From Pseudomonadota bacterium (GTDB taxonomy: Bacteria > Pseudomonadota > Gammaproteobacteria > Steroidobacterales > JBCBZW01), in assembly GCA_039193195.1 (NCBI GenBank), contig JBCCWS010000004.1, positions 101,908 to 165,907 of the forward strand: a stretch of 64,000 nt of DNA, written 5' to 3'. The translations under genes were made by a program, and so were the position numbers. The notes below the pieces were generated by a model, which saw only the letters and a list, made by a program, of their open reading frames with translations, searched no databases and was not told the DNA's origin. Positions 1-64,000 of the stretch are shown here, one piece after another (the first letter of the stretch is position 1; each line of letters begins with the position of its first letter).

Positions 1-1264
1 CGTTGGCGCCATGGGTAAGTCGGCACAGGTGCCGCTGCACGTATGGCTGCCGGACTCCATGGAAGGGCCGACACCGATCTCCGCGCTCATTCACGCCGCC
101 ACCATGGTCACCGCCGGTATCTTCATGGTGGCTCGCATGTCGCCCCTATTCGAGCTGTCAACGACAGCGCTCAACACGGTGCTGGTCATCGGCGCCACGA
201 CTGCCTTCTTCATGGGCCTGCTCGGGGTCGTGCAGAACGACATCAAGCGGGTGGTGGCCTATTCGACCCTCTCCCAGCTCGGGTACATGGTTGTCGCCTT
301 AGGGGTCTCGGCCTATGCGGCCGGCGTTTTCCATCTGGTGACGCATGCCTTCTTCAAGGCGCTCCTGTTCCTGGCGGCAGGCTCGGTGATCATCGCCATG
401 CACCACAAGCAGGACATGCGAGAAATGGGCGGCCTGCGCAAATACATGCCGATCACCTACTGGACCTCATTGCTCGGCTCCCTCGCCTTGGTCGGCGCGC
501 CGTTCTTCTCCGGTTTCTACTCGAAGGATGTGATCATCGAGGCGGTCCACGCCTCGGAGTTACCGGGCGCACACTACGCCTACTGGGCGGTGCTGCTTGG
601 CGTGTTCTTCACCGCGCTCTACACGTTCCGCATGTTCTTCATGGTGTTCCACGGCGAGGAACGCATGGACGCCGAGACCAAGTCACACCTCCACGAGTCA
701 CCCTGGGTGGTGACGGTGCCGCTCGTGCTGCTCGCGATTCCATCGGTAGTGCTGGGGGGTATGGCGATCGAACCGTTCCTGTTCGATCACTTCTTTGACG
801 GAGTGATCACGGTCGATCATCACCATGATGTGCTCCATCACGTGGGTGATCACTTCAAGGGAGCCATTCCCTTTGCCCTGGCATCCGTGAAGCACCCGCC
901 GCTGTACCTGACGGTCGCCGGCGTAGGGTTGGCTTGGTACCTGTTCCTACATCGCCCGCAGTTGGCGACGGTGCTTGCCCAGCGCCTGTCCCCAGTAAAC
1001 GCCTTGCTCGTCAACAAGTACCACTTCGATACGGTGTACGAGCGGGGGCTCGCAGCGGGCACGCGGCTGCTAGGCCGTAGCCTGTGGAGAATCGGCGATG
1101 TGAGCGTGATCGATGGGGCCCTTGTGAACGGGGCCGCGAACACTGTTGGCTGGATCTCAGGCGTGGCCCGCCGGCTGCAGAGCGGCTACCTCTACCACTA
1201 CGCGTTCGCCATGATCATCGGGCTTGCGGCCATGCTTGGCTGGCTGCTGACGGAAGGGAAGTAA
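1..1264 (+). CDS. nuoL: NADH-quinone oxidoreductase subunit L, C-terminal ~417 aa (5' end outside window)
   Basis: The frame of track ORF 11..1264 is open to the window edge. GKSAQVPLHVWLPDSMEGPTPISALIHAATMVTAG is the conserved NuoL/ND5 antiporter-like core. nuoM and nuoN follow directly. Confidence 0.93.
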   Translation, partial: VGAMGKSAQVPLHVWLPDSMEGPTPISALIHAATMVTAGIFMVARMSPLFELSTTALNTVLVIGATTAFFMGLLGVVQNDIKRVVAYSTLSQLGYMVVALGVSAYAAGVFHLVTHAFFKALLFLAAGSVIIAMHHKQDMREMGGLRKYMPITYWTSLLGSLALVGAPFFSGFYSKDVIIEAVHASELPGAHYAYWAVLLGVFFTALYTFRMFFMVFHGEERMDAETKSHLHESPWVVTVPLVLLAIPSVVLGGMAIEPFLFDHFFDGVITVDHHHDVLHHVGDHFKGAIPFALASVKHPPLYLTVAGVGLAWYLFLHRPQLATVLAQRLSPVNALLVNKYHFDTVYERGLAAGTRLLGRSLWRIGDVSVIDGALVNGAANTVGWISGVARRLQSGYLYHYAFAMIIGLAAMLGWLLTEGK

Positions 1265-1267
1265 CTA

Positions 1268-2806
1268 GTGATGTTCGCGGAGCTGCCGCTGCTCAGTCTT
1301 CTCATCTGGCTGCCGATGATCGGCGGAGTGTTGGCGATAGGTACGGGCGAGAACAACAACGCCCTCGCACGTCAGATCGGCCTGGGTGTGTCGATTCTCA
1401 CCTTCCTGGCGAGCATTCCCCTATGGACCGGCTTCGACAGCGGGACAGCGGCCATGCAGTTTGAAGAGCAGCTGCCTTGGATCCCACTGCTAAATGCCAC
1501 GTATCACCTCGGCGTCGATGGGATCTCGATGCCGCTGATCATCCTCACCACCTTTACCACGGTGCTGGTGATGGTCGCCGGGTGGGATGTGATCCAGCAC
1601 CGAGTCGGCCAGTACATCGGCTCCTTCCTGATTCTTGAGGGAGTGATGGTCGGCGTGTTCGCGGCCATCGATGGGTTGCTCTTCTACGTGTTTTGGGAAG
1701 CGATGCTGATCCCGATGTTCCTCATCATCGGGGTGTGGGGCGGGCCGCGGCGGATCTACGCGACCATCAAGTTCTTCCTGTACACGTTTTTGGGCTCGGT
1801 GCTAATGCTGGTGGCGGTGATCTACCTCTACCTAAAGAGTGGCAGCTACGAACTGGCGGATTTTTACGCGACACCGCTCGGAATCAACGAGCAGCGCTTC
1901 ATCTTCCTTGCCTTCCTAGCAGCATTCGCCGTCAAGGTGCCGATGTGGCCAGTGCACACCTGGCTTCCCGATGCCCACGTGGAAGCGCCCACGGGCGGGT
2001 CGGTCATCCTCGCGGCGTTGATGCTGAAAGTGGGCGGCTACGGGTTCCTTCGTTTCAGCCTGCCGGTCACGCCGGACGCGAGCAATGAGCTCGACATGCT
2101 GTTGATCACCCTTTCCTTGGTCGCCGTGGTGTACATCGGTTTTGTGGCCCTCGCTCAGCAGGACATGAAGAAGTTGATCGCCTACTCGTCGATCGCGCAC
2201 ATGGGTTTCGTCACGCTCGGCTTCTTCATCCCCTTTGCGGTACTTCGCTCAACAGGCGCCCTGCAGGGTGCCTCCCTCGGGATCGAGGGTGGCATGGTGC
2301 AGATGGTCTCCCACGGCCTGATCTCCGGCGCACTGTTCCTTTGCGTCGGCGTGCTCTACGACCGCATGCACAGTCGAGAGATCAGTGCTTACGGCGGTGT
2401 GGCGAACACCATGCCGAAGTTCGCCGCGCTGATGGTCCTGTTCGCCCTCGCCAACGCAGGGTTGCCCGGCACCTCGGGGTTCGTCGGTGAGTTCATGGTC
2501 GTGCTCGGTACCTACAAGGCGAACGCGTGGTTCGCCGTACTTGCAGCGACGACGCTGATTCTCGGTGCCGCGTACACGCTGTGGTTGGTGAAGCGCGTGG
2601 TGTTTGGAGAGGTGGCAAACGACAACGTGGCGCAACTGCGGGACGTCAACCGGCGGGAGTTCGCCATGCTCTTTGTGCTGGCGCTAGCGGTGCTCGCGCT
2701 CGGTGTGTGGCCTGACCCGTTGGTGGATGTGATGCACGTTAGCGTCGACAATCTGCTCGAGCAGGCCACCACGAGTAAGTTGGAAACGCTGGAGGCGGCG
2801 CTGTGA
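1268..2806 (+). CDS. nuoM: NADH-quinone oxidoreductase subunit M
   Basis: 512-aa polytopic membrane protein. WPVHTWLPDAHVEAPTGGSVILAALMLKVGGYGFLRF is the NuoM/ND4 signature. It starts 3 nt after nuoL. Confidence 0.95.
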   Translation: MMFAELPLLSLLIWLPMIGGVLAIGTGENNNALARQIGLGVSILTFLASIPLWTGFDSGTAAMQFEEQLPWIPLLNATYHLGVDGISMPLIILTTFTTVLVMVAGWDVIQHRVGQYIGSFLILEGVMVGVFAAIDGLLFYVFWEAMLIPMFLIIGVWGGPRRIYATIKFFLYTFLGSVLMLVAVIYLYLKSGSYELADFYATPLGINEQRFIFLAFLAAFAVKVPMWPVHTWLPDAHVEAPTGGSVILAALMLKVGGYGFLRFSLPVTPDASNELDMLLITLSLVAVVYIGFVALAQQDMKKLIAYSSIAHMGFVTLGFFIPFAVLRSTGALQGASLGIEGGMVQMVSHGLISGALFLCVGVLYDRMHSREISAYGGVANTMPKFAALMVLFALANAGLPGTSGFVGEFMVVLGTYKANAWFAVLAATTLILGAAYTLWLVKRVVFGEVANDNVAQLRDVNRREFAMLFVLALAVLALGVWPDPLVDVMHVSVDNLLEQATTSKLETLEAAL

Positions 2807-4251
2807 TCGAAGGTTGGGCTGGACTGGCGCCCGCGATCGGCGAGATCGCGCTGCTCTCGCTGGCGTGCACTGTGCTGCTGTACGACGCCTTCGCAGGCGA
2901 CGGTGGCCGCCGACTGACAGCGCCGCTGAGCATCGGCGCACTCCTCGCGCTCCTCCTGCTCCTCATCCAAACGTGGCCTAGCGACGCGCTGATCACGCTT
3001 GGCGGCCACTACGTCGCAGACCCCCTTGCGAGTCTGCTTAAGATCGTGGCGACCATTACTGCGGCGATTGTATTCGTCTACTCACGACGCTACGTAGCGG
3101 ATCGAGGCATTGAAAAGGGGGAGTATTGGATCCTCTCCCTTTTCGGGCTGCTCGGTATCTTCGTGCTGTCATCCGCGTACAGTTTCCTAACACTCTACTT
3201 AGGTCTTGAGCTGCTATCCCTCTCGCTTTACGCGCTTGTTGCCTTCGATCGCAACTCCTCCGTCTCGGCGGAGTCCGCTATGAAGTACTTTGTACTGGGT
3301 GCGATCGCCTCCGGTGCTCTGCTGTATGGTTTCTCGTTGGTGTACGGCGTGACCGGCGCACTGTCCTTGGGAGAGGTGGCATCCGCTTCTGCTGATCTCG
3401 ACCAAGGGGCCTCCCTGGTGCTCGTCGTCGGCATCGCGTTTATGGTGGTGGGCGTGGCCTTCAAGTTGGGCGGAGTCCCATTTCACATGTGGCTGCCGGA
3501 CGTTTATCACGGCGCACCTACCTCCGTGACCATGTACGTAGCCACCGTCTCCAAGGTGGGGGCCTTGGCGCTGGCGCTACGTCTGCTGCAGGATGGCCTC
3601 GCCGGGCATCATGCTGATTGGCAAGGCATGCTGGTGGTGGTCACGATGCTGTCCCTAGCAGTGGGCAACATCGTGGCGATCGCGCAGACCAACGTGAAGC
3701 GCCTGCTCGCGTATTCCGCCATCTCCCACGTCGGCTTCATTCTGCTTGGACTCTCGACCGGGACCCCGATGGGAAACGCTAGCGCCTTGCTCTATACGAT
3801 TGTGTACGTGCTGATGGCGGCGGGTGCCTTCGGTGTGATCATCCTGCTCACGCGGGCTGGCTTTGAGGCGGACGAGTTGACGGACCTCGCGGGTCTCAAC
3901 GAGCGCAGTCGCTGGTTTGCCGGGATCATGCTGGTCATGATGTTCAGCATGGCTGGCCTACCACCGTTCTTGGGGTTCCACGCCAAGGTCGCGATTATCC
4001 AAGCGACCCTCGACGCCGGCTACACCTGGCTGGCGGTGTACGCCATCCTGATGTCCGTCATTGGCGCCTTCTACTACATACGCGTGATCAAGCTGATGTA
4101 CTTCGACAGCAGCGAGCACGAGCCGACCCTGATGAAGGACCCAACCGCACGAGTAGTGCTTAGCGCCAATGGCCTCGCCGTACTGCTGTTGGGGTTTTTC
4201 CCCGCACCGTTGCTTACCCTTTGCGTAGCGGTGATCGCGGGCGCTGCTTGA
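2803..4251 (+). CDS. nuoN: NADH-quinone oxidoreductase subunit N
   Basis: 482 aa. GGVPFHMWLPDVYHGAPTSVTMYVATVSKVGA is the NuoN/ND2 signature. GTGA start/stop overlap with nuoM at 2803-2806. Confidence 0.95.
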   Translation: MIEGWAGLAPAIGEIALLSLACTVLLYDAFAGDGGRRLTAPLSIGALLALLLLLIQTWPSDALITLGGHYVADPLASLLKIVATITAAIVFVYSRRYVADRGIEKGEYWILSLFGLLGIFVLSSAYSFLTLYLGLELLSLSLYALVAFDRNSSVSAESAMKYFVLGAIASGALLYGFSLVYGVTGALSLGEVASASADLDQGASLVLVVGIAFMVVGVAFKLGGVPFHMWLPDVYHGAPTSVTMYVATVSKVGALALALRLLQDGLAGHHADWQGMLVVVTMLSLAVGNIVAIAQTNVKRLLAYSAISHVGFILLGLSTGTPMGNASALLYTIVYVLMAAGAFGVIILLTRAGFEADELTDLAGLNERSRWFAGIMLVMMFSMAGLPPFLGFHAKVAIIQATLDAGYTWLAVYAILMSVIGAFYYIRVIKLMYFDSSEHEPTLMKDPTARVVLSANGLAVLLLGFFPAPLLTLCVAVIAGAA

Positions 4252-4276
4252 AGGACCCGCGAGGGGTCGCTATACT
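4248..4276 (+). promoter_or_regulatory. sigma70-like promoter for the initiator tRNA
   Basis: TTGAAG (4248-4253), a 17-nt spacer, then TATACT (4271-4276). It overlaps the nuoN stop codon and ends 12 nt before the tRNA 5' end. Confidence 0.45.
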
Positions 4277-4288
4277 AATCGGATCAGG

Positions 4289-4365
4289 TGCGGGGTGGAG
4301 CAGTCTGGCAGCTCGTCGGGCTCATAACCCGAAGGTCGCAGGTTCAAATCCTGCCCCCGCTACCA
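4289..4365 (+). tRNA. initiator tRNA-fMet (anticodon CAT)
   Basis: 77 nt, near-identical in layout to E. coli tRNA-fMet: TGCGGGGTGGAGCAG...TCGGGCTCATAACCCGA...GGTTCAAATCC...CCCCGCTACCA. It has three consecutive G:C pairs closing the anticodon stem, no Watson-Crick pair at 1:72 (T/T here, C/A in E. coli), and an encoded CCA. Confidence 0.93.
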
Positions 4366-4414
4366 ACCTCTCATCTTCTGCTCCACGTCACTGACCGGTG
4401 ACCCACCGCGGCAC

Positions 4415-5266
4415 TTGCCGCCCGCTTGGGGCGATCGTCTACCGCGGCTGCTTCAGCAACTTCCTGGCTATCGATTGGCGAGTGTCGCCGCCGTGAGGCT
4501 TTTCGCACTATCCGATGTGCACGTGGACTACCCGGGGAACGCCGAGTGGCTCGACGCTATCTCGACGGCGGATTTCGCGGACGACCTACTGATTCTCGCC
4601 GGCGACATCAGCGATTTACCCGCGCGTATCCGTGAGACCTTCACTACGCTCACGCGACGCTTCAAGGCCGTGCATTACGTGCCGGGTAACCATGAGCTCT
4701 GGGTACGTCGCTGTGGCTTCCACAGCTCCTTAGACAAGTTCGAGGCCGTGTTGCAGCTCGCGCAGGACCACGGCGTGTATTGCACGCCTTGCCAGTACCC
4801 GGGCCTGCTGGTCGTACCGCTCTTTGGCTGGTACGACGGCACCTTCGGGGAGCCATCGCCGGTCCTGAAGCGCCAATGGATGGATTTTCGAGCCTGCCGC
4901 TGGGGTGGCCAGAGCGACATCGAGGTGACCGGCCATTTCATCGACCGCAACGCGGTGGCGGTAGAGGCCTCGGCGATCGTTCAAGGAACGCCAACCGTGG
5001 TGAGCTTCTCGCACTTTCTGCCGCGGATCGACGTGATGCCGTCCTACATCCCGGACAGGTACCGGATGCTGTACCCGGTGCTCGGCAGCGTCCGGCTGGA
5101 TGAGCAAGTGCGTGCGCTTGGCGCCAGCGTGCATGTTTACGGGCATAGCCACGTAAACCGAAGCGTGCGTCTAGACGGCTGTCGCTACATCAACAACGCC
5201 TTGGGTGGGCCCTCCGAGACGCGCATCTGCGCCCGGGAGCTGCGCTGCGTGTACGAAACGCCGTGA
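4415..5266 (+). CDS. calcineurin-like metallophosphoesterase
   Basis: Ordered metallophosphoesterase motifs are present: LSDVHVD, LAGDISD, VPGNHE, SHF, GHSH. The true start is probably the in-frame GTG at 4493 (VRLFALSDVH), so the 5' end is uncertain. Confidence 0.8.
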   Translation: MPPAWGDRLPRLLQQLPGYRLASVAAVRLFALSDVHVDYPGNAEWLDAISTADFADDLLILAGDISDLPARIRETFTTLTRRFKAVHYVPGNHELWVRRCGFHSSLDKFEAVLQLAQDHGVYCTPCQYPGLLVVPLFGWYDGTFGEPSPVLKRQWMDFRACRWGGQSDIEVTGHFIDRNAVAVEASAIVQGTPTVVSFSHFLPRIDVMPSYIPDRYRMLYPVLGSVRLDEQVRALGASVHVYGHSHVNRSVRLDGCRYINNALGGPSETRICARELRCVYETP

Positions 5267-6114
5267 GCCCTGACACGCGATCAGCTGCGCTACCCCGGCC
5301 CAGGGCCGGTGAAGTTCATCTGTGGTTCGCGCTTGCTGACGGAGCGCCGAGCGAGCCGAAGCTAGCCGCCCAGTACGCGAGCTGGTTGAGCGCCGACGAG
5401 CGCGAGCGCTGGGCGCGCTTTCGCTTCGAGCGCGACCGTGATCGCTACCTGCTGGCGCGAGGTTTGGTCCGTGCCACCCTTTCTCGCTATGTGCCCGGAA
5501 GAGCTGAGGCTGCGTGGCGCTTCCGAAACAACGCGCATGGGCGGCCGTTTATCGCCCACGGACAGCAACCGCCTGGGGACGCGCTCTACTTTAGTCTGTC
5601 ACACACGCAGGGCCTGGTGGCACTCGCAATCGCGCGCTGCGAGGAGATTGGAGTGGACGTGGAACCCCTCGACCGAGACGGCCCACACCTGGAGATGGCT
5701 GAACGCTTCTTCGCCCCCGCTGAGGCCACCGCGCTGCGGGCCTTGGCAGGGCCGGCGGCTCACCGCAAACGATTCGTGGAACTGTGGACGTTGAAAGAGT
5801 CTTACATCAAGGCTCGGGGAATGGGCATGGCACTGCCATTAGACGGCTTCGCGTTCGATCTGAATCGTCCCGAAGAGATGGGCTTCCGCACCTGGGCGAG
5901 CGCCCGAGATCGGGCCGAAGGGTGGCGATTCGGCCTCTTCGAGTACGCCGCCTCCCACCGAGTGGCGCTCGCGTTGCGAGAGCACCGCGCGGCGGACACG
6001 GCGCTCAGGATACGCGCAGGAGTCTTCCCAGGCGCCGGCGCGGCACCGGGGCGCTTACCCCTCGCCCTGACGCGGCGATCCACAGCGGTGCTGCACATTG
6101 AGGCATTGATCTAG
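5263..6114 (+). CDS. 4'-phosphopantetheinyl transferase (Sfp/EntD-type)
   Basis: Motifs: FSLSHTQGLVALAI, GVDVEP, and WTLKESYIKARGMG (the W/F-x-x-KE-S/A-x-x-K PPTase motif). GTGA overlap with the upstream phosphoesterase at 5263-5266. Confidence 0.85.
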   Translation: MSPDTRSAALPRPRAGEVHLWFALADGAPSEPKLAAQYASWLSADERERWARFRFERDRDRYLLARGLVRATLSRYVPGRAEAAWRFRNNAHGRPFIAHGQQPPGDALYFSLSHTQGLVALAIARCEEIGVDVEPLDRDGPHLEMAERFFAPAEATALRALAGPAAHRKRFVELWTLKESYIKARGMGMALPLDGFAFDLNRPEEMGFRTWASARDRAEGWRFGLFEYAASHRVALALREHRAADTALRIRAGVFPGAGAAPGRLPLALTRRSTAVLHIEALI

Positions 6115-6175
6115 CACGCAACCGCCGAGAGAGACGGGTGGGCTACTGGGCGAGCAAAATTCGCCCCGAGCGCAT

Positions 6176-6204
6176 TTGTGCTTTCCTAGGGGCACCGCTA
6201 TTAT
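6176..6204 (+). promoter_or_regulatory. sigma70-like promoter in the PPTase-rimP spacer
   Basis: TTGTGC (6176-6181), a 17-nt spacer, then TATTAT (6199-6204). Confidence 0.4.
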
Positions 6205-6210
6205 AAGCGG

Positions 6211-6346
6211 CTGTCGGAGGAGTGCTGATTTCCTCCCATCGGCCCGTGAGTGTAGCTGGCTGGTACGCGTACCCCGTATGCAACGGGTAGATACGCAGGA
6301 CTCTTTTTGGAAAGAAGGGCCCCTCAGGGGCCCTTTTTGTTTTTTC
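6211..6346 (+). promoter_or_regulatory. structured ~135-nt leader (or small RNA) ending in an intrinsic terminator, immediately upstream of rimP
   Basis: Hairpins: GGAGGA-gtgctgatt-TCCTCC, and GCGTACCCCGT-atgca-ACGGGtagaTACGC. The terminator follows at 6311-6346. Confidence 0.35.
6311..6346 (+). terminator. rho-independent terminator
   Basis: GGGCCCC (6317-6323), loop TCA, GGGGCCC (6327-6333), followed by TTTTTGTTTTTT. An A-rich tract (AAAGAA) precedes the stem. Confidence 0.8.
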
Positions 6347-6396
6347 TACGGGCGCCTGGACGCGCTCTCAACCGCGGTTTGGCGCGGCGGAGACGA

Positions 6397-6846
6397 ATGC
6401 GAGATCGATTGATACAACTTCTAGAACCCGCTGTCGAGAGCATCGGTTTCGAATTGCTCGACGTGGAGTACACCCAGGTGGGATCTCGCAACACGCTACG
6501 CCTATTTATCGACAAGCCTGAGGGAATCACCGTGGACGACTGCGGTGACGTGAGTCGCCACGTGAGCGCCACCCTCGATGTCGAGGACCCAATCACCGAT
6601 GCATACGACCTAGAAGTCTCCTCACCCGGCGAGCGCCGACCGTTGCGGACTGCCTCGCACTTCCAGCGTGCCATCGGTGAGCGGATTCGAGTGGAGCTCG
6701 GCGTGGGCCTAGAGGGTCGCCGTCGATTCACTGGAATTGTCGAGAGCGCCGACGAGCAGACGATCGCGCTCGATGTAGATCACGAGGATTTCCGCCTACC
6801 ACTGGCGGATGTCGTACGCGCCCACGTAGCGCCCAGGACGAAGTGA
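6397..6846 (+). CDS. rimP: ribosome maturation factor RimP
   Basis: [18 protein letters not shown]...[33 protein letters not shown]...[14 protein letters not shown] is typical RimP. I chose ATG 6397 (GGAG 4 nt upstream) over the track start 6307, which would run through the terminator. Confidence 0.9.
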
Positions 6847-6856
6847 GATCTCGCCC

Positions 6857-8368
6857 ATGCTGAACAAAGAAATCCTGCTGGTCGTCGATGCTGTCTCGAA
6901 CGAGAAGGGTGTCGACAGGGAGATCATCTTCGAGGCGATCGAAGCGGCGCTAGCCTCGGCCACGCGCAAGCTCCACGGCGAGGACATCGATGTGCGGGTC
7001 GCTATCGATCGTAAATCAGGCGACTACGACACCTTTCGGCGCTGGAAGGTGTTCGCCGACGAGTCCGATGAACTGGAATTCCCGGAGCGCGAACTTCGCC
7101 TGGACGACGCCCGAGACTACGACGCCGACATCGAGCCCGGCGGCTATGTGGAGGAGCCGATCGAATCCGTTGAGTTCGGCCGCATAGCTGCGCAAACCGC
7201 CAAGCAGGTGATCGTTCAGCGCGTGCGCGAAGCGGAACGAGCGCAGGTGGTGGAGGAGTACCAGGATCGCGTCGGTGAGTTGATCAGCGGAACCGTGAAG
7301 CGCGTTGACCGTACCGGCGTCTACGTCGACCTTGGGGGCAACGCGGAAGCTTTCATTCCGCGCGAATTTATGATTCCGCGCGAGCCGATTCGGACACAGG
7401 ATCGCGTGAAGGGGTTCCTGCGTGAGGTGCGCTCAGAGCCGCGCGGGCCCCAGCTTTTCCTGACGCGTACGGCGCCGGAGTTCTTGATTGAGCTGTTTAA
7501 GGTGGAAGTGCCGGAAGTGGGGCAGGGGCTCATCGACATCGTGGCCGCGGCTCGGGACCCAGGACTACGGGCCAAGATCGCTGTGCGCAGCCACGATCCG
7601 CGCATCGACCCCGTCGGCGCTTGCGTCGGAATGCGAGGCTCTCGCGTGCAAGCGGTTTCGAACGAGCTGGCCGGTGAGCGCGTCGACATCATCCTGCACG
7701 ACGAGAACCCGGCCCAGTTCGTGGTCAACGCGATGTCGCCGGCAGACGTGCTGTCGATCGTGGTGGATGAGGACAACCACAGCATGGACGTGGCTGTCGA
7801 GGAAGAGAAGCTCTCCCAAGCCATCGGTCGCGGCGGCCAAAATATCCGTTTGGCCAGCGAGCTGTCCGGTTGGGAACTCAACGTGATGACCGCCGAGGCC
7901 GCCGAACAGAAGTCCGAGGATGAGGCACGCGGCCATGCGGAGATGTTCGCCAAGTCCCTAGATGTGGACGATGAGGTTGCCACGATCCTGGTGCAGGAGG
8001 GTTTTTCCAGTATCGAAGAGGTGGCCTACGTACCGACCTCGGAGCTGCTCAGCATCGATGAGTTCGATGAGGCGGTGGTGGAAGAGCTGCGCAACCGTGC
8101 GCGTGATGTGCTGCTAACACAGGCCATCGCACGCGAAGAGGTGATCGAATCGCGGCAGCCCGAGCAGGACCTGCTCGACCTCGAGGGTATGACGCCCGAA
8201 CTTGCTACTCGACTCGCTGCACGTGGCATTGTGAGCCGAGAGGACCTGGCCGAGCAGGCCACCGATGATCTTGAGGATGTGCCTGATCTGGAGGCCGAGC
8301 AGGCCGCCGAGTTGATCATGAAGGCCCGTGCTCACTGGTTCGAGTCCGAAGAGACGAACCAGGCTTAA
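6857..8368 (+). CDS. nusA: transcription termination/antitermination factor NusA
   Basis: 503 aa. [36 protein letters not shown]-terminus, S1/KH region ([25 protein letters not shown]) and an acidic C-terminal HhH repeat region. Conserved rimP-nusA-infB order. Confidence 0.96.
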
Positions 8369-8389
8369 AGCCTAAGCGCTGGAGTTGCA

Positions 8390-11029
8390 ATGGCGGAAGT
8401 AACCGTTAGTCAGTTTGCCGAGACACTGAAAACGCCTGTTGATCGTTTGTTGTCGCAGCTGCATGAGGCAGGTGTGCGGGTGGATTCTGAGTCGGCGACG
8501 ATCAACGACGAGGATAAACAGCTGCTGCTCAATCACCTGCAGCGCAAGCACGGTGATTCGAATCCCTTGTCGGCGCCGAAGAAAATCACGGTCAATCGCA
8601 AGGAGCGCCAGACCCTGCGCGTCGCTGGTAGCGGGCAGGGCGGGCGGGCGCGCACGGTGCAAGTCGAGACGAAGAAGCGCCGCACCTACGTGAACAAGGG
8701 CGTGCTCAAGGCCGCCGAAGATGAAAAGCTCGAGAAGGAGCGCCAGGCCGAGGAAGCGCGTCGCCAGGAGGAAGAGCAGGCAGAAGCTGAGGCCAGGCGA
8801 CAGGCAGAGGCAGCCGAAGCACAACGCCAGGCTGAAGAGCAGGCGCGCCGTCAGGCTGAGGCCGCGGCCGAAGCGGAGGCGCGCAAGCAACAAGAAGAGG
8901 CCGCCCTGCGTCGGGAGCAGGAAGAGAAGCGTGAGCTCGAGAAGGAGCAGCGTCTGGAGCAGGAGCGTCGCGACCAAGAGGAGCGACGCCAGCGCGAGGA
9001 ATCGCGACCACGACCGGCTGCAGCAGAAGCACCACGACCGGCGCCCACGCCGCGCGCCGCGGGCGCCGGTACAGGCCAGTCGGCGGGCGCTGGCCGTGGC
9101 CGTGGGAAGGACGCAGGTGGTCGTGGCGGCCAACGAGGCGGCAAGCGCGAAGAGCTGCACGTGGCGTCCGGCAAAGGCGGAAAGCGTAGGGGCCGAGATA
9201 AGGGGCGTCGTCGCGGCGCCGTCACGGTAACCACCTCCCACGGCTTTGAGAAGCCAACTGCACCGGTGGTACGCGAGGTAGAGATACCCGAGACCATCGC
9301 CGTCGGAGAGCTCGCCCAGCGCATGGCGGTGAAGGCACCGGAGGTTATTAAGCAGCTCATGGGCATGGGCGTCATGGCCACCATCAACCAGTCCTTGGAT
9401 CAGGATACGGCCACCCTGGTGGTGGAGGAGATGGGGCACACGGCGAAGCCGCTCAAGGAAGAGGCGCTCGAGGAGACGATCCTCGAGCAAGTGCAAGCCC
9501 AGGGCGGCGAGACCGAGAGCCGCCCGCCCGTGATCACCATCATGGGCCACGTCGACCACGGCAAGACCTCCCTGCTCGACTACATTCGACGCACGCGAGT
9601 AACGGCCGGTGAGGCCGGCGGGATCACCCAACACATCGGCGCCTATCACGTGGAGACGCCGCGTGGTGTCATCACGTTCCTCGATACGCCAGGCCATGCA
9701 GCGTTCACCGCAATGCGCGCCCGCGGGGCTCAGGTCACGGACATCGTTGTCCTGGTGGTTGCCGCCGACGACGGTGTGATGCCGCAGACTGCGGAGGCGA
9801 TCCAACACGCGCGCGCCGCGGGTGTCCCGCTCTTGGTCGCCGTCAACAAGACCGATAAGCCAGACGCCGACCCGGACCGCGTGCGCCAGGAGCTGACCAA
9901 GCACGAAGTGATCCCCGAAGAGTGGGGCGGTGAGACGATCTTCGTGAACGTCTCGGCGAAGACGGGCGCAGGTATCGACGACCTGCTCGAGTCCCTGACC
10001 CTCCAGGCGGAGGTCATGGAGCTGAGCGCGGTGGCCGAAGGATCGGCTAGCGGCGTCGTGCTGGAGTCCAGCCTGGAGAAAGGACGCGGCGCGGTCGCGA
10101 CGCTGCTCGTCTCTCGTGGCACCCTTCGCGCCGGCGATGCCTTGCTGGCAGGCGAGGAGTATGGACGCGTGCGAGCCATGTTCGACGAACGCGGAGAGCC
10201 GCTGAAGCAAGCAGGCCCCTCGTACCCCGTGGTCGTGCTGGGCCTTTCTGGCACACCCAACGCAGGCGATGACTTCGTCACCCTCGAGGACGATCGCAAG
10301 GCCCGCGAACTTGCCGAGCTACGTCGCGCCAAGGCGCGCGATGCGAAGCTCGCTCGTCAGCAGGCGAGTGCGCGCGAAGCGCTTATCGCCAGCATCGGTG
10401 CCGACGGCGACGAAGCCCAGACCTTGAACATTCTCGTGAAGGCCGACGTACAGGGCAGCAGCGAAGCTCTGCACGATGCCCTGACCAAGCTGTCCACGGA
10501 GAAGGTGCACGTGAAGGTCGTCTCCCACGGCGTCGGCGGGATCAACGAGGGCGACGTGAACCTTGCGGTGACTTCGCAGGCAATCATGATCGGGTTCAAC
10601 GTGCGTGCGGATAGCGCGGCACGGGCCGCGGTGAAGGAGCACGGTATCGAGCTCCAGTACCACAGCGTGATCTACGAGGCGATCGACGAGATCAAGCGCG
10701 CCATGAGCGGCGTGCTGGAGCCGGACATCGTGGAGGAGCAGATTGGCTTGGCCGAAGTGCGCCAAGTCTTCCGCTCGCCGAAGTTCGGCGACATCGCCGG
10801 CTGTATGATCATCGAGGGCGTGGTGAAGCGAAACCTCCCCATCCGCGTACTGCGCGACAATGTCGTGATCTACGAGGGCGAGCTAGAGTCCTTGCGCCGC
10901 TTCAAGGACGACGTGCCGGAGGTGCGTGCGGGTACCGAATGCGGTATTGGCGTGCGCAACTACAACAACGTCCGCGAAGGCGATCAGATCGAGTGCTACG
11001 AACGGCGTGAGGTGGCAGCCACCATATGA
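8390..11029 (+). CDS. infB: translation initiation factor IF-2
   Basis: 879 aa. GTPase motifs: [27 protein letters not shown]. Has the E/A/R/Q-rich N-terminal region typical of IF-2. Confidence 0.97.
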
Positions 11030-11115
11030 GCGGCGCGAGTCTGCCTTCCGTGCCGACTTGGCGGACTGCACCGGCGGCCCTCGACGCGGGTCGCTGCCGG
11101 TAGCGGTAGCGTGTG

Positions 11116-11493
11116 ATGGCGAGGGATTTTCAACGCAGCCAGCGGGTCTCTCAGCAGGTGCTTCGCGAACTCGCGCAGCTGCTACGAGAGGACGTACGCG
11201 ATCCCCGCGTCGGTTTCGTCACGCTGACGGATGTGGAAGTTAGCCGCGATCTAAGCCATGCGCGCGTCTTCTTCAGCTTGCTCGACCCCTCGGCCGACCG
11301 AGAGACCACAACTCTCGCCTTGCGCAGCGCAAGCGGTTATCTGCGTAGCCGTCTCGGCGAGCGCATGACGGCGCGCACGGTGCCGCAGTTGGATTTCATC
11401 TACGACCCCACAAGCGAGCAGGCTGCCCGCATGGACGGTATTTTCCGCACCCTAAAGGGAGACGGTGACAAGGCGCCGCCTGAGGACGGCTAG
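11116..11493 (+). CDS. rbfA: ribosome-binding factor A
   Basis: MARDFQRSQRVSQQVLRELAQLLREDVRDPRVGFVTLTDVEVSRDLSHARVFF aligns with E. coli RbfA from its first residue. The ATG at 11116 is preferred to the GTG at 11113. Confidence 0.93.
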   Translation: MARDFQRSQRVSQQVLRELAQLLREDVRDPRVGFVTLTDVEVSRDLSHARVFFSLLDPSADRETTTLALRSASGYLRSRLGERMTARTVPQLDFIYDPTSEQAARMDGIFRTLKGDGDKAPPEDG

Positions 11494-11495
11494 CG

Positions 11496-12413
11496 GTGGG
11501 GCAGCGTCGGGGACAGAAAGGACGGGCCATCGACGGAGTGGTTCTGTTGGACAAGCCGGTAGGCGACACCTCAAACCGCGCCCTGCAGAAGGTCAAGCGT
11601 CTCTATCAGGCGCGTAAGGCTGGACACACAGGGAGCCTCGATCCCCTGGCGAGCGGTATGTTGCCGATCTGCCTGGGGCAAGCTACGAAGGTGTCCGCCT
11701 TCCTGCTCGATGCGGACAAGCGTTATCGGGTGCGCGCCCAACTCGGGGTACGCACGGATACGGCGGACGCCGACGGCGAAGTGATCGAGGAGCAGCCGGT
11801 GCCGGCCCTCGACGAGGCTGGGGTCCGCACGGTGCTGGAGGGATTCCTGGGCGCGTCCCAACAGCTACCGCCGATGTACTCCGCGCTGAAGCACGAGGGG
11901 CGTCGGCTGTATGAGTTGGCACGCCAAGGGGTTGAGGTCGAGCGCACACCTCGCGACATCCACCTGCACGAGTTATGCCTGTTGAGCTTGGACGACCGGA
12001 CAATGGAGCTGGAAGTCCACTGCTCGAAGGGCACCTACGTGAGGACTCTGGTGGAGGACGTTGCGGCGGCGCTCGGCACCTACGCCCACGTGACGGCGCT
12101 AAGGCGCCTGCAGGTGGGTCCGTACCTCAGTGACGGTCCGCTGCTCACGCTCGAGGCACTAGAAGCGTTGATGGCCGAGGGAGGTTTGGACGCGCTAGAC
12201 GAGCGGCTGCTGCCCGTCGATAGCGCCATCTCTCACTGGCCGTCGGTACGCTTGGGCGCAGACTCGGCCTTCTACCTACGCAATGGGCAACCGGTGCAGG
12301 TACCGAGGGCACCTACCCGCGGCCTGGTGCGACTCTACGGCGAGGACGCACGTTTCCTAGGTATGGGACGGATTACGGAAGACGGGCGCGTAGCGCCCAA
12401 GCGGTTGTTTTGA
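11496..12413 (+). CDS. truB: tRNA pseudouridine-55 synthase TruB
   Basis: [19 protein letters not shown]...[23 protein letters not shown] contains the catalytic Asp motif (GxLDP). Position is between rbfA and rpsO. Confidence 0.95.
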
Positions 12414-12570
12414 GAGGGGCGTCGAGGGCGTCTTCAGCCGACAGGACCTCGATGGTCGGACACCCGGAAACAAGCGTGAAGCTTGGTGCCCGCGGACGTC
12501 CTTAACCGCACTGTCACATGATAGACTCTGCGCCCGAAATAAAGGGTTAATCAGGAAAGAGCAAAGAGCG

Positions 12571-12840
12571 ATGTCACTCAGTCCAGATCAGAAAGCGCAA
12601 ATCATCAGCGAGTACGGCCGCGGGGCCGGCGACACCGGGTCTGCCGAGGTGCAGGTTGCCCTCCTGTCGGCGCGTATCGAAGGCCTTACCGGGCATTTCG
12701 GCGAGCACAAGAAAGATCACCACAGCCGACGTGGCCTGCTGCGAATGGTCAACCAGCGCCGCAAGCTGCTCGATTACCTCAAGCGCACAGATCCCTCTCG
12801 TTACCAGAGCCTCATTCAGCGGCTCGGTTTGCGTCGCTAG
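12571..12840 (+). CDS. rpsO: 30S ribosomal protein S15
   Basis: 89 aa. [50 protein letters not shown] is canonical S15. Confidence 0.97.
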
Positions 12841-12856
12841 CATCATCGCGTCTTCC

Positions 12857-12901
12857 GTCGCCGGCCTCGGGCGGGCGGCCCGGGCCCGGGCCGCGGCCGA
12901 C
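12857..12901 (+). terminator. GC-rich imperfect hairpin in the rpsO-pnp spacer (rpsO terminator and/or pnp leader processing stem)
   Basis: GTCGCCGGCC...GGCCGAC outer arms, with an inner CGGGC-gggcg-GCCCG stem. A T-rich stretch (ttctcctatt) follows. E. coli has a terminator and an RNase III-cleaved stem at the equivalent position. Confidence 0.35.
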
Positions 12902-12949
12902 TTCTCCTATTCGCCCCGGCGACACAACCCAGAGCACAGGTAACAGAGC

Positions 12950-15037
12950 GTGTTGCAAGCAGTAACCAAATCCTTTCAGTACGGTGACCACACGGTCACC
13001 CTAGAGACGGGCGTCGTCGCTCGTCAGGCTCACGGCGCAGTTCTGGTGAGCATGTCCGACACCGTGGTGCTGGTCACCGCCGTCGGCTCCACCCGCGGCG
13101 AGACCCGCGACTTCTTCCCGCTGACGGTCAACTACGTGGAGAAAACGTATGCGGCGGGGCGTATCCCCGGCGGTTTCTTCAAGCGCGAAGGACGTCCGAC
13201 CGAGAAGGAAACGCTGACCAGCCGCCTCATCGACCGCCCGATCCGTCCCTTATTCCCTAAGGGATTCTTCAACGAGGTCCAGGTAATCGCGACGGTCGTC
13301 TCGATGAATCCCGAGGTGGACCCAGACATTCCGGCCCTGATTGGCGCTTCCGCAGCGCTATCGCTGTCTGGCCTGCCGTTCCAAGGACCTATCGGCGCCG
13401 CTCGTGTGGGCTACCGTAACGGCGAATACATGCTCAACCCGACGGCGCCGAAGCTGGCCGAGTCAGACCTCGACTTGGTGGTTGCCGGCACCTCCAACGC
13501 CGTACTGATGGTCGAATCGGAGGCCAACTGCTTATCCGAGTCGGTCATGCTTGGCGCGGTGACCTTTGGTCATGAGCAGATGCAGGTAGCGATCAACGCG
13601 ATTAGCGAGCTGTCATCTGAAGCCGCCAAGCCGGCGATGGAGTGGATTCCACCGGCCACCGACGAGTCCCTCGATCAGCGCATCGGCGACGAGGCCAGCG
13701 GCGACATCGTGGCGGCCTACCAGATCGCCGAGAAGGCCCAGCGCAAGGATCGCTTGGGTGAGATCAAGGCGGCATTGGTCGACAAGCTGACTGGCGAGGA
13801 AGGCAACGACTGGAGCGCCAACACGATCGGTGATCGCTTCGCTAGCCTCGAGAAGCGCACGGTTCGCGATCGTATCCTCGATGGGCAGCCGCGCATCGAC
13901 GGCCGCGACACGGCGACGGTGCGCCCGATCGACGTGCGGGTCGGCGTGCTCCCGCGCACCCACGGCTCCGCGCTGTTCACGCGCGGTGAGACGCAGGCGC
14001 TGGTTACCACCACGCTCGGCACCGGCCGCGATGCGCAGATCATCGATGCGCTTGAAGGCGAGCGCAAGGAGCCCTTTATGCTCCACTACAACTTCCCACC
14101 GTTCTGTGTCGGCGAGACCGGGTTCATGTCCGGTCCGAAGCGTCGCGAGATCGGCCACGGGAAGCTCGCTCGCCGCGGCATCCAGGCAGTGCTGCCGGAG
14201 ATGGAGGGTTTTCCTTACGTCATCCGCGTGGTGTCGGAGATCACCGAGTCGAACGGTTCAAGCTCTATGGCCAGCGTCTGCGGATCGTCCCTCGCGCTGA
14301 TGGACGCCGGGGTGCCGATCAAGGCGCCGGTGGCCGGTATTGCGATGGGCCTCATCAAGGAAGGCGATCGCTATCAGGTCCTCACCGATATCCTCGGTGA
14401 CGAGGACCACCTTGGCGACATGGACTTCAAGGTGGCGGGCACGGAGGGCGGTGTGACCGCCCTGCAGATGGACATCAAGATCGATGGCATCACCGCCGAG
14501 ATCATGGAAACTGCCCTCGCCCAGGCGCGCGATGCCCGTCTGCATATCCTGGGCGAGATGAACAAGGTTATCCCCACCGCGCGTGAGGAGATGTCCGAGT
14601 GGGCGCCCACCATCCTTACCTTCAAGATCGATCCGGAGAAGATCCGCGATGTGATCGGCAAAGGAGGCGCTGTCATCCGCGCTATCACCGAAGAGACCGG
14701 GACGCAGATCGACATCGAGAACGACGGTTCCGTGAAAATCGCATCCGTTGATGGCGCGTCGGGCAAGGAAGCTCAGCGTCGGATCAAGCAGATCACCGCT
14801 GAGGTGGAGGTCGGCAAGATCTACGAAGGCACCGTAGCGCGTCTCATGGACTTTGGCGCCTTCGTGACCATCCTGCCCGGCAAGGACGGCTTGGTGCACA
14901 TCTCGCAAATCTCAGATGAGCGCGTCGAGCGCGTCAGCGACAAGCTCAAGAGTGGCGAGACCGTGCGCGTCAAGGTGCTGGAGGTCGACCGTCAGGGGCG
15001 CATCCGTCTTAGCATGCGAGACCTAGACGGCGAGTAG
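12950..15037 (+). CDS. pnp: polyribonucleotide nucleotidyltransferase (PNPase)
   Basis: 695 aa. The N-terminus [27 protein letters not shown] matches E. coli PNPase. Two RNase PH domains, then KH ([16 protein letters not shown]) and S1 ([18 protein letters not shown]) domains. Confidence 0.97.
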
Positions 15038-15183
15038 TTCTTCAACCGGAGCTCGCGGTGCGGTGCCTTTGGCCCCGTGCCGTACCGGTCACCTTCTAGG
15101 GCTGGCGCCTTTCGTGCGCCACCCCTTTCCCCTGTCGTGCTTCGACCTACGGCGGCTCGCTCACGCAGTGTCCGCGCCTCGCC

Positions 15184-16074
15184 TCAACTCGCTGCCAGTG
15201 CTCTTATGGATGCGCCTACGCCCCGCACCTGCTGGCTCTTTAGGTAGGCAGTAATCCTTGGCGCTAGCCAGGACTTCCAAGCGATACCCCGACTACTGCC
15301 CTGCAAGAACCCAACGTGGCCGCCATGGGCGGAGAGTTCCAGATTGACAGCGGAGGAAAGCTCGCAGGCGGCCGGGATGCCGGCGGCACTCTGAAACGGA
15401 TCGTCTGCCGCATGCAGGATTAGCGTTGGAGCACCAATGTCCTTGAGGTACTGGCGACAGCTGCTCACGGCGTAGTAATGATCAGCGGAGTTGAAGCCGT
15501 GAATTGGGGCGGTGACCAGATCGTCGAAGGTTCGCAAGTCTCGTACCCAGCGCAGCGCCTTGTAGTCAAAGGGGATTTGCGTGCTCGGTAAACCGCCGAA
15601 CTTGTCCCCCATCGATTGCTTCAGCCGGCGTAGTAGCACCTTGTGGTAAAGCAGGGAAAAGCCGCTGGAAATCGACTCGCAAGCATCATCCAGTAGAAAG
15701 GGCACCGACACTGCGACCGCTGCAGCTACGTGCCCGCTCTCATTCTCTGTGCCTAGGTACTTCAGCAGCACGTTGGCCCCCAGGGAGAAGCCAACCGCGT
15801 AGATAGGGCGCTCAGGCGCCATCGTATGTAGCGATCTGACGTAGTGTGCGAAGTCCGCCGTATCTCCGGCGTGGTAGCCGCGGGGGAGTCGGTTCATGAG
15901 ATCGCCGCAACCGCGGAAATGCAGCAGGTGGCCCTCAAGTTCAGCACGCTCGAATGCGCTGAACAGGTCCCTCGCGTAGGCGGAGTCGTATCCGCCAGCC
16001 AGCCCGTGCAGCACGACCACGCGAGGACTCCTGGCATCCGGCGATGCTGCACTCATGCTGCGCACAAGGCGCAC
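15184..16074 (-). CDS. alpha/beta-fold hydrolase, YheT/ABHD1-3-like (conserved N-terminus continues upstream to ~16206 with no canonical start codon)
   Basis: VVVLHGLAGGYDSAYARDLF, nucleophile elbow GFSLGANVLLKYLG, and HGFNSADHYY. The in-frame upstream codons encode PPFAPPPWLRNAHLQTLL...YELPDGDIV, the family's N-terminal motif (see finding). Confidence 0.8.
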   Translation of the reverse strand: MRLVRSMSAASPDARSPRVVVLHGLAGGYDSAYARDLFSAFERAELEGHLLHFRGCGDLMNRLPRGYHAGDTADFAHYVRSLHTMAPERPIYAVGFSLGANVLLKYLGTENESGHVAAAVAVSVPFLLDDACESISSGFSLLYHKVLLRRLKQSMGDKFGGLPSTQIPFDYKALRWVRDLRTFDDLVTAPIHGFNSADHYYAVSSCRQYLKDIGAPTLILHAADDPFQSAAGIPAACELSSAVNLELSAHGGHVGFLQGSSRGIAWKSWLAPRITAYLKSQQVRGVGASIRALAAS

Positions 16075-16256
16075 GATATCCCCGTCTGGGAGCTCGTAAG
16101 CGCCGTCATGAACCTCCGGCCCGGATGGCCACCTGAGGGGCTTATTGGCCAGAAGCGTCTGCAGATGCGCGTTGCGTAGCCAGGGCGGAGGGGCGAACGG
16201 TGGCAGGGGCTCTACTCGAGTGGACTTGGCGACAGCAGCTTAAGGAGAACTGGGGC

Positions 16257-16293
16257 AAAAAAAATCGGCCCCCGCCCGTGAAGGTGGGGGCCG
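16257..16293 (-). terminator. rho-independent terminator downstream of phaR
   Basis: Minus strand: GGCCCCCACC-ttcac-GGGCGGGGGCC followed by GATTTTTTTT (plus-strand A8 at 16257-16264). Confidence 0.8.
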
Positions 16294-16361
16294 AAGTGGC
16301 GAACTCCGAGGAGCCGCCAGTCGGACGCGAATACCTGATGCATGTGCAACAGCAAGGTTGC
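16257..16361 (-). ncRNA. candidate ~105-nt small RNA or attenuating leader (promoter to terminator)
   Basis: Bounded by the TTGACA-17-TATTGT promoter (16368-16396) and the terminator at 16257-16293. Internal hairpins: GCAAC-cuugcu-GUUGC and GGCGG-CUC-cucg-GAG-UUCGCC. No ORF. Confidence 0.3.
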
Positions 16362-16367
16362 GATTTA

Positions 16368-16396
16368 ACAATAACCTGAGAATTTGGTTATGTCAA
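16368..16396 (-). promoter_or_regulatory. strong sigma70-like promoter just downstream of the phaR stop
   Basis: Minus strand: TTGACA (16396-16391), a 17-nt spacer (taaccaaattctcaggt), then TATTGT (16373-16368). Confidence 0.45.
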
Positions 16397-16413
16397 CGTC
16401 GTCTCAAGGCGCG

Positions 16414-16998
16414 TCACGACTGCGGTGTGGACTCCGTCTCTGGCGAACGCTCGGCGGGCTGCGAGGCACTGGAGGCGGCGGCACTTGCGCTTGGCGCGGC
16501 AGCACCATTGCCATTCGACGGAGCATGGCTGTTCTCTTCCCCACGAGCAGGCGTGGCCCAAAGGGTGCGGAAAATCTCGTCCTGAACAGATTTCCAGCGG
16601 GAGTAGTTCTTGAGCGTGAGATTGGTGACGACGCCGACGGGATCGATCCCCACCACGCCCTTTACCTTGTCCCGGAGCTGCTGCTGCTGGCTCATGAACA
16701 TCTTTAGACTCTGTTCCATGTAGCTCGACACCATGCCTTGCATCGTGCCGCCGTAGGAACGGATCACCTGAGAGAGGAAGTCGCGGGAGAAGATCGGTTC
16801 GCCCTCGGACTCCTGCTCGCTGATGACCTGCAGCAAAATGCTGCGGGTAATGTCGGTTTCGGTCTTCTTATCGATGACGACGAAATCGATTTTCTCGATG
16901 ACCAGCCGACGGATGTCAGCCAAGGTGATATAGCGACTTTCTTCCGTGTCGTAGAGACGGCGATTTGGATACTTTTTAATCGTTCTCGGATCGCTCAT
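16414..16998 (-). CDS. phaR: polyhydroxyalkanoate synthesis repressor PhaR
   Basis: IKKYPNRRLYDTEESRYITLADIRRLV...DITRSILLQVISEQE is the PhaR N-terminal DNA-binding signature. I chose ATG 16998 (GGGAGG 7 nt upstream) over the track start 17160. Confidence 0.9.
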   Translation of the reverse strand: MSDPRTIKKYPNRRLYDTEESRYITLADIRRLVIEKIDFVVIDKKTETDITRSILLQVISEQESEGEPIFSRDFLSQVIRSYGGTMQGMVSSYMEQSLKMFMSQQQQLRDKVKGVVGIDPVGVVTNLTLKNYSRWKSVQDEIFRTLWATPARGEENSHAPSNGNGAAAPSASAAASSASQPAERSPETESTPQS

Positions 16999-17166
16999 AC
17001 CGGCAACCTCCCTGGTCCGGAGTGGCATGCCGGACGCTTTGTCATTGGTTCGTGTTAGGACGGAGCACGTAACAACCGTAGGAATGACGCATGGTACTGC
17101 GGGCAAAACGAATGTTGCAATGCTCATATGATGCTCTGCTGCGAGGCAACATGGGCGCACATGGCC

Positions 17167-18099
17167 TCAGATGTGACCGGGTTCCCAGCAAATGGCCCGC
17201 ATTCCTTGCATCGGTCTTACCGTCCAGTGCGCGATCGCCCACGTTAGCACCTGCTGGACGGACGTTCGGCGAAGTTCGCTAGGTGGCTCTTGTTGCAGGA
17301 ACTGAAGAGCGCGAAATAGCAGCGGGGCTTCGGGCGCAACATCAATGGAAGTCGCACCGTCCTGCTTGCTTAGCTTATGAGCCTGGGCGTCGATAGCGAT
17401 CGGGATGTGCGCATAAGTGGGCATTGCTGCACCGAGTTGGCGCAGGAGCAGAAGCTGGCGGAAGGTCGACGGCAGCAGGTCTACGCCCCGAACGACATCG
17501 GTGATGCCTTGGGCCTGATCGTCGATGGCGACTGCTAGTTGATAGGCAAAGAGCCCATCGCGTCGGCGCACAACGAAATCGCCTAGATCGCGCACTGGAT
17601 CGGCCCGATGGAATCCCTGGATGCGGTCCGTGAAGGCGATCGGCGTGGGTGAAGCATCCGCGCACAAGCGCCAAGCGATGCCGATGGCAGGCCCGGAGAT
17701 CCGATCGTCGAGAGGGTGCAGGGCGCGTCCGCGACAGGTGCCCGGGTAGAGCGGGCCTTCGCTCGTCTGGCGAGTCGCGGCCTGGGCAATCTGTGTACGC
17801 GAACATTCGCAGGCGAAGAGGGCACCGGCGGTTTGTAGCCTTCGCAGAGCTTTCCAGTAGTGTGAACTACGGGCGCTCTGAAATGTGACCTCACCGTCCC
17901 AGTGCAGGCCTAGGCGTTCGAGTGAGCGTCGGATGGCGTCCGCAGAGCCGCGGCGTTCGCGCGGTGGGTCGATGTCCTCGATGCGTAGGAGCCAGCGGCC
18001 GCCGGCGGCGCGAGCGTCTAGGAAACTCGCCAGCGCAGCGGCGAGCGATCCAAAGTGCAGTGCCCCCGTGGGCGAGGGCGCAAACCTTCCGACGTACAA
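17167..18099 (-). CDS. gluQ: glutamyl-Q tRNA(Asp) synthetase
   Basis: GRFAPSPTGALHFGSL (HIGH-type motif), WLLRIEDIDPPRE, and HKLSKQDG (KMSKS-type motif). About 310 aa with no anticodon-binding domain. The adjacent dksA gives the conserved dksA-gluQ pair. Confidence 0.92.
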   Translation of the reverse strand: MYVGRFAPSPTGALHFGSLAAALASFLDARAAGGRWLLRIEDIDPPRERRGSADAIRRSLERLGLHWDGEVTFQSARSSHYWKALRRLQTAGALFACECSRTQIAQAATRQTSEGPLYPGTCRGRALHPLDDRISGPAIGIAWRLCADASPTPIAFTDRIQGFHRADPVRDLGDFVVRRRDGLFAYQLAVAIDDQAQGITDVVRGVDLLPSTFRQLLLLRQLGAAMPTYAHIPIAIDAQAHKLSKQDGATSIDVAPEAPLLFRALQFLQQEPPSELRRTSVQQVLTWAIAHWTVRPMQGMRAICWEPGHI

Positions 18100-18942
18100 T
18101 CAGCCCATCTGCCGCTCGCGAATCTCGTCGAGCGTTTTGCAGTCGATGCAGAGGGTGGCCGTGGGACGCGCCTCCAAGCGGCGGATGCCAATCTCGATGC
18201 CACACGTTTCGCAGAAGCCGTACTCGTGGACTTCCACATCGCCCAGCGCCTCTTCGATCTTCTTGATCAGCTTGCGCTCGCGATCTCGCGTGCGCAGCTC
18301 GAGACTGAATTCGGACTCCTGGGTGGCGCGGTCGTTGGGATCGGGGAAGTTCGCCGCTTCGTCCTTCATGTGGTGGACGGTGCGATCGACCTCTTCCATT
18401 AGGTCTTTCTTCCAAGCGAGCAATATGTTGCGGAAGTGTTCGAGCTGCTGCTCGTTCATGTACTCCTCACCCGGCTCCACCGTGTAGGGGATGATGCCGC
18501 CGACAAGCCGCGCACCGGGTTTCGGTGGCGGTGGTGCGATCGCGAGCGAGTTGTCATTGGACTTCGATGGGGTCGCAGTCCTGGCGACAGGGCGGGGAAC
18601 GGCGCGCGCGGGGACCGCCTTCGCTGGCGCCGCCGGTGTAGGCTTCTTCGCGGACGCTGCCTTCGCCGTCGCTTTCTTCGTCGGCTTGCTAGCCGTTGCT
18701 TTGCTAGTGGACGCTTTGCGAGCCGGTGCCTTCTTCGAGACTGCGGCCTTGCGTGACGGTGCCTTCTTCGAGGCCGTTGCGGCCGAGGCTGCTACTTTCT
18801 TCTTCTTGGTCGCCGTGGCGGCCTTCTTTTTGGTCGTAGCTTTCTTCTTCGCGGTGGTTTTTTTCGTCGACTTCTCAGATGCCGCTGTCACGTGTGTGCT
18901 CCGATCACCGATACCGCCCGAGGCGCGCATTGCGCTCGCCAA
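18100..18942 (-). CDS. dksA: RNA polymerase-binding factor DksA with a ~130-aa Lys/Ala/Thr/Ser/Pro-rich N-terminal extension
   Basis: C-terminal 150 aa: EPGEEYMNEQQLEHFRNILLAWKKDL...DPNDRATQESEFSLELRTRDRERKLIKKIEEAL...CETCGIEIGIRRLEARPTATLCIDC (coiled coil with acidic tip plus C4 zinc finger). No in-frame ATG/GTG/TTG lies between the tail and the DksA core. Candidate starts: TTG 18942, ATG 18930, or GTG 18891 (GGAG 7 nt upstream). Confidence 0.88.
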   Translation of the reverse strand: MASAMRASGGIGDRSTHVTAASEKSTKKTTAKKKATTKKKAATATKKKKVAASAATASKKAPSRKAAVSKKAPARKASTSKATASKPTKKATAKAASAKKPTPAAPAKAVPARAVPRPVARTATPSKSNDNSLAIAPPPPKPGARLVGGIIPYTVEPGEEYMNEQQLEHFRNILLAWKKDLMEEVDRTVHHMKDEAANFPDPNDRATQESEFSLELRTRDRERKLIKKIEEALGDVEVHEYGFCETCGIEIGIRRLEARPTATLCIDCKTLDEIRERQMG

Positions 18943-19095
18943 GGGGTTTGGTGCGGCCTCGTGACCCCAAGCCTACGGGGGCATGGCCCTGGTACCTCGG
19001 CGAGCTACCAAACCGCCGAGTATAGCGCCAAAGCTAAATCCACGCCATGTCGAGGGCCTGATCCAGTCGACAGCTCAGTCCCGACGTGGCCAAGC

Positions 19096-19509
19096 CTAAG
19101 GCAGTTGCACCGGAGCAGGAGCCTCCCAACCGGCAGCTCGATGCTCGACGACGACACTGGTGTAGATGCCGCCGCGCACGTTGAACTCGCCAGTCACGCG
19201 CATGAAGCGTGGAGATACGGCGGCCACCAGATCTGCCAAGATCTTGTTGGTGATCGCTTCGTGAAATGCGCCTTCCTCTCGGTAGGACCACATGTATAGT
19301 TTCAATGACTTGAGTTCCACGCAGCGCTGATCGGGGACGTAGTCGAGGTAGATCGTCGCGAAGTCGGGCTGGCCTGTCTTCGGGCACAGACATGTGAACT
19401 CGGGAATTCGCATGTGGATGGTGAAGTCCGTCCCCGGGTTGGGGTTGTCGAAGGTGTCCAGCTGCCGGCTCGGCCCGGCCGTCGGCGCCGTGGGTGTGGA
19501 GTCGCTCAT
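19096..19509 (-). CDS. queF: NADPH-dependent 7-cyano-7-deazaguanine reductase QueF (unimodular type)
   Basis: [50 protein letters not shown] contains the catalytic Cys and the QueF motif. I chose ATG 19509 (137 aa) over the track start 19719. Confidence 0.92.
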
Positions 19510-19756
19510 CAAGGTTGCCTCGGAGTTATGCGGGGCGCGATACTCGGCGGCTTGAACGCCACGCCGACGAAGTCTGTCGCGGGCGCACAATCTAAACCAC
19601 GCCGTTCCTGCACGCCACGGGGAAGCCCGCCAGGGCGCTGCAGCGTATGACGCAGCGCGGCATTGCGTCATCCCAGGGCGGAAGAGCCAAGGAAGCCACA
19701 GTAGACGTGCCGTACCCAATAAATCTCACAGGTCAGCGAGCACGACCGAGGCGTCA

Positions 19757-22700
19757 ATGCGCCTGAGTCAGATCAAGCTCGCAGGCTTTAAGTCCTTCGT
19801 CGATCCGACGGTGCTGAGCTTCCCCACCAACCTGACGGGTGTGGTAGGTCCCAACGGCTGCGGTAAGTCGAATGTGATCGACGCCGTGCGCTGGGTGATG
19901 GGCGAGAGTTCGGCCAAGTACCTCCGTGGCGATTCACTCGCGGACGTCATCTTCAACGGATCAAGCGCGCGCAAGCCCGTAGGCGTTGCCTCGATCGAGC
20001 TCGTGTTCGATAACGGTGATGGCGCCATCGGTGGGCAGTACGGCGCCTTCTCAGAGGTGTCCGTCAAGCGCACCCTCTCACGCGACGGCGTCTCCGTGTA
20101 TTCGATCAACGGTACTCGCTGCCGCCGTCGGGACATCACCGGGATCTTCCTGGGGACCGGCCTGGGCCCGCGTAGCTACTCGATCATCCAGCAAGGCATG
20201 GTGTCTCGCCTAATCGAGGCTCGTCCAGAGGATATGCGCGCCTACCTCGAGGAAGCCGCCGGCATCTCGCGCTACAAAGACAAGCGTCGGGAAACGGAGA
20301 ACCGCATCCGCCACACGCGCGAGAACCTGGAGCGCCTGACCGATCTGCGCGATGAGGTCGACAAGCAGCTGAAGCACTTGCAGCGCCAGGCACGCGTCGC
20401 GGAGCGCTTCAAGGAGTACCGCGAACGCGAACACAAGCTGCAGGCGGAGCTCGCGCTCTTGCGCCTGCGTGAGCTAGACGCGGCCCACGAGCAGCAGCAC
20501 CTTCAGGTAGAGCAACATCGGGTAGCAGTGGAGGCGGCACTAGCCGATCAGCGCAGTGTCGAAGCGCAGATCGAAGAGGCCCGTGAGCGACAAGCAGAAC
20601 GCCAAGAAGAGGCCAACGAGGCACAGGAGACCTTCTTCAAGCACGGTGCGGAGATGGCGCGCATCGAGCAAGAGATCAGTCATGCACGTGACCTTACTGA
20701 GCGACAAGGCGCTGAGCTTGAGCGCCTCGCCAGAGCTATCGAACAGGTGCGAGGCGATATCGCAGCGGATGAGGCTCAGCTCGATGCTGGCGCCGAAGAA
20801 CTTCAGTCGCTCACGCCAGCTCTGGACGCTGCCCGCCAGGAAGAGCAGGCCAGCGGTGAGCTGGTCCAACGCGCCCAGGGCGAACGGGCCGACTGGCAGT
20901 ATCGCTGGGACGAGTACTCTGAGAAGGCAAGTGCCGCCGCACGCGCCGTAAGTGTCGAGGCGACGCGACTGGAGGGGCTGGAGGTTCGCAGTGAAGCCAT
21001 GCGTCAACGCGCGGATCGCCTGGAGACGCTGCGCGCTTCGCTCTCGGTCGCGGAGCTCGAGGGCGATGCGCAGCAGGCGGCGAGTGCGGTGGCGGTGGCG
21101 CACAACACCCTGTCGCAGCGTCAGGACGATCTGCGTGAGGCTACCGCGAGGGTCGAGCGCTGGCGTGCCCAGCAGTCCAGCGTCGATACGCAGCTGCACG
21201 ATGTGCGCGGCGAGCTCGAGTCGGTCAACGGCCAGGTCGCTTCGCTGGAGGCGCTTCAGCAGGCCGCGTTAGGCACTGACGCGCAATCTGCGAGCTTGCA
21301 GTGGCTGAACCAAGGCGGCCTGCGCAACAACCCCCGCTTGGCTCAGCAACTTCAAGTGCAACCCGGGTGGGAGGGGGCGGTCGAGGCCGTCTTGGGCGAA
21401 GGCCTTCAAGCGGTGTGCGTAAAAGACCTTGCTGAGCTCGCTCGGCTCGGAGGCCTGCCGAGGGGCGAGCGCTTGGCGCTGTTTCAGCCGGGGAGCGCTC
21501 CGCCGGCATTCAACCCCGGTGCCCATGGGTTGCAGCCACTCGCTTCCCAGCTAGGAGGCGCTGTGGTACCTAGTTCGCTCCTCGCGGGGATCTACTGCGC
21601 TGAAGACCTAGCGTCGGCGCTGGCACAACAACCTCATTTGGCAGCCGGCGAGAGCATCATTACACGCACGGGTGAGTGGCTTGGGCAAGACTGGTTGCGT
21701 CTCGGAGACTCAGCTGATCCTCGCGCCGGGGTGATCGCTCGCGAGCAGCTGTTGCGCGAGCGGCGCGAGCAGCAGCAGTCATTGAGCGAGCAGCGTGCAG
21801 CGCTGGAGGAGCAAGCCGCTCACTTGCGCGATGAGTTGGAAACCGGCGAGCGCCAGCGCGTCGCACAGCAAGAGGCGGTCAATGCCGCCCATTCGCTAGT
21901 AGCGGAGGGCCGGGGGCGCGTCGACGCGCTTGCGTCGCGCCTCGATCAGATGCGCGAACAGCTGCAGAGCGTGGAAGGCGAGCTGGCCGAGCTCGGCGAG
22001 CAACGGCGTGAGATCGCCCGCGAGGTGGAGCAGTGCCGTGCGCGTGGCGACGCGGCTGCCCGAGATCAGGAAACCCTCAGCGATCAGGAATCGGATCTTC
22101 GCCATCAGCGCGAGCACATCGATCAGCGCCTGCAGCGGGCGACCGAGTGCGCCAACGCCGACCGCGCGAAGGCACAGGGTCTTGCGCTGCAAGTGGAAGC
22201 GCGCTCGTCGCAGCAACGTTCGCTCAAGGACGCGATGGCTCGCTTGCAGCAGCAACTCGCCCAGTATCAGGGACGTAGCACGGCGCTGAGGGAGCAGATG
22301 GAGCACGAAGCTGCGCCGGTGCGCGATCTCGAGCACTCGCTGGAAGCGCTGCTCGAGTCTCGTGGGGGACTCGAGCGTGCCCTTACGCAGGCGCGCGAGC
22401 GCGTGGAAGCCACCGAGACCGAACAGCGCCAGCTACAGACCAAGCGCAACGAGCATGAGGCGGAGGTTGACCAAGCGCGCACGGCCCTCGAGTCGCAACG
22501 TCTCCTGATGCAGGAGATCGTGACTCGCCGATCGACGTGCTCCGAGGCCTTCGAGCGCCTCGAGACCACAGCAGAGGCCATCGCCGGGCAGATGGACGCG
22601 GAGCTCACCATTGCGTCCGGGGAGGACGAGCTGGAGAAGATCGAGCGGCGTATCCAACGCCTAGGGCCGATCAACCTCGCCGCGATCGATGAGTTCCAGA

Positions 22701-23275
22701 CGCAGTGTGAGCGTAAAGAGTACCTCGACGCCCAGCACACGGACCTGGAGCAGGCGCTCGAGACGCTCGAGGGCGCTATGCGCAAGATCGACCGGGAGAC
22801 CCGTACGCGCTTCAAGGAGACATTCGACCGTGTGGATGCCGGGTTGAAGAGCATCTTCCCCAGGCTGTTTGGCGGAGGGCACGCGTATCTCGAACTGAGC
22901 GATGATGACTTGCTTGCCGCTGGCGTGACCGTAATGGCCAGACCTCCCGGAAAGCGCAACAGCACGATCCACCTGCTGTCTGGTGGCGAAAAGGCGATGA
23001 CGGCTGTGGCTCTAATCTTCGCCATTTTCGAGCTGAATCCAGCACCCTTCTGCATGCTGGACGAGGTAGACGCACCGCTCGATGAGGCCAACGTGGGGCG
23101 CTTTTGCGAAATCGTGCGGGAGATGTCGGAGCGCGTTCAGTTCATCTTCATCACCCACAACAAGACCACCATGGAACTCGCCAGCCATTTGTCCGGCGTG
23201 ACGATGCAAGAGCCGGGTGTGTCACGCTTGGTCGCCGTCGATGTGGACGAGGCTGTGAAACTGGCAGCGATGTAA
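19757..23275 (+). CDS. smc: chromosome segregation protein SMC
   Basis: 1172 aa. N-terminal Walker A (GPNGCGKSNVIDAVRWVMGE), long coiled coils, a hinge, and C-terminal LSGGEKAMTAVALIFAIF...MLDEVDAPLD. Confidence 0.96.
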   Translation: MRLSQIKLAGFKSFVDPTVLSFPTNLTGVVGPNGCGKSNVIDAVRWVMGESSAKYLRGDSLADVIFNGSSARKPVGVASIELVFDNGDGAIGGQYGAFSEVSVKRTLSRDGVSVYSINGTRCRRRDITGIFLGTGLGPRSYSIIQQGMVSRLIEARPEDMRAYLEEAAGISRYKDKRRETENRIRHTRENLERLTDLRDEVDKQLKHLQRQARVAERFKEYREREHKLQAELALLRLRELDAAHEQQHLQVEQHRVAVEAALADQRSVEAQIEEARERQAERQEEANEAQETFFKHGAEMARIEQEISHARDLTERQGAELERLARAIEQVRGDIAADEAQLDAGAEELQSLTPALDAARQEEQASGELVQRAQGERADWQYRWDEYSEKASAAARAVSVEATRLEGLEVRSEAMRQRADRLETLRASLSVAELEGDAQQAASAVAVAHNTLSQRQDDLREATARVERWRAQQSSVDTQLHDVRGELESVNGQVASLEALQQAALGTDAQSASLQWLNQGGLRNNPRLAQQLQVQPGWEGAVEAVLGEGLQAVCVKDLAELARLGGLPRGERLALFQPGSAPPAFNPGAHGLQPLASQLGGAVVPSSLLAGIYCAEDLASALAQQPHLAAGESIITRTGEWLGQDWLRLGDSADPRAGVIAREQLLRERREQQQSLSEQRAALEEQAAHLRDELETGERQRVAQQEAVNAAHSLVAEGRGRVDALASRLDQMREQLQSVEGELAELGEQRREIAREVEQCRARGDAAARDQETLSDQESDLRHQREHIDQRLQRATECANADRAKAQGLALQVEARSSQQRSLKDAMARLQQQLAQYQGRSTALREQMEHEAAPVRDLEHSLEALLESRGGLERALTQARERVEATETEQRQLQTKRNEHEAEVDQARTALESQRLLMQEIVTRRSTCSEAFERLETTAEAIAGQMDAELTIASGEDELEKIERRIQRLGPINLAAIDEFQTQCERKEYLDAQHTDLEQALETLEGAMRKIDRETRTRFKETFDRVDAGLKSIFPRLFGGGHAYLELSDDDLLAAGVTVMARPPGKRNSTIHLLSGGEKAMTAVALIFAIFELNPAPFCMLDEVDAPLDEANVGRFCEIVREMSERVQFIFITHNKTTMELASHLSGVTMQEPGVSRLVAVDVDEAVKLAAM

Positions 23276-23278
23276 GCC

Positions 23279-27096
<3,818 letters not shown>

Positions 27097-27128
27097 GAGC
27101 AACGATGTAAGTCGAAACCTACGAGTCT

Positions 27129-27151
27129 GGCGCGCTTGGATGCGGCGCGCC
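27129..27151. terminator. GC hairpin between convergent islet genes (possible bidirectional terminator)
   Basis: GGCGCGC (27129-27135), a 9-nt loop, GCGCGCC (27145-27151). No clear U-tract on either side. Confidence 0.3.
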
Positions 27152-27186
27152 CGCCGATTCGGTTAGAGGATCAAATACACGCTGCC

Positions 27187-28236
27187 CTAATATCCGATGA
27201 TCCGCTCGACCAGAGCAGGCCCGCTCGGGTCAGGCATAGTGCTAATAAAAGATACCAGATCGCCAGTGGGCAGATTTAGAGTTGGGTGATGTGCTAACAA
27301 CTGGGTCGTGTCCAGAAGCAGTTCGCCCACGCTGACCGAACCGCTATCGGATCGCGACAGGACTCCGGTCACTAGCGTCGGGCTAGCGCCTGGCACGTAC
27401 TGAGCGTTACACCTGGTCAGTTGATCAGCGAACACCACTCCGGAATCAACGATCACACCAGACAAAGCTATGTAGGCCCCCTCAGTCAATGTTATGGGGA
27501 CGCTTGTGTGAACGTGTTGTCCCAGCATACGGAAGTCTGATTTGCCGGTCACCTCTTCAATTTGGCCAAGCATTACAGGGTTGCTTACGGAGCATCCCAT
27601 ATCGCCCATTACGGCTTCAATAGCTTCCCCTAGCTCGAACCCCGTACCAACGATGGCACTCGGTTGCGGAGTGTCTTTGACGCTATCTAAGTGTTTTGGC
27701 GTCCCTGTTCCAACAATAGCTTGAATGAAGTGGTCGTCGGGCCGACCCGAGAACCCTGTCCCAACGATCGCCAACGGCGAATGGGCTGGATCAGTCACAT
27801 CCTCCGTGCGCGGGGCCGGGGCGCCGGTCCCCACAATGGCGCGAAGCTTTGGGATCGGTGCAACGCCTACCTTGGAGGTACCTGTCCCCACGATCACTGC
27901 GAGATCTGGAGTTGGAGGGTCCCACTTCAGGGGCGATCCTGTACCAACGATCGCTCGCAGCTTCGGGTCGGCATCGAAGCCTGCGCGTGGTGTGCCAGTT
28001 CCAACGATCGCGAAAGCTCGGGTGGCCGAGCCGTAAGCTAGTGGCTTACCAGTTCCCACAATGGCGAGCGGGCTAGCGCTGAACGAGGGGGCTCCGGTGC
28101 CCACGATAGCGTTGGGAGACGAACTAGAGATATCTTCGGTAGTAGTCGCTGAAAGAGCGTCAGTACAGAGAAAAACAGCCGTTACTGCTGCTAGGGCAGG
28201 TGCCGCCGCAGTACGCAGCTTGCATGAAACGCTCAT
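27187..28236 (-). CDS. secreted protein with nine (A/V)IVGTG repeats and a non-repetitive C-terminal domain; family unknown
   Basis: 349 aa. Sec-type signal MSVSCKLRTAAAPALAAVTAVFLCTDALSA|TTT. The ATG at 28236-28234 directly abuts the TAA of the upstream gene. The repeats are described separately. Confidence 0.8.
   Translation of the reverse strand: MSVSCKLRTAAAPALAAVTAVFLCTDALSATTTEDISSSSPNAIVGTGAPSFSASPLAIVGTGKPLAYGSATRAFAIVGTGTPRAGFDADPKLRAIVGTGSPLKWDPPTPDLAVIVGTGTSKVGVAPIPKLRAIVGTGAPAPRTEDVTDPAHSPLAIVGTGFSGRPDDHFIQAIVGTGTPKHLDSVKDTPQPSAIVGTGFELGEAIEAVMGDMGCSVSNPVMLGQIEEVTGKSDFRMLGQHVHTSVPITLTEGAYIALSGVIVDSGVVFADQLTRCNAQYVPGASPTLVTGVLSRSDSGSVSVGELLLDTTQLLAHHPTLNLPTGDLVSFISTMPDPSGPALVERIIGY
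27640..28110 (-). repeat. coding tandem-repeat region: 9 x (A/V)IVGTG hexapeptide with 9-17 aa variable linkers
   Basis: Motif starts at residues 43, 58, 76, 95, 114, 133, 156, 173 and 194. Copies use different synonymous codons (gccatcgttggtacgggg / gctattgttggaacaggg / gcgatcgttgggacaggg / gccattgtggggaccggc). Confidence 0.9.
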
Positions 28237-29133
28237 TTAGTCAGACTCCTCTTTTGTACCGTCGTCCTGAAACAGATACACACCGACGCCAAGCCGAATG
28301 TTCTGCGGCTTGGCTTCGCCCTCATCTTCCCTGGGATTCAGTTCCTCTCTGTCCGCCCAGTCCTCGAGTTTCTCCAAGAACCGTTGACCCTCTATCTCAA
28401 GGAAGTCACGAAAGTCATTAGTTAGGACGATCGGGAACTCCTCGCGAAGCATCGCGCGCTCAAATCGCGATTCGTCTGTGCGGCGAGGGTCAAGGTTGTG
28501 AGAGATGGTAGAAGCCAGATCATGTATCGCACCCCCGAAGTAACGCGCGCTGTCCGGGGCCAACGTAGTCATCTTGAATGACCGGCTGACTGCCCGATAA
28601 AGTCCATCGGGCAGCTCAACAACAGCGTTCACTCCCTTCAGCTCCTCGAGCATTGCTCGAGCAGGCATGTCTCCGCTGTAGCGGCGGACTAGCTCCGCGA
28701 AGCATGGCCCCTCCCCCTCAAGCGGGAGGTCGAGCGGTATGCCATAGGGCCCCACATAGTCGGTATCGCCGAACCAACCCTGCAGCACCCGGGTAGCTCG
28801 GTTCAGGCTTGTGGTGGGAATGACGTCGACGGCCTTGCCCTTAGCTGCGTCAAGGTGCCGCTTAACCTCCTTGCGCGTAAGGCCGGTGAGTATCGCGACG
28901 CGCGAACCGCTCCGCTTTCGCCCCTCTTGCGAGAAGTCGTTGTATGCCACTTCGACGTAGACGCTCTTAGCGACCTCCGCGAACTCGCCGTAGGCGACTC
29001 CGTTGGAGATCAACATGCGTACAAGCGGTCGCATGAGATGCCGGAAAGCAGCAAGAAGTCGCGTACGAAGACGTTTGGACTCGTCATCGGAGATGGCTGA
29101 CTCCGGACCGGTAGAGGTAGTTTTTTCATTCAT
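28237..29133 (-). CDS. uncharacterised HTH-like protein, islet paralogue 2 (first gene of a two-gene operon with the repeat protein)
   Basis: 298 aa. GRKRSGSRVAILTGLTRKEVKRHLD is an HTH-like segment. Paralogous to 26272..27096. Its stop TAA (28239-28237) is immediately followed by the next ATG, and GAGGAG in its last codons can serve as the downstream SD. Confidence 0.75.
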   Translation of the reverse strand: MNEKTTSTGPESAISDDESKRLRTRLLAAFRHLMRPLVRMLISNGVAYGEFAEVAKSVYVEVAYNDFSQEGRKRSGSRVAILTGLTRKEVKRHLDAAKGKAVDVIPTTSLNRATRVLQGWFGDTDYVGPYGIPLDLPLEGEGPCFAELVRRYSGDMPARAMLEELKGVNAVVELPDGLYRAVSRSFKMTTLAPDSARYFGGAIHDLASTISHNLDPRRTDESRFERAMLREEFPIVLTNDFRDFLEIEGQRFLEKLEDWADREELNPREDEGEAKPQNIRLGVGVYLFQDDGTKEESD

Positions 29134-29433
29134 GGTGGGAAATATATCCCATGGTTGGATGTGTAAAGGCCCGAGCCGCTATTGGTTCGGGGTCTACAGG
29201 ACAGACCATGGAGGTGGTTGCCCTTAGGCCTTTAGTATCCGGAGCTGGGGCGACAAGCGCCTTGGGGACAGGAATTCCCCACGAGTGCAGGGGGTTAGCA
29301 GAGTTATTGGATCGCTTTATGCCGTGCGACGACGTCGGTTTTGCGGGGAGGGAAACGCCAGCAGGCTCGCATTGACTTGTTCATGATCAGCTATTGCAAT
29401 GCGCCAGAGTTTTACATAATAACTTGATCAGAC

Positions 29434-29460
29434 CAAAAAGAGGCCGGCTTCCGTGCCGAC
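29434..29460 (-). terminator. rho-independent terminator ~155 nt downstream of bolA
   Basis: Minus strand: GTCGGC-acggaa-GCCGGC (6 bp including one G:U) followed by CTCTTTTTGG. Confidence 0.6.
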
Positions 29461-29615
29461 CGTAATGCCTCATCGTTTGGGGGATTCTGAGGTAAAAAGA
29501 ACTGCCTTAGGGGGTAGACATCGGCAGCTCACGACTGAGATTACTCCTCAGCCTTCGGAAGTCTGTGACCCGTTTCACGTTATTTCGACAAGAAATACAC
29601 CCGGGGCCCGGGCAG

Positions 29616-29903
29616 CTATTCGACCTCGCTTGGCGTCTTAGCGTCGATCTGCAGGGCGTGGATATCCGTTTTCATCAGCTCATCGACGAGCGAGAACACA
29701 AGCTGGTGGCGCTTGATTCGGTTCAGGCCCTCGAATTGCTCGGAGACAATTCGCACGCGGAAGTGGCCGCGACCGTCCGCGGCACCCGGATGGTTTCGGT
29801 GTCGATGGGAGTCGTCGATGACATCCAAGGCGACCGGCGCCAAAGCGCCAAGTGCCTCCCGCAAGCGGGCAGGGCGAGTATCTTGGGAGGTGTCGCCAGT
29901 CAC
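29616..29903 (-). CDS. bolA: BolA family protein
   Basis: 95 aa. [14 protein letters not shown]...[28 protein letters not shown]...IHALQI is the BolA fold signature. Start overlaps the yciI stop. Confidence 0.88.
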
Positions 29904-30202
29904 GGCAGGACCTTGCGGAAGGGTTTGACCACCACGTCGCGATACACCCCAGCCGCGAGGTAGGGATCCTCGTTCGCCCAGGCGCGGGCATCGCCCAAGG
30001 ATTCGAATGAGGCAACGATCAGGCTGCCGGTAAACCCGGAGTCTCCAGGATCTTCCGCATCGATCGCTGGATGTGGACCTGCCACCAATAGGCGCCCCTC
30101 ATTCAGAAGTGCCTGCAGGCGGGCCAGATGCTCCGGACGACTGGCTTTGCGAGCCTCCAGACTACCCTCGCGATCAGACCCCATGATGGCGTAATACATC
30201 AA
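29900..30202 (-). CDS. yciI: YciI family protein
   Basis: 100 aa. [10 protein letters not shown]...[22 protein letters not shown]...[29 protein letters not shown] is typical YciI-like. Position is between yciB and bolA. Confidence 0.88.
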
Positions 30203-30753
30203 CTCTCCTCCTCAGCTTCCTGGGGCAAGTGGCGCTGCAACCAGAGGCCCTGAAGCAACATGAACACCAGGGTGAGTCCAAGCGTGCCAAACAACTTGAA
30301 ATTCACCCAGGTCGACTCAGAAAAGCTGTAGACCACCAGTAGATTCAGGGCGCCAAGCAGGACGAAAAAGACCACCCAAGCCATGTTGAGCTTGCGCCAG
30401 ACCGCGTCCGGCAGCTCGATTGCATCACCCGCAGCTCTCTCAATCAGGGACTTGCCCGTGAACAGCTGGCTGCCCAAGAACACGGCCGCGAACAGCCAAT
30501 CGATCACCGTGGGCTTCCATTTGATGAAGAGGTCGTTCTTGAGCACCAGAGTGGCCGTTCCGAGCACCAATACGAGCGCCGTGCTGATCAAGTGCATGCG
30601 ACTCAAGGAGCGGGTCATCGCGTAGCCCACTAGCAGTTGCACGGGCATCGCAATCATCAGCGCAAGCGTAGCCCGGTAGATATCGCCCCCGGGCAGTACA
30701 TAGCCCAGAAAGAAGACCACGATGGGCAGGAAATCGATGAGCGTCTTCAGCAT
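30199..30753 (-). CDS. yciB: intracellular septation protein A (YciB/IspZ)
   Basis: [20 protein letters not shown] start and five hydrophobic segments. I chose ATG 30753 (184 aa) over the track start 30912. Confidence 0.88.
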
Positions 30754-30914
30754 TCTATATTCTTGAAACTGTCGATAAGTGAGTGGGTTAGGGCGCCTTG
30801 GGGGAGACCTATAGGCGTGCCGCTGTGGCGTTGGGTTGCGTTTCCGGCCCTGGATGGTATCAAAGAGCATGGCGGCTGCCTGGTAGTCGGGCGCGAAAGG
30901 CAAGGAACGCACTC

Positions 30915-31535
30915 ATGACACAGCATCTGAAGGTACACCCCGAGAACCCCCAGGAGCGCCTGCTGCGCCATGCGGTGGAGGCCCTACGAGGCGGCGGTGT
31001 CATCGCCTATCCAACCGACTCTTGCTATGCGCTGGCGTGCTTAATGGGCAGCCGCGACGCCATGGATCGTATCCGCAAGCTGCGCGGCAACCCCGATGAG
31101 CACTTCTTCACCCTGGTCTGTCGTGATCTTTCGGAGATCGCCACCTACGCGCGCGTGGATAACTCGGCCTATCGATTCATCAAGGCGCACACGCCCGGCG
31201 CCTACACCTTTGTGCTTCCTGCAAGTCGTGAGGTGCCCAAGCGACTGGCGGAGGGCAAGCGCCGCACGATCGGCCTGCGCGTGCCGCAGCACACGGTGGC
31301 GTTAGAGCTGTTGCGATTGCTCGGCGAACCTCTGATGAGTACCACCTTGCAACTGCCAGCGGACGACACGCCCTTGAGCGACCCCGAAGACATCGCCGAT
31401 CGCCTCGCTAAGCGCATCGATATCGTAGTTGACGGCGGTGCCTGCGGTTTCGCGCCCAGCACAGTCGTCGATCTCTCTGAGGATCCTCCCAGCATCCTGC
31501 GCTCGGGCAAGGCCCCGGTCGCAGGCACAATCTGA
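30915..31535 (+). CDS. yciO: L-threonylcarbamoyladenylate synthase-family protein (YciO/YrdC-like)
   Basis: GGVIAYPTDSCYALACLMGSRDAMDRIRKLRG...FTLVCRDLSEI...PGAYTFVLPAS...RRTIGLRVPQH matches the YrdC/YciO fold motifs. I chose ATG 30915 (206 aa). Confidence 0.88.
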   Translation: MTQHLKVHPENPQERLLRHAVEALRGGGVIAYPTDSCYALACLMGSRDAMDRIRKLRGNPDEHFFTLVCRDLSEIATYARVDNSAYRFIKAHTPGAYTFVLPASREVPKRLAEGKRRTIGLRVPQHTVALELLRLLGEPLMSTTLQLPADDTPLSDPEDIADRLAKRIDIVVDGGACGFAPSTVVDLSEDPPSILRSGKAPVAGTI

Positions 31536-31567
31536 CCTTTGTGAACCTCCGCGGGAGCGTGGCCTGA

Positions 31568-32809
31568 GTGGCCACCGATGACGGTAGACGCCTCGTCTCG
31601 GGTATGCGCCCGGCAGGTCGACTGAACCTAGCGGACTACATCGGTATCCTAAACAGTTGGGTACAGCTCCAGCAGGAGCAGGAGTGCCTGCTGTTCCTGG
31701 CAGACTGGCACGCGCTCGCGGCGAGCTATGCACACACACGCGAGTTCCGCCAACGAATCAAGGACACACTGATCGATTGGTTGGCAGTAGGCATCGATCC
31801 CCGACTCGCCACCGTTTTCCTGCAATCGCGCGTGCCCGAGTGCGCTGAACTGAACGTGCTCCTCGGTATGTGTACGCCAACTGGATGGCTGGAGCGCCTG
31901 GTGGTGGCTCGCGGCGGAGAGCCAGCAGCGCCCGGGCTCTCGGTGCAAGCGTCGTCGTTGGACGCCGCAGCGGCAGACGGTGGCACCGTCGGACAGCTGA
32001 CTTACCCGCTTCTTCAGTGCGCGGACATTTTGCTCTACCAGCCAACGCACGTTTGCGTCATGGAGGAGCAAGCGGCGCACGTCGAATTCTGTCGCGACGT
32101 TGCCGGGCGCTTCAACCATCTGTTTGGCCGAGAAGAGGACGCCCAGAAGCACAACATGAGAGCTCTGAAGTCGCTTGGCAAACGCGCTAGCCAACAGCTG
32201 GAACAGCACCGACGCGATTTCCAGGAAAGAGGCGACGAAACGGCGCTTAAGGCCGGGTTGGCGCTGGTGAGCAACAGTCAGCACCTAACCTTGGGCGACC
32301 GGGATCGGTTGATCGCCTACCTGGAAGGCGGCGGTCGCTCGCTCCTGAGTGAGCCCGAAGCGGTGGTGGTGGGCAGTCTTCGCTTGCCTGGCACCGACGG
32401 CCGGCCGATGGCGCGCGAGTACGAAAACACCATCGAGCTACGGGACGAGCCCGAAGTCGTGCAAAGGAAGCTCCGTAAGATGCCCACTGATCCTGCCCGA
32501 GTACGTCGCAAAGACCCTGGAAACCCTGAAAAGTGCCCGGTCTGGCGGTATCATTTGCGGTTTGGCGACGATGCCAGCCAGAAATGGGTCTCCGAGGGTT
32601 GCCGCGGTGCAACTATCGGCTGCACCGACTGCAAGGCCCGCGCCGCAGAGGCCGTGGTCGCGCAGATCAGTCCCATTGCTTCGCGTGCCTCGGAGCTGGC
32701 AAGCCGCCCGGAAGTGGTCGGCAGCATTATCGTGGAAGGCAGCGAACGCGCCCGCGAGATCGCCAAGGACACCATGCGCAGCGTGCGACATGCGATGAGC
32801 CTGACCTAG
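31568..32809 (+). CDS. tryptophanyl-tRNA synthetase homologue with degenerate HIGH and KMSKS motifs (catalytic competence doubtful)
   Basis: 413 aa, collinear with Thermotoga/Deinococcus-type TrpRS: SGMRP.G, ADWHAL, GIDP, YPLLQCADILLY, LPGTDGR, TDPARVRRKDPGNPEKCPVW. At the catalytic positions it has GRLNLADY (for G-x-LHLGH), VCVMEEQ (for VPVGEDQ) and PMARE (for KMSKS). See finding. Confidence 0.8.
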   Translation: MATDDGRRLVSGMRPAGRLNLADYIGILNSWVQLQQEQECLLFLADWHALAASYAHTREFRQRIKDTLIDWLAVGIDPRLATVFLQSRVPECAELNVLLGMCTPTGWLERLVVARGGEPAAPGLSVQASSLDAAAADGGTVGQLTYPLLQCADILLYQPTHVCVMEEQAAHVEFCRDVAGRFNHLFGREEDAQKHNMRALKSLGKRASQQLEQHRRDFQERGDETALKAGLALVSNSQHLTLGDRDRLIAYLEGGGRSLLSEPEAVVVGSLRLPGTDGRPMAREYENTIELRDEPEVVQRKLRKMPTDPARVRRKDPGNPEKCPVWRYHLRFGDDASQKWVSEGCRGATIGCTDCKARAAEAVVAQISPIASRASELASRPEVVGSIIVEGSERAREIAKDTMRSVRHAMSLT

Positions 32810-32848
32810 ACGGTCCAGGGCTCCGCAGCGCGCCTGCGGGAGCCGAGA

Positions 32849-33805
32849 ATGAGCGAGCAATCGAACACAGATCAGCAACACGCTGCGGCGTCGACCGAGG
32901 CCCAGCCGACGGAGGCGAGCGCGGAGCAGCGGCTCGAGCCTGAGGCGCAGCCGAGTGAATCCCTCGATGGCACCAGCGCTTCCCAAACCGAACTACCCTT
33001 CGCGTTCGTGGACGGTGAGCCGATCACCGAGCTACCGAAGGACTTGTTCATCCCACCCCAGGCACTCTCCGTCTTCCTCGAAGCATTCGAGGGGCCGCTC
33101 GACTTCCTGCTGTACCTGATCAAGCGGCAAAACCTGGATGTGCTCAACATCCCGATTGCCGACATCTCGCGCCAGTACACGGGCTACATCGATCTGATGC
33201 AAGACATGCAGCTCGAGCTCGCGGGCGAGTACTTGGTGATGGCCGCCACGCTGGCGGAGATCAAGTCCCGCATGCTGCTGCCCAGACCGGTAAGCGAGGA
33301 AGAGGATGAGGGCGAGGATCCGAGGGCTGAGCTCGTGCGGCGCCTACAGGAGTACGAGCGCTACAAGAACGCCGCAGAGCGGGTGGATGAGTTGCCTCGG
33401 ATGGAGCGCGAGAACTGGCCAGTATCAGCGCCCATGGTGGAGCGCACGGTGGTTCGCAAGCTGCCGGAGGTCACGCTCAAAGAGATGGTCGCGGCCTTCG
33501 GCGAGGTCATGTCGCGCGCGGAGTTGAATCAGCACTATCACATCCGTCGGGAAGCTCTGTCGGTACGCGAGCGTATGACCGAAATCCTCGATAACTTGCG
33601 CGCGGCGGAGTTCACCGAGTTTCGTGACCTCCTGCGCGCGGACCAGGGAAAGCAGGGGGTAGTGGCGAGCTTTCTCGCCGTACTCGAGTTGGCCAAGGAG
33701 TCGCTGATCGAGATCGTCCAATCAGGTGAATTCGCACCGATCCATGTGCGCGCGGCCGGCTCGGATAACCCGCAGCCCGCGGCGAGTGATGCAAGTACCG
33801 AGTAA
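32849..33805 (+). CDS. scpA: segregation and condensation protein A
   Basis: FEGPLDFLLYLIKRQNLDVLNIPIADISRQYTGYIDLM and MAATLAEIKSRMLLP form the ScpA kleisin signature. It has an acidic N-terminal extension. Confidence 0.92.
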   Translation: MSEQSNTDQQHAAASTEAQPTEASAEQRLEPEAQPSESLDGTSASQTELPFAFVDGEPITELPKDLFIPPQALSVFLEAFEGPLDFLLYLIKRQNLDVLNIPIADISRQYTGYIDLMQDMQLELAGEYLVMAATLAEIKSRMLLPRPVSEEEDEGEDPRAELVRRLQEYERYKNAAERVDELPRMERENWPVSAPMVERTVVRKLPEVTLKEMVAAFGEVMSRAELNQHYHIRREALSVRERMTEILDNLRAAEFTEFRDLLRADQGKQGVVASFLAVLELAKESLIEIVQSGEFAPIHVRAAGSDNPQPAASDASTE

Positions 33806-33831
33806 CCCCAACTTCTAAGGAACGCACACGG

Positions 33832-34836
33832 TTGGATACAGCTAAGCTGAGTCAGATCATCGAGGCCGCCCTAATGGCGGCGGGCCGCCCCCTGTCGACG
33901 AAGGATTTCGTTGGGTTGTTCGGGGAAGCGGAGCAGCCCCAAGCGCAGGACCTCGAATCCGCCATCAGGCTTCTCGAGCAGCGCCACGGCGAGGACTCGC
34001 CGTTGGAGTTGGTGAAGGTGTCGAGCGGTCACCGCCTGCAGGTCCGCACCGAATACAGTCCCTGGGTCAGCCGCCTGTGGGAGGAGCGCACGCCCCGCTA
34101 CTCACGAGCGTTTATGGAAACGCTCTCGATCATCGCGTATCGCCAGCCGGTGACGCGCGGTGACATCGAGGATATCCGTGGCGTCGGCGTTAGCAGCACG
34201 ATCATGCGCACGCTGCTGGATCGTCGCTGGGTTCGAGCCGTCGGCCACCGCGACGTCCCTGGGCGTCCCGCCCTCTACGGTACGACCCGCGAGTTCCTGG
34301 ACTACTTCGGGTTGTCTTCGCTCAGCGAACTGCCCGAGCTGGAAGAGCTACGCGACCTCGATCAGATCAATGTCGAACTCGATTTCGGTGACGGCGCCGC
34401 GAACGCTGAAGCCGCAACGCCGAGCGAAGGAGCGGCCGGAGCATCGCGAGCGGAAGGTGAAGCCGAGGCACCTGCCCTGGCTACGGTCACGCCGATCCGT
34501 CCCGGGGCCCTGGTTGGCGAGGCGAGCGACATCGAGGACGCGCTTGCGGCAGACACGCATGGCGATGGCACTGAGCCTGCAGAACATGAGCCGTCGTCCA
34601 ACGCACAAGACGTAACGACTGTCGCTGGCCAAGATAGGGAGTCGGCGGGGAACGGCGACGGCGACGACGTAGCAGCGCCAGCGTCAGATTCCTACGAAGC
34701 GGAGCCCGACTCGGAGGTCCTGGCTGACGCTGGCGAAGCAGGCGATGCCGTTGAGCACGATCACAAGCCTGCCGCAGAGCAGGCAGCTCAGCCCGATGCC
34801 AGCGATGACGACGACGAGCGCAACTCCGCGCAATGA
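33832..34836 (+). CDS. scpB: segregation and condensation protein B with a ~150-aa acidic C-terminal tail
   Basis: IIEAALMAAGRPLS...LSIIAYRQPVTRGDIEDIRGV...GRPALYGTTREFLDYFGL are ScpB winged-helix motifs. The tail is rich in D/E/A/G. Confidence 0.9.
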   Translation: MDTAKLSQIIEAALMAAGRPLSTKDFVGLFGEAEQPQAQDLESAIRLLEQRHGEDSPLELVKVSSGHRLQVRTEYSPWVSRLWEERTPRYSRAFMETLSIIAYRQPVTRGDIEDIRGVGVSSTIMRTLLDRRWVRAVGHRDVPGRPALYGTTREFLDYFGLSSLSELPELEELRDLDQINVELDFGDGAANAEAATPSEGAAGASRAEGEAEAPALATVTPIRPGALVGEASDIEDALAADTHGDGTEPAEHEPSSNAQDVTTVAGQDRESAGNGDGDDVAAPASDSYEAEPDSEVLADAGEAGDAVEHDHKPAAEQAAQPDASDDDDERNSAQ

Positions 34837-35693
34837 GGCGACCGCCAAGGCTCGCAGAGCCCCCCGAGCGCCTGCAGAAACTCCTGGCTGATGCGGGCAT
34901 CGCCTCGCGTCGCGAGGTGGAACGCTGGATTACTGAAGGGCGCGTGAAGGTCAATGGGCGCCAAGCTGAACTTGGCGAGAAAGCCACCCGTCAAGATCGC
35001 ATCGCCCTCGACGGCAAGCCCTTGCGACTTGCTCGCCGGGCCGCGGAGAGACGCGTCATCGCCTACCACAAACCCGCCGGGGAGGTGAGCACGCGAAGTG
35101 ACCCCGAGGGCCGCCCGACCGTGTATCAGCGCCTACCTAGGGCCGAACGCGGCCGTTGGGTGAGCGTTGGCCGCCTGGACGCAAATACGAGCGGCTTGTT
35201 GCTCTTCACTACCGACGGCGCCTTGGCCTCCAAGCTGATGCACCCTTCTCAGCGGGTAGAGCGTGAGTACGCAGTGCGCGTCCTGGGCGAGACCACTGAG
35301 GAGCAGCTGCAGCTGCTTACGCGGGGGGTCGAGCTCGAGGACGGTCCGGCGCGCTTCGATAAGGTGGTGCCCGCGGGGGCCAGCGGGGCCAACCACTGGT
35401 ATCACGTGGTCCTGCGCGAAGGTCGCAACCGCGAGGTGCGGCGCATGTTCGAGTCGATCGGCTGCGTAGTGAGCCGCCTGACGCGGGTACGCTACGGCCC
35501 AGTGGGGCTGAACCGTCGCCTGGCTAGAGGTCGCTGGGAAGAGGTGCAGGGCGATGCGTTAGAAGCGCTCTACGAGAGCGCCGGCCTTGAGAAACCGAGC
35601 CACGCACGTGGCCAGGAGGCGAGTAGGGGGCGCTTCAAGCGTCGAGTGCCCTCCCGTGCAAAGCGCGGTCCGCGGCCCCGAGGAGGTAGATGA
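34833..35693 (+). CDS. rluB: 23S rRNA pseudouridine synthase RluB
   Basis: S4 domain ERLQKLLADAGIASRREVERWITEGRVKVNG, catalytic GRLDANTSGLLLFTTDG, and a basic C-terminal tail. ATGA overlap with scpB. Confidence 0.92.
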   Translation: MRRPPRLAEPPERLQKLLADAGIASRREVERWITEGRVKVNGRQAELGEKATRQDRIALDGKPLRLARRAAERRVIAYHKPAGEVSTRSDPEGRPTVYQRLPRAERGRWVSVGRLDANTSGLLLFTTDGALASKLMHPSQRVEREYAVRVLGETTEEQLQLLTRGVELEDGPARFDKVVPAGASGANHWYHVVLREGRNREVRRMFESIGCVVSRLTRVRYGPVGLNRRLARGRWEEVQGDALEALYESAGLEKPSHARGQEASRGRFKRRVPSRAKRGPRPRGGR

Positions 35694-36414
35694 ACGCGGG
35701 CGCTACGTCCTGTGTCGTGGGCAGCGTGGTGGGGTCTTCCGCCGGGTAGGCGGCACGCCGCATGGCTGTTCGCGTGCGGCCCGGATTCAAGCTGCAGACC
35801 CGAACCGCGGTGTTCTCCGCAAGTTCATCGGCAAGCGTTTGCATCAATCCTTCTACGGCGAACTTAGACGCGGCGTACGCCCCCCAGTAGGCGCGTCCCT
35901 TGCGCCCAACGTTGCTGCTGACGAACACTATGCTGGCGTCTTTCGACCGCCGCAGCAGCGGCAAGCAGGTCTGCGTGAGCATGAACTGTCCGTTCACATT
36001 CACGTGCATCACCTCCATCCACTTTGCCGGACTGTATTGCTCGATCGGGGTCTTGCCGCCAAGGATGGACGCGTTGTTTACCAATCCGTCGAGGCCATCC
36101 CCTGCATCACTCAGCTGCTTGGCGAGATTCCAGTAGTCGTCCAGACCTGCCTTGAGCAGATCGAAGTGGCAAACGGTGGGTGTCGCCGCCTGCGGAACAT
36201 CGAGGATCGCGTTCGCCGTGTCCTCCAGTTTCTTTAGCGTTCGCCCAAGCAGGATGACGGCGGCGCCAGCGCGGGCGGCCGCCAGGGCGACGGCGCGGCC
36301 AATGCCGTCACCGGCGCCGCTGACCAGGATGCGCCGCTCGAGCAGATATCCATCGGGGATGGCGAAATCGCGAAGAGGAATCGGGATCGGCGTGATCTGG
36401 CTAGGCTCACTCAT
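35635..36414 (-). CDS. short-chain dehydrogenase/reductase, YciK-like
   Basis: ILVSGAGDGIGRAVALAAARAGAAVILLGR (TGxxxGIG Rossmann motif), NNASI, and YAASKFAVEGL (YxxxK). Confidence 0.88.
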   Translation of the reverse strand: MSEPSQITPIPIPLRDFAIPDGYLLERRILVSGAGDGIGRAVALAAARAGAAVILLGRTLKKLEDTANAILDVPQAATPTVCHFDLLKAGLDDYWNLAKQLSDAGDGLDGLVNNASILGGKTPIEQYSPAKWMEVMHVNVNGQFMLTQTCLPLLRRSKDASIVFVSSNVGRKGRAYWGAYAASKFAVEGLMQTLADELAENTAVRVCSLNPGRTRTAMRRAAYPAEDPTTLPTTQDVAPAFIYLLGAADRALHGRALDA

Positions 36415-37285
36415 GGGGAGAGTCTACCGTAGCGGAGCACGCTAGGTGCGACGGCAGATCCCCTCGCGCCGCGCGCTGTGCCCCCCGCCAAGCGCACCAA
36501 AGATCACCTAGCGAACGAGCGAGGTACCTATCCCCTGGGGGCGTCGGCGCGCGCGTTATACGCCGGTGCACGAGGCTGGCCAACACTAACAACGGGCGTT
36601 GTTCGGCCCGTGCACACGCGGGAAGGGTAGACGTAGCCGTGCCAAGCGCGGTGAGCGCGTGCGTGCGCCATGCCGCCCGGCGCTTTTCCTCATCATCTTC
36701 AGAAGCCAGGTAGGGCGACAGTGCCGGTAGTGTCGGCGTGTCCGGCGAGGCGAGGGCCTCGTCGATGGCACAGGCGGTACCGAGCGCATTTGCCCACGGG
36801 TCGACCCAGGGCGCCTCAGCTTGGTCAGGGGTCGCGAGCAGACGAGTCATCAAACGACACAGCGCACCCCAATCGTGGGTCATGCGATGGATCAGCGCTG
36901 ACCAGTTTGCGGGGACTGGCTCGGCCAGTGAGGCTTGGGTCGCACCGACCAGCTCAGCGAGGAGTAGGCCGACGGTCCGCGCATCCGCCAATGCAGAAAT
37001 CCCTACAGCATTCGCGAGGTGTCGGGACAGCGGATGGCGTGGTTGCCCGGCGACGATGCGGCCAGCCTCTTCGCCCCACCACGACAAGCGGGTGGACGCC
37101 ACTTCTGGCGCCAGATCGGCTGCGAGCGAGCGACCGATTTCACCGCGAAGAGCGAAGACCACGCCCAGGTGCTCTCGATGCGTGGCCGCGGCGAATAGTA
37201 TCGGCAGATACGCCGTGGTGCCAGGGGCCGCGGCGCGCTCGACGAAGTCCGCGACCTCCGGGTCGGCGCTCATCGCCTCACTCAC
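36407..37285 (-). CDS. squalene/phytoene synthase-family (NDUFAF6-like) protein without visible Asp-rich motifs
   Basis: AYLPILFAAATHREHLGVVFALRGEIGRSL...VASTRLSWWGEE resembles the bacterial COG1562/NDUFAF6-like pattern (..ALFALYAFN.E.AR....RLQWW..). No DxxxD motifs found. Assignment is by motif memory only. Confidence 0.45.
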   Translation of the reverse strand: MSEAMSADPEVADFVERAAAPGTTAYLPILFAAATHREHLGVVFALRGEIGRSLAADLAPEVASTRLSWWGEEAGRIVAGQPRHPLSRHLANAVGISALADARTVGLLLAELVGATQASLAEPVPANWSALIHRMTHDWGALCRLMTRLLATPDQAEAPWVDPWANALGTACAIDEALASPDTPTLPALSPYLASEDDEEKRRAAWRTHALTALGTATSTLPACARAEQRPLLVLASLVHRRITRAPTPPGDRYLARSLGDLWCAWRGAQRAARGDLPSHLACSATVDSPHE

Positions 37286-38655
37286 GCGCCTTCGTCATCA
37301 TCAGCAGGCCCGGGCCCCTGCGCTGTGCTTTGTGCAGATGGGGAGAACGACTCCGGCCGGTCCACCCAGTCCGCCTGCGGCGCCTCAGAGGGCGGCTGAG
37401 CAGGGGGAGCCTCGACGGCACGAGGCAGCTGCTCGACGGGCTCCAGCGACTCCAGCGCTTCACCCTCCACCCCAAGCTCGGCGAAACGTCGGGCGCTCGG
37501 CAGCACGGAGCGCTCTAAGGATCCCACGGCCTTGTTGAAGCCCTTCACGCTGTTCTCGAGTTGCCGCCCCAGAGTTGACATGTGACTGGTGAAGGTGCCG
37601 AGGCGTTTGTACAGCGTCTCGGCCAGCTCTCGAATGCGATTCGCGTTGCGGGCCAGTGAGAGTTGGCGCCAGCCGTACGCGACTGACTTGAGCAGCGCGA
37701 TCAGGCTACTCGGTGTCGCCAGTATCACCTTACGGCGTATAGCATCATCCAGCAGATCGGCGTCCTCCGCGAGCGCTGCGCTCAGGAATTGATCGCCTGG
37801 AACAAACAGGATGACGAACTCCGGCGTTGACTCGAGCGCACTCCAGTACTTGCGATCCGCCAAGGTCCTCACGTGCGTGCGCAGGTTGCGGGCATGACGG
37901 GCGAGGGCCTGCTGGCGAGCCTCATCGTCACTCGCCTCGGTAGCTTCCAAGTAGGCATCCAGGGGCGTCTTTGCGTCCACGACAAGGTCGCGTGCTTCGG
38001 GCAGGTGCACGATCATATCCGGTCGCAGCGCACCGTCGTCCCCCACCACGTGCGGTTGCTCAACGAAATCCGTGTGTTCCTGCATGCCGGCCAGTTCCAC
38101 CAGCCGGCGCAGCGTGAGCTCACCCCACTGACCGCGCACCTCGGGGCGGCGCAAGGCGGTGACCAGTTGACGCGTCTCTGCACGCAAAGCTGCCTGCGAC
38201 TCCGCCATCGCCTTGAGCTCTTGGCGAATGCTGCCGTAAGCCTGTTGCCGCTCCGCCTCGATCTTGGCCACCTGCTCTTCCGTACGAGTCAGCGCCTGAG
38301 CGATCGGCCCAACCAGCTTGTGCAGGGTAACTCGCAGCTCCGCGCCTGCACGAGTCTGCTGCTGGCCCACACTTTCCTGCGCCAGCTTCAGGAACGTATC
38401 GCTGCGCGATTGCAGGGACTTATCCGCTAGCTCTCCTAGCAGATGGGTGAGGCGCTCGTCTGCTTGTGCAATCACCGCGTCGCGCTCGTCGATCAATGCT
38501 TCTTCGCTGCGCAGACGCTCCTCGAGCACGGCGAGGGCCCGCTCCAGATCGGCGATACGTCGTCCCCGTAGCCACGCCGCTATGGCCGCGCCCAACAGAA
38601 CACCTAGGCCCATGCCGGCGAGGGCGAAATAGAGTTGTTGCGCGCTAACCTGCAT
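37282..38655 (-). CDS. rmuC: DNA recombination protein RmuC
   Basis: N-terminal TM segment, a long coiled coil, then GQWGELTLRRLVELAGMQEHTDFVEQ...DMIVHLPEARDLVVDAKTPL...VILFVPGDQFL (the RmuC nuclease-like domain). Confidence 0.9.
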   Translation of the reverse strand: MQVSAQQLYFALAGMGLGVLLGAAIAAWLRGRRIADLERALAVLEERLRSEEALIDERDAVIAQADERLTHLLGELADKSLQSRSDTFLKLAQESVGQQQTRAGAELRVTLHKLVGPIAQALTRTEEQVAKIEAERQQAYGSIRQELKAMAESQAALRAETRQLVTALRRPEVRGQWGELTLRRLVELAGMQEHTDFVEQPHVVGDDGALRPDMIVHLPEARDLVVDAKTPLDAYLEATEASDDEARQQALARHARNLRTHVRTLADRKYWSALESTPEFVILFVPGDQFLSAALAEDADLLDDAIRRKVILATPSSLIALLKSVAYGWRQLSLARNANRIRELAETLYKRLGTFTSHMSTLGRQLENSVKGFNKAVGSLERSVLPSARRFAELGVEGEALESLEPVEQLPRAVEAPPAQPPSEAPQADWVDRPESFSPSAQSTAQGPGPADDDEGA

Positions 38656-39325
38656 CGAACCAGCCGTGGCGCTCTAGCCACCGCGTGAACAGCGTGGGCG
38701 TGGCGCAGATCGCGTCCGCACCCCACTGGTCGATGACCTCGCCAGGCGCAATGTACCCCCAGGCTGCTGCCACCACGGGCATGGCCGCCCCTCGGGCTGC
38801 CTGGATGTCACGCTGATCGTCGCCACTGTAGATGCAGTTGGTGGCTTGCACACTCAGCAGTTCGGCCGCGTGACGTAGGGGAGCTGGGTCGGGTTTGCGC
38901 TGGGGCAGGGTGTCGCCGCACACCACGCATGGAGCTCGTTCTAGCAATGCCAGTCGCTCCAGCAGAGGTTCCGTTAGCCATGTCGGCTTGTTGGTGACGA
39001 TGCCCCAGGTGAGCGACGGATGCGCCTCGATTTGCCGCAGGAGCGCTTCGCATCCGTGGAACAGCGCCGAACCCTCGCAGACCCGTTCGGCGTAGAGCGT
39101 CAAGAAGCGCTGGCGCAGGGCCTCACGTTCGTCTTCCTGCGCAATATCCGGGAAGCCTGCGCTGATGAGACCGCCGGCACCACGAGAGACATGGGCCCGC
39201 GCAAAGTCCACGTCGCAGGCGCTACGCCCGTGCTCCTGGAGTAGACGTTGCAGGGCCCCGACCATGTCCGGCGCGCTGTCTAAGAGCGTGCCGTCGAGGT
39301 CGAAGAGGATGGCCCGTGAGATCAC
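38645..39325 (-). CDS. HAD-superfamily phosphatase (phosphoglycolate phosphatase Gph / MupP-like)
   Basis: ILFDLDGTLLDSAPDM (DxDGT motif I), GIVTNK (motif II), and YSGDDQRDIQAA (motif IV). It sits next to ubiG, as in Pseudomonas. Confidence 0.85.
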   Translation of the reverse strand: MISRAILFDLDGTLLDSAPDMVGALQRLLQEHGRSACDVDFARAHVSRGAGGLISAGFPDIAQEDEREALRQRFLTLYAERVCEGSALFHGCEALLRQIEAHPSLTWGIVTNKPTWLTEPLLERLALLERAPCVVCGDTLPQRKPDPAPLRHAAELLSVQATNCIYSGDDQRDIQAARGAAMPVVAAAWGYIAPGEVIDQWGADAICATPTLFTRWLERHGWFDAG

Positions 39326-40053
39326 GGGACCGGCTCTTGCAGCGCCGGGGCCACGTAGGCGGCCAGGTAGTTGACACTCACATCGTTACAGAGCTTGGCG
39401 CGTCGAACGAGAGGATCGTAGTGCATACCCCGCAGTTCCTGGAGAGCGAGTCCCGCGTCGCGGGCGGCCCCGTCCAGTTCCGAGGGGCGCAGGAACCGTG
39501 CGTAGTCGTGCGTTCCGCGCGGCAGCAGGCCAAGCACGTACTCGGCGCCAACCACTGCTAGAGCGTAGGCTTTCGCCGTTCGGTTGATGGTGGAGAGGAA
39601 CACGTATCCGCGGGGACGTACCAGTCGAGCACACGCGTGCACAACGGCGGCGGGCTGCGGTACGTGTTCGAGCATCTCTAGGCAGGTGACGAAATCGTAG
39701 CTACCCGGGTGCTCGTCAGCGAGGGTCTCGGCGGTGGATAGCTCGTAGCGCAAGGGGAGCTTAGGGGTGAGGGTCGCATGAGCCTTCGCTGCCCGGATGG
39801 CCGCCTCGCTCATGTCTATGCCCAGCATCGTAGCACCAGCCCGAGCTAACGCTTCCGTAAGGATGCCACCCCCGCAGCCGATGTCCACCCCACGTTGGCC
39901 AGCCACCGGCACGTGGGAGCGGATAAAGTCGAGTCGCGCGGGATTGATATCATGGAGCGTGCGAAAACCACCATCATCGCGCCACCAGTCCTCCCCGAAG
40001 GCATCAAAGTGGCCGATTTCTGCGGCGTCCACGTTCGGCGAGGTACGGGTCAT
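39322..40053 (-). CDS. ubiG: bifunctional 3-demethylubiquinol 3-O-methyltransferase / 2-polyprenyl-6-hydroxyphenol methylase UbiG
   Basis: Collinear with E. coli UbiG: NVD..EI..F......WW...G.F..LH.INP.RL.FI, VDIGCGGGILTEALA, CLEMLEHVP, TINRT, AVVGAEYVL...PRGTHDY. The chosen ATG 40053 makes an ATGA overlap with the mtaD stop. Confidence 0.93.
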   Translation of the reverse strand: MTRTSPNVDAAEIGHFDAFGEDWWRDDGGFRTLHDINPARLDFIRSHVPVAGQRGVDIGCGGGILTEALARAGATMLGIDMSEAAIRAAKAHATLTPKLPLRYELSTAETLADEHPGSYDFVTCLEMLEHVPQPAAVVHACARLVRPRGYVFLSTINRTAKAYALAVVGAEYVLGLLPRGTHDYARFLRPSELDGAARDAGLALQELRGMHYDPLVRRAKLCNDVSVNYLAAYVAPALQEPVP

Positions 40054-41465
40054 TGGGGAGCATCCGTTGGCTGTCGGTCGCGCCGCAACCGCTGCGCCCA
40101 ATCATCGGCACTGGCGAGCACCGCGTTGAGATCGAGGCGAGTCGGTTGGCCGCCTTCCAGCAGCTGCCTGCCCGCCACCCAGACGTGGTCCACCTGAGCG
40201 GCGGCGGTGGCGTAGGCAAGTTGAGAGACGGGGTTGTGGATCGGCTGGGTGGCGGCCTGGCGCCAGTCGATGCTGATGATGTCGGCCCACTTTCCCGGCG
40301 TGAGACTGCCCGTTTGGTCGCCGAGGCCGAGCGCCCGGGCGCCGTTGATAGTTGCCATTTCGAGAACCTTCTTGGCCGGTACGACTGCGGGGTCCGCGGC
40401 CACGTGCTTGGCGAGGAAAGCGGTGCTGCGCAGCTCAGCGAACATGTCCAGGTCGTTGTTGCTGGCGGCTCCGTCTGTGCCGATAGCGACGTTCACTCCC
40501 GCCGCAACCAACGCTGCCACCGGGCACGCACCGCTGGCGAGTTTCATGTTCGACTCGGGGCAATGGACTACATGGCATCCGCGCTCAGCGAGAGCGTCGA
40601 TCTCGCCCGCCTGCAGCTGGGTCATGTGCACCCCCATGAGCAACGGCGAGATCATGTCGAGCTCAGCCAACTTCTCGATGGGGCGACAACCGTAGCGTGC
40701 GGTGAATTGCTCCAACTCGTCGGTGGTTTCGTGCAGATGGGTTTGGATCGGCACGTCGAGCTGGTCGGAAAGGCGGCGGATTCTCGCCATCGAGTCCGGG
40801 GATACGGTGTAGGGAGCATGGGGCGCGAACATCGTGCTCACCAGCGCGTCGCCCTTGTACTCATCGCGCATGGCCAAGCCCTTGGCGAGGTACTCGTCGA
40901 GGTCGCTAGCCCAGGGCGTGGGGAAGTCGAAGGCGACCATGCCAATACAGGCGCGAATGCCGGTTTCAGCTGCTACCTGCGCGGTTGCGTCGGGGAAGAA
41001 ATACATGTCTGCGAAGCAGGTCGTCCCGGAGCGGAGCATCTCGGCGATCGCTAGCTGGGAGCCCGCTCGCACGTAACCTGGTCCGACCCAGCGCCTCTCG
41101 GTTGGCCAGATATGATCCTCGAGCCAACGCATGAGCGGGAGATCGTCCGCCATGCCCCGCAACAGGGTCATCGCCGCGTGCGTGTGCGCATTGACGAGCC
41201 CAGGCATCAGCACGTGTCCCCCCAGCTTGATCTCTTCCTTACCCTGATAGCGCTGGCGGGCCTCGTCGGCGGGGCAGACCGCCGCGATGCGTCCGCCTCG
41301 CACTGCTACGGCGCCCCCAGCCATGGCATCCGGGTGCACAGTCTCGTCGACGGGCACAACCCAATCGGCGAAAAGTAGCGTGTCTACGGGTTCCATCGGC
41401 GCTCCGGCAACGGACGAGCGGGCCACGATGCCGGACCCGCTGGGGGACGGCAAGGGTCGGGCCAT
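40050..41465 (-). CDS. mtaD: 5-methylthioadenosine/S-adenosylhomocysteine deaminase (amidohydrolase, MtaD-like)
   Basis: LMPGLVNAHTHAAMTLLRG (HxH metal motif), HLHET, and HCPESNMKLASG. Adjacent to ubiG, as in Pseudomonas. The start may instead be ATG 41396 (MEPVDTLLF). Confidence 0.85.
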   Translation of the reverse strand: MARPLPSPSGSGIVARSSVAGAPMEPVDTLLFADWVVPVDETVHPDAMAGGAVAVRGGRIAAVCPADEARQRYQGKEEIKLGGHVLMPGLVNAHTHAAMTLLRGMADDLPLMRWLEDHIWPTERRWVGPGYVRAGSQLAIAEMLRSGTTCFADMYFFPDATAQVAAETGIRACIGMVAFDFPTPWASDLDEYLAKGLAMRDEYKGDALVSTMFAPHAPYTVSPDSMARIRRLSDQLDVPIQTHLHETTDELEQFTARYGCRPIEKLAELDMISPLLMGVHMTQLQAGEIDALAERGCHVVHCPESNMKLASGACPVAALVAAGVNVAIGTDGAASNNDLDMFAELRSTAFLAKHVAADPAVVPAKKVLEMATINGARALGLGDQTGSLTPGKWADIISIDWRQAATQPIHNPVSQLAYATAAAQVDHVWVAGRQLLEGGQPTRLDLNAVLASADDWAQRLRRDRQPTDAPQ

Positions 41466-41651
41466 GGAGTGTTGAACCCTACCGGTGGATAGCCACCGAC
41501 AAGACCTGTTTTGGATAGCGGTTTGGGCGCCGGTGTGGGGCGCACCTGTGGTATCCTAGCGGTTTGCTTACTCCTTGTTCCAACAACGCTTTCCACCCCC
41601 GGATGCGGCAACGAACGCCACGCCCGGCAAGGACTGCCTGCGAGCTGCTTG

Positions 41652-44309
41652 ATGTCTGATCCCGCCCGTGAAGTCGTCCCCGTAAATCTCGAAGACGAGA
41701 TGCGCCAGTCCTACCTCGATTACGCCATGAGCGTGATCGTCGGACGAGCGCTTCCCGATGTGCGTGACGGGCTAAAGCCCGTGCACCGCCGGGTGCTCTA
41801 TGCGATGCACGAGCTCAATAACGACTGGAACAAGGCCTACAAGAAGTCCGCCCGCGTGGTGGGCGACGTGGTTGGTAAGTACCACCCCCACGGCGACTCC
41901 GCGGTGTACGACACGATCGTCCGCCTGGCCCAGCCGTTCTCGATGCGCTACGTGCTGGTCGACGGGCAGGGCAACTTCGGCTCCGTCGACGGCGACCCGC
42001 CTGCGGCCATGCGTTACACCGAGGTGCGCATGGCGCGCCTCGCCCATGAATTGCTGTCGGACCTCGACAAGGACACGGTCGATTTCGTCCCCAACTACGA
42101 CGAGTCGGAGTCGGAACCCTCCGTGCTACCGGCGCGCTTCCCGAATCTGCTGGTCAACGGCTCTGCCGGAATTGCTGTGGGTATGGCCACGAATATCCCA
42201 CCGCACAATCTGGGCGAGGTGATCGACGGCTGCATCGCCCTGCTAGACGACGCGGACATCACGATCGATGAGCTGATGAAGTTCATCCCAGGGCCAGACT
42301 TGCCGACGGCGGGCATCATCAACGGTGCCCGGGGCATTCGCGAGGCCTACCACACGGGCCGCGGTCGGATCTACGTGCGCGCCCGATCGCAGGTGGAGGA
42401 GAATGGCGGTCGCGAGGCGATCGTCGTGACCGAGCTGCCCTACCAGGTCAACAAAGCCAGGCTTTTGGAGCGCATCGCCGATCTGGTGCGCGAAAAGAAG
42501 CTGGAAGGGATCAGCGGCCTTCGCGATGAGTCCGATAAGGACGGCATGCGCATGGTAATCGAGCTGCGCCGCGGCGAAGTGGCGGATGTTGTGCTGAACA
42601 ACCTGTTTAAGCAGACGCCGATGCAGAGCGTGTTCGGTATCAATACGGTAGTGCTGATCGACGGACAACCCCGCCTGCTTGACCTGAAGCAGCTGCTGGA
42701 AGCGTTCCTGCGTCATCGCCGGGAGGTAGTCACTCGGCGCGTCATATACGAGCTCGGCAAGGCCCGCGCCCGCGCCCACGTGCTCGAGGGGCTCGCCGTG
42801 GCGCTTGCTAACATCGACGCCATGATCGAGTTGATCAAGCAGTCCGCTTCGCCCGCCGCGGCCCGCGAGGGCCTGCTCGGACAGGTCTGGGCGCCCGGGA
42901 GTGTGGTGGCCATGCTCGAACGTGCCGGCGATCAGGCCACGCGCCCAAACGACCTGGAGGAGGGCTTCGGCCTCATCGATGACGGCTACCGCCTCACCCC
43001 CGTTCAGGCGAAGGCCATTCTCGACCTGCAGCTGCAGCGCCTCACGGCCTTGGAGCAGGACAAGATCATCGAGGAGTTCGGCGAGATCATCGATAAGATC
43101 CGCGATTTACTCGACATTCTGGAGCGTCCCGAGCGCCTGGAGCAGGTGATTCGCGAGGAGCTGCAGGAAACCCGTGAGAAGTACGCCGACGAGCGTAGAA
43201 CGCAGATAAGTCACGACCATCTGGACCTCACCGATGAGGACCTGATCCAGGAAGAGGACATGGTAGTGACCCTGTCCCACGGCGGCTATGCGAAGTCGCA
43301 ACCGGTCACCGACTACCGCGCTCAGCGTCGCGGGGGCCGGGGCAAGTCGGCGACTTCCGTGCGCGATGCGGACTTCATCGACAAACTATTCGTCGCCAAC
43401 ACGCACGATACGCTGTTGTGCTTCTCGAGCACTGGAAAGGTCTACTGGTTAAAGGTGTATCAGCTCCCCGTGGCTTCGCGCGGCTCGCGCGGCCGCCCCA
43501 TGGTAAACCTGCTGCCGCTGGAGCAAGACGAGCGGATCAATGCGGTGCTTCCGATCCGCAACTTCGAGGACGGCTACTACGTATTCATGGCCACTAGCGC
43601 AGGCACGGTGAAAAAGACTCCGCTGACCGCGTTCTCGCGGCCTCGCACCAGCGGCATCATCGCCGTCGATTTGCGCGATGACGACCGACTGGTGGACGTG
43701 ACGCTCACCGATGGTGGTGCCCACATCATGCTGTTCGGCAGCCATGGCAAGGCCATTCGCTTCGACGAGGACGACGTGCGCCCTATGGGCCGCACCGCCA
43801 CAGGCGTGCGCGGCATTCGCCTTCCGGAAGGAGAAGGCGATGACACTCATCAAGTAATCGCCCTTATCAGTTTGGAGCCGGAGGCCGGCGATACGACGAT
43901 GCTGCTGACCGCGACGGAGAACGGCTACGGCAAGCGTACCCCGGCGAGCGAGTACAGCTTGCAGGGCCGCGGCGGCCAGGGCGTGATCGCGATCGCCACT
44001 AGCGAGCGCAACGGCAAGCTGGTGGGTGCGGTTCCCGTGCTCGACGAGGACGAGATGATGCTCATCAGCCAAGCAGGTACGCTCGTGCGCACCTCCGTGG
44101 GGGAGGTCTCGATCACCGGTCGCAACACCCAAGGCGTGCGCCTCATCCGCCTGGACGACGGCGATTCCCTAACGGGGATCGAGCGCGTCGCGTCGCTGGA
44201 GGGCGAGGACGAGGAGGACGGCGTCGACGAGGAAGGCGAGGCGGGCGCAACGCCCGAGGGGGGTGGCGAGGCGGCCGCGGGCGACGGTGACTCGCCGCCG
44301 TACGAGTAG
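41652..44309 (+). CDS. gyrA: DNA gyrase subunit A
   Basis: [52 protein letters not shown] and [22 protein letters not shown] (QRDR region, active-site Tyr context MRYTE). C-terminal beta-pinwheel and an acidic tail. I chose ATG 41652 over the track start 41511. Confidence 0.97.
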
Positions 44310-44316
44310 ATCTCCC

Positions 44317-45666
44317 GTGACCGAAGCCGCTGGCAGCGCTGCCGGTCCCGCCTTCGTCAGTGAACCTGGCGGATGTCTCCGGGGCGCTTTGCGCGTTCCC
44401 GGTGACAAGTCCATCACTCACCGAGCGCTGATGTTCGGCGCCGTGGCCGAGGGTGAGACCCGTATCCAACGCCCCCTTCGCGGTGAGGACTGCCTAGCCA
44501 CGGAGGCCGTCTTGCGCCAGCTCGGGGCCATCATCCAGGTGCAGGACGAGGGGCAACTACTCGTCGTGCAGGGGCGGGGTGATGGGGCTCTGAGCGGCGC
44601 CCGTGAGCCCCTGGACCTCGGAAACTCGGGCACCGGGATGCGTCTTATGGCCGGCTTACTCGCCGGACGCACGTTTGAATCGGTGCTGGTGGGCGACCGC
44701 TCCCTGACCCGGCGCCCCATGGAACGCGTGGCAGCCCCGCTTCGCCTGATGGGCGCTGACATCCAGACTACGAACGGTTGTCCGCCAGTGGTTATTCGCC
44801 CCCTCGCGAAGGGCGCTCTCCGGCCGATTCACTACCAGATGCCGATGGCGAGCGCCCAAGTTAAATCGGCCATCCTGATCGCAGGTCTGCGGGCAACAGG
44901 CGAGACGAGCGTTACTGAACCTGCCACGACCCGCGATCACACTGAGCGAATGCTGCGCGCCTTCGGCGCAGTTGTGCGCAGCACAGGCGGCATCGCTACG
45001 ATCCAGGGTCTCGAGCGTAAGTCACTGCAAGGACAGTCGATTACGGTCCCTGGAGACATATCATCAGCCGCATTCTTCCTAGTGGGTGCAAGCGTCTGCC
45101 CAGGCAGCGAGCTGCTGCTCGAAGCGGTCGGTGTGAACCCGACGCGTACGGGGGTTGTTGATGTCTTAAGGCTGCTGGGTGCCGATATCACCCAGGAGAA
45201 TGAGCGAACCGTAGGCGGCGAACCCGTGGCTGACCTTCGTGTGCGCAGCGCACGCCTCCAGGGCGCGCGCATACCGGAGCATCTGGTGCCCTTGGCGATC
45301 GACGAGCTACCGGTGCTGTTCGTTGCTGCCGCGCTGGCGGAGGGCGAGACGCTCATCACAGGAGCGGCCGAGCTGCGGGTAAAGGAGAGCGACCGCCTGG
45401 GCGCGATGGCGGACGGTCTCCGGCGACTGGGAGTGGATCTGGAAGTGCTCCGTGATGGCATGCGAATCCGCGGAAGATCGAGGCTAGAGGGTGGAGAAAT
45501 CGACAGTTTCGGCGACCATCGGATTGCTATGGCGTTCGCCGTCGCGGGCCAGCGGGCCGCCGATCCAGTGCTCATCAGAGAGACGGCCAACGTGGCGACG
45601 TCCTTCCCAGGTTTCCTTGACCTGGCCCAGGCGTGTGGTTGGCGAGTTCACCGTGTGGACGCGTGA
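44317..45666 (+). CDS. aroA: 3-phosphoshikimate 1-carboxyvinyltransferase (EPSP synthase)
   Basis: VPGDKSITHRALMFGAVAEGETRI, LDLGNSGTGMRLMAGLLAG, LRVKESDRL, and FGDHRIAMAFAVAG. The GTG at 44317 avoids overlap with gyrA, but the start is uncertain. Confidence 0.92.
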   Translation: MTEAAGSAAGPAFVSEPGGCLRGALRVPGDKSITHRALMFGAVAEGETRIQRPLRGEDCLATEAVLRQLGAIIQVQDEGQLLVVQGRGDGALSGAREPLDLGNSGTGMRLMAGLLAGRTFESVLVGDRSLTRRPMERVAAPLRLMGADIQTTNGCPPVVIRPLAKGALRPIHYQMPMASAQVKSAILIAGLRATGETSVTEPATTRDHTERMLRAFGAVVRSTGGIATIQGLERKSLQGQSITVPGDISSAAFFLVGASVCPGSELLLEAVGVNPTRTGVVDVLRLLGADITQENERTVGGEPVADLRVRSARLQGARIPEHLVPLAIDELPVLFVAAALAEGETLITGAAELRVKESDRLGAMADGLRRLGVDLEVLRDGMRIRGRSRLEGGEIDSFGDHRIAMAFAVAGQRAADPVLIRETANVATSFPGFLDLAQACGWRVHRVDA

Positions 45667-46382
45667 GAAACCAGCGAGTGTCATCGCCAACTGAACACGA
45701 GCGAGCCCCTCACGTTATCGCCATCGATGGACCTAGTGGGGTGGGTAAGGGCACGTTGGCAGGGCGTTTGGCATCGCACCTTGGCTGGCACCTTCTCGAT
45801 AGCGGCGCAATCTACCGGACCTTAGGCTACGCTGCGCTGCAGCATGGGGTTTCCCTAGACGATCCGAACGCCCTCGCGGAGCTTGCGAGCAGGCTGCCAC
45901 TGACATTTCTCCGAGGCGCCGAGGGCACCCCGGTCGCCCATTTGGATGGGGAGCCCGTAGGGGATGCCATTCGCGCAGAAGCGGCAGGAACCGCAGCCTC
46001 TCGGGTCGCCGCTTATCCGATCGTTCGAGACGCGCTGTTTGCGTTGCAGCAGGGATTTCGCCGCAGCCCGGGCCTGGTGGCGGACGGGCGAGACATGGGC
46101 ACGGTGGTGTTCCCCGATTCAACGCTAAAGTTATTCCTCACTGCGTCGGCCCGGGTCCGGGCCGAAAGACGGCATAAGCAGTTGATAGAAAAAGGGGTGA
46201 GTGCTACTATCCACGCCCTTTTCGAGGCGATCAGGGCGCGGGATAAGCGCGATCGGGAGCGCTCGGTGGCGCCTCTGATCCCCGCTGAAGACGCGGTCCA
46301 GATCGACACGACGTTGATGAGTGCCGAGACCGTCTGGCGTCAGGTGCTCATGCTGTTGCCGTCCGCGCTCGCCTCGAACTGA
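45663..46382 (+). CDS. cmk: cytidylate kinase
   Basis: IAIDGPSGVGKGTLAGRLASHLGWHLLDSGAIYR (P-loop), GRDMGTVVFPD, and R.RDKRDRERSVAPL. GTGA overlap with the aroA stop at 45663-45666. Confidence 0.92.
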   Translation: MRNQRVSSPTEHERAPHVIAIDGPSGVGKGTLAGRLASHLGWHLLDSGAIYRTLGYAALQHGVSLDDPNALAELASRLPLTFLRGAEGTPVAHLDGEPVGDAIRAEAAGTAASRVAAYPIVRDALFALQQGFRRSPGLVADGRDMGTVVFPDSTLKLFLTASARVRAERRHKQLIEKGVSATIHALFEAIRARDKRDRERSVAPLIPAEDAVQIDTTLMSAETVWRQVLMLLPSALASN

Positions 46383-46539
46383 GCGATCCAGTACGACTTC
46401 ATCGCGTACGCCGCTGCCCAGTTGGCGCAGCGGCGCACGTATTTCAGCAACGGGTCCGCGACTGCGCAGTATCTGCCGGCGCTTGCCCACAACCCGAGGA
46501 CGCGGGAGCACTAGTTCCCGTTTGGCTTAACACTAGATG

Positions 46540-48225
46540 ATGACTGAAAGTTTCGCAGAGCTCTTTGAAGAAAGCCTTGCCAGCCAACGGATCAAGCCTG
46601 GCACCATCCTAGAAGCCACCGTCGTGGACATCAGCCCGGATATGGTTGTTGTCAACGCGGGACTGAAATCAGAGGCGGTCATCCCCGCCAGTCAGTTCCA
46701 CAACGAGCGCGGTGAGCTCGAGGTCGCCATCGGCGACGTCGTCGAAGTGGCGTTGGACACCGTGGAAGACGGCTTCGGCGAGACGCGCCTGTCGCGCGAG
46801 AAGGCCAAGCGTGCCCGCACCTGGCGTCAGCTCGAAGAATCCTTCGAGAAGAACGAGATCGTGCAGGGCATCATCAATGGCCGGGTGAAGGGTGGCTTCA
46901 CGGTCGAGATCGAGAACGTGCGGGCGTTCCTGCCCGGCTCGCTGGTCGATGTGCGCCCGGTGCGCGATCCCAGCTACCTCGAAGGCAAGGTCCTCGAGTT
47001 CAAGGTGATCAAGCTCGACGCCCGCCGCAACAACGTGGTGGTCTCCCGTCGTGCCGTCGTGGAAGAAGAGTACAGCGCCGAGCGCGAGCAGTTGCTCGAG
47101 AGCCTGCAGGAAGGCCTCACGCTCAAGGGCATCGTCAAGAACCTCACCGACTACGGCGCCTTCGTCGACCTCGGCGGCATCGACGGACTGCTGCACATCA
47201 CGGACATGGCGTGGAAGCGCGTCAAGCAGCCCTCGGATGTGGTCCAGGTCGGTGATGAGATCACCGTCAAGGTGCTCAAGTTCGATCGCGAGCGCCAGCG
47301 CGTCTCTCTCGGTATCAAGCAGCTCGGTGCGGATCCCTGGGAGTCCATCGAGCGTCGCTACCCACCCAACACTCGCCTGTTCGGCAAGGTCACCAACATC
47401 GCCGACTACGGTTGCTTTGTGGAGATCGAAGAGGGCGTCGAGGGCCTGGTCCACGTGTCCGAGATGGACTGGACCAACAAGAACGTCAACCCCGCCAAGG
47501 TGGTCAACGTCGGCGACGACGTGGAAGTGATGGTCCTCGACATCGACGAGGAGCGTCGTCGCATCTCCCTCGGCATCAAGCAGTGCAAGCAGAACCCCTG
47601 GGCTGAGTTCGCTGATAACTACCAGAAGGGTGACAAGGTCATCGGTCAGATCAAGTCGATCACCGACTTCGGAATCTTCGTTGGCCTGCCCGGCGGTATC
47701 GACGGTCTGGTCCACCTGTCCGACCTATCTTGGGACGTCGGCGGCGAGGAAGCTGTTCGCAACTACAAGAAAGCTGAAGAGGTTGAGGCCGTTGTGCTCG
47801 CCATCGATTCGGAGCGCGAGCGGATCTCCCTCGGCGTGAAGCAGCTGGACCGCGATCCCTTTGCCTCTTACATCGCCGAGTTCCCCCGCGGTAGCATCGT
47901 CAAGGGAATCGTTGAGGAAGTTGACGCGAAGGGCGCGATCATCGACCTCACCAACGGCATCAAGGGTCAGCTTCGCGCCTCGGAACTCTCTCGCGACCGC
48001 ATCGAAGACGCACGCACGGTGCTGAAGGTCGGTGAGGAAGTGGAAGCGAAGTTCACCGGCGTCGAGCGCCGCAGTCGCATGGTTACGCTGTCGATCAAAG
48101 CCAAGGAGATGCACGAGGAGACGGAGGCGGTGCAGAGCTACGCCGCCGAGACGTCCTCCACGACGGGCACCAGCCTTGGCGATCTGCTGCGCGACCAGAT
48201 GCAGGACGACGAAGACGAAAATTAG
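46540..48225 (+). CDS. rpsA: 30S ribosomal protein S1
   Basis: [13 protein letters not shown] matches the E. coli S1 N-terminus. Six S1 repeats (e.g. [29 protein letters not shown]). Confidence 0.97.
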
Positions 48226-48234
48226 GTAGTGTGG

Positions 48235-48264
48235 GGCGGTGCGCATCCAAGGATGCGCGCCGCC
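48235..48264 (+). terminator. stem-loop downstream of rpsA (no U-tract)
   Basis: GGCGGTGCGCATCC-aa-GGATGCGCGCCGCC: 14-nt arms with one mismatch, 10 nt after the stop codon. Confidence 0.35.
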
Positions 48265-48325
48265 ATTCGCACGGATCCATGGATCGGCGGATCTGTGCCC
48301 CGCAGTGCGCAGCGAGAAATAGGGA

Positions 48326-48628
48326 ATGACGAAGTCCGAACTCATCGAAGTGATCGCCCGTAAGCAGAAGCATCTGCCAGCGCGAGACGTCGAGCTGGCA
48401 GTGAAGCACCTGCTCGAGCTGATGAGCGATGCGCTCGCGAACGGGGAACGAATTGAGATCCGAGGCTTCGGCAGTTTCTCGCTGCACTATCGACCGGCGC
48501 GTACCGGGCGCAACCCCAAGACCGGCGAGGCCGTAGCGCTGGCCGGCAAGCATGTTCCGCACTTCAAGCCGGGGAAAGACCTGCGTGAGCGTGTTAACGA
48601 TGGACGCCACAACGAGATTCACTCCTAG
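48326..48628 (+). CDS. ihfB: integration host factor subunit beta
   Basis: [11 protein letters not shown]...[46 protein letters not shown] is canonical IHF-beta/HU fold. Conserved rpsA-ihfB order. Confidence 0.96.
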
Positions 48629-48673
48629 CGTCCCTGAGCGTTTTTCTAGCGGCGTTGCCTCACGCACCGACCG

Positions 48674-48964
48674 ATGATTCGCACCATCTACCTTACCCTG
48701 GTGCTGCTCGCCGCAGCCGCGGCGTCCGCCGTATTCGCCTACCTCAACCCCGGCACCATCACCTTAGATATCGCCTTCGCCGAGGTCACCGTGTCCACCT
48801 CGCTAGCCTTTGCGGTGGCCGTCGCCCTAGGCTGGGCACTAGGGTGGCTCAGCGCCGCCGTAGTTTTGGCGCGTGCAAAAGCCGATCAGTTTCTCCTCAA
48901 GCGTCGTTTGCGCCACGCGCGCACGGAGCTGCAGGAAGCTAAGCGCCTTCCCGGCCTCGATTGA
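48674..48964 (+). CDS. lapA: lipopolysaccharide assembly protein LapA (DUF1049-type)
   Basis: 96 aa with two TM helices (IYLTLVLLAAAAASAVFAYLN; LAFAVAVALGWALGWL) and a basic tail. Position after ihfB is as in many gammaproteobacteria. Confidence 0.7.
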   Translation: MIRTIYLTLVLLAAAAASAVFAYLNPGTITLDIAFAEVTVSTSLAFAVAVALGWALGWLSAAVVLARAKADQFLLKRRLRHARTELQEAKRLPGLD

Positions 48965-49079
48965 GCTTCCCACAGTAGCTCGAACGCCTTACTGGCACGA
49001 TCGCCCAGATACACGCACCACCCGGATGCGAGTCAGTCGATAGCATGATCATGTCCCTTTACACCAATGGAGTGTCATC

Positions 49080-49424
49080 ATGCGAAACCAAGTCAATCGC
49101 CAGTGGGCGTGGGCACGTGCAGCGCTGCTGATGGGGTGTTCGAGCATCGCTATGGCTACCGGTGTCCTCGCCAGTGAGCAAGCGGTGGTGAACATCAATG
49201 AAGCATCAGCACAGATACTTGCGGAGCACCTGTCCGGGGTGGGCGAGACCACAGCAGCACGTATCGTCGCCTACCGGGAAGCCAACGGACCGTTCCAACG
49301 CATCGAAGATCTGGTCCTGGTGCAGGGCATAGGCGAGCGCCTCCTGCAGCGCAATCGTCCGCGGTTGGTGCTCTCTGAGGCGCCGCAATCAGATCCAGCT
49401 CCACGCGGCTTCCTAAGCAATTAA
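49080..49424 (+). CDS. comEA: ComEA-family helix-hairpin-helix DNA-binding protein
   Basis: Signal/anchor segment, then VVNINEASAQILAEHLSGVGETTAARIVAYREANGPFQRIEDLVLVQGIGERLL (tandem HhH). Confidence 0.88.
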   Translation: MRNQVNRQWAWARAALLMGCSSIAMATGVLASEQAVVNINEASAQILAEHLSGVGETTAARIVAYREANGPFQRIEDLVLVQGIGERLLQRNRPRLVLSEAPQSDPAPRGFLSN

Positions 49425-49440
49425 CTGTATTAGGTACTAT

Positions 49441-49469
49441 CCGGCCGGTGGCGCGGGATCACCGGCCGG
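49441..49469 (+). terminator. perfect 10-bp stem-loop after comEA
   Basis: CCGGCCGGTG-gcgcgggat-CACCGGCCGG, 17 nt after the stop. No U-tract. Confidence 0.4.
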
Positions 49470-49579
49470 CTAAGCAAGACCGCAGGGGAGCGGTAGCCGC
49501 AAGAGATCGCCATCGCTGATCTCAGCCCCCTTGGCGATGTGCTACCATTTGCGCAGGCTATCAAAACAATGGAACTCCT

Positions 49580-50458
49580 GTGCTCAAGCAAGTCAAAACG
49601 GCAGTTTTCCCCGTAGCGGGCCGAGGAACCCGGTTTCTGCCAGCCACCAAGGCCAGCCCGAAAGAGATGCTGCCCATCGTCGACAAGCCGCTTATCCAGT
49701 ACGCGGTGGAAGAGGCGCTAGCGGCAGGCGTCGAGAAGCTCGTGTTCGTCACCGGCGCAGCGAAGCGTGCGATCGAGGATCACTTCGATTCGAATGCAGA
49801 GCTCGAGCGCTCACTAGAAGAGTCGGGCAAGCTGTCGCTGCTCGAATCGGTGCGGGCGATCGTGCCGAAGGACGTCACTTGCATCTACATTCGCCAGAGC
49901 GAGCCGCTGGGACTCGGGCACGCCGTGCTTTGCGCCCGTCCCGTCGTTGGCGACGAGCCCTTTGCCGTCCACTTGGCCGATGACCTCATCAACGGCGAGG
50001 TGCCCTGCCTAAGCCAGATGGGCGAGGTGTTCGGGCAGCGGGGAGGCAGCGTTCTCGGCGTCCAGACGGTTCCGCGCGATCAGACTGAGAAGTACGGTGT
50101 GGTGGAGGTCGAACCGGCTGGTGAGCGCGTCGGCAAGGTGCAAGCGATCGTCGAGAAGCCGAAGCCTGAAGAGGCGCCGTCGAATTTGGCGGTCGTCGGA
50201 CGTTATATCCTCACGCCTCGCATCTTTGAGCTGATTGGGCGCACCAACCAGGGAACCGGTGGTGAGATCCAGCTTACCGATGCGATCGGTGCGCTATTGG
50301 AGGAGCAACACGTCTTCGCCTACGAGTTCGAGGGTACCCGCTACGATTGCGGTAGCAAGCTCGGATATCTCAAGGCGTCCGTCGAGTACGGCCTTAACCA
50401 CCCCACGCTCGGCGAAGACTTCCGCGCCTATCTGAATGCGCTCTCCCATGATGAATGA
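49580..50458 (+). CDS. galU: UTP--glucose-1-phosphate uridylyltransferase
   Basis: [41 protein letters not shown] and [20 protein letters not shown] are collinear with E. coli GalU. Confidence 0.95.
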
Positions 50459-50507
50459 GGACAGGTGAGGGGCGAGTGATGCCGCGAAATTCAGCGCGGG
50501 AAGTCTC

Positions 50508-51464
50508 GTGAAGCTGTCACCGCACGCACTCAGTTTGCGACAACTCCAATACGTGGTTGCAGTCGATGAGATGCGCAACTTTCGGCGCGCAGCTGAGCTT
50601 TGCCACGTATCGCAACCGTCATTAAGTGCCCAGCTTGCACAGCTTGAAGAGGCCTTGGGCGTTCGGGTTTTCGAACGCAGTCGCCGTCAGGTCCTACCGA
50701 CGACGGCCGGGGAAGAGTTGATTCGGCGCGCTCGCCGCGTGTTGCTCGAGGCGGACGATCTCCTCGAGGCCGCTCAACGCCTTGGCGATCCGCTAGCGGG
50801 AACCTTACGGATCGGCGTGATTCCGACCGTATCGCCGTACATGCTGCCGGATACTGCGCCGAAGATCACCGAAACGCACCCTCAGTTGACGATTCGTTGG
50901 ATTGAGGATAAAACCCCCACCTTGGTCGAGCGCCTCGCCCGCGGCGAGCTCGATGCTGCCCTCCTGGCCCTGGAGGCGGACATCGGCGTGCTCGAACACG
51001 CTGAGGTGGCCCGGGATCACTTCTACGTGGCCACCCCCGAGGAACACGCACTCGCGGCAACGCAGGCGCCGGTGAGCCTTGATGCCCTCGATGAGGAGCA
51101 GGTGCTACTCCTCGATGACGGTCACTGCCTGCGGTACCAAACCCTACAGCTTTGTCAGCATGCGGGGGTTGAAGAGCTGGGATTCCGCGCCACAAGCCTA
51201 TCGACCCTGGTGCAGATGGTCGCCAGCGGTGCAGGGATAACGCTACTGCCGGCGCTAGCCATCCCCACTGAGGTAACGCGCGGGCGCCTTAGCATCCGCC
51301 CAATCGCCGTACCGCCGCCGTACCGCACCTTGGCCCTCGTGTGGCGACCAGCCTCTCCGATGACCGCGGCCCTAAAGGAATTGGCGCAGACTATGTGCGC
51401 CGCTTACGAAGACGCAGCCGAACGCAATCGCAGCCGGCTGCAGGCGCTCGGCGTCATGCTCTAG
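50508..51464 (+). CDS. oxyR: LysR-family hydrogen-peroxide sensor OxyR
   Basis: LRQLQYVVAVDEMRNFRRAAELCHVSQPSLSAQLAQLEEALG (HTH). LLLDDGHCLRYQTLQLC carries both redox Cys in the OxyR C199/C208 context. FRATSLSTLVQMVASGAGITLLPALA. Confidence 0.88.
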   Translation: MKLSPHALSLRQLQYVVAVDEMRNFRRAAELCHVSQPSLSAQLAQLEEALGVRVFERSRRQVLPTTAGEELIRRARRVLLEADDLLEAAQRLGDPLAGTLRIGVIPTVSPYMLPDTAPKITETHPQLTIRWIEDKTPTLVERLARGELDAALLALEADIGVLEHAEVARDHFYVATPEEHALAATQAPVSLDALDEEQVLLLDDGHCLRYQTLQLCQHAGVEELGFRATSLSTLVQMVASGAGITLLPALAIPTEVTRGRLSIRPIAVPPPYRTLALVWRPASPMTAALKELAQTMCAAYEDAAERNRSRLQALGVML

Positions 51465-54400
51465 CAGCTGGCCGAATCGGCTCGGTCCGCGTCCTCCCGA
51501 CCTCTCGGAGTACTTTCGGTATCTGCCGGATAGTGCAGATGAAGGTCTCGTTGTGGAAACGGAATACTGATCTCGACGCGATCCAGTGCTTCCTCGAGAT
51601 CGAGCAGCAGCTGATGGCGAGCGGCGAGTCGATCACTAAGTGCTCGGCAGTAGATGAACAGCTCAAAGTCTAACGAGCTCTCCCCGAGTTTCGTAAAGAG
51701 AACCCGCGGAGGTGGCTCCGCCAAAACGAGAGGGTTGCTGCGGGCCGTGTCCATCATGGTGCGAATCGCAAGCTCCGTATCGGAGCCGTAGGCTATCCCC
51801 ACAGGAACGACTACCCGCGTGACTTCGTTGGAGAGTGTCCAGTTGGTCAGTTGACTGGTGATGAAGGTCTTGTTGGGTACGATGACTTCTTTGTTGTCCC
51901 AGTCGGTTATGGTCGTGGCGCGGATTCGAATTCGCGTAACGGTTCCCGAGATGCCGCCGACGGTTACCGTATCGCCAACGCGCACGGGCCGTTCGAGAAG
52001 GATGATAAGGCCAGAGACGAAGTTGGCGAATATCTCCTGCAGCCCAAAGCCAAGGCCTACGCTCAGCGCCGCCACCAGCCACTGCACCTTGCTCCATTCA
52101 AGGCCGAGTTGGGCGGTGACGCTGAGGATACCTAACCCTACCACCAGGTACTGGCTTACGGTGCGAATCGCGTAGCGGGAGCCGGAGTCTAGCGGGAGAT
52201 TCTGAAGCACGGCGAACTCGAGCAGACTCGGTAGGTTCCGCGTGGCGAGGAGCACAATGAATAGCAGCACGATGGCGACCACCGTGTCCTCGAGCGTGAG
52301 GGCGCCATCGCCCCAAAGAGCCACTTGGTCGAGAAGCCCAAGCACCGGCAGCGCCTTAGACCAGATGAACCAAGCGCCGAAGATGGTGAGCGTGATGACC
52401 AGGATCCGCATCAAGCGCCGGGTTTGGTCGTCGAAAACATCAATGTCGATCACATCGAGATCCTGGAACGCGCCATCACGCTCCGCGGAGTAGGGAAGAC
52501 CGTCGGCAGCTGCTGGGACCTCAGCGCTGGCGCTGCGACGTTCGATGAGCTGCTGGTAGCGGAAGCGACGGCGGGTGACACGGATCCACCGCTCCAGTAG
52601 ATCGAAAAGGATCATGGCACCCAGCAGCAGCAGTACCGTCTCTACTACGCAACGCAAGAGCAAGGTGGCGGCGTACTCATAACCCAGCAGGGACACCATG
52701 GCGAGTGCTGGCGCGAGACCGACCGCAGCGGGGTACCACAGGCGCACAAGGCGGGCGGCCCATCCCTGGGGCTGCTCCTCGAGGGTCTTCGCGGGCAGAC
52801 CGCGCTGCGGGTGGAGCAGGGTCGACACCAGGTAGGCTAGGACGAGGCAGACCAGCACGAAGGCTAACCTGCCAATGCTGCTTTGGACCTCTTGATTGGC
52901 CTGCAGGCCGGCAACCCGGGCCAGGGCAAAGACGGGTAGCCAAACCGTCTGCACGAAGAGGAAGACACGAGGCAGCAAGCGGATGCGACTCTCTGACCAT
53001 TGAAAGTGGAGCCGGGCGACACCTTGGGGCATACACAAATGGCGGATAAAACCGCCGAGGGCAATCGTGCCACCACCGAAGACCAGTACGCTCATCAGCG
53101 CCCTCACTTGCTCCGGCAGGGGAAGCGCCTGACCTCGAATGCCGAGCGCGATCAGTAGGCTCGGCAATAGCAAGGACAGCAAAGCCGTGAGCAGCATCGC
53201 CTGGAGCGTCAGAATGAAACCGTCTGTGCGCACCTTGCGCGTGCGCACGCCAATACGTTGAATCGCTTGGCGAAGGACGGGACGAAGACGTACGGCCAGC
53301 AGCGTAAGCAGTACAGCGATGGTGTACCACTCCGCGTTCTGCATCACTTCGAAAACGAAGGTCTCGAGCGCTGCCACCCAGTGAGGACCTGAGAGCAGCC
53401 ATGCCGCTGACTCCCTGACGCGCTGCAGGCTCGCGAGGTTGATCGGTTCCGCACTCGGCACCCATAGCAGGCGATCATCCAGGTACGCCTGATACTCGCG
53501 CACGAGGGTAAGCATCGAACGCTGCTCGAAGGCCCGATCCGCGAGCAGCGTGACGTACTGTGTATAGGTGTCGGTCAGTCGATCCAGTACGCCCTCTCTC
53601 GTCTCGGTGAGGGACTCGGCGAAGGCGCGCAGCTCCTCGATGCCTTGGGAGTAGCCCTCGGCGCTCGCCGACGTGGTCGGCTCAGGCGAGGGTTGCTCGG
53701 CCCCTTCCGCAGCTTTTTGTTCAGCGCGCGCCGCGACCTGACGCTCGGCGTCGATGGCGGCGATGTGCCGCTCGAGCAACTCCGTCCAGACAGACTGCTG
53801 CCGCGAGAGATCCACAAGCTCGAGGCTCCTAAGTCCGGCCTCCGCACTGCGGCCACGAATGTCAGCCAGCTGCCGCTGTAGCTCACGCTCATCCGCCAGG
53901 CGAAGGCGTTGGTTGCGGAGCAACTGACCGAGACTCACCTGTGCACCGGCCACCTCGACACGAGACTTGATCGCGTCGTAGTCCCGTTGCAAGGCTTCGC
54001 GAGCCGACGAGGTCGCCGCAACTTCAGAGGCTACTGTGCGCGCGGAGGTTAGGGTTCGGGAAAGCTCGTCGAAAAGCGATGCGACGTCGGCGGTGTCCTC
54101 ATCCAAAGGTCCTGGTAAGCTCAGCGCACGCACGCGCAGTTCGATCGCACTGTCCGTCGCTTGCGCCGATTCACTCTCACGCTCCTCGGCCACCGTCGCC
54201 GCGAGTATCGTGATCTCCCTGTCGATCAGGGATCGCTCCGCATTGACAAGTTGAAGTTCCACTTCCGCCAGTTCCAGCCGCGGCTGCAGTGTCGCGAGCT
54301 CGCTCTGCAACCGTTCGCGTTCTGCTCGTGCCGCCTCAAGCCTCGCGCGCAGGAGCGTCTGTTCTGAACGCTGCGGCTCTTCGGTGCTCTCCTCTAGGCC

Positions 54401-54940
54401 GGACGCGGTTGCATTGAGTTGCTCGACGAGGGCCGTGGCGTCGGCGAGCTCGTCACGCAGTTGCAGAGGACGGGTGAGGCGGCTCGCGAGTTGCTGATCG
54501 AGCTTGTCCTTGGCCTCGCGCTTCTCCGACTGTTGTGCGCTGAGCGTCGCCAGGCGCAGGGATGCGGCGTCGGCGTCGACGGAGCGCAGCCGTCTCTCCA
54601 GGCTGTTCAGGTTGGTCAGCACCTCCTCGCGCTCCGCCTCGAGGCGAGCTGCGTCCGTCTGGGCATTCTCTACCCGGCGCTGCAGAGCACGCTGATTGTT
54701 ACGAGACTCCTCTGACCTCTGCAGCCGTTCCAGGGCTGCGCGATAGTTGGCAGCGGCCGCGCTGCGAACTTCCTCGCTCACCTCGGTACTATTGAGCAGG
54801 ACGTCGAGGCGGGCCTGGATCTGGGCCGGGGTCGGTCCCTCAGCGCCTTGCGCGTGTGCGAGGAAAGAGGCGAACAGCGTCAGTAAGGCAGTGGCAAGGT
54901 GCCGCCAGCGCGCGAAGGGCAGATATGAGGCTAGGGACAT
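51461..54940 (-). CDS. large mechanosensitive channel of the MscK/MscM (KefA) type
   Basis: 1159 aa. Signal peptide, a ~480-aa coiled-coil periplasmic region, about 11 TM segments, and an MscS-type C-terminal core (LGFGLQEIFANFVSGLIILLERPVRVGDTVTVGGISGTVTRIRIRATTITDWDNKEVIVPN). Confidence 0.9.
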   Translation of the reverse strand: MSLASYLPFARWRHLATALLTLFASFLAHAQGAEGPTPAQIQARLDVLLNSTEVSEEVRSAAAANYRAALERLQRSEESRNNQRALQRRVENAQTDAARLEAEREEVLTNLNSLERRLRSVDADAASLRLATLSAQQSEKREAKDKLDQQLASRLTRPLQLRDELADATALVEQLNATASGLEESTEEPQRSEQTLLRARLEAARAERERLQSELATLQPRLELAEVELQLVNAERSLIDREITILAATVAEERESESAQATDSAIELRVRALSLPGPLDEDTADVASLFDELSRTLTSARTVASEVAATSSAREALQRDYDAIKSRVEVAGAQVSLGQLLRNQRLRLADERELQRQLADIRGRSAEAGLRSLELVDLSRQQSVWTELLERHIAAIDAERQVAARAEQKAAEGAEQPSPEPTTSASAEGYSQGIEELRAFAESLTETREGVLDRLTDTYTQYVTLLADRAFEQRSMLTLVREYQAYLDDRLLWVPSAEPINLASLQRVRESAAWLLSGPHWVAALETFVFEVMQNAEWYTIAVLLTLLAVRLRPVLRQAIQRIGVRTRKVRTDGFILTLQAMLLTALLSLLLPSLLIALGIRGQALPLPEQVRALMSVLVFGGGTIALGGFIRHLCMPQGVARLHFQWSESRIRLLPRVFLFVQTVWLPVFALARVAGLQANQEVQSSIGRLAFVLVCLVLAYLVSTLLHPQRGLPAKTLEEQPQGWAARLVRLWYPAAVGLAPALAMVSLLGYEYAATLLLRCVVETVLLLLGAMILFDLLERWIRVTRRRFRYQQLIERRSASAEVPAAADGLPYSAERDGAFQDLDVIDIDVFDDQTRRLMRILVITLTIFGAWFIWSKALPVLGLLDQVALWGDGALTLEDTVVAIVLLFIVLLATRNLPSLLEFAVLQNLPLDSGSRYAIRTVSQYLVVGLGILSVTAQLGLEWSKVQWLVAALSVGLGFGLQEIFANFVSGLIILLERPVRVGDTVTVGGISGTVTRIRIRATTITDWDNKEVIVPNKTFITSQLTNWTLSNEVTRVVVPVGIAYGSDTELAIRTMMDTARSNPLVLAEPPPRVLFTKLGESSLDFELFIYCRALSDRLAARHQLLLDLEEALDRVEISIPFPQRDLHLHYPADTESTPRGREDADRADSASC

Positions 54941-55761
54941 AGAGTGCTTCGCGCCGCAAGGCGCTCGTATAGATCATCGCAGAGGTTCATCAAATCCTCC
55001 CGGGTGCCCGCCGGCCAATCGCAGCGGACCGATCGCGCGTGGATCTCCTTCGACAGGCGCGGCTCGTAGGGAATGCCCAGGTGCTCGCACAGGCAAGTCA
55101 TCTGCTGGGTGGGGGCGCCCACGAGGCGCTCGTAGCAGATGACCTGGGCGCGCGTGTCGCGATCTAGCCCTTGGGTGTAAAAGAGATCGTTGCGTAGGTA
55201 CCAGAACAGAGCCGCCGCACCGGCGGCATCCATGGCCTCAGCCATCATCTTAGCGATGAGATCGAAGTGGTGCGGACTGAATCCACGGATCTGCCAAACC
55301 TGCGGTCGTTCCCCGCGAGCTAGCCTTTTCAGTAGCTGCAGATTCTGCTGGCCGAACTTCGCCACGGCGGAGCGGGCGCGATCGCTGGGGTGACGTAGGG
55401 CCCAGATGACGCGTCCATTAGGGTAGCGGGCGAGCATTTCGCCAGCGAGATGGCTGGAGGTCAGGGGTTTGAAGGCGACGATAGGTAGGCGAGAGCGGGA
55501 GACGAGCCTTGGCCACACGTCCTCTCGTAACACGAAGTCTTGAAAGGCCGTGCGATCGTGCTCAGGGTAGTACGCCACTTGGCTGCTGCTGGCAAGGCAG
55601 TCCCCGAGCATCGTGGTGCCGCTGCGCTGTGCACCGACGATGAAAACGGGCGCCGCGCCGCCGGGCGGGCGGGGGTGGGTGAGTTGCCAAAGGAGCTTGC
55701 GAGCCCCGCGCGCACCGCGCCGCGCCGCGGAGAGGCTCTTGCGTCGCAAGGTACGTATCAT
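54931..55761 (-). CDS. sulfotransferase family protein (ST1)
   Basis: 5'-PSB loop VFIVGAQRSGTTMLGD and 3'-PB motif VIWALRHPSDRARSAV. The chosen ATG 55761 makes an ATGA overlap with the upstream glycosyltransferase. Confidence 0.82.
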   Translation of the reverse strand: MIRTLRRKSLSAARRGARGARKLLWQLTHPRPPGGAAPVFIVGAQRSGTTMLGDCLASSSQVAYYPEHDRTAFQDFVLREDVWPRLVSRSRLPIVAFKPLTSSHLAGEMLARYPNGRVIWALRHPSDRARSAVAKFGQQNLQLLKRLARGERPQVWQIRGFSPHHFDLIAKMMAEAMDAAGAAALFWYLRNDLFYTQGLDRDTRAQVICYERLVGAPTQQMTCLCEHLGIPYEPRLSKEIHARSVRCDWPAGTREDLMNLCDDLYERLAARSTLCP

Positions 55762-57002
55762 CGCGCTGCCGTTTCCACTGACGCCAAGACGTCCCGCCAA
55801 CGCGTTATCACGCTCGGCCACGTGTACATAGATGCCACCAGCTCCCTTGCGCGCGTACCGAGCGCCTCGGCGAACTGTGGCTTTGCGTGAAGGTCCAGCA
55901 CAGCCTGCGCGAACCGTTCCGGCCGATCCGCCAGTAGGAAGTGTCGCTCAGGGTGTGCTGCCAGCGCTTCGCTGCCCATTCGCGTGGAGACCACAGCACG
56001 CCCCATGGCCATGGCCTCGAGCATCTTGTTCTTCAACCCACTGCCACTGACCATAGGATTCACCATCACCGGAACCCGTTGCACCAGCGCCGGCAGGTCC
56101 TCTACGAACCCCGTGACTCTCACTTTGGGGAAGCGCTCCGGCAACCGTCGGATCCACTCGTCTGCGCCGCCGCCAATCAGATAGCAGGGAGTTTCGGCAG
56201 CTGCTAGCCAGGGGGCGTACACCTCATCGATAAACCACTGGACTGCGGAGCGGTTGGGCTCAAACGCTAGATTGCCCCAAAAGGCCACGCCGGCGGAACG
56301 CGCTTCAGGCCAGGTGCGACCAACATCTAACAGCCCCGGCTCCACGCCATTGGGCACGATCTCAACGCGCGCACGGGGATCGAGGGCGCGCAGGCGGGCC
56401 CCATCTGTCGGCGAGATAGTGGTGATCAGCGCGAAGCGTTCGCTCAAGCGAGACTCCTGGCGCGCGTAGCGGTGTTGCGCTAGCAGGTGATGGAATCGTC
56501 GGGGTAGGGTCAAGCTCCGTGCATGAAGAGCGTACTCGCGCTCGAGGGTGAGCGTGTAGCAGTCGAAGTCGTCGACAACGCGGTGATGCACGTCGAGCAC
56601 CGCCACCAACTCCGCCACGGTGAGCTTTCCAGCGATTGCCACGGTGACCTCGTGCTCGGCGACAAACCTGCGCAGCGCTTGCGTGCACGCGTCAAACCAG
56701 GCGGGCCAACCCCAGCGCAAATAATGCCCGTTGTCTGTGCGTAGGTGTCGCCGAAAGCTACCGCGCTCGGAACACGACGGTAGCATCAGTATTTCATCGA
56801 AGGGCCCCTCGCTCAGTAGCGCCTCTCGCTGCTCCTCGGTGCCTTTCATGGCGGCTAGTACGCAGCGCCCAGCCTCGGCCTGGGCGCGGGCGAGGTAGTA
56901 GCTACGCAGGCGGTCGCCCTCCGTCAGCGGGAGGGGCAGGGCATCGAGCAATAGAAGCACGGTGGGGCCCGAGACCGTGCCGGTGGTGGTGCTAGCGCTC
57001 AT
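55758..57002 (-). CDS. glycosyltransferase, GT4/GT-B family
   Basis: C-terminal GT1/GT4 signature: VRVTGFVEDLPALVQRVPVMVNPMVSGSGLKNKMLEAMAMGRAVVST (E-x7-E region). Confidence 0.85.
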   Translation of the reverse strand: MSASTTTGTVSGPTVLLLLDALPLPLTEGDRLRSYYLARAQAEAGRCVLAAMKGTEEQREALLSEGPFDEILMLPSCSERGSFRRHLRTDNGHYLRWGWPAWFDACTQALRRFVAEHEVTVAIAGKLTVAELVAVLDVHHRVVDDFDCYTLTLEREYALHARSLTLPRRFHHLLAQHRYARQESRLSERFALITTISPTDGARLRALDPRARVEIVPNGVEPGLLDVGRTWPEARSAGVAFWGNLAFEPNRSAVQWFIDEVYAPWLAAAETPCYLIGGGADEWIRRLPERFPKVRVTGFVEDLPALVQRVPVMVNPMVSGSGLKNKMLEAMAMGRAVVSTRMGSEALAAHPERHFLLADRPERFAQAVLDLHAKPQFAEALGTRARELVASMYTWPSVITRWRDVLASVETAAR

Positions 57003-57964
57003 AGGGAGTACCCCAGAGCCTGCATCTGAGGGCCGCAGACGCCGGCGATCAACTTGCGCTCAAGCCCACCCAATGCGAGCTTGGTGCCAGCGCGCGCGCC
57101 GATACGCTGCTTTAGCACCGTAGCGTCTAGAGGGCCGATGTCAGCGTAGGCCTCCAACCTCCGCAGGCCCTGGCCCGCAAGGTGCAGTGATTCATAGGGA
57201 AGCAGCAGCGCATCGAGGCGCTGCGCCTCAGCCAGGAAGCTCCGCGTTAGATGGCGCCAATGATGAGCAAACGCCAGACGCTTGGCCACCCGATACCGCG
57301 GCCAAACGCTATACCAATCCACACCCTTGCAAGAACGCCAGCAATCGTAGGGATGCCGCACGACGAATACGATCTTCGAGGCGGGGAACAACCACTTGAG
57401 AAAATGCCCGTAGCCTGCGCACAAGCGCACTTCCTTGAGGCCGAAGGAGGTGATGGCATCACTTGCAACGGCAAGCGACTGCGCCGATGGTTGCAGCCAT
57501 GCGGTCATCCATGCGCGCTGTGCTTCCCGCAGCGCACCTAGGGGAGGGACGAGATTGGCCACCCACGCATTGGCGAGCGCACGCAGGGACGGTGCGCTTT
57601 GAAAGTGTTCAGGCGGCGGCCAGTCGGGCTGCAGTCCAGCTATTGGAGCTGCTAGGTGAGGGATGGGCACGACCCGGTCCAGGGGTTCGCCCCAAATGAG
57701 GGCCTTACCGCTGGAGATGAGCAGGCGCTGAACCAGCGTCGAGCCCGAGCCCCAACCGGCTGCGAGCACCCAGATTGGGGCGATATCCTTCGCTGTCGGT
57801 ACCGTACCAAAATCATGCTCATCGCCGACCAGCGTTGCTTGCACCTGCTCCCCGGCCAGAAGCGCAGGGGGGAGGACGCGCTTGGCGATGCGATCATTGC
57901 CGAGAGCGGCGCCAATGAGCCGCTCCAACGGGTCTTGACGGATGCGCTCTCTTTGCTTGCTCAT
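56999..57964 (-). CDS. sulfotransferase family protein (ST2)
   Basis: WVLAAGWGSGSTLVQRLL (PAPS 5'-phosphate loop) and KIVFVVRHPYDCWRS (3'-PB motif). ATGA overlaps at both ends. Confidence 0.75.
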   Translation of the reverse strand: MSKQRERIRQDPLERLIGAALGNDRIAKRVLPPALLAGEQVQATLVGDEHDFGTVPTAKDIAPIWVLAAGWGSGSTLVQRLLISSGKALIWGEPLDRVVPIPHLAAPIAGLQPDWPPPEHFQSAPSLRALANAWVANLVPPLGALREAQRAWMTAWLQPSAQSLAVASDAITSFGLKEVRLCAGYGHFLKWLFPASKIVFVVRHPYDCWRSCKGVDWYSVWPRYRVAKRLAFAHHWRHLTRSFLAEAQRLDALLLPYESLHLAGQGLRRLEAYADIGPLDATVLKQRIGARAGTKLALGGLERKLIAGVCGPQMQALGYSL

Positions 57965-59583
57965 GGGGACGTGTGCGCGTCCGCGCGTGCGAGCTCGACA
58001 AGGTGAAGGTCGACGGCGCGAGCGACCGCCTCAAGATGTAGGGGCCCCCGCTGACTGTCCTTAGAGAAGGGTGCGAGCTCGACGCGTAGACGATGCCAGG
58101 CGCTGTCGCCCGGAACCGTGAGTTGCACGGGGCGCTGGCCGAGACCCGCGAGTCCAATTGACGTGTCGTTTTCGTCAACGCTGCGTGCCAGAATGCTAAG
58201 CACCGTGGGTTCTGAGGCAGCACCTTGGAGGAAGTCACGGTCGAAGCGAATCTCACATGAGTCGCCAGCGCGCAGACGCGACGCCCACAGGCCGTAGGGC
58301 TCATCGGCTGACCCCACACCGGTGCGTCGTACTCCGCAGCCCTGGGCGGCCGCCAGCACACCGTAGTCGCCTGCGAGAAAGTCCCCCTGGCGGAACGCGA
58401 TCCAGGCGCCGCTGCTCTCGCGGGGTGCTAGGTGGGCGCCTAGATGGCGCTCGGCGAAGTCGAGCCCCAAGGCCACGCCAGGGTTTTCCGCCCGCACTAG
58501 ATCCAAGCGATTGACCGCGAGCCTGCTGACGCCAAGGGAGAGATCGGACAGGACACGCCAGTAGAACCATTCGGATTCGGAGGGCACGACGGTGGTTGGA
58601 TAGTCCTTATGGCGCCCCTCCGCTGTACGCATGGCCTCGGCGTAGCAGATGTAGCGCCGCTCTAAGCACTGCGTGCGCATGGTCCGGTACACCTCCAGGC
58701 TAAAGCCACCATTGCGTGGTTGGATGTCGCTGGAGGTGTGGAAGACGCCCGCCCGCCCGCCATCCAATAAGCGCTGTAGGCGGGCCCGCAAGCGAGCGCC
58801 CTGGGTGCCGCTCCCGATGCGCCCTCTACCCTCCTGAAAGAGAGCTCGGCGTACCAGCAGGAAGGCGACGGGGGCGATCTCATCGATGTAGTGTTCGACG
58901 ATGCGCTCCGCGTACCCAACCGCCTGGGCGGAAGACCAATCGCTGCCTTCGCTGACACCGGCGCTACGCTTCCACGCCGATGCCCGGTGATAGGCATCAG
59001 GAATCGAAAGGCCCTCGGTCCCGACTGCATTGTAACTCAGGCGTACGGCAGCGATCGCCTCGCGATAGGGGTGCGTGTCGATCCAGTTGGCTAACGCCTC
59101 GATGAGGGCAAGTTGCGCGGCGAGGTAGGTGGGGTGCCAGTACATCGGTGTGCCGCGCGCTGATCTCACCGTGTGCAGTCGTATCGGCAGGTAGGGGACC
59201 TGGTCGAAGAGCCAGTCGGGGTGCGCATTGGCGTTGAGTTGCACGGTGGCTTGGCGACCCGCGCTGCGTACCGCGTCCAGGCGCTCATCGAGCAGTGTGA
59301 AATCGTATTGACCACGCTCGGGTTCCACCTGGTCCCACAATGCCCATACCTGCCCGCCCACCACCGCAGAGGATTCGAACACGTCCTGCCGGGTACCATG
59401 CCAAACGGCGTAGACCCCCACCGGGAAGGTGTTTGCGGCCGTCCTCGGCAGGGCGCTTGAGCTAGTATCCGCTTCGCCCCCCGGTGAGGCGCACGCGGTG
59501 AGCAAGCAGAGCATCTCCAGGGCGCTCAGCGCGACTCCTCTAGCGGCGCGCAAGGTAGCGCTTCGCTGCGTCGGTGGGTCCAT
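57961..59583 (-). CDS. lipoprotein, putative glycoside-hydrolase-like (TIM-barrel) enzyme
   Basis: Lipobox LLTAC after a basic N-region (start taken at ATG 59583). QVWALWDQVEPERGQYDFTLLDERLDAVRSAGRQATVQLNANAHPDWL resembles the N-terminal motif of GH42/GH5-type hydrolases. The functional call is tentative. Confidence 0.45.
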   Translation of the reverse strand: MDPPTQRSATLRAARGVALSALEMLCLLTACASPGGEADTSSSALPRTAANTFPVGVYAVWHGTRQDVFESSAVVGGQVWALWDQVEPERGQYDFTLLDERLDAVRSAGRQATVQLNANAHPDWLFDQVPYLPIRLHTVRSARGTPMYWHPTYLAAQLALIEALANWIDTHPYREAIAAVRLSYNAVGTEGLSIPDAYHRASAWKRSAGVSEGSDWSSAQAVGYAERIVEHYIDEIAPVAFLLVRRALFQEGRGRIGSGTQGARLRARLQRLLDGGRAGVFHTSSDIQPRNGGFSLEVYRTMRTQCLERRYICYAEAMRTAEGRHKDYPTTVVPSESEWFYWRVLSDLSLGVSRLAVNRLDLVRAENPGVALGLDFAERHLGAHLAPRESSGAWIAFRQGDFLAGDYGVLAAAQGCGVRRTGVGSADEPYGLWASRLRAGDSCEIRFDRDFLQGAASEPTVLSILARSVDENDTSIGLAGLGQRPVQLTVPGDSAWHRLRVELAPFSKDSQRGPLHLEAVARAVDLHLVELARADAHTSP

Positions 59584-60496
59584 CGCGGCTGGGGATGTAA
59601 AGCTCGTTTTCAAAGCGCTCCAGCACATCTCCGATACACACCAGGTCCTGGCGCCTAAGGGCGAAGCGCCAGCGTGGACTGCCAGCGTTCATCGCCCCCT
59701 TCGCACCCTGATCTGCCTGCTGGGAGGGCTTGCTGAGCACCCTCGCAGACGGCAAAGACGGAAGACCGAGTTGTCGCGTGAGTCGGGTCCACTCTTGCTC
59801 AGCCTGGGCATCGATCAGGTGTTCGTAGAAGTGCACGCTAAAGCGACTCGACTCCCAATCGTGCAAGGCGACCGCGTGCTGCACGCACCATATCGCCGTG
59901 TGGCCGCGAATCTCATCACTTATCCGCGCCGCCGCCTCTCGCGTGGGTGCTCCGAGGAGCGTCGCCACGTGTTCATTCGCGAGGTAACGCTCCAGGGTAG
60001 GGCGCCAAGGCCATCCGCGGCGCACGCGCGAGGCGACGACGGCGCCGGGATGGCGAATGACTAGGGCGATCCGTGCGTCGTAATGCTGCTCAAGCCACCC
60101 GAGCATCAGGCTCGCTCGCACCACCTTGTACAACCAGCCCGCTTGCGCGCTAGGTCTGCCGTAGCGCCAGTAATTTCCCGCTGCGGCGGTGAGTTTGCGC
60201 GCAACCTTAGGCAAGGAGCGTTGCGGTCCTAGGCGGAGCTCTTCGCGGTAAGCGCGCCCCAGGGTCCACAAGTTGCGGTAGGCACCGTTGAACAGCTCAT
60301 CGAAGAAGGCGCGAGCGTGCGCCGCCTCGTCGTGCTGCGCGATGCGCTCGTTGGCGAAGGGCACGGCCTGTGGGATCGCGTCCGGGTTTAGCGGCTCGAA
60401 CAGAGTACCGGCACCGTTCGCTGTGCTCAGGGCATCCACCACCCACGTGGTGCCGCTGCGAGCGGAGCCGGCGATGATTCGGGGTTGAAGGTCCAT
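59540..60496 (-). CDS. sulfotransferase family protein (ST3)
   Basis: RIIAGSARSGTTWVVDAL (5'-PSB) and RIALVIRHPGAVVASRV (3'-PB). Confidence 0.82.
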   Translation of the reverse strand: MDLQPRIIAGSARSGTTWVVDALSTANGAGTLFEPLNPDAIPQAVPFANERIAQHDEAAHARAFFDELFNGAYRNLWTLGRAYREELRLGPQRSLPKVARKLTAAAGNYWRYGRPSAQAGWLYKVVRASLMLGWLEQHYDARIALVIRHPGAVVASRVRRGWPWRPTLERYLANEHVATLLGAPTREAAARISDEIRGHTAIWCVQHAVALHDWESSRFSVHFYEHLIDAQAEQEWTRLTRQLGLPSLPSARVLSKPSQQADQGAKGAMNAGSPRWRFALRRQDLVCIGDVLERFENELYIPSRDGPTDAAKRYLARR

Positions 60497-60508
60497 TCAG
60501 GCTGAGTC

Positions 60509-61969
60509 CTAGGCGCAGGGCAAGTTCTGGTCGTGTCGCCACGCCAGCCACAGGCCGAGTGCGAGCTGCAGCATATTGGCTAGGACGCCGGCGATTGCCA
60601 AGCTCACCACCAGCAACAGCGGGTCTCCATCATCGCTCGCGCGTGCCCACAGTACGGCGACGACGAACAGGGCCAGGCGCACGCAGGAGAGCCCGAGCAT
60701 CCAGCGTTGCTTCTCCAGCGCCTGAAACACGGCACTCGTGGGCCCCGTCAGAAACATCGTAAACGCCCAGGGAGCGAGGGGCGGCGCGTAGGGCCCCGCG
60801 CTGGTCCACCCATCACCGAGCACGAACACCAGCAGTGGTTCGCCGATTACGTAAAGCAAAGCGCAGGGCACCACGGCGGCCAGTCCGAGGATGGTTGTCG
60901 CCCGCGCGAGTGGCCAGAACATCGGCTCAGCCCGACGACGACGGCCCGCTGCTCTAGGTAGGGCCACTTGGCGGCCTGCCTGACCAATCGCCCGCGCGGG
61001 TGTGAGGACCAGGCGATGAGCTGCCGCGTAGAAACCGACGATTGCCGGGGCGAACAGCGTGCCGATGAGCAGCAGGGGTAGGCGCTGAGTCAGCGAACGA
61101 ATCAAGGTGCTGGGCAGGCCAAAGAGGGCGAAAGCCGCGTAGCGTCGCGCAGCCTCGCCGATCGTCCATGGATCGGCTTGGTCGGGCGGTGGCGGGTTTG
61201 CCACCGGGTCTCCAGGAGCGGGGCTGTTGCTGCTGCTCGGCGCGCCAATGAGGCTCCAAGCGCGCACCACAAGGCCAACCACGTAAGGCATCAACAACCC
61301 GAGGAACGTGGGGCTCAAACCCAGGCCCCATGCGACCCTCCCAGAGCTGGTTACCCCAGCCTGGGCCAAGGAACTTGCCGCGATCCGCTGGAATGCCTTG
61401 CGGCGCACGGCCCACGCCTGCAGCACGTTGCTTAGGCCCAGCAAACCGACGATCGCGGCCAGTATCAGCCACCAGCCTGGCACGCTGTTGAGCCCAGCCG
61501 GTCGCCAAGCCTCCGGCCATTGGGCAGCGATAAGGGCGAGCGTTATGCAAAAGCCTAGCAGCAGCAACAGAGAGAGGCGGGAAACCTGGCGCGCCCCATG
61601 ACCCTGGCGTGGCAGCGCTATCGCGCCTTCGTAGCCCAAGGAACTGGCTTGGTTGAAGGTGGTGGCGAGGGCTACCAGGAGACTCACCCGTCCGTAGTCG
61701 GCAGGGTCGAAGAGGCGTGTGATCAATGGGATCGCCAGCACCTGGATGACCCGTGCGCCCATGACGCCGCCGAGCAGCGACAGAAGATCCCGGGTTGCAC
61801 GCCCTTCGCTGAATTGCTTGCCGAGAAAGCTCAGCGCCGCGCGAAACCTGCTCAAGGCGAGGCCCACGGGACCGCCCAACCGGACACGCGCGGCCGAGTC
61901 GACACGGCTGATTTCATGGAGCCGCCCCTGGTTCGCGCGTGTGTTGTGACGTGGTCGACATGTCGCCAA
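60509..61969 (-). CDS. polysaccharide biosynthesis membrane protein (Wzx/MOP flippase-like)
   Basis: About 12 hydrophobic segments. The N-terminal RVIQVLAIPLITRLFDPADYG resembles the Wzx-family start. Start codon uncertain. Confidence 0.6.
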   Translation of the reverse strand: MATCRPRHNTRANQGRLHEISRVDSAARVRLGGPVGLALSRFRAALSFLGKQFSEGRATRDLLSLLGGVMGARVIQVLAIPLITRLFDPADYGRVSLLVALATTFNQASSLGYEGAIALPRQGHGARQVSRLSLLLLLGFCITLALIAAQWPEAWRPAGLNSVPGWWLILAAIVGLLGLSNVLQAWAVRRKAFQRIAASSLAQAGVTSSGRVAWGLGLSPTFLGLLMPYVVGLVVRAWSLIGAPSSSNSPAPGDPVANPPPPDQADPWTIGEAARRYAAFALFGLPSTLIRSLTQRLPLLLIGTLFAPAIVGFYAAAHRLVLTPARAIGQAGRQVALPRAAGRRRRAEPMFWPLARATTILGLAAVVPCALLYVIGEPLLVFVLGDGWTSAGPYAPPLAPWAFTMFLTGPTSAVFQALEKQRWMLGLSCVRLALFVVAVLWARASDDGDPLLLVVSLAIAGVLANMLQLALGLWLAWRHDQNLPCA

Positions 61970-62015
61970 TACGAGCGGGCCACTCGCATGCTAATTTCGA
62001 CAGGATTGCGTAATC

Positions 62016-62981
62016 GTGGGCACGCCGGAAGGAGGCACAAGTGCCGTGGTTGGCGAGGCGTTTGGACAGATGAGTGGCTCCGGTGCTAACGGCGGGTCCC
62101 TGCCGCCCGCAGTGGACGCGAATCGCCTCACGGTCGATGGTCGCGCCGGCCCCATCAGCTACTATCACGCCGGATCGGGAACTCCCGTATTGTTGGTCCA
62201 CAGCATCAATGCGGCGGCATCCACCTTCGAGATGCGGCCGATCTTTGAGCATTTGCAGTCCACCCGCAGCACCTACGCCGTCGACCTGCCGGGCTTCGGA
62301 TTCTCCTCGCGTACAGCGCGACGGTACGACGTCACGCTCTACACGACGGCGCTGCTGGATATGCTGGACGTGATCGCCCAGGACCTGCCCGATCGGGCAG
62401 TGGACGTTATCGGTCTCTCGCTCTCGTGCGAGTTCGTGGCCCGAGTCGCCAGCGAACATCCACACCGGGTTCGTCAGCTCGTGCTGATCAACCCAACGGG
62501 CTTTAACCGCCTCGGCGCCCAGGCCAACGGGCCACCGCTGACTAATCGGGAGATCCCAGGCATGCACGCTTTGCTCGCCGCGCCCCTTTGGCGTGAGCCG
62601 CTGTACCGCGCGCTGACCCGCCCCGGGACCATTCGCTACTTTCTCCAGCGCACCTACGGTAGCGATCAGGTGGACGAGGACATGGTCAACTACGATCACC
62701 TCACTGCGCGCCAGGAAGGCGCGAGCCGAGCGCCTCTCGCCTTCTTGAGCGGTCGGCTCTTCAGTAAGGATGTGCGCCGGCTCTACGAGGGCTTGGACAT
62801 GCCCGTTTGGGTTCCCCACGGCACCCGCGGCGACTTCAAAGACTTTTCTCACGCAGAATGGGCTCGTAAGCGGGCCAACTGGTACTTCAGCAGATTCACC
62901 ACCGGCGCCATGCCCCATTTCGAGCGTCCACTCGAGTTCACGGCCAGCCTCGACAGTTTCCTCGACACCGGCGCCCCTTGA
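62016..62981 (+). CDS. alpha/beta-fold hydrolase
   Basis: GTPVLLVHSINAAASTFEMRPIFEHL, YAVDLPGFGFSSR, nucleophile-elbow-like IGLSLSCEFV, and LVLINPTGF. Diverges from the flippase gene. The start could be the internal ATG at 62070. Confidence 0.8.
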   Translation: MGTPEGGTSAVVGEAFGQMSGSGANGGSLPPAVDANRLTVDGRAGPISYYHAGSGTPVLLVHSINAAASTFEMRPIFEHLQSTRSTYAVDLPGFGFSSRTARRYDVTLYTTALLDMLDVIAQDLPDRAVDVIGLSLSCEFVARVASEHPHRVRQLVLINPTGFNRLGAQANGPPLTNREIPGMHALLAAPLWREPLYRALTRPGTIRYFLQRTYGSDQVDEDMVNYDHLTARQEGASRAPLAFLSGRLFSKDVRRLYEGLDMPVWVPHGTRGDFKDFSHAEWARKRANWYFSRFTTGAMPHFERPLEFTASLDSFLDTGAP

Positions 62982-63006
62982 GCCCTCCCCAGACCAACCT
63001 GGGCGC

Positions 63007-63363
63007 TCAGTTCGGGTCCTCGTAGAACACGTACGACGTCGCGTAGTCGCTGAACTCGAAGTACACCTTCTTGCGCCGCTCATCCTCGTCGATCGCCCCG
63101 TTGAGGTTGGCGTCGAAATAGCCGTAGCCAAAGCGGTAGGGCCGTGCCTGGGAGCCGCTTGTGCCCCGCGCCGTGGTGAGCTTGTCGATCCCCATGAATC
63201 GGCGAACCAGCTTGTCGCCCGCATATATCTCGAGTACGCCGTCGGTGCCTGTCCAGTTCTGTACGGCTCGGCCAAGGTTGTTCTGCGTCTCTTGGGTGCA
63301 GCCTCCCAGTAACAGGAGCACCACGCATGGGAGCGCGAAGTCGACGGTGAGACGGTTTTTCAT
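63007..63363 (-). CDS. small lipoprotein of unknown function
   Basis: MKNRLTVDFALPCVVLLLLGGC has a lipobox (LLGGC), start taken at ATG 63363. 118 aa. No family recognised. Confidence 0.6.
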   Translation of the reverse strand: MKNRLTVDFALPCVVLLLLGGCTQETQNNLGRAVQNWTGTDGVLEIYAGDKLVRRFMGIDKLTTARGTSGSQARPYRFGYGYFDANLNGAIDEDERRKKVYFEFSDYATSYVFYEDPN

Positions 63364-64000
63364 CAGCTTAAGCGTCCTCTTCGGTGGAGTCGGTGGTGCA
63401 CAGCAGGCAGATGGTATTCCCGTGATAGGCACTTGGACCAGCTCCTCAAGGCCAAGGGGTACTCTGCGGCAGGTCCCTCAAGGGAATCGTCCGAGCGCTT
63501 GCCTCGGGTGTCGACGTGGCTGAACCCAGGTCGAGGAGCGCCTTGCCCAGCACCCGCCCCTAGACACGCGTGCCAACCCCGTGGAGCCAGCACGCTCGAG
63601 GGCTTGGGTACCTCCTGGGCCGAACGGAGTCCCCGCTGCCGAGTCTTGAGAACTTTCATGAACCGCTGCTCTTCACGGTCGCGTGGGTGCGCCCCACGCG
63701 CAGGAGGGCGGTCACAGGGAATCCTACGGCGATGCGCCGCCGCGACCCATGACCCTACCCGCGCGGAGCCGGCCAGGTGCGAAGTGTTGACGCCGCGTTC
63801 CAACAGCTGGCTGGCCGGGAGTGCATGCGCCGACCACCAGCAGACGGAGGCCGTTGGCCGTCGCTCGAGGCGGGCGGGACGCAGGCGGCGGCGTCCGGCG
63901 GCAGTTTGATCCGTATCGATGTCCATAGGCTGCGCTAGTGTACCGGAGCTCCGTGTCAGCGCCGCGCCGGTGGCTAAACACAGCGAGCGGCGGATCGCTT

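Follow-up and report, generated by a model that had tools for sequence, protein, structure and literature searches.

A tryptophanyl-tRNA synthetase homologue with degenerate ATP-site motifs in the ancestral trpS slot of an uncultured gammaproteobacterial lineage

Introduction

When the class I signature motifs HIGH and KMSKS can no longer be recognized in the product of a gene that sits at a housekeeping trpS position, does that gene still encode a tryptophanyl-tRNA synthetase (TrpRS)? A locus in the window (the whole 64-kb stretch of DNA analyzed here) raises this question. An earlier examination of the letters alone, referred to below as the sequence-only reading, had proposed either a pseudo-synthetase, kept for tRNA- or Fe-S-related functions, or an enzyme that is active but unusually divergent. 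Proteins derived from synthetases can have other functions, and such proteins are usually extra paralogues.

Results

The gene is the positional orthologue of canonical trpS

The gene and its neighbors, all on the forward strand, are arranged as follows.

30915..31535, + strand: yciO (Sua5/YciO/YrdC family), 32 nt upstream of the trpS homologue
31568..32809, + strand: coding sequence of the trpS homologue, 413 aa with a GTG start; TrpRS-derived (PF00579), Thermotoga/PRK12283 [4Fe-4S] subfamily
32849-33805, + strand: scpA, conserved right neighbor
33832-34836, + strand: scpB, conserved right neighbor
34833-35693, + strand: rluB, conserved right neighbor

A Shine-Dalgarno-like GGGAG lies ~10 nt 5' of the GTG codon. 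The protein matches Pfam family PF00579 (2e-40), and its top match in a phmmer search of the PDB is the TrpRS of Thermotoga maritima (2g36; 3e-76), in keeping with the Thermotoga-type resemblance noted in the sequence-only reading. An AF2 model (pLDDT 83) aligns with 2g36 at a TM score of 0.90 (Foldseek); together with the PF00579 match, it identifies a class Ic Rossmann fold joined to a helical anticodon-binding domain. The protein passes the generic TIGR00233 model (202 versus 176.75) and scores 481 bits against the NF008922 equivalog model, under the 572-bit cut-off.

The gene order is ispA, then yciO-trpS-scpA-scpB-rluB, and canonical trpS genes occupy the same slot in a Pseudomonadales MAG and in Nitrosococcus halophilus; yciO is the left neighbor of trpS in canonical and degenerate lineages alike. 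The housekeeping context that the sequence-only reading had assigned to the gene is borne out by synteny shared with canonical lineages, which makes the gene a positional orthologue of canonical trpS. The gene's occupation of this slot excludes an extra paralogue, and a GC content of 0.61-0.63, like that of the flanks, together with the conserved synteny, excludes a foreign island. The spacing of the gene and scpA-scpB-rluB looks like that of an operon. Promoter and terminator scans around the gene gave background-level signals, and no leader or T-box element turned up nearby in Rfam and tRNA scans. A search of the 64-kb window (tblastn, four queries) found no second trpS, and exact-protein look-ups aimed at continuing the contig past the ends of the window matched no record. 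The same window contains a GluQRS-like gene at 17167-18099.

The HIGH, GEDQ, CP1 and KMSKS elements are replaced

The catalytic region of the protein contains the following remnants.

31616-31645, + strand: G17-G26, GRLNLADYIG, the context of the HIGH remnant (coordinates verified)
31625..31636, + strand: HIGH remnant N20-L21-A22-D23 in place of canonical H-L-G-H (alignment)
31898..31990, + strand: CP1 loop, LVVARGG plus an Ala/Gly/Ser/Pro-rich segment (alignment, pLDDT)
32051..32071, + strand: VPVGEDQ remnant, V-C-V-M-E-E-Q (alignment)
32405..32419, + strand: KMSKS remnant, P-M-A-R-E, P280-E284 (alignment)

Local alignments between 2g36 and the protein pair GKLHIGH with GRLNLAD, VPVGEDQ with VCVMEEQ, and GRKMSKSY with GRPMAREY. 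Because these alignments are ungapped, the motif registration is correct and mis-registered motifs are excluded. We then used an alignment of 121 sequences, comprising 114 canonical relatives and seven members of the degenerate clade. Canonical relatives read HLGH in 113 of 114 cases, KMSKS in 113 of 114 and VG[EA]DQ in all 114; all seven clade members depart from the canonical state at the HIGH, GEDQ and KMSKS motifs. The sequence-only reading had called these three motifs degenerate and had seen the PTYK region after WLER replaced by LVVARGG and an Ala/Gly-rich insert. Both observations hold in the alignments, and all of its motif coordinates agreed on re-checking.

At the HIGH position, clade members read [NH]L[AG]D with Asp23 fixed in every member; the window has NLAD, which is none of the signatures HLGH, HIGH, HLGN or TIGN. 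Two members have HLGD, an N-to-D change away from HLGN, which is a common functional TrpRS variant. Neither the GEDQ block nor the invariant CP1 lysine is present in the window's protein: across the clade the glycine at position 165 is M, V, P or S, position 166 is E, P or G and position 167 is D or E, with the Gln of GEDQ retained. The KMSKS position lacks its signature in every variant (PMARE, PMSHQ, PMTHR and PMASE). Pro280 is fixed across the clade and positions 282-284 are variable, with K283 replaced by R, H or S and S284 by E, Q or R; residues 282-284 have pLDDT < 50. In CP1, the canonical 23-aa segment VPTYKDQQE... has been swapped for LVVARGG and a low-complexity stretch, and the interval from WLER to YPLLQ is hypervariable, ranging from 35 to 90 aa. 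The invariant CP1 lysine of PTYK is now Arg115, fixed in the clade, and residues 119-144 (pLDDT < 50) are predicted to be disordered.

In total, 11 ATP/PPi-site positions are changed, and newly fixed residues stand at some of the ATP/PPi-ligand positions (H23D, K115R and K280P). All the elements that hold the ATP triphosphate are replaced: HIGH, the PTYK lysine loop of CP1, Gly and Asp in GEDQ, and KMSKS. In the TrpRS called GsTrpRS, the CP1 loop bears the lysine that contacts the ATP gamma-phosphate (PMC8814664).

As a counterweight, K115R keeps the charge and Arg279 is fixed beside the lost Lys280. These conservative substitutions, with HLGD and the D/E alternation at position 167, mean that a rebuilt ATP site is conceivable. 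The protein could then be the cell's only TrpRS and active, a reading that we regard as unlikely: Arg115, Arg279 and Arg/His283 would stand in for three lysines, and Asp23 (perhaps via Mg2+) for the last His/Asn of HIGH. In its favor, all clade members share the derived D23, R115 and P280 (with R279), and the common functional HLGN is one step from the HLGD of two members. An active IleRS2 with a non-canonical HIGH (PMC10485003) offers a precedent. Some ArgRS and eukaryotic TyrRS and TrpRS enzymes function with partly non-canonical KMSKS motifs. Against it, the supposedly catalytic positions 165, 166, 283 and 284 vary freely within the clade, the GEDQ glycine has given way to bulky or rigid residues, and a hypervariable, disordered insert of 35-90 aa occupies the loop that houses the gamma-phosphate lysine in GsTrpRS (PMC8814664). 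In its most explicit form, a sole TrpRS that charges tRNA(Trp) through an Arg/Asp, possibly metal-assisted, ATP site while lacking a functional HIGH, GEDQ glycine, CP1 lysine and KMSKS, the proposal strikes us as improbable.

The degenerate state is shared by one small clade

The degenerate state is common to seven sequences that are 59-90% identical and come from independent assemblies. They form a single clade (neighbor-joining bootstrap 100/100) with a stem branch of 0.23 and root-to-tip distances of 0.90-0.99, versus 0.63-0.73 for canonical sequences. Their NF008922 scores (446-506 bits) all fall below the 572-bit cut-off, and canonical members score 725-781 bits. The sequence-only reading had asked whether the substitutions were lineage-wide, and had worried that close orthologues with canonical motifs would imply sequencing errors. 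Alignment and phylogeny answer the first point in the affirmative (7/7 members, monophyletic). On the second, the closest orthologues (59-90% identity) carry the same degenerate motifs, and canonical motifs were found only at ≤ 51% identity to the window's protein.

The reading frame is intact in every copy, across two NCBI MAGs, four Logan assemblies and at least 11 JGI metagenomes; the same state in seven sequences from > 15 assemblies excludes sequencing or assembly error. In P0003 and P0006, the N-terminal strand seems to be missing because the start codon was miscalled: the strand (RVVSG/RVLSG) is encoded in frame upstream. Genomes of the lineage include GCA_039815145.1, which carries MEO0421020.1, the MAG with MEM9384618.1, and the bin of IMG contig 3300056928 Ga0558101_00048 (562,647 bp).

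A contig scan of GTDB representative genomes found no carrier of the clade, the best match being 51% identical. In a profile search of 1.84 billion cluster representatives, the whole clade fell into a single cluster at 50% identity. No other sequence among the best 150 representatives had lost both motifs, which tells against a workable sole enzyme of this design, and the remaining odd motif states resemble those of fragments or of frameshifted calls. The lineage with the degenerate trpS is a small, uncultured group of gammaproteobacteria. Literature searches found no report on a catalytically dead bacterial TrpRS and none on the MAG and run accessions.

The tryptophan pocket, anticodon-binding domain and Cys4 motif are retained

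Outside the ATP site, four further features are preserved.

32003..32032, + strand: Trp-pocket segment YPLLQCADIL (Y146-L155), conserved, including Asp153
32129..32347, + strand: charged helical insert of ~73 aa between the Rossmann fold and the KMSKS loop (alignment, pLDDT)
32483..32509, + strand: PTDPARVRR block of the anticodon-binding domain, with R311 (invariant columns)
32534..32632, + strand: Cys4 motif C323-x21-C345-x6-C352-x2-C355, [4Fe-4S]-type (invariant in alignment)

With residue roles taken from PMC8814664 and PMC2954223, all 12 of 12 Trp-pocket positions are conserved and the pocket is Trp-specific; Asp153 is the counterpart of the indole-N ligand (GsTrpRS D132, TmTrpRS D136). 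Of 174 canonical-invariant columns, 107 are identical in all six clade members. Retention reaches 35/40 in the anticodon domain; the catalytic parts keep 34/60, 0/10, 18/32 and 7/16, the 0/10 being the CP1 region. The four cysteines C323, C345, C352 and C355 are invariant in all 121 aligned sequences, and so the claim that C-x21-C-x6-C-x2-C is intact at 32534-32632 stands. Also invariant is R311, the equivalent of TmTrpRS Arg224, which contacts the cluster (PMC2954223). The protein thus has both the Cys motif defined for [4Fe-4S] TrpRS, C-x(21-24)-C-x6-C-x2-C (PMC2954223), and the cluster-contacting Arg. Since 12/12 Trp-pocket positions are kept while 11 ATP/PPi-site positions have changed, the loss is targeted: it is confined to positions that bind ATP/PPi and spares the Trp pocket, the anticodon-binding domain and Cys4.

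The charged insert (residues 188-260), which the sequence-only reading had singled out as a ~70-aa special feature, turned out to be a trait of the TrpRS subfamily. Every canonical relative of ~400 aa (NCBIfam NF008922/PRK12283 type) has it, 13 of its 16 invariant columns are retained here, and it is predicted with high confidence to be helical (helices 192-253, pLDDT 77-94). Its subfamily-wide occurrence excludes it as a novelty.

A conserved anticodon-binding domain with a lost ATP site is also what would be expected of a non-catalytic subunit of a heterodimeric TrpRS, contributing only that domain to a competent paralogue. The arrangement is conceivable because a tRNA bound by a class Ic enzyme spans both subunits of the dimer. 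In TmTrpRS, an obligate dimer, the work is divided: one subunit activates Trp and the other reads the anticodon (PMC2954223). In the asymmetric, pseudo-dimeric TyrRS of trypanosomatids, the C-terminal pseudo-monomer has ARAVL in place of KMSKS, with both halves required for activity (PMC8319005). We nevertheless hold this explanation to be very doubtful. No partner of the same subfamily from the same MAGs appeared among the best 120 of 8000 matches, and a fully conserved Trp pocket would be superfluous in a subunit that only binds the anticodon. In addition, the CP1 region, which contributes to the dimer interface in class Ic enzymes, is the most disrupted part of the protein.

Purifying selection persists at an accelerated rate

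Between the window and GCA_039815145.1, the gene has a dN/dS of 0.054 (dS 1.07), and its neighbors range from 0.015 to 0.165; over the N-terminal Rossmann half, the two closest genomes give an omega of 0.02. We gauged the long-term rate against the adjacent yciO: where YciO is 79-83% identical, the degenerate TrpRS proteins are 59-62% identical, and canonical pairs at YciO identities of 80-90% have TrpRS identities of 82-96%. At matched divergence, the degenerate protein evolves about three times faster than canonical TrpRS. The gene is under strong purifying selection, with a long-term constraint about 3-fold weaker than that on canonical TrpRS. Population differences in the P0004 lineage numbered just 1-6 per gene, too few for pN/pS.

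Lost catalytic signatures, a low-complexity CP1 insert and a score under the equivalog cut-off might suggest a decaying pseudogene or an artefact of assembly or sequencing. The dN/dS of 0.054 at dS ~1.07, the intact frame in all copies from the assemblies named above, the 107/174 canonical-invariant columns identical in six members, and the fixation of the same derived residues in members just 59-62% identical effectively refute this explanation, whose probability we take to be negligible. Lost signatures combined with retained purifying selection are the pattern of a pseudo-enzyme.

The rate data bear on a sole active enzyme in two directions. The low dN/dS, with an omega of 0.02 in the Rossmann half, would be expected of one, as would the intact Trp pocket and tRNA-binding domain and the single ancestral slot with no second trpS within the 64-kb window; as a counterweight to the pseudo-enzyme interpretation, that omega would fit a working active site as well. 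A sustained ~3-fold acceleration, on the other hand, is unexpected in a sole essential synthetase. If the protein is nonetheless that enzyme, selection by an inhibitor of the ATP or adenylate site might have driven the change.

Discussion

Of the two options raised by the sequence-only reading, the pseudo-synthetase is favored by the targeted loss, the variable catalytic positions, the ~3-fold rate and the dN/dS of 0.054, and the divergent active enzyme is less favored. We assign a probability of roughly 0.6 to a protein descended from TrpRS that binds Trp and tRNA(Trp) but has ceased to make Trp-AMP, with charging carried out by an unlinked TrpRS. With comparable confidence, we consider it probable that the lineage's ancestral housekeeping trpS was converted, in its original slot, to encode a non-aminoacylating protein. 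This protein probably no longer charges tRNA and has another function, because the ATP-binding residues have been lost while the pocket, the tRNA domain and the Fe-S motif are under strong selection.

Under this non-aminoacylating interpretation, formation of Trp-AMP at a useful rate would have been lost, and the charging of tRNA(Trp) would fall to another TrpRS, unlinked to this locus and probably gained by horizontal transfer. Some organisms are reported to possess several genes for TrpRS, only one of which bears the Fe-S motif (PMC2954223); therefore, two-TrpRS genomes of such a kind exist. The protein would be retained for binding L-Trp (or the Trp moiety of Trp-tRNA) and the CCA anticodon of tRNA(Trp), plausibly as a dimeric Fe-S tRNA(Trp)/Trp-binding factor; candidate roles are sensing, sequestration or chaperoning, or the reading of Trp-tRNA. 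The newly fixed Asp23, Arg115, Gln143, Thr276 and Arg279-Pro280 would point to a remodelled site and a new function rather than mere decay.

Cyclodipeptide synthases (CDPSs) are class Ic-derived Rossmann domains that have lost HIGH and KMSKS, keep the aminoacyl pocket and use aminoacyl-tRNA in place of ATP and a free amino acid. They are ~230-300 aa long, without an anticodon-binding domain or Fe-S motif, have their own Ser/Tyr/Glu set, and are usually encoded in biosynthetic clusters. A CDPS is excluded here, as the protein is full-length and TrpRS-like, with an intact anticodon-binding domain, and is encoded in a housekeeping operon. CDPSs therefore serve as a model for a Trp pocket without an ATP site, by analogy and not by membership. 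By that analogy, the fixed Asp23 and intact Trp pocket may serve a new reaction on Trp-tRNA(Trp).

Other relatives resemble the protein in part. With T. maritima TrpRS (TM0492, 2g36), it shares the fold, the Trp pocket with its indole-N Asp, PTDPARVRR, Cys4 and the cluster-contacting Arg, and with the ~400-aa proteobacterial NF008922/PRK12283 relatives also the helical insert and genomic slot. It differs from both in its replaced HIGH, PTYK, GEDQ and KMSKS, its disordered, variable CP1 insert and its ~3-fold faster evolution. TmTrpRS charges tRNA efficiently (PMC2954223). The double-length TyrRS of trypanosomatids likewise contains a class Ic module without KMSKS (ARAVL), kept for anticodon recognition (PMC8319005), but there the inactive module shares one polypeptide with an active one, in a eukaryote, whereas ours is encoded by a free-standing bacterial gene at the ancestral locus and has an intact Trp pocket. 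IleRS2 (PMC10485003) is also a class I enzyme with a signature motif naturally altered across a lineage; however, IleRS2 is altered in HIGH alone, by permutation, and is demonstrably active, whereas here the changes extend from HIGH to GEDQ, the lysine loop of CP1 and KMSKS, and some of the positions vary.

HisZ, GluQRS/YadB and PoxA/EpmA are bacterial synthetase-derived proteins with non-charging jobs under selection. They are extra paralogues beside a canonical gene, and most of them retain ATP-dependent amino-acid activation. In the present lineage, by contrast, it is the orthologue itself, in the ancestral slot, that has lost the ATP ligands.

The case at hand is a housekeeping orthologue in its ancestral operon with a seemingly dismantled ATP site, and with its pocket, tRNA domain and Fe-S motif still under selection. 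Should the protein instead be the only TrpRS and active, it would contradict the general requirement of class I synthetases for HIGH and KMSKS. If it is a pseudo-enzyme, the pipelines' label of tryptophan--tRNA ligase means that completeness estimates and metabolic models of these genomes may be wrong, and an essential TrpRS function would be displaceable by another gene, with the old gene repurposed in place. The role of the cluster in the Fe-S TrpRS family has been unclear since 2010 (PMC2954223). A pseudo-enzyme of this kind would be a natural separation-of-function variant of that family, a protein selected for non-catalytic functions only, and through it the role of the cluster would become testable.

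Identification of an altered tryptophanyl-tRNA synthetase homologue

TrpRS*, the product of the window gene trpS*, had been singled out from sequence alone as a TrpRS homologue with altered HIGH, VPVGEDQ and KMSKS blocks and an intact Cys4 motif.

31568-32809, + strand: trpS*, an ORF of 413 aa with a GTG start and GGGAG about 10 nt upstream

The protein matches PF00579 (2e-40), and its nearest solved structure is Thermotoga maritima TrpRS (TmTrpRS; PDB 2g36, 3e-76). A HMMER alignment of the two is gap-free around every motif and pairs GKLHIGH, VPVGEDQ and GRKMSKSY of 2g36 with GRLNLAD, VCVMEEQ and GRPMAREY of TrpRS*. All three alterations are thereby confirmed, the motifs were correctly registered, and each coordinate in the sequence-only reading matches the residues it named. 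The cysteine pattern (C323-x21-C345-x6-C352-x2-C355) falls within the C-x(21-24)-C-x6-C-x2-C spacing of the [4Fe-4S]-binding motif in TmTrpRS, and R311 is equivalent to the cluster-contacting Arg224 of that enzyme (PMC2954223); the Cys4 motif is intact.

The altered motifs define a clade

Among 5.8 billion proteins searched, we found an identical protein (MEM9384618.1, "Pseudomonadota bacterium", from an NCBI MAG, on a 276,936-bp contig), the relatives P0002 and P0121 (~89-90% identity; P0121 is MEO0421020.1 from GCA_039815145.1), and the relatives P0003-P0006 (58-59% by BLASTP, 60-62% in a MAFFT alignment). Beyond this clade there is a sharp step to thousands of canonical TrpRS of ~400 aa, with ≤52% identity. 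In an alignment of 121 sequences, the canonical proteins carry HLGH (113/114), KMSKS (113/114) and VG[EA]DQ (all), whereas in 7/7 close relatives all three motifs are degenerate, reading [NH]L[AG]D, PM[AST][RHS][EQR] and, for the Gly of GEDQ, M/V/P/S. Because close relatives in other assemblies share them, the degenerate motifs are neither an error nor a one-off; close orthologues with canonical motifs would have implied sequencing errors, but canonical motifs occur only at ≤52% identity. The substitutions are clade-wide: the seven sequences are monophyletic (NJ bootstrap 100/100, stem branch 0.23), with root-to-tip distances of 0.90-0.99 versus 0.63-0.73 for canonical sequences.

A profile of the clade, run against 1.84 billion 50%-identity cluster representatives, hit a single representative covering the entire clade (785 bits), followed by a canonical TrpRS (513 bits); no second convincing clade that had lost both motifs emerged. 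YciO identities mark the lineage's limits (≥78% among clade members; next 68% and 64%), and by neighbouring-gene identity it lies closest to Aquisalimonadaceae and Ectothiorhodospiraceae-like gammaproteobacteria. Among GTDB representative genomes, 509 relatives were found, none with >51% identity to TrpRS*; this collection therefore contains no representative genome of the lineage. One clade member, found for instance on a 562,647-bp contig, is present in no fewer than 11 JGI metagenomes, each with an intact, nearly invariant trpS*.

The canonical sequence scoring highest against the clade, P0007 (JGI, 3,580-bp contig; 451 bits, 50% identity), has HLGN in place of HLGH, keeps KMSKS, scores 725 bits on NF008922 and might represent the nearest canonical lineage. 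The P0003 and P0006 gene calls (L098 3695, L099 3524) begin at the internal Met of SGMRP, and the conserved N-terminal strand RVVSG/RVLSG lies in frame upstream; these public records are therefore N-terminally truncated by a start-codon miscall.

trpS* occupies the housekeeping trpS locus

The window and every relative's contig share the order ispA(-), yciO-trpS*-scpA-scpB-rluB, SDR(-), in agreement with the housekeeping context proposed earlier. Canonical trpS fills exactly this slot in the Pseudomonadales MAG GCA_036405915.1 and in Nitrosococcus halophilus Nc4, so trpS* is the positional orthologue of housekeeping trpS and not a paralogue.

Other features of these loci were recorded.

17167-18099, - strand: GluRS/GlnRS catalytic-domain-only protein, 310 aa (PF00749, 4.6e-42)
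18100-18942, - strand: DksA ORF, 280 aa, DksA domains beginning at residue 166
19096-19719, - strand: QueF-like gene
26158-29133: two DUF6502 genes around an unannotated gene of ~350-396 aa, between ligA and bolA/YCII
33832-34836, + strand: ScpB, with a C-terminal tail of ~140 aa (residues ~190-334) rich in Ala/Asp/Glu/Gly
39388-39482, - strand: ARAGORN call of a 95-nt tRNA-Ala(CGC)

The 310-aa gene directly adjoins dksA and the QueF-like gene, an arrangement typical of GluQRS/YadB, which makes it a second synthetase-derived gene in the window. The DksA ORF has either a long N-terminal extension or a TTG start placed too far upstream. The DUF6502 arrangement is kept in those degenerate-lineage contigs that show this flank (L002, L006, L088, L090, L091) and is absent at the canonical-lineage locus L004. 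In L093 (JGI 3300058688, Ga0556254_004734), a metagenome variant of the P0004 lineage, ispA is cut down to 60 aa and an island upstream of yciO (258-3408) holds genes for an AAA_21/AAA_15/DUF3696 ATPase, a member of the RNA ligase family and an HNH_2 nuclease; it looks like a defence-type insertion beside the conserved operon. The tRNA call scores below the threshold of the Rfam tRNA model, lies inside a methyltransferase ORF (39322-40101) and is probably a false positive.

Selective loss of catalytic residues

We defined 174 columns as conserved in ≥97% of canonical sequences; all six clade members keep the residue at 107 of them.

Conserved columns kept in the clade, by region
Anticodon-binding domain: 35/40
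Helical insert: 13/16
N-terminal Rossmann half: 34/60
Residues 142-187: 18/32
KMSKS loop region: 7/16
CP1 loop: 0/10

We assigned residue roles by reference to GsTrpRS (PMC8814664) and TmTrpRS (PMC2954223). All 12 Trp-pocket positions (F5, I8, V40, H43, Q80, Y125, M129, D132, I133, V141, V143 and Q147 in GsTrpRS numbering) are conserved in TrpRS*, including the indole-N ligand Asp153. The ATP/PPi positions, by contrast, are altered. Positions 1, 3 and 4 of HIGH are changed in the clade, the last to a fixed Asp; the invariant lysine of PTYK is a fixed Arg; the Asp of GEDQ is D/E; and the KMSKS loop has a fixed Pro for K1, A/S/T at S3, R/H/S at K4 and E/Q/R at S5. In place of the canonical 23-aa CP1 segment there are 35-90 unalignable residues rich in Ala/Gly/Ser/Pro, predicted by AlphaFold to be disordered (pLDDT ~27-30) in a model that is confident elsewhere (mean pLDDT 83.3, pTM 0.76) and whose superposition on 2g36 gives a TM of 0.90. 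The ~70-aa charged insert noted in the sequence-only reading is helical, conserved and present in every canonical subfamily member; it does not belong to the anomaly. Together with the ScpB tail, the CP1 insert suggests that low-complexity segments, acidic or alanine-rich, expand readily in this lineage, for which a halophile-like composition is a possible explanation.

By residue conservation, the triphosphate-gripping machinery has been selectively dismantled, with the Trp pocket, anticodon domain and Fe-S motif fully retained. Free variation at some former catalytic positions argues that these no longer do chemistry, and the newly fixed residues at others (D23, R115, Q143, D177, T276, R279-P280) suggest a site remodelled rather than simply decayed.

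Selection and evolutionary rate

For trpS*, comparison of the window with GCA_039815145.1 gives a dN of 0.058, a dS of 1.07 and a dN/dS of 0.054, within the range of neighbouring genes (0.015-0.165) and thus not that of a pseudogene; constraint is strongest in the Rossmann half (0.02). A pseudogene or artefact is exceedingly improbable, being ruled out by this ratio, the 107/174 retained columns and the intact copies in at least 11 JGI metagenomes.

Over the long term, constraint has dropped. Canonical TrpRS across beta- and gammaproteobacteria share 64-83% identity, ~10-12 points above neighbouring genes; identity between TrpRS* and canonical sequences is 46-51%, which is 6-9 points lower than for its neighbours. 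The gap widens at matched divergence: canonical pairs with 80-90% YciO identity have TrpRS identities of 82-96% (median 86%), and clade pairs with 79-83% YciO identity only 59-62%. On the NCBIfam equivalog model NF008922 (cut-off 572 bits), the clade scores 446-506 bits and canonical proteins 725-781.

A less likely reading is that TrpRS* is the sole TrpRS, still active with an ATP site rebuilt around Arg/Asp. It is favoured by the single ancestral slot, by conservative changes such as K to R and an HLGD that differs by one step from HLGN, a common variant, and by IleRS2 as a precedent for an altered HIGH (PMC10485003); variable former catalytic positions, the predicted disordered CP1 insert and the sustained rate acceleration speak against it. 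Still more doubtful is a non-catalytic partner in a heterodimer, likened to the trypanosomatid pseudo-dimeric TyrRS (PMC8319005).

Possible function

Our preferred reading, at a probability of roughly 0.6, is of a protein derived from TrpRS that no longer makes Trp-AMP but binds both Trp and tRNA(Trp) and carries an Fe-S cluster. Charging of tRNA(Trp) would then be supplied by an unlinked TrpRS; the 64-kb window holds no additional TrpRS gene, and some organisms do have multiple TrpRS genes of which a single one bears the Fe-S motif (PMC2954223). TrpRS* could be a sensor of Trp or uncharged tRNA, a factor that sequesters or chaperones tRNA(Trp) or, by analogy with cyclodipeptide synthases, a Trp-tRNA reader or processor. 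Our literature searches turned up Fe-S TrpRS papers and general aaRS-paralogue work, and nothing that describes a bacterial TrpRS orthologue whose class I signatures have been dismantled. On the preferred reading, TrpRS* would belong with aaRS-derived pseudo-enzymes or neo-enzymes; what is unusual is that the in-place orthologue, not a spare paralogue, has been altered.
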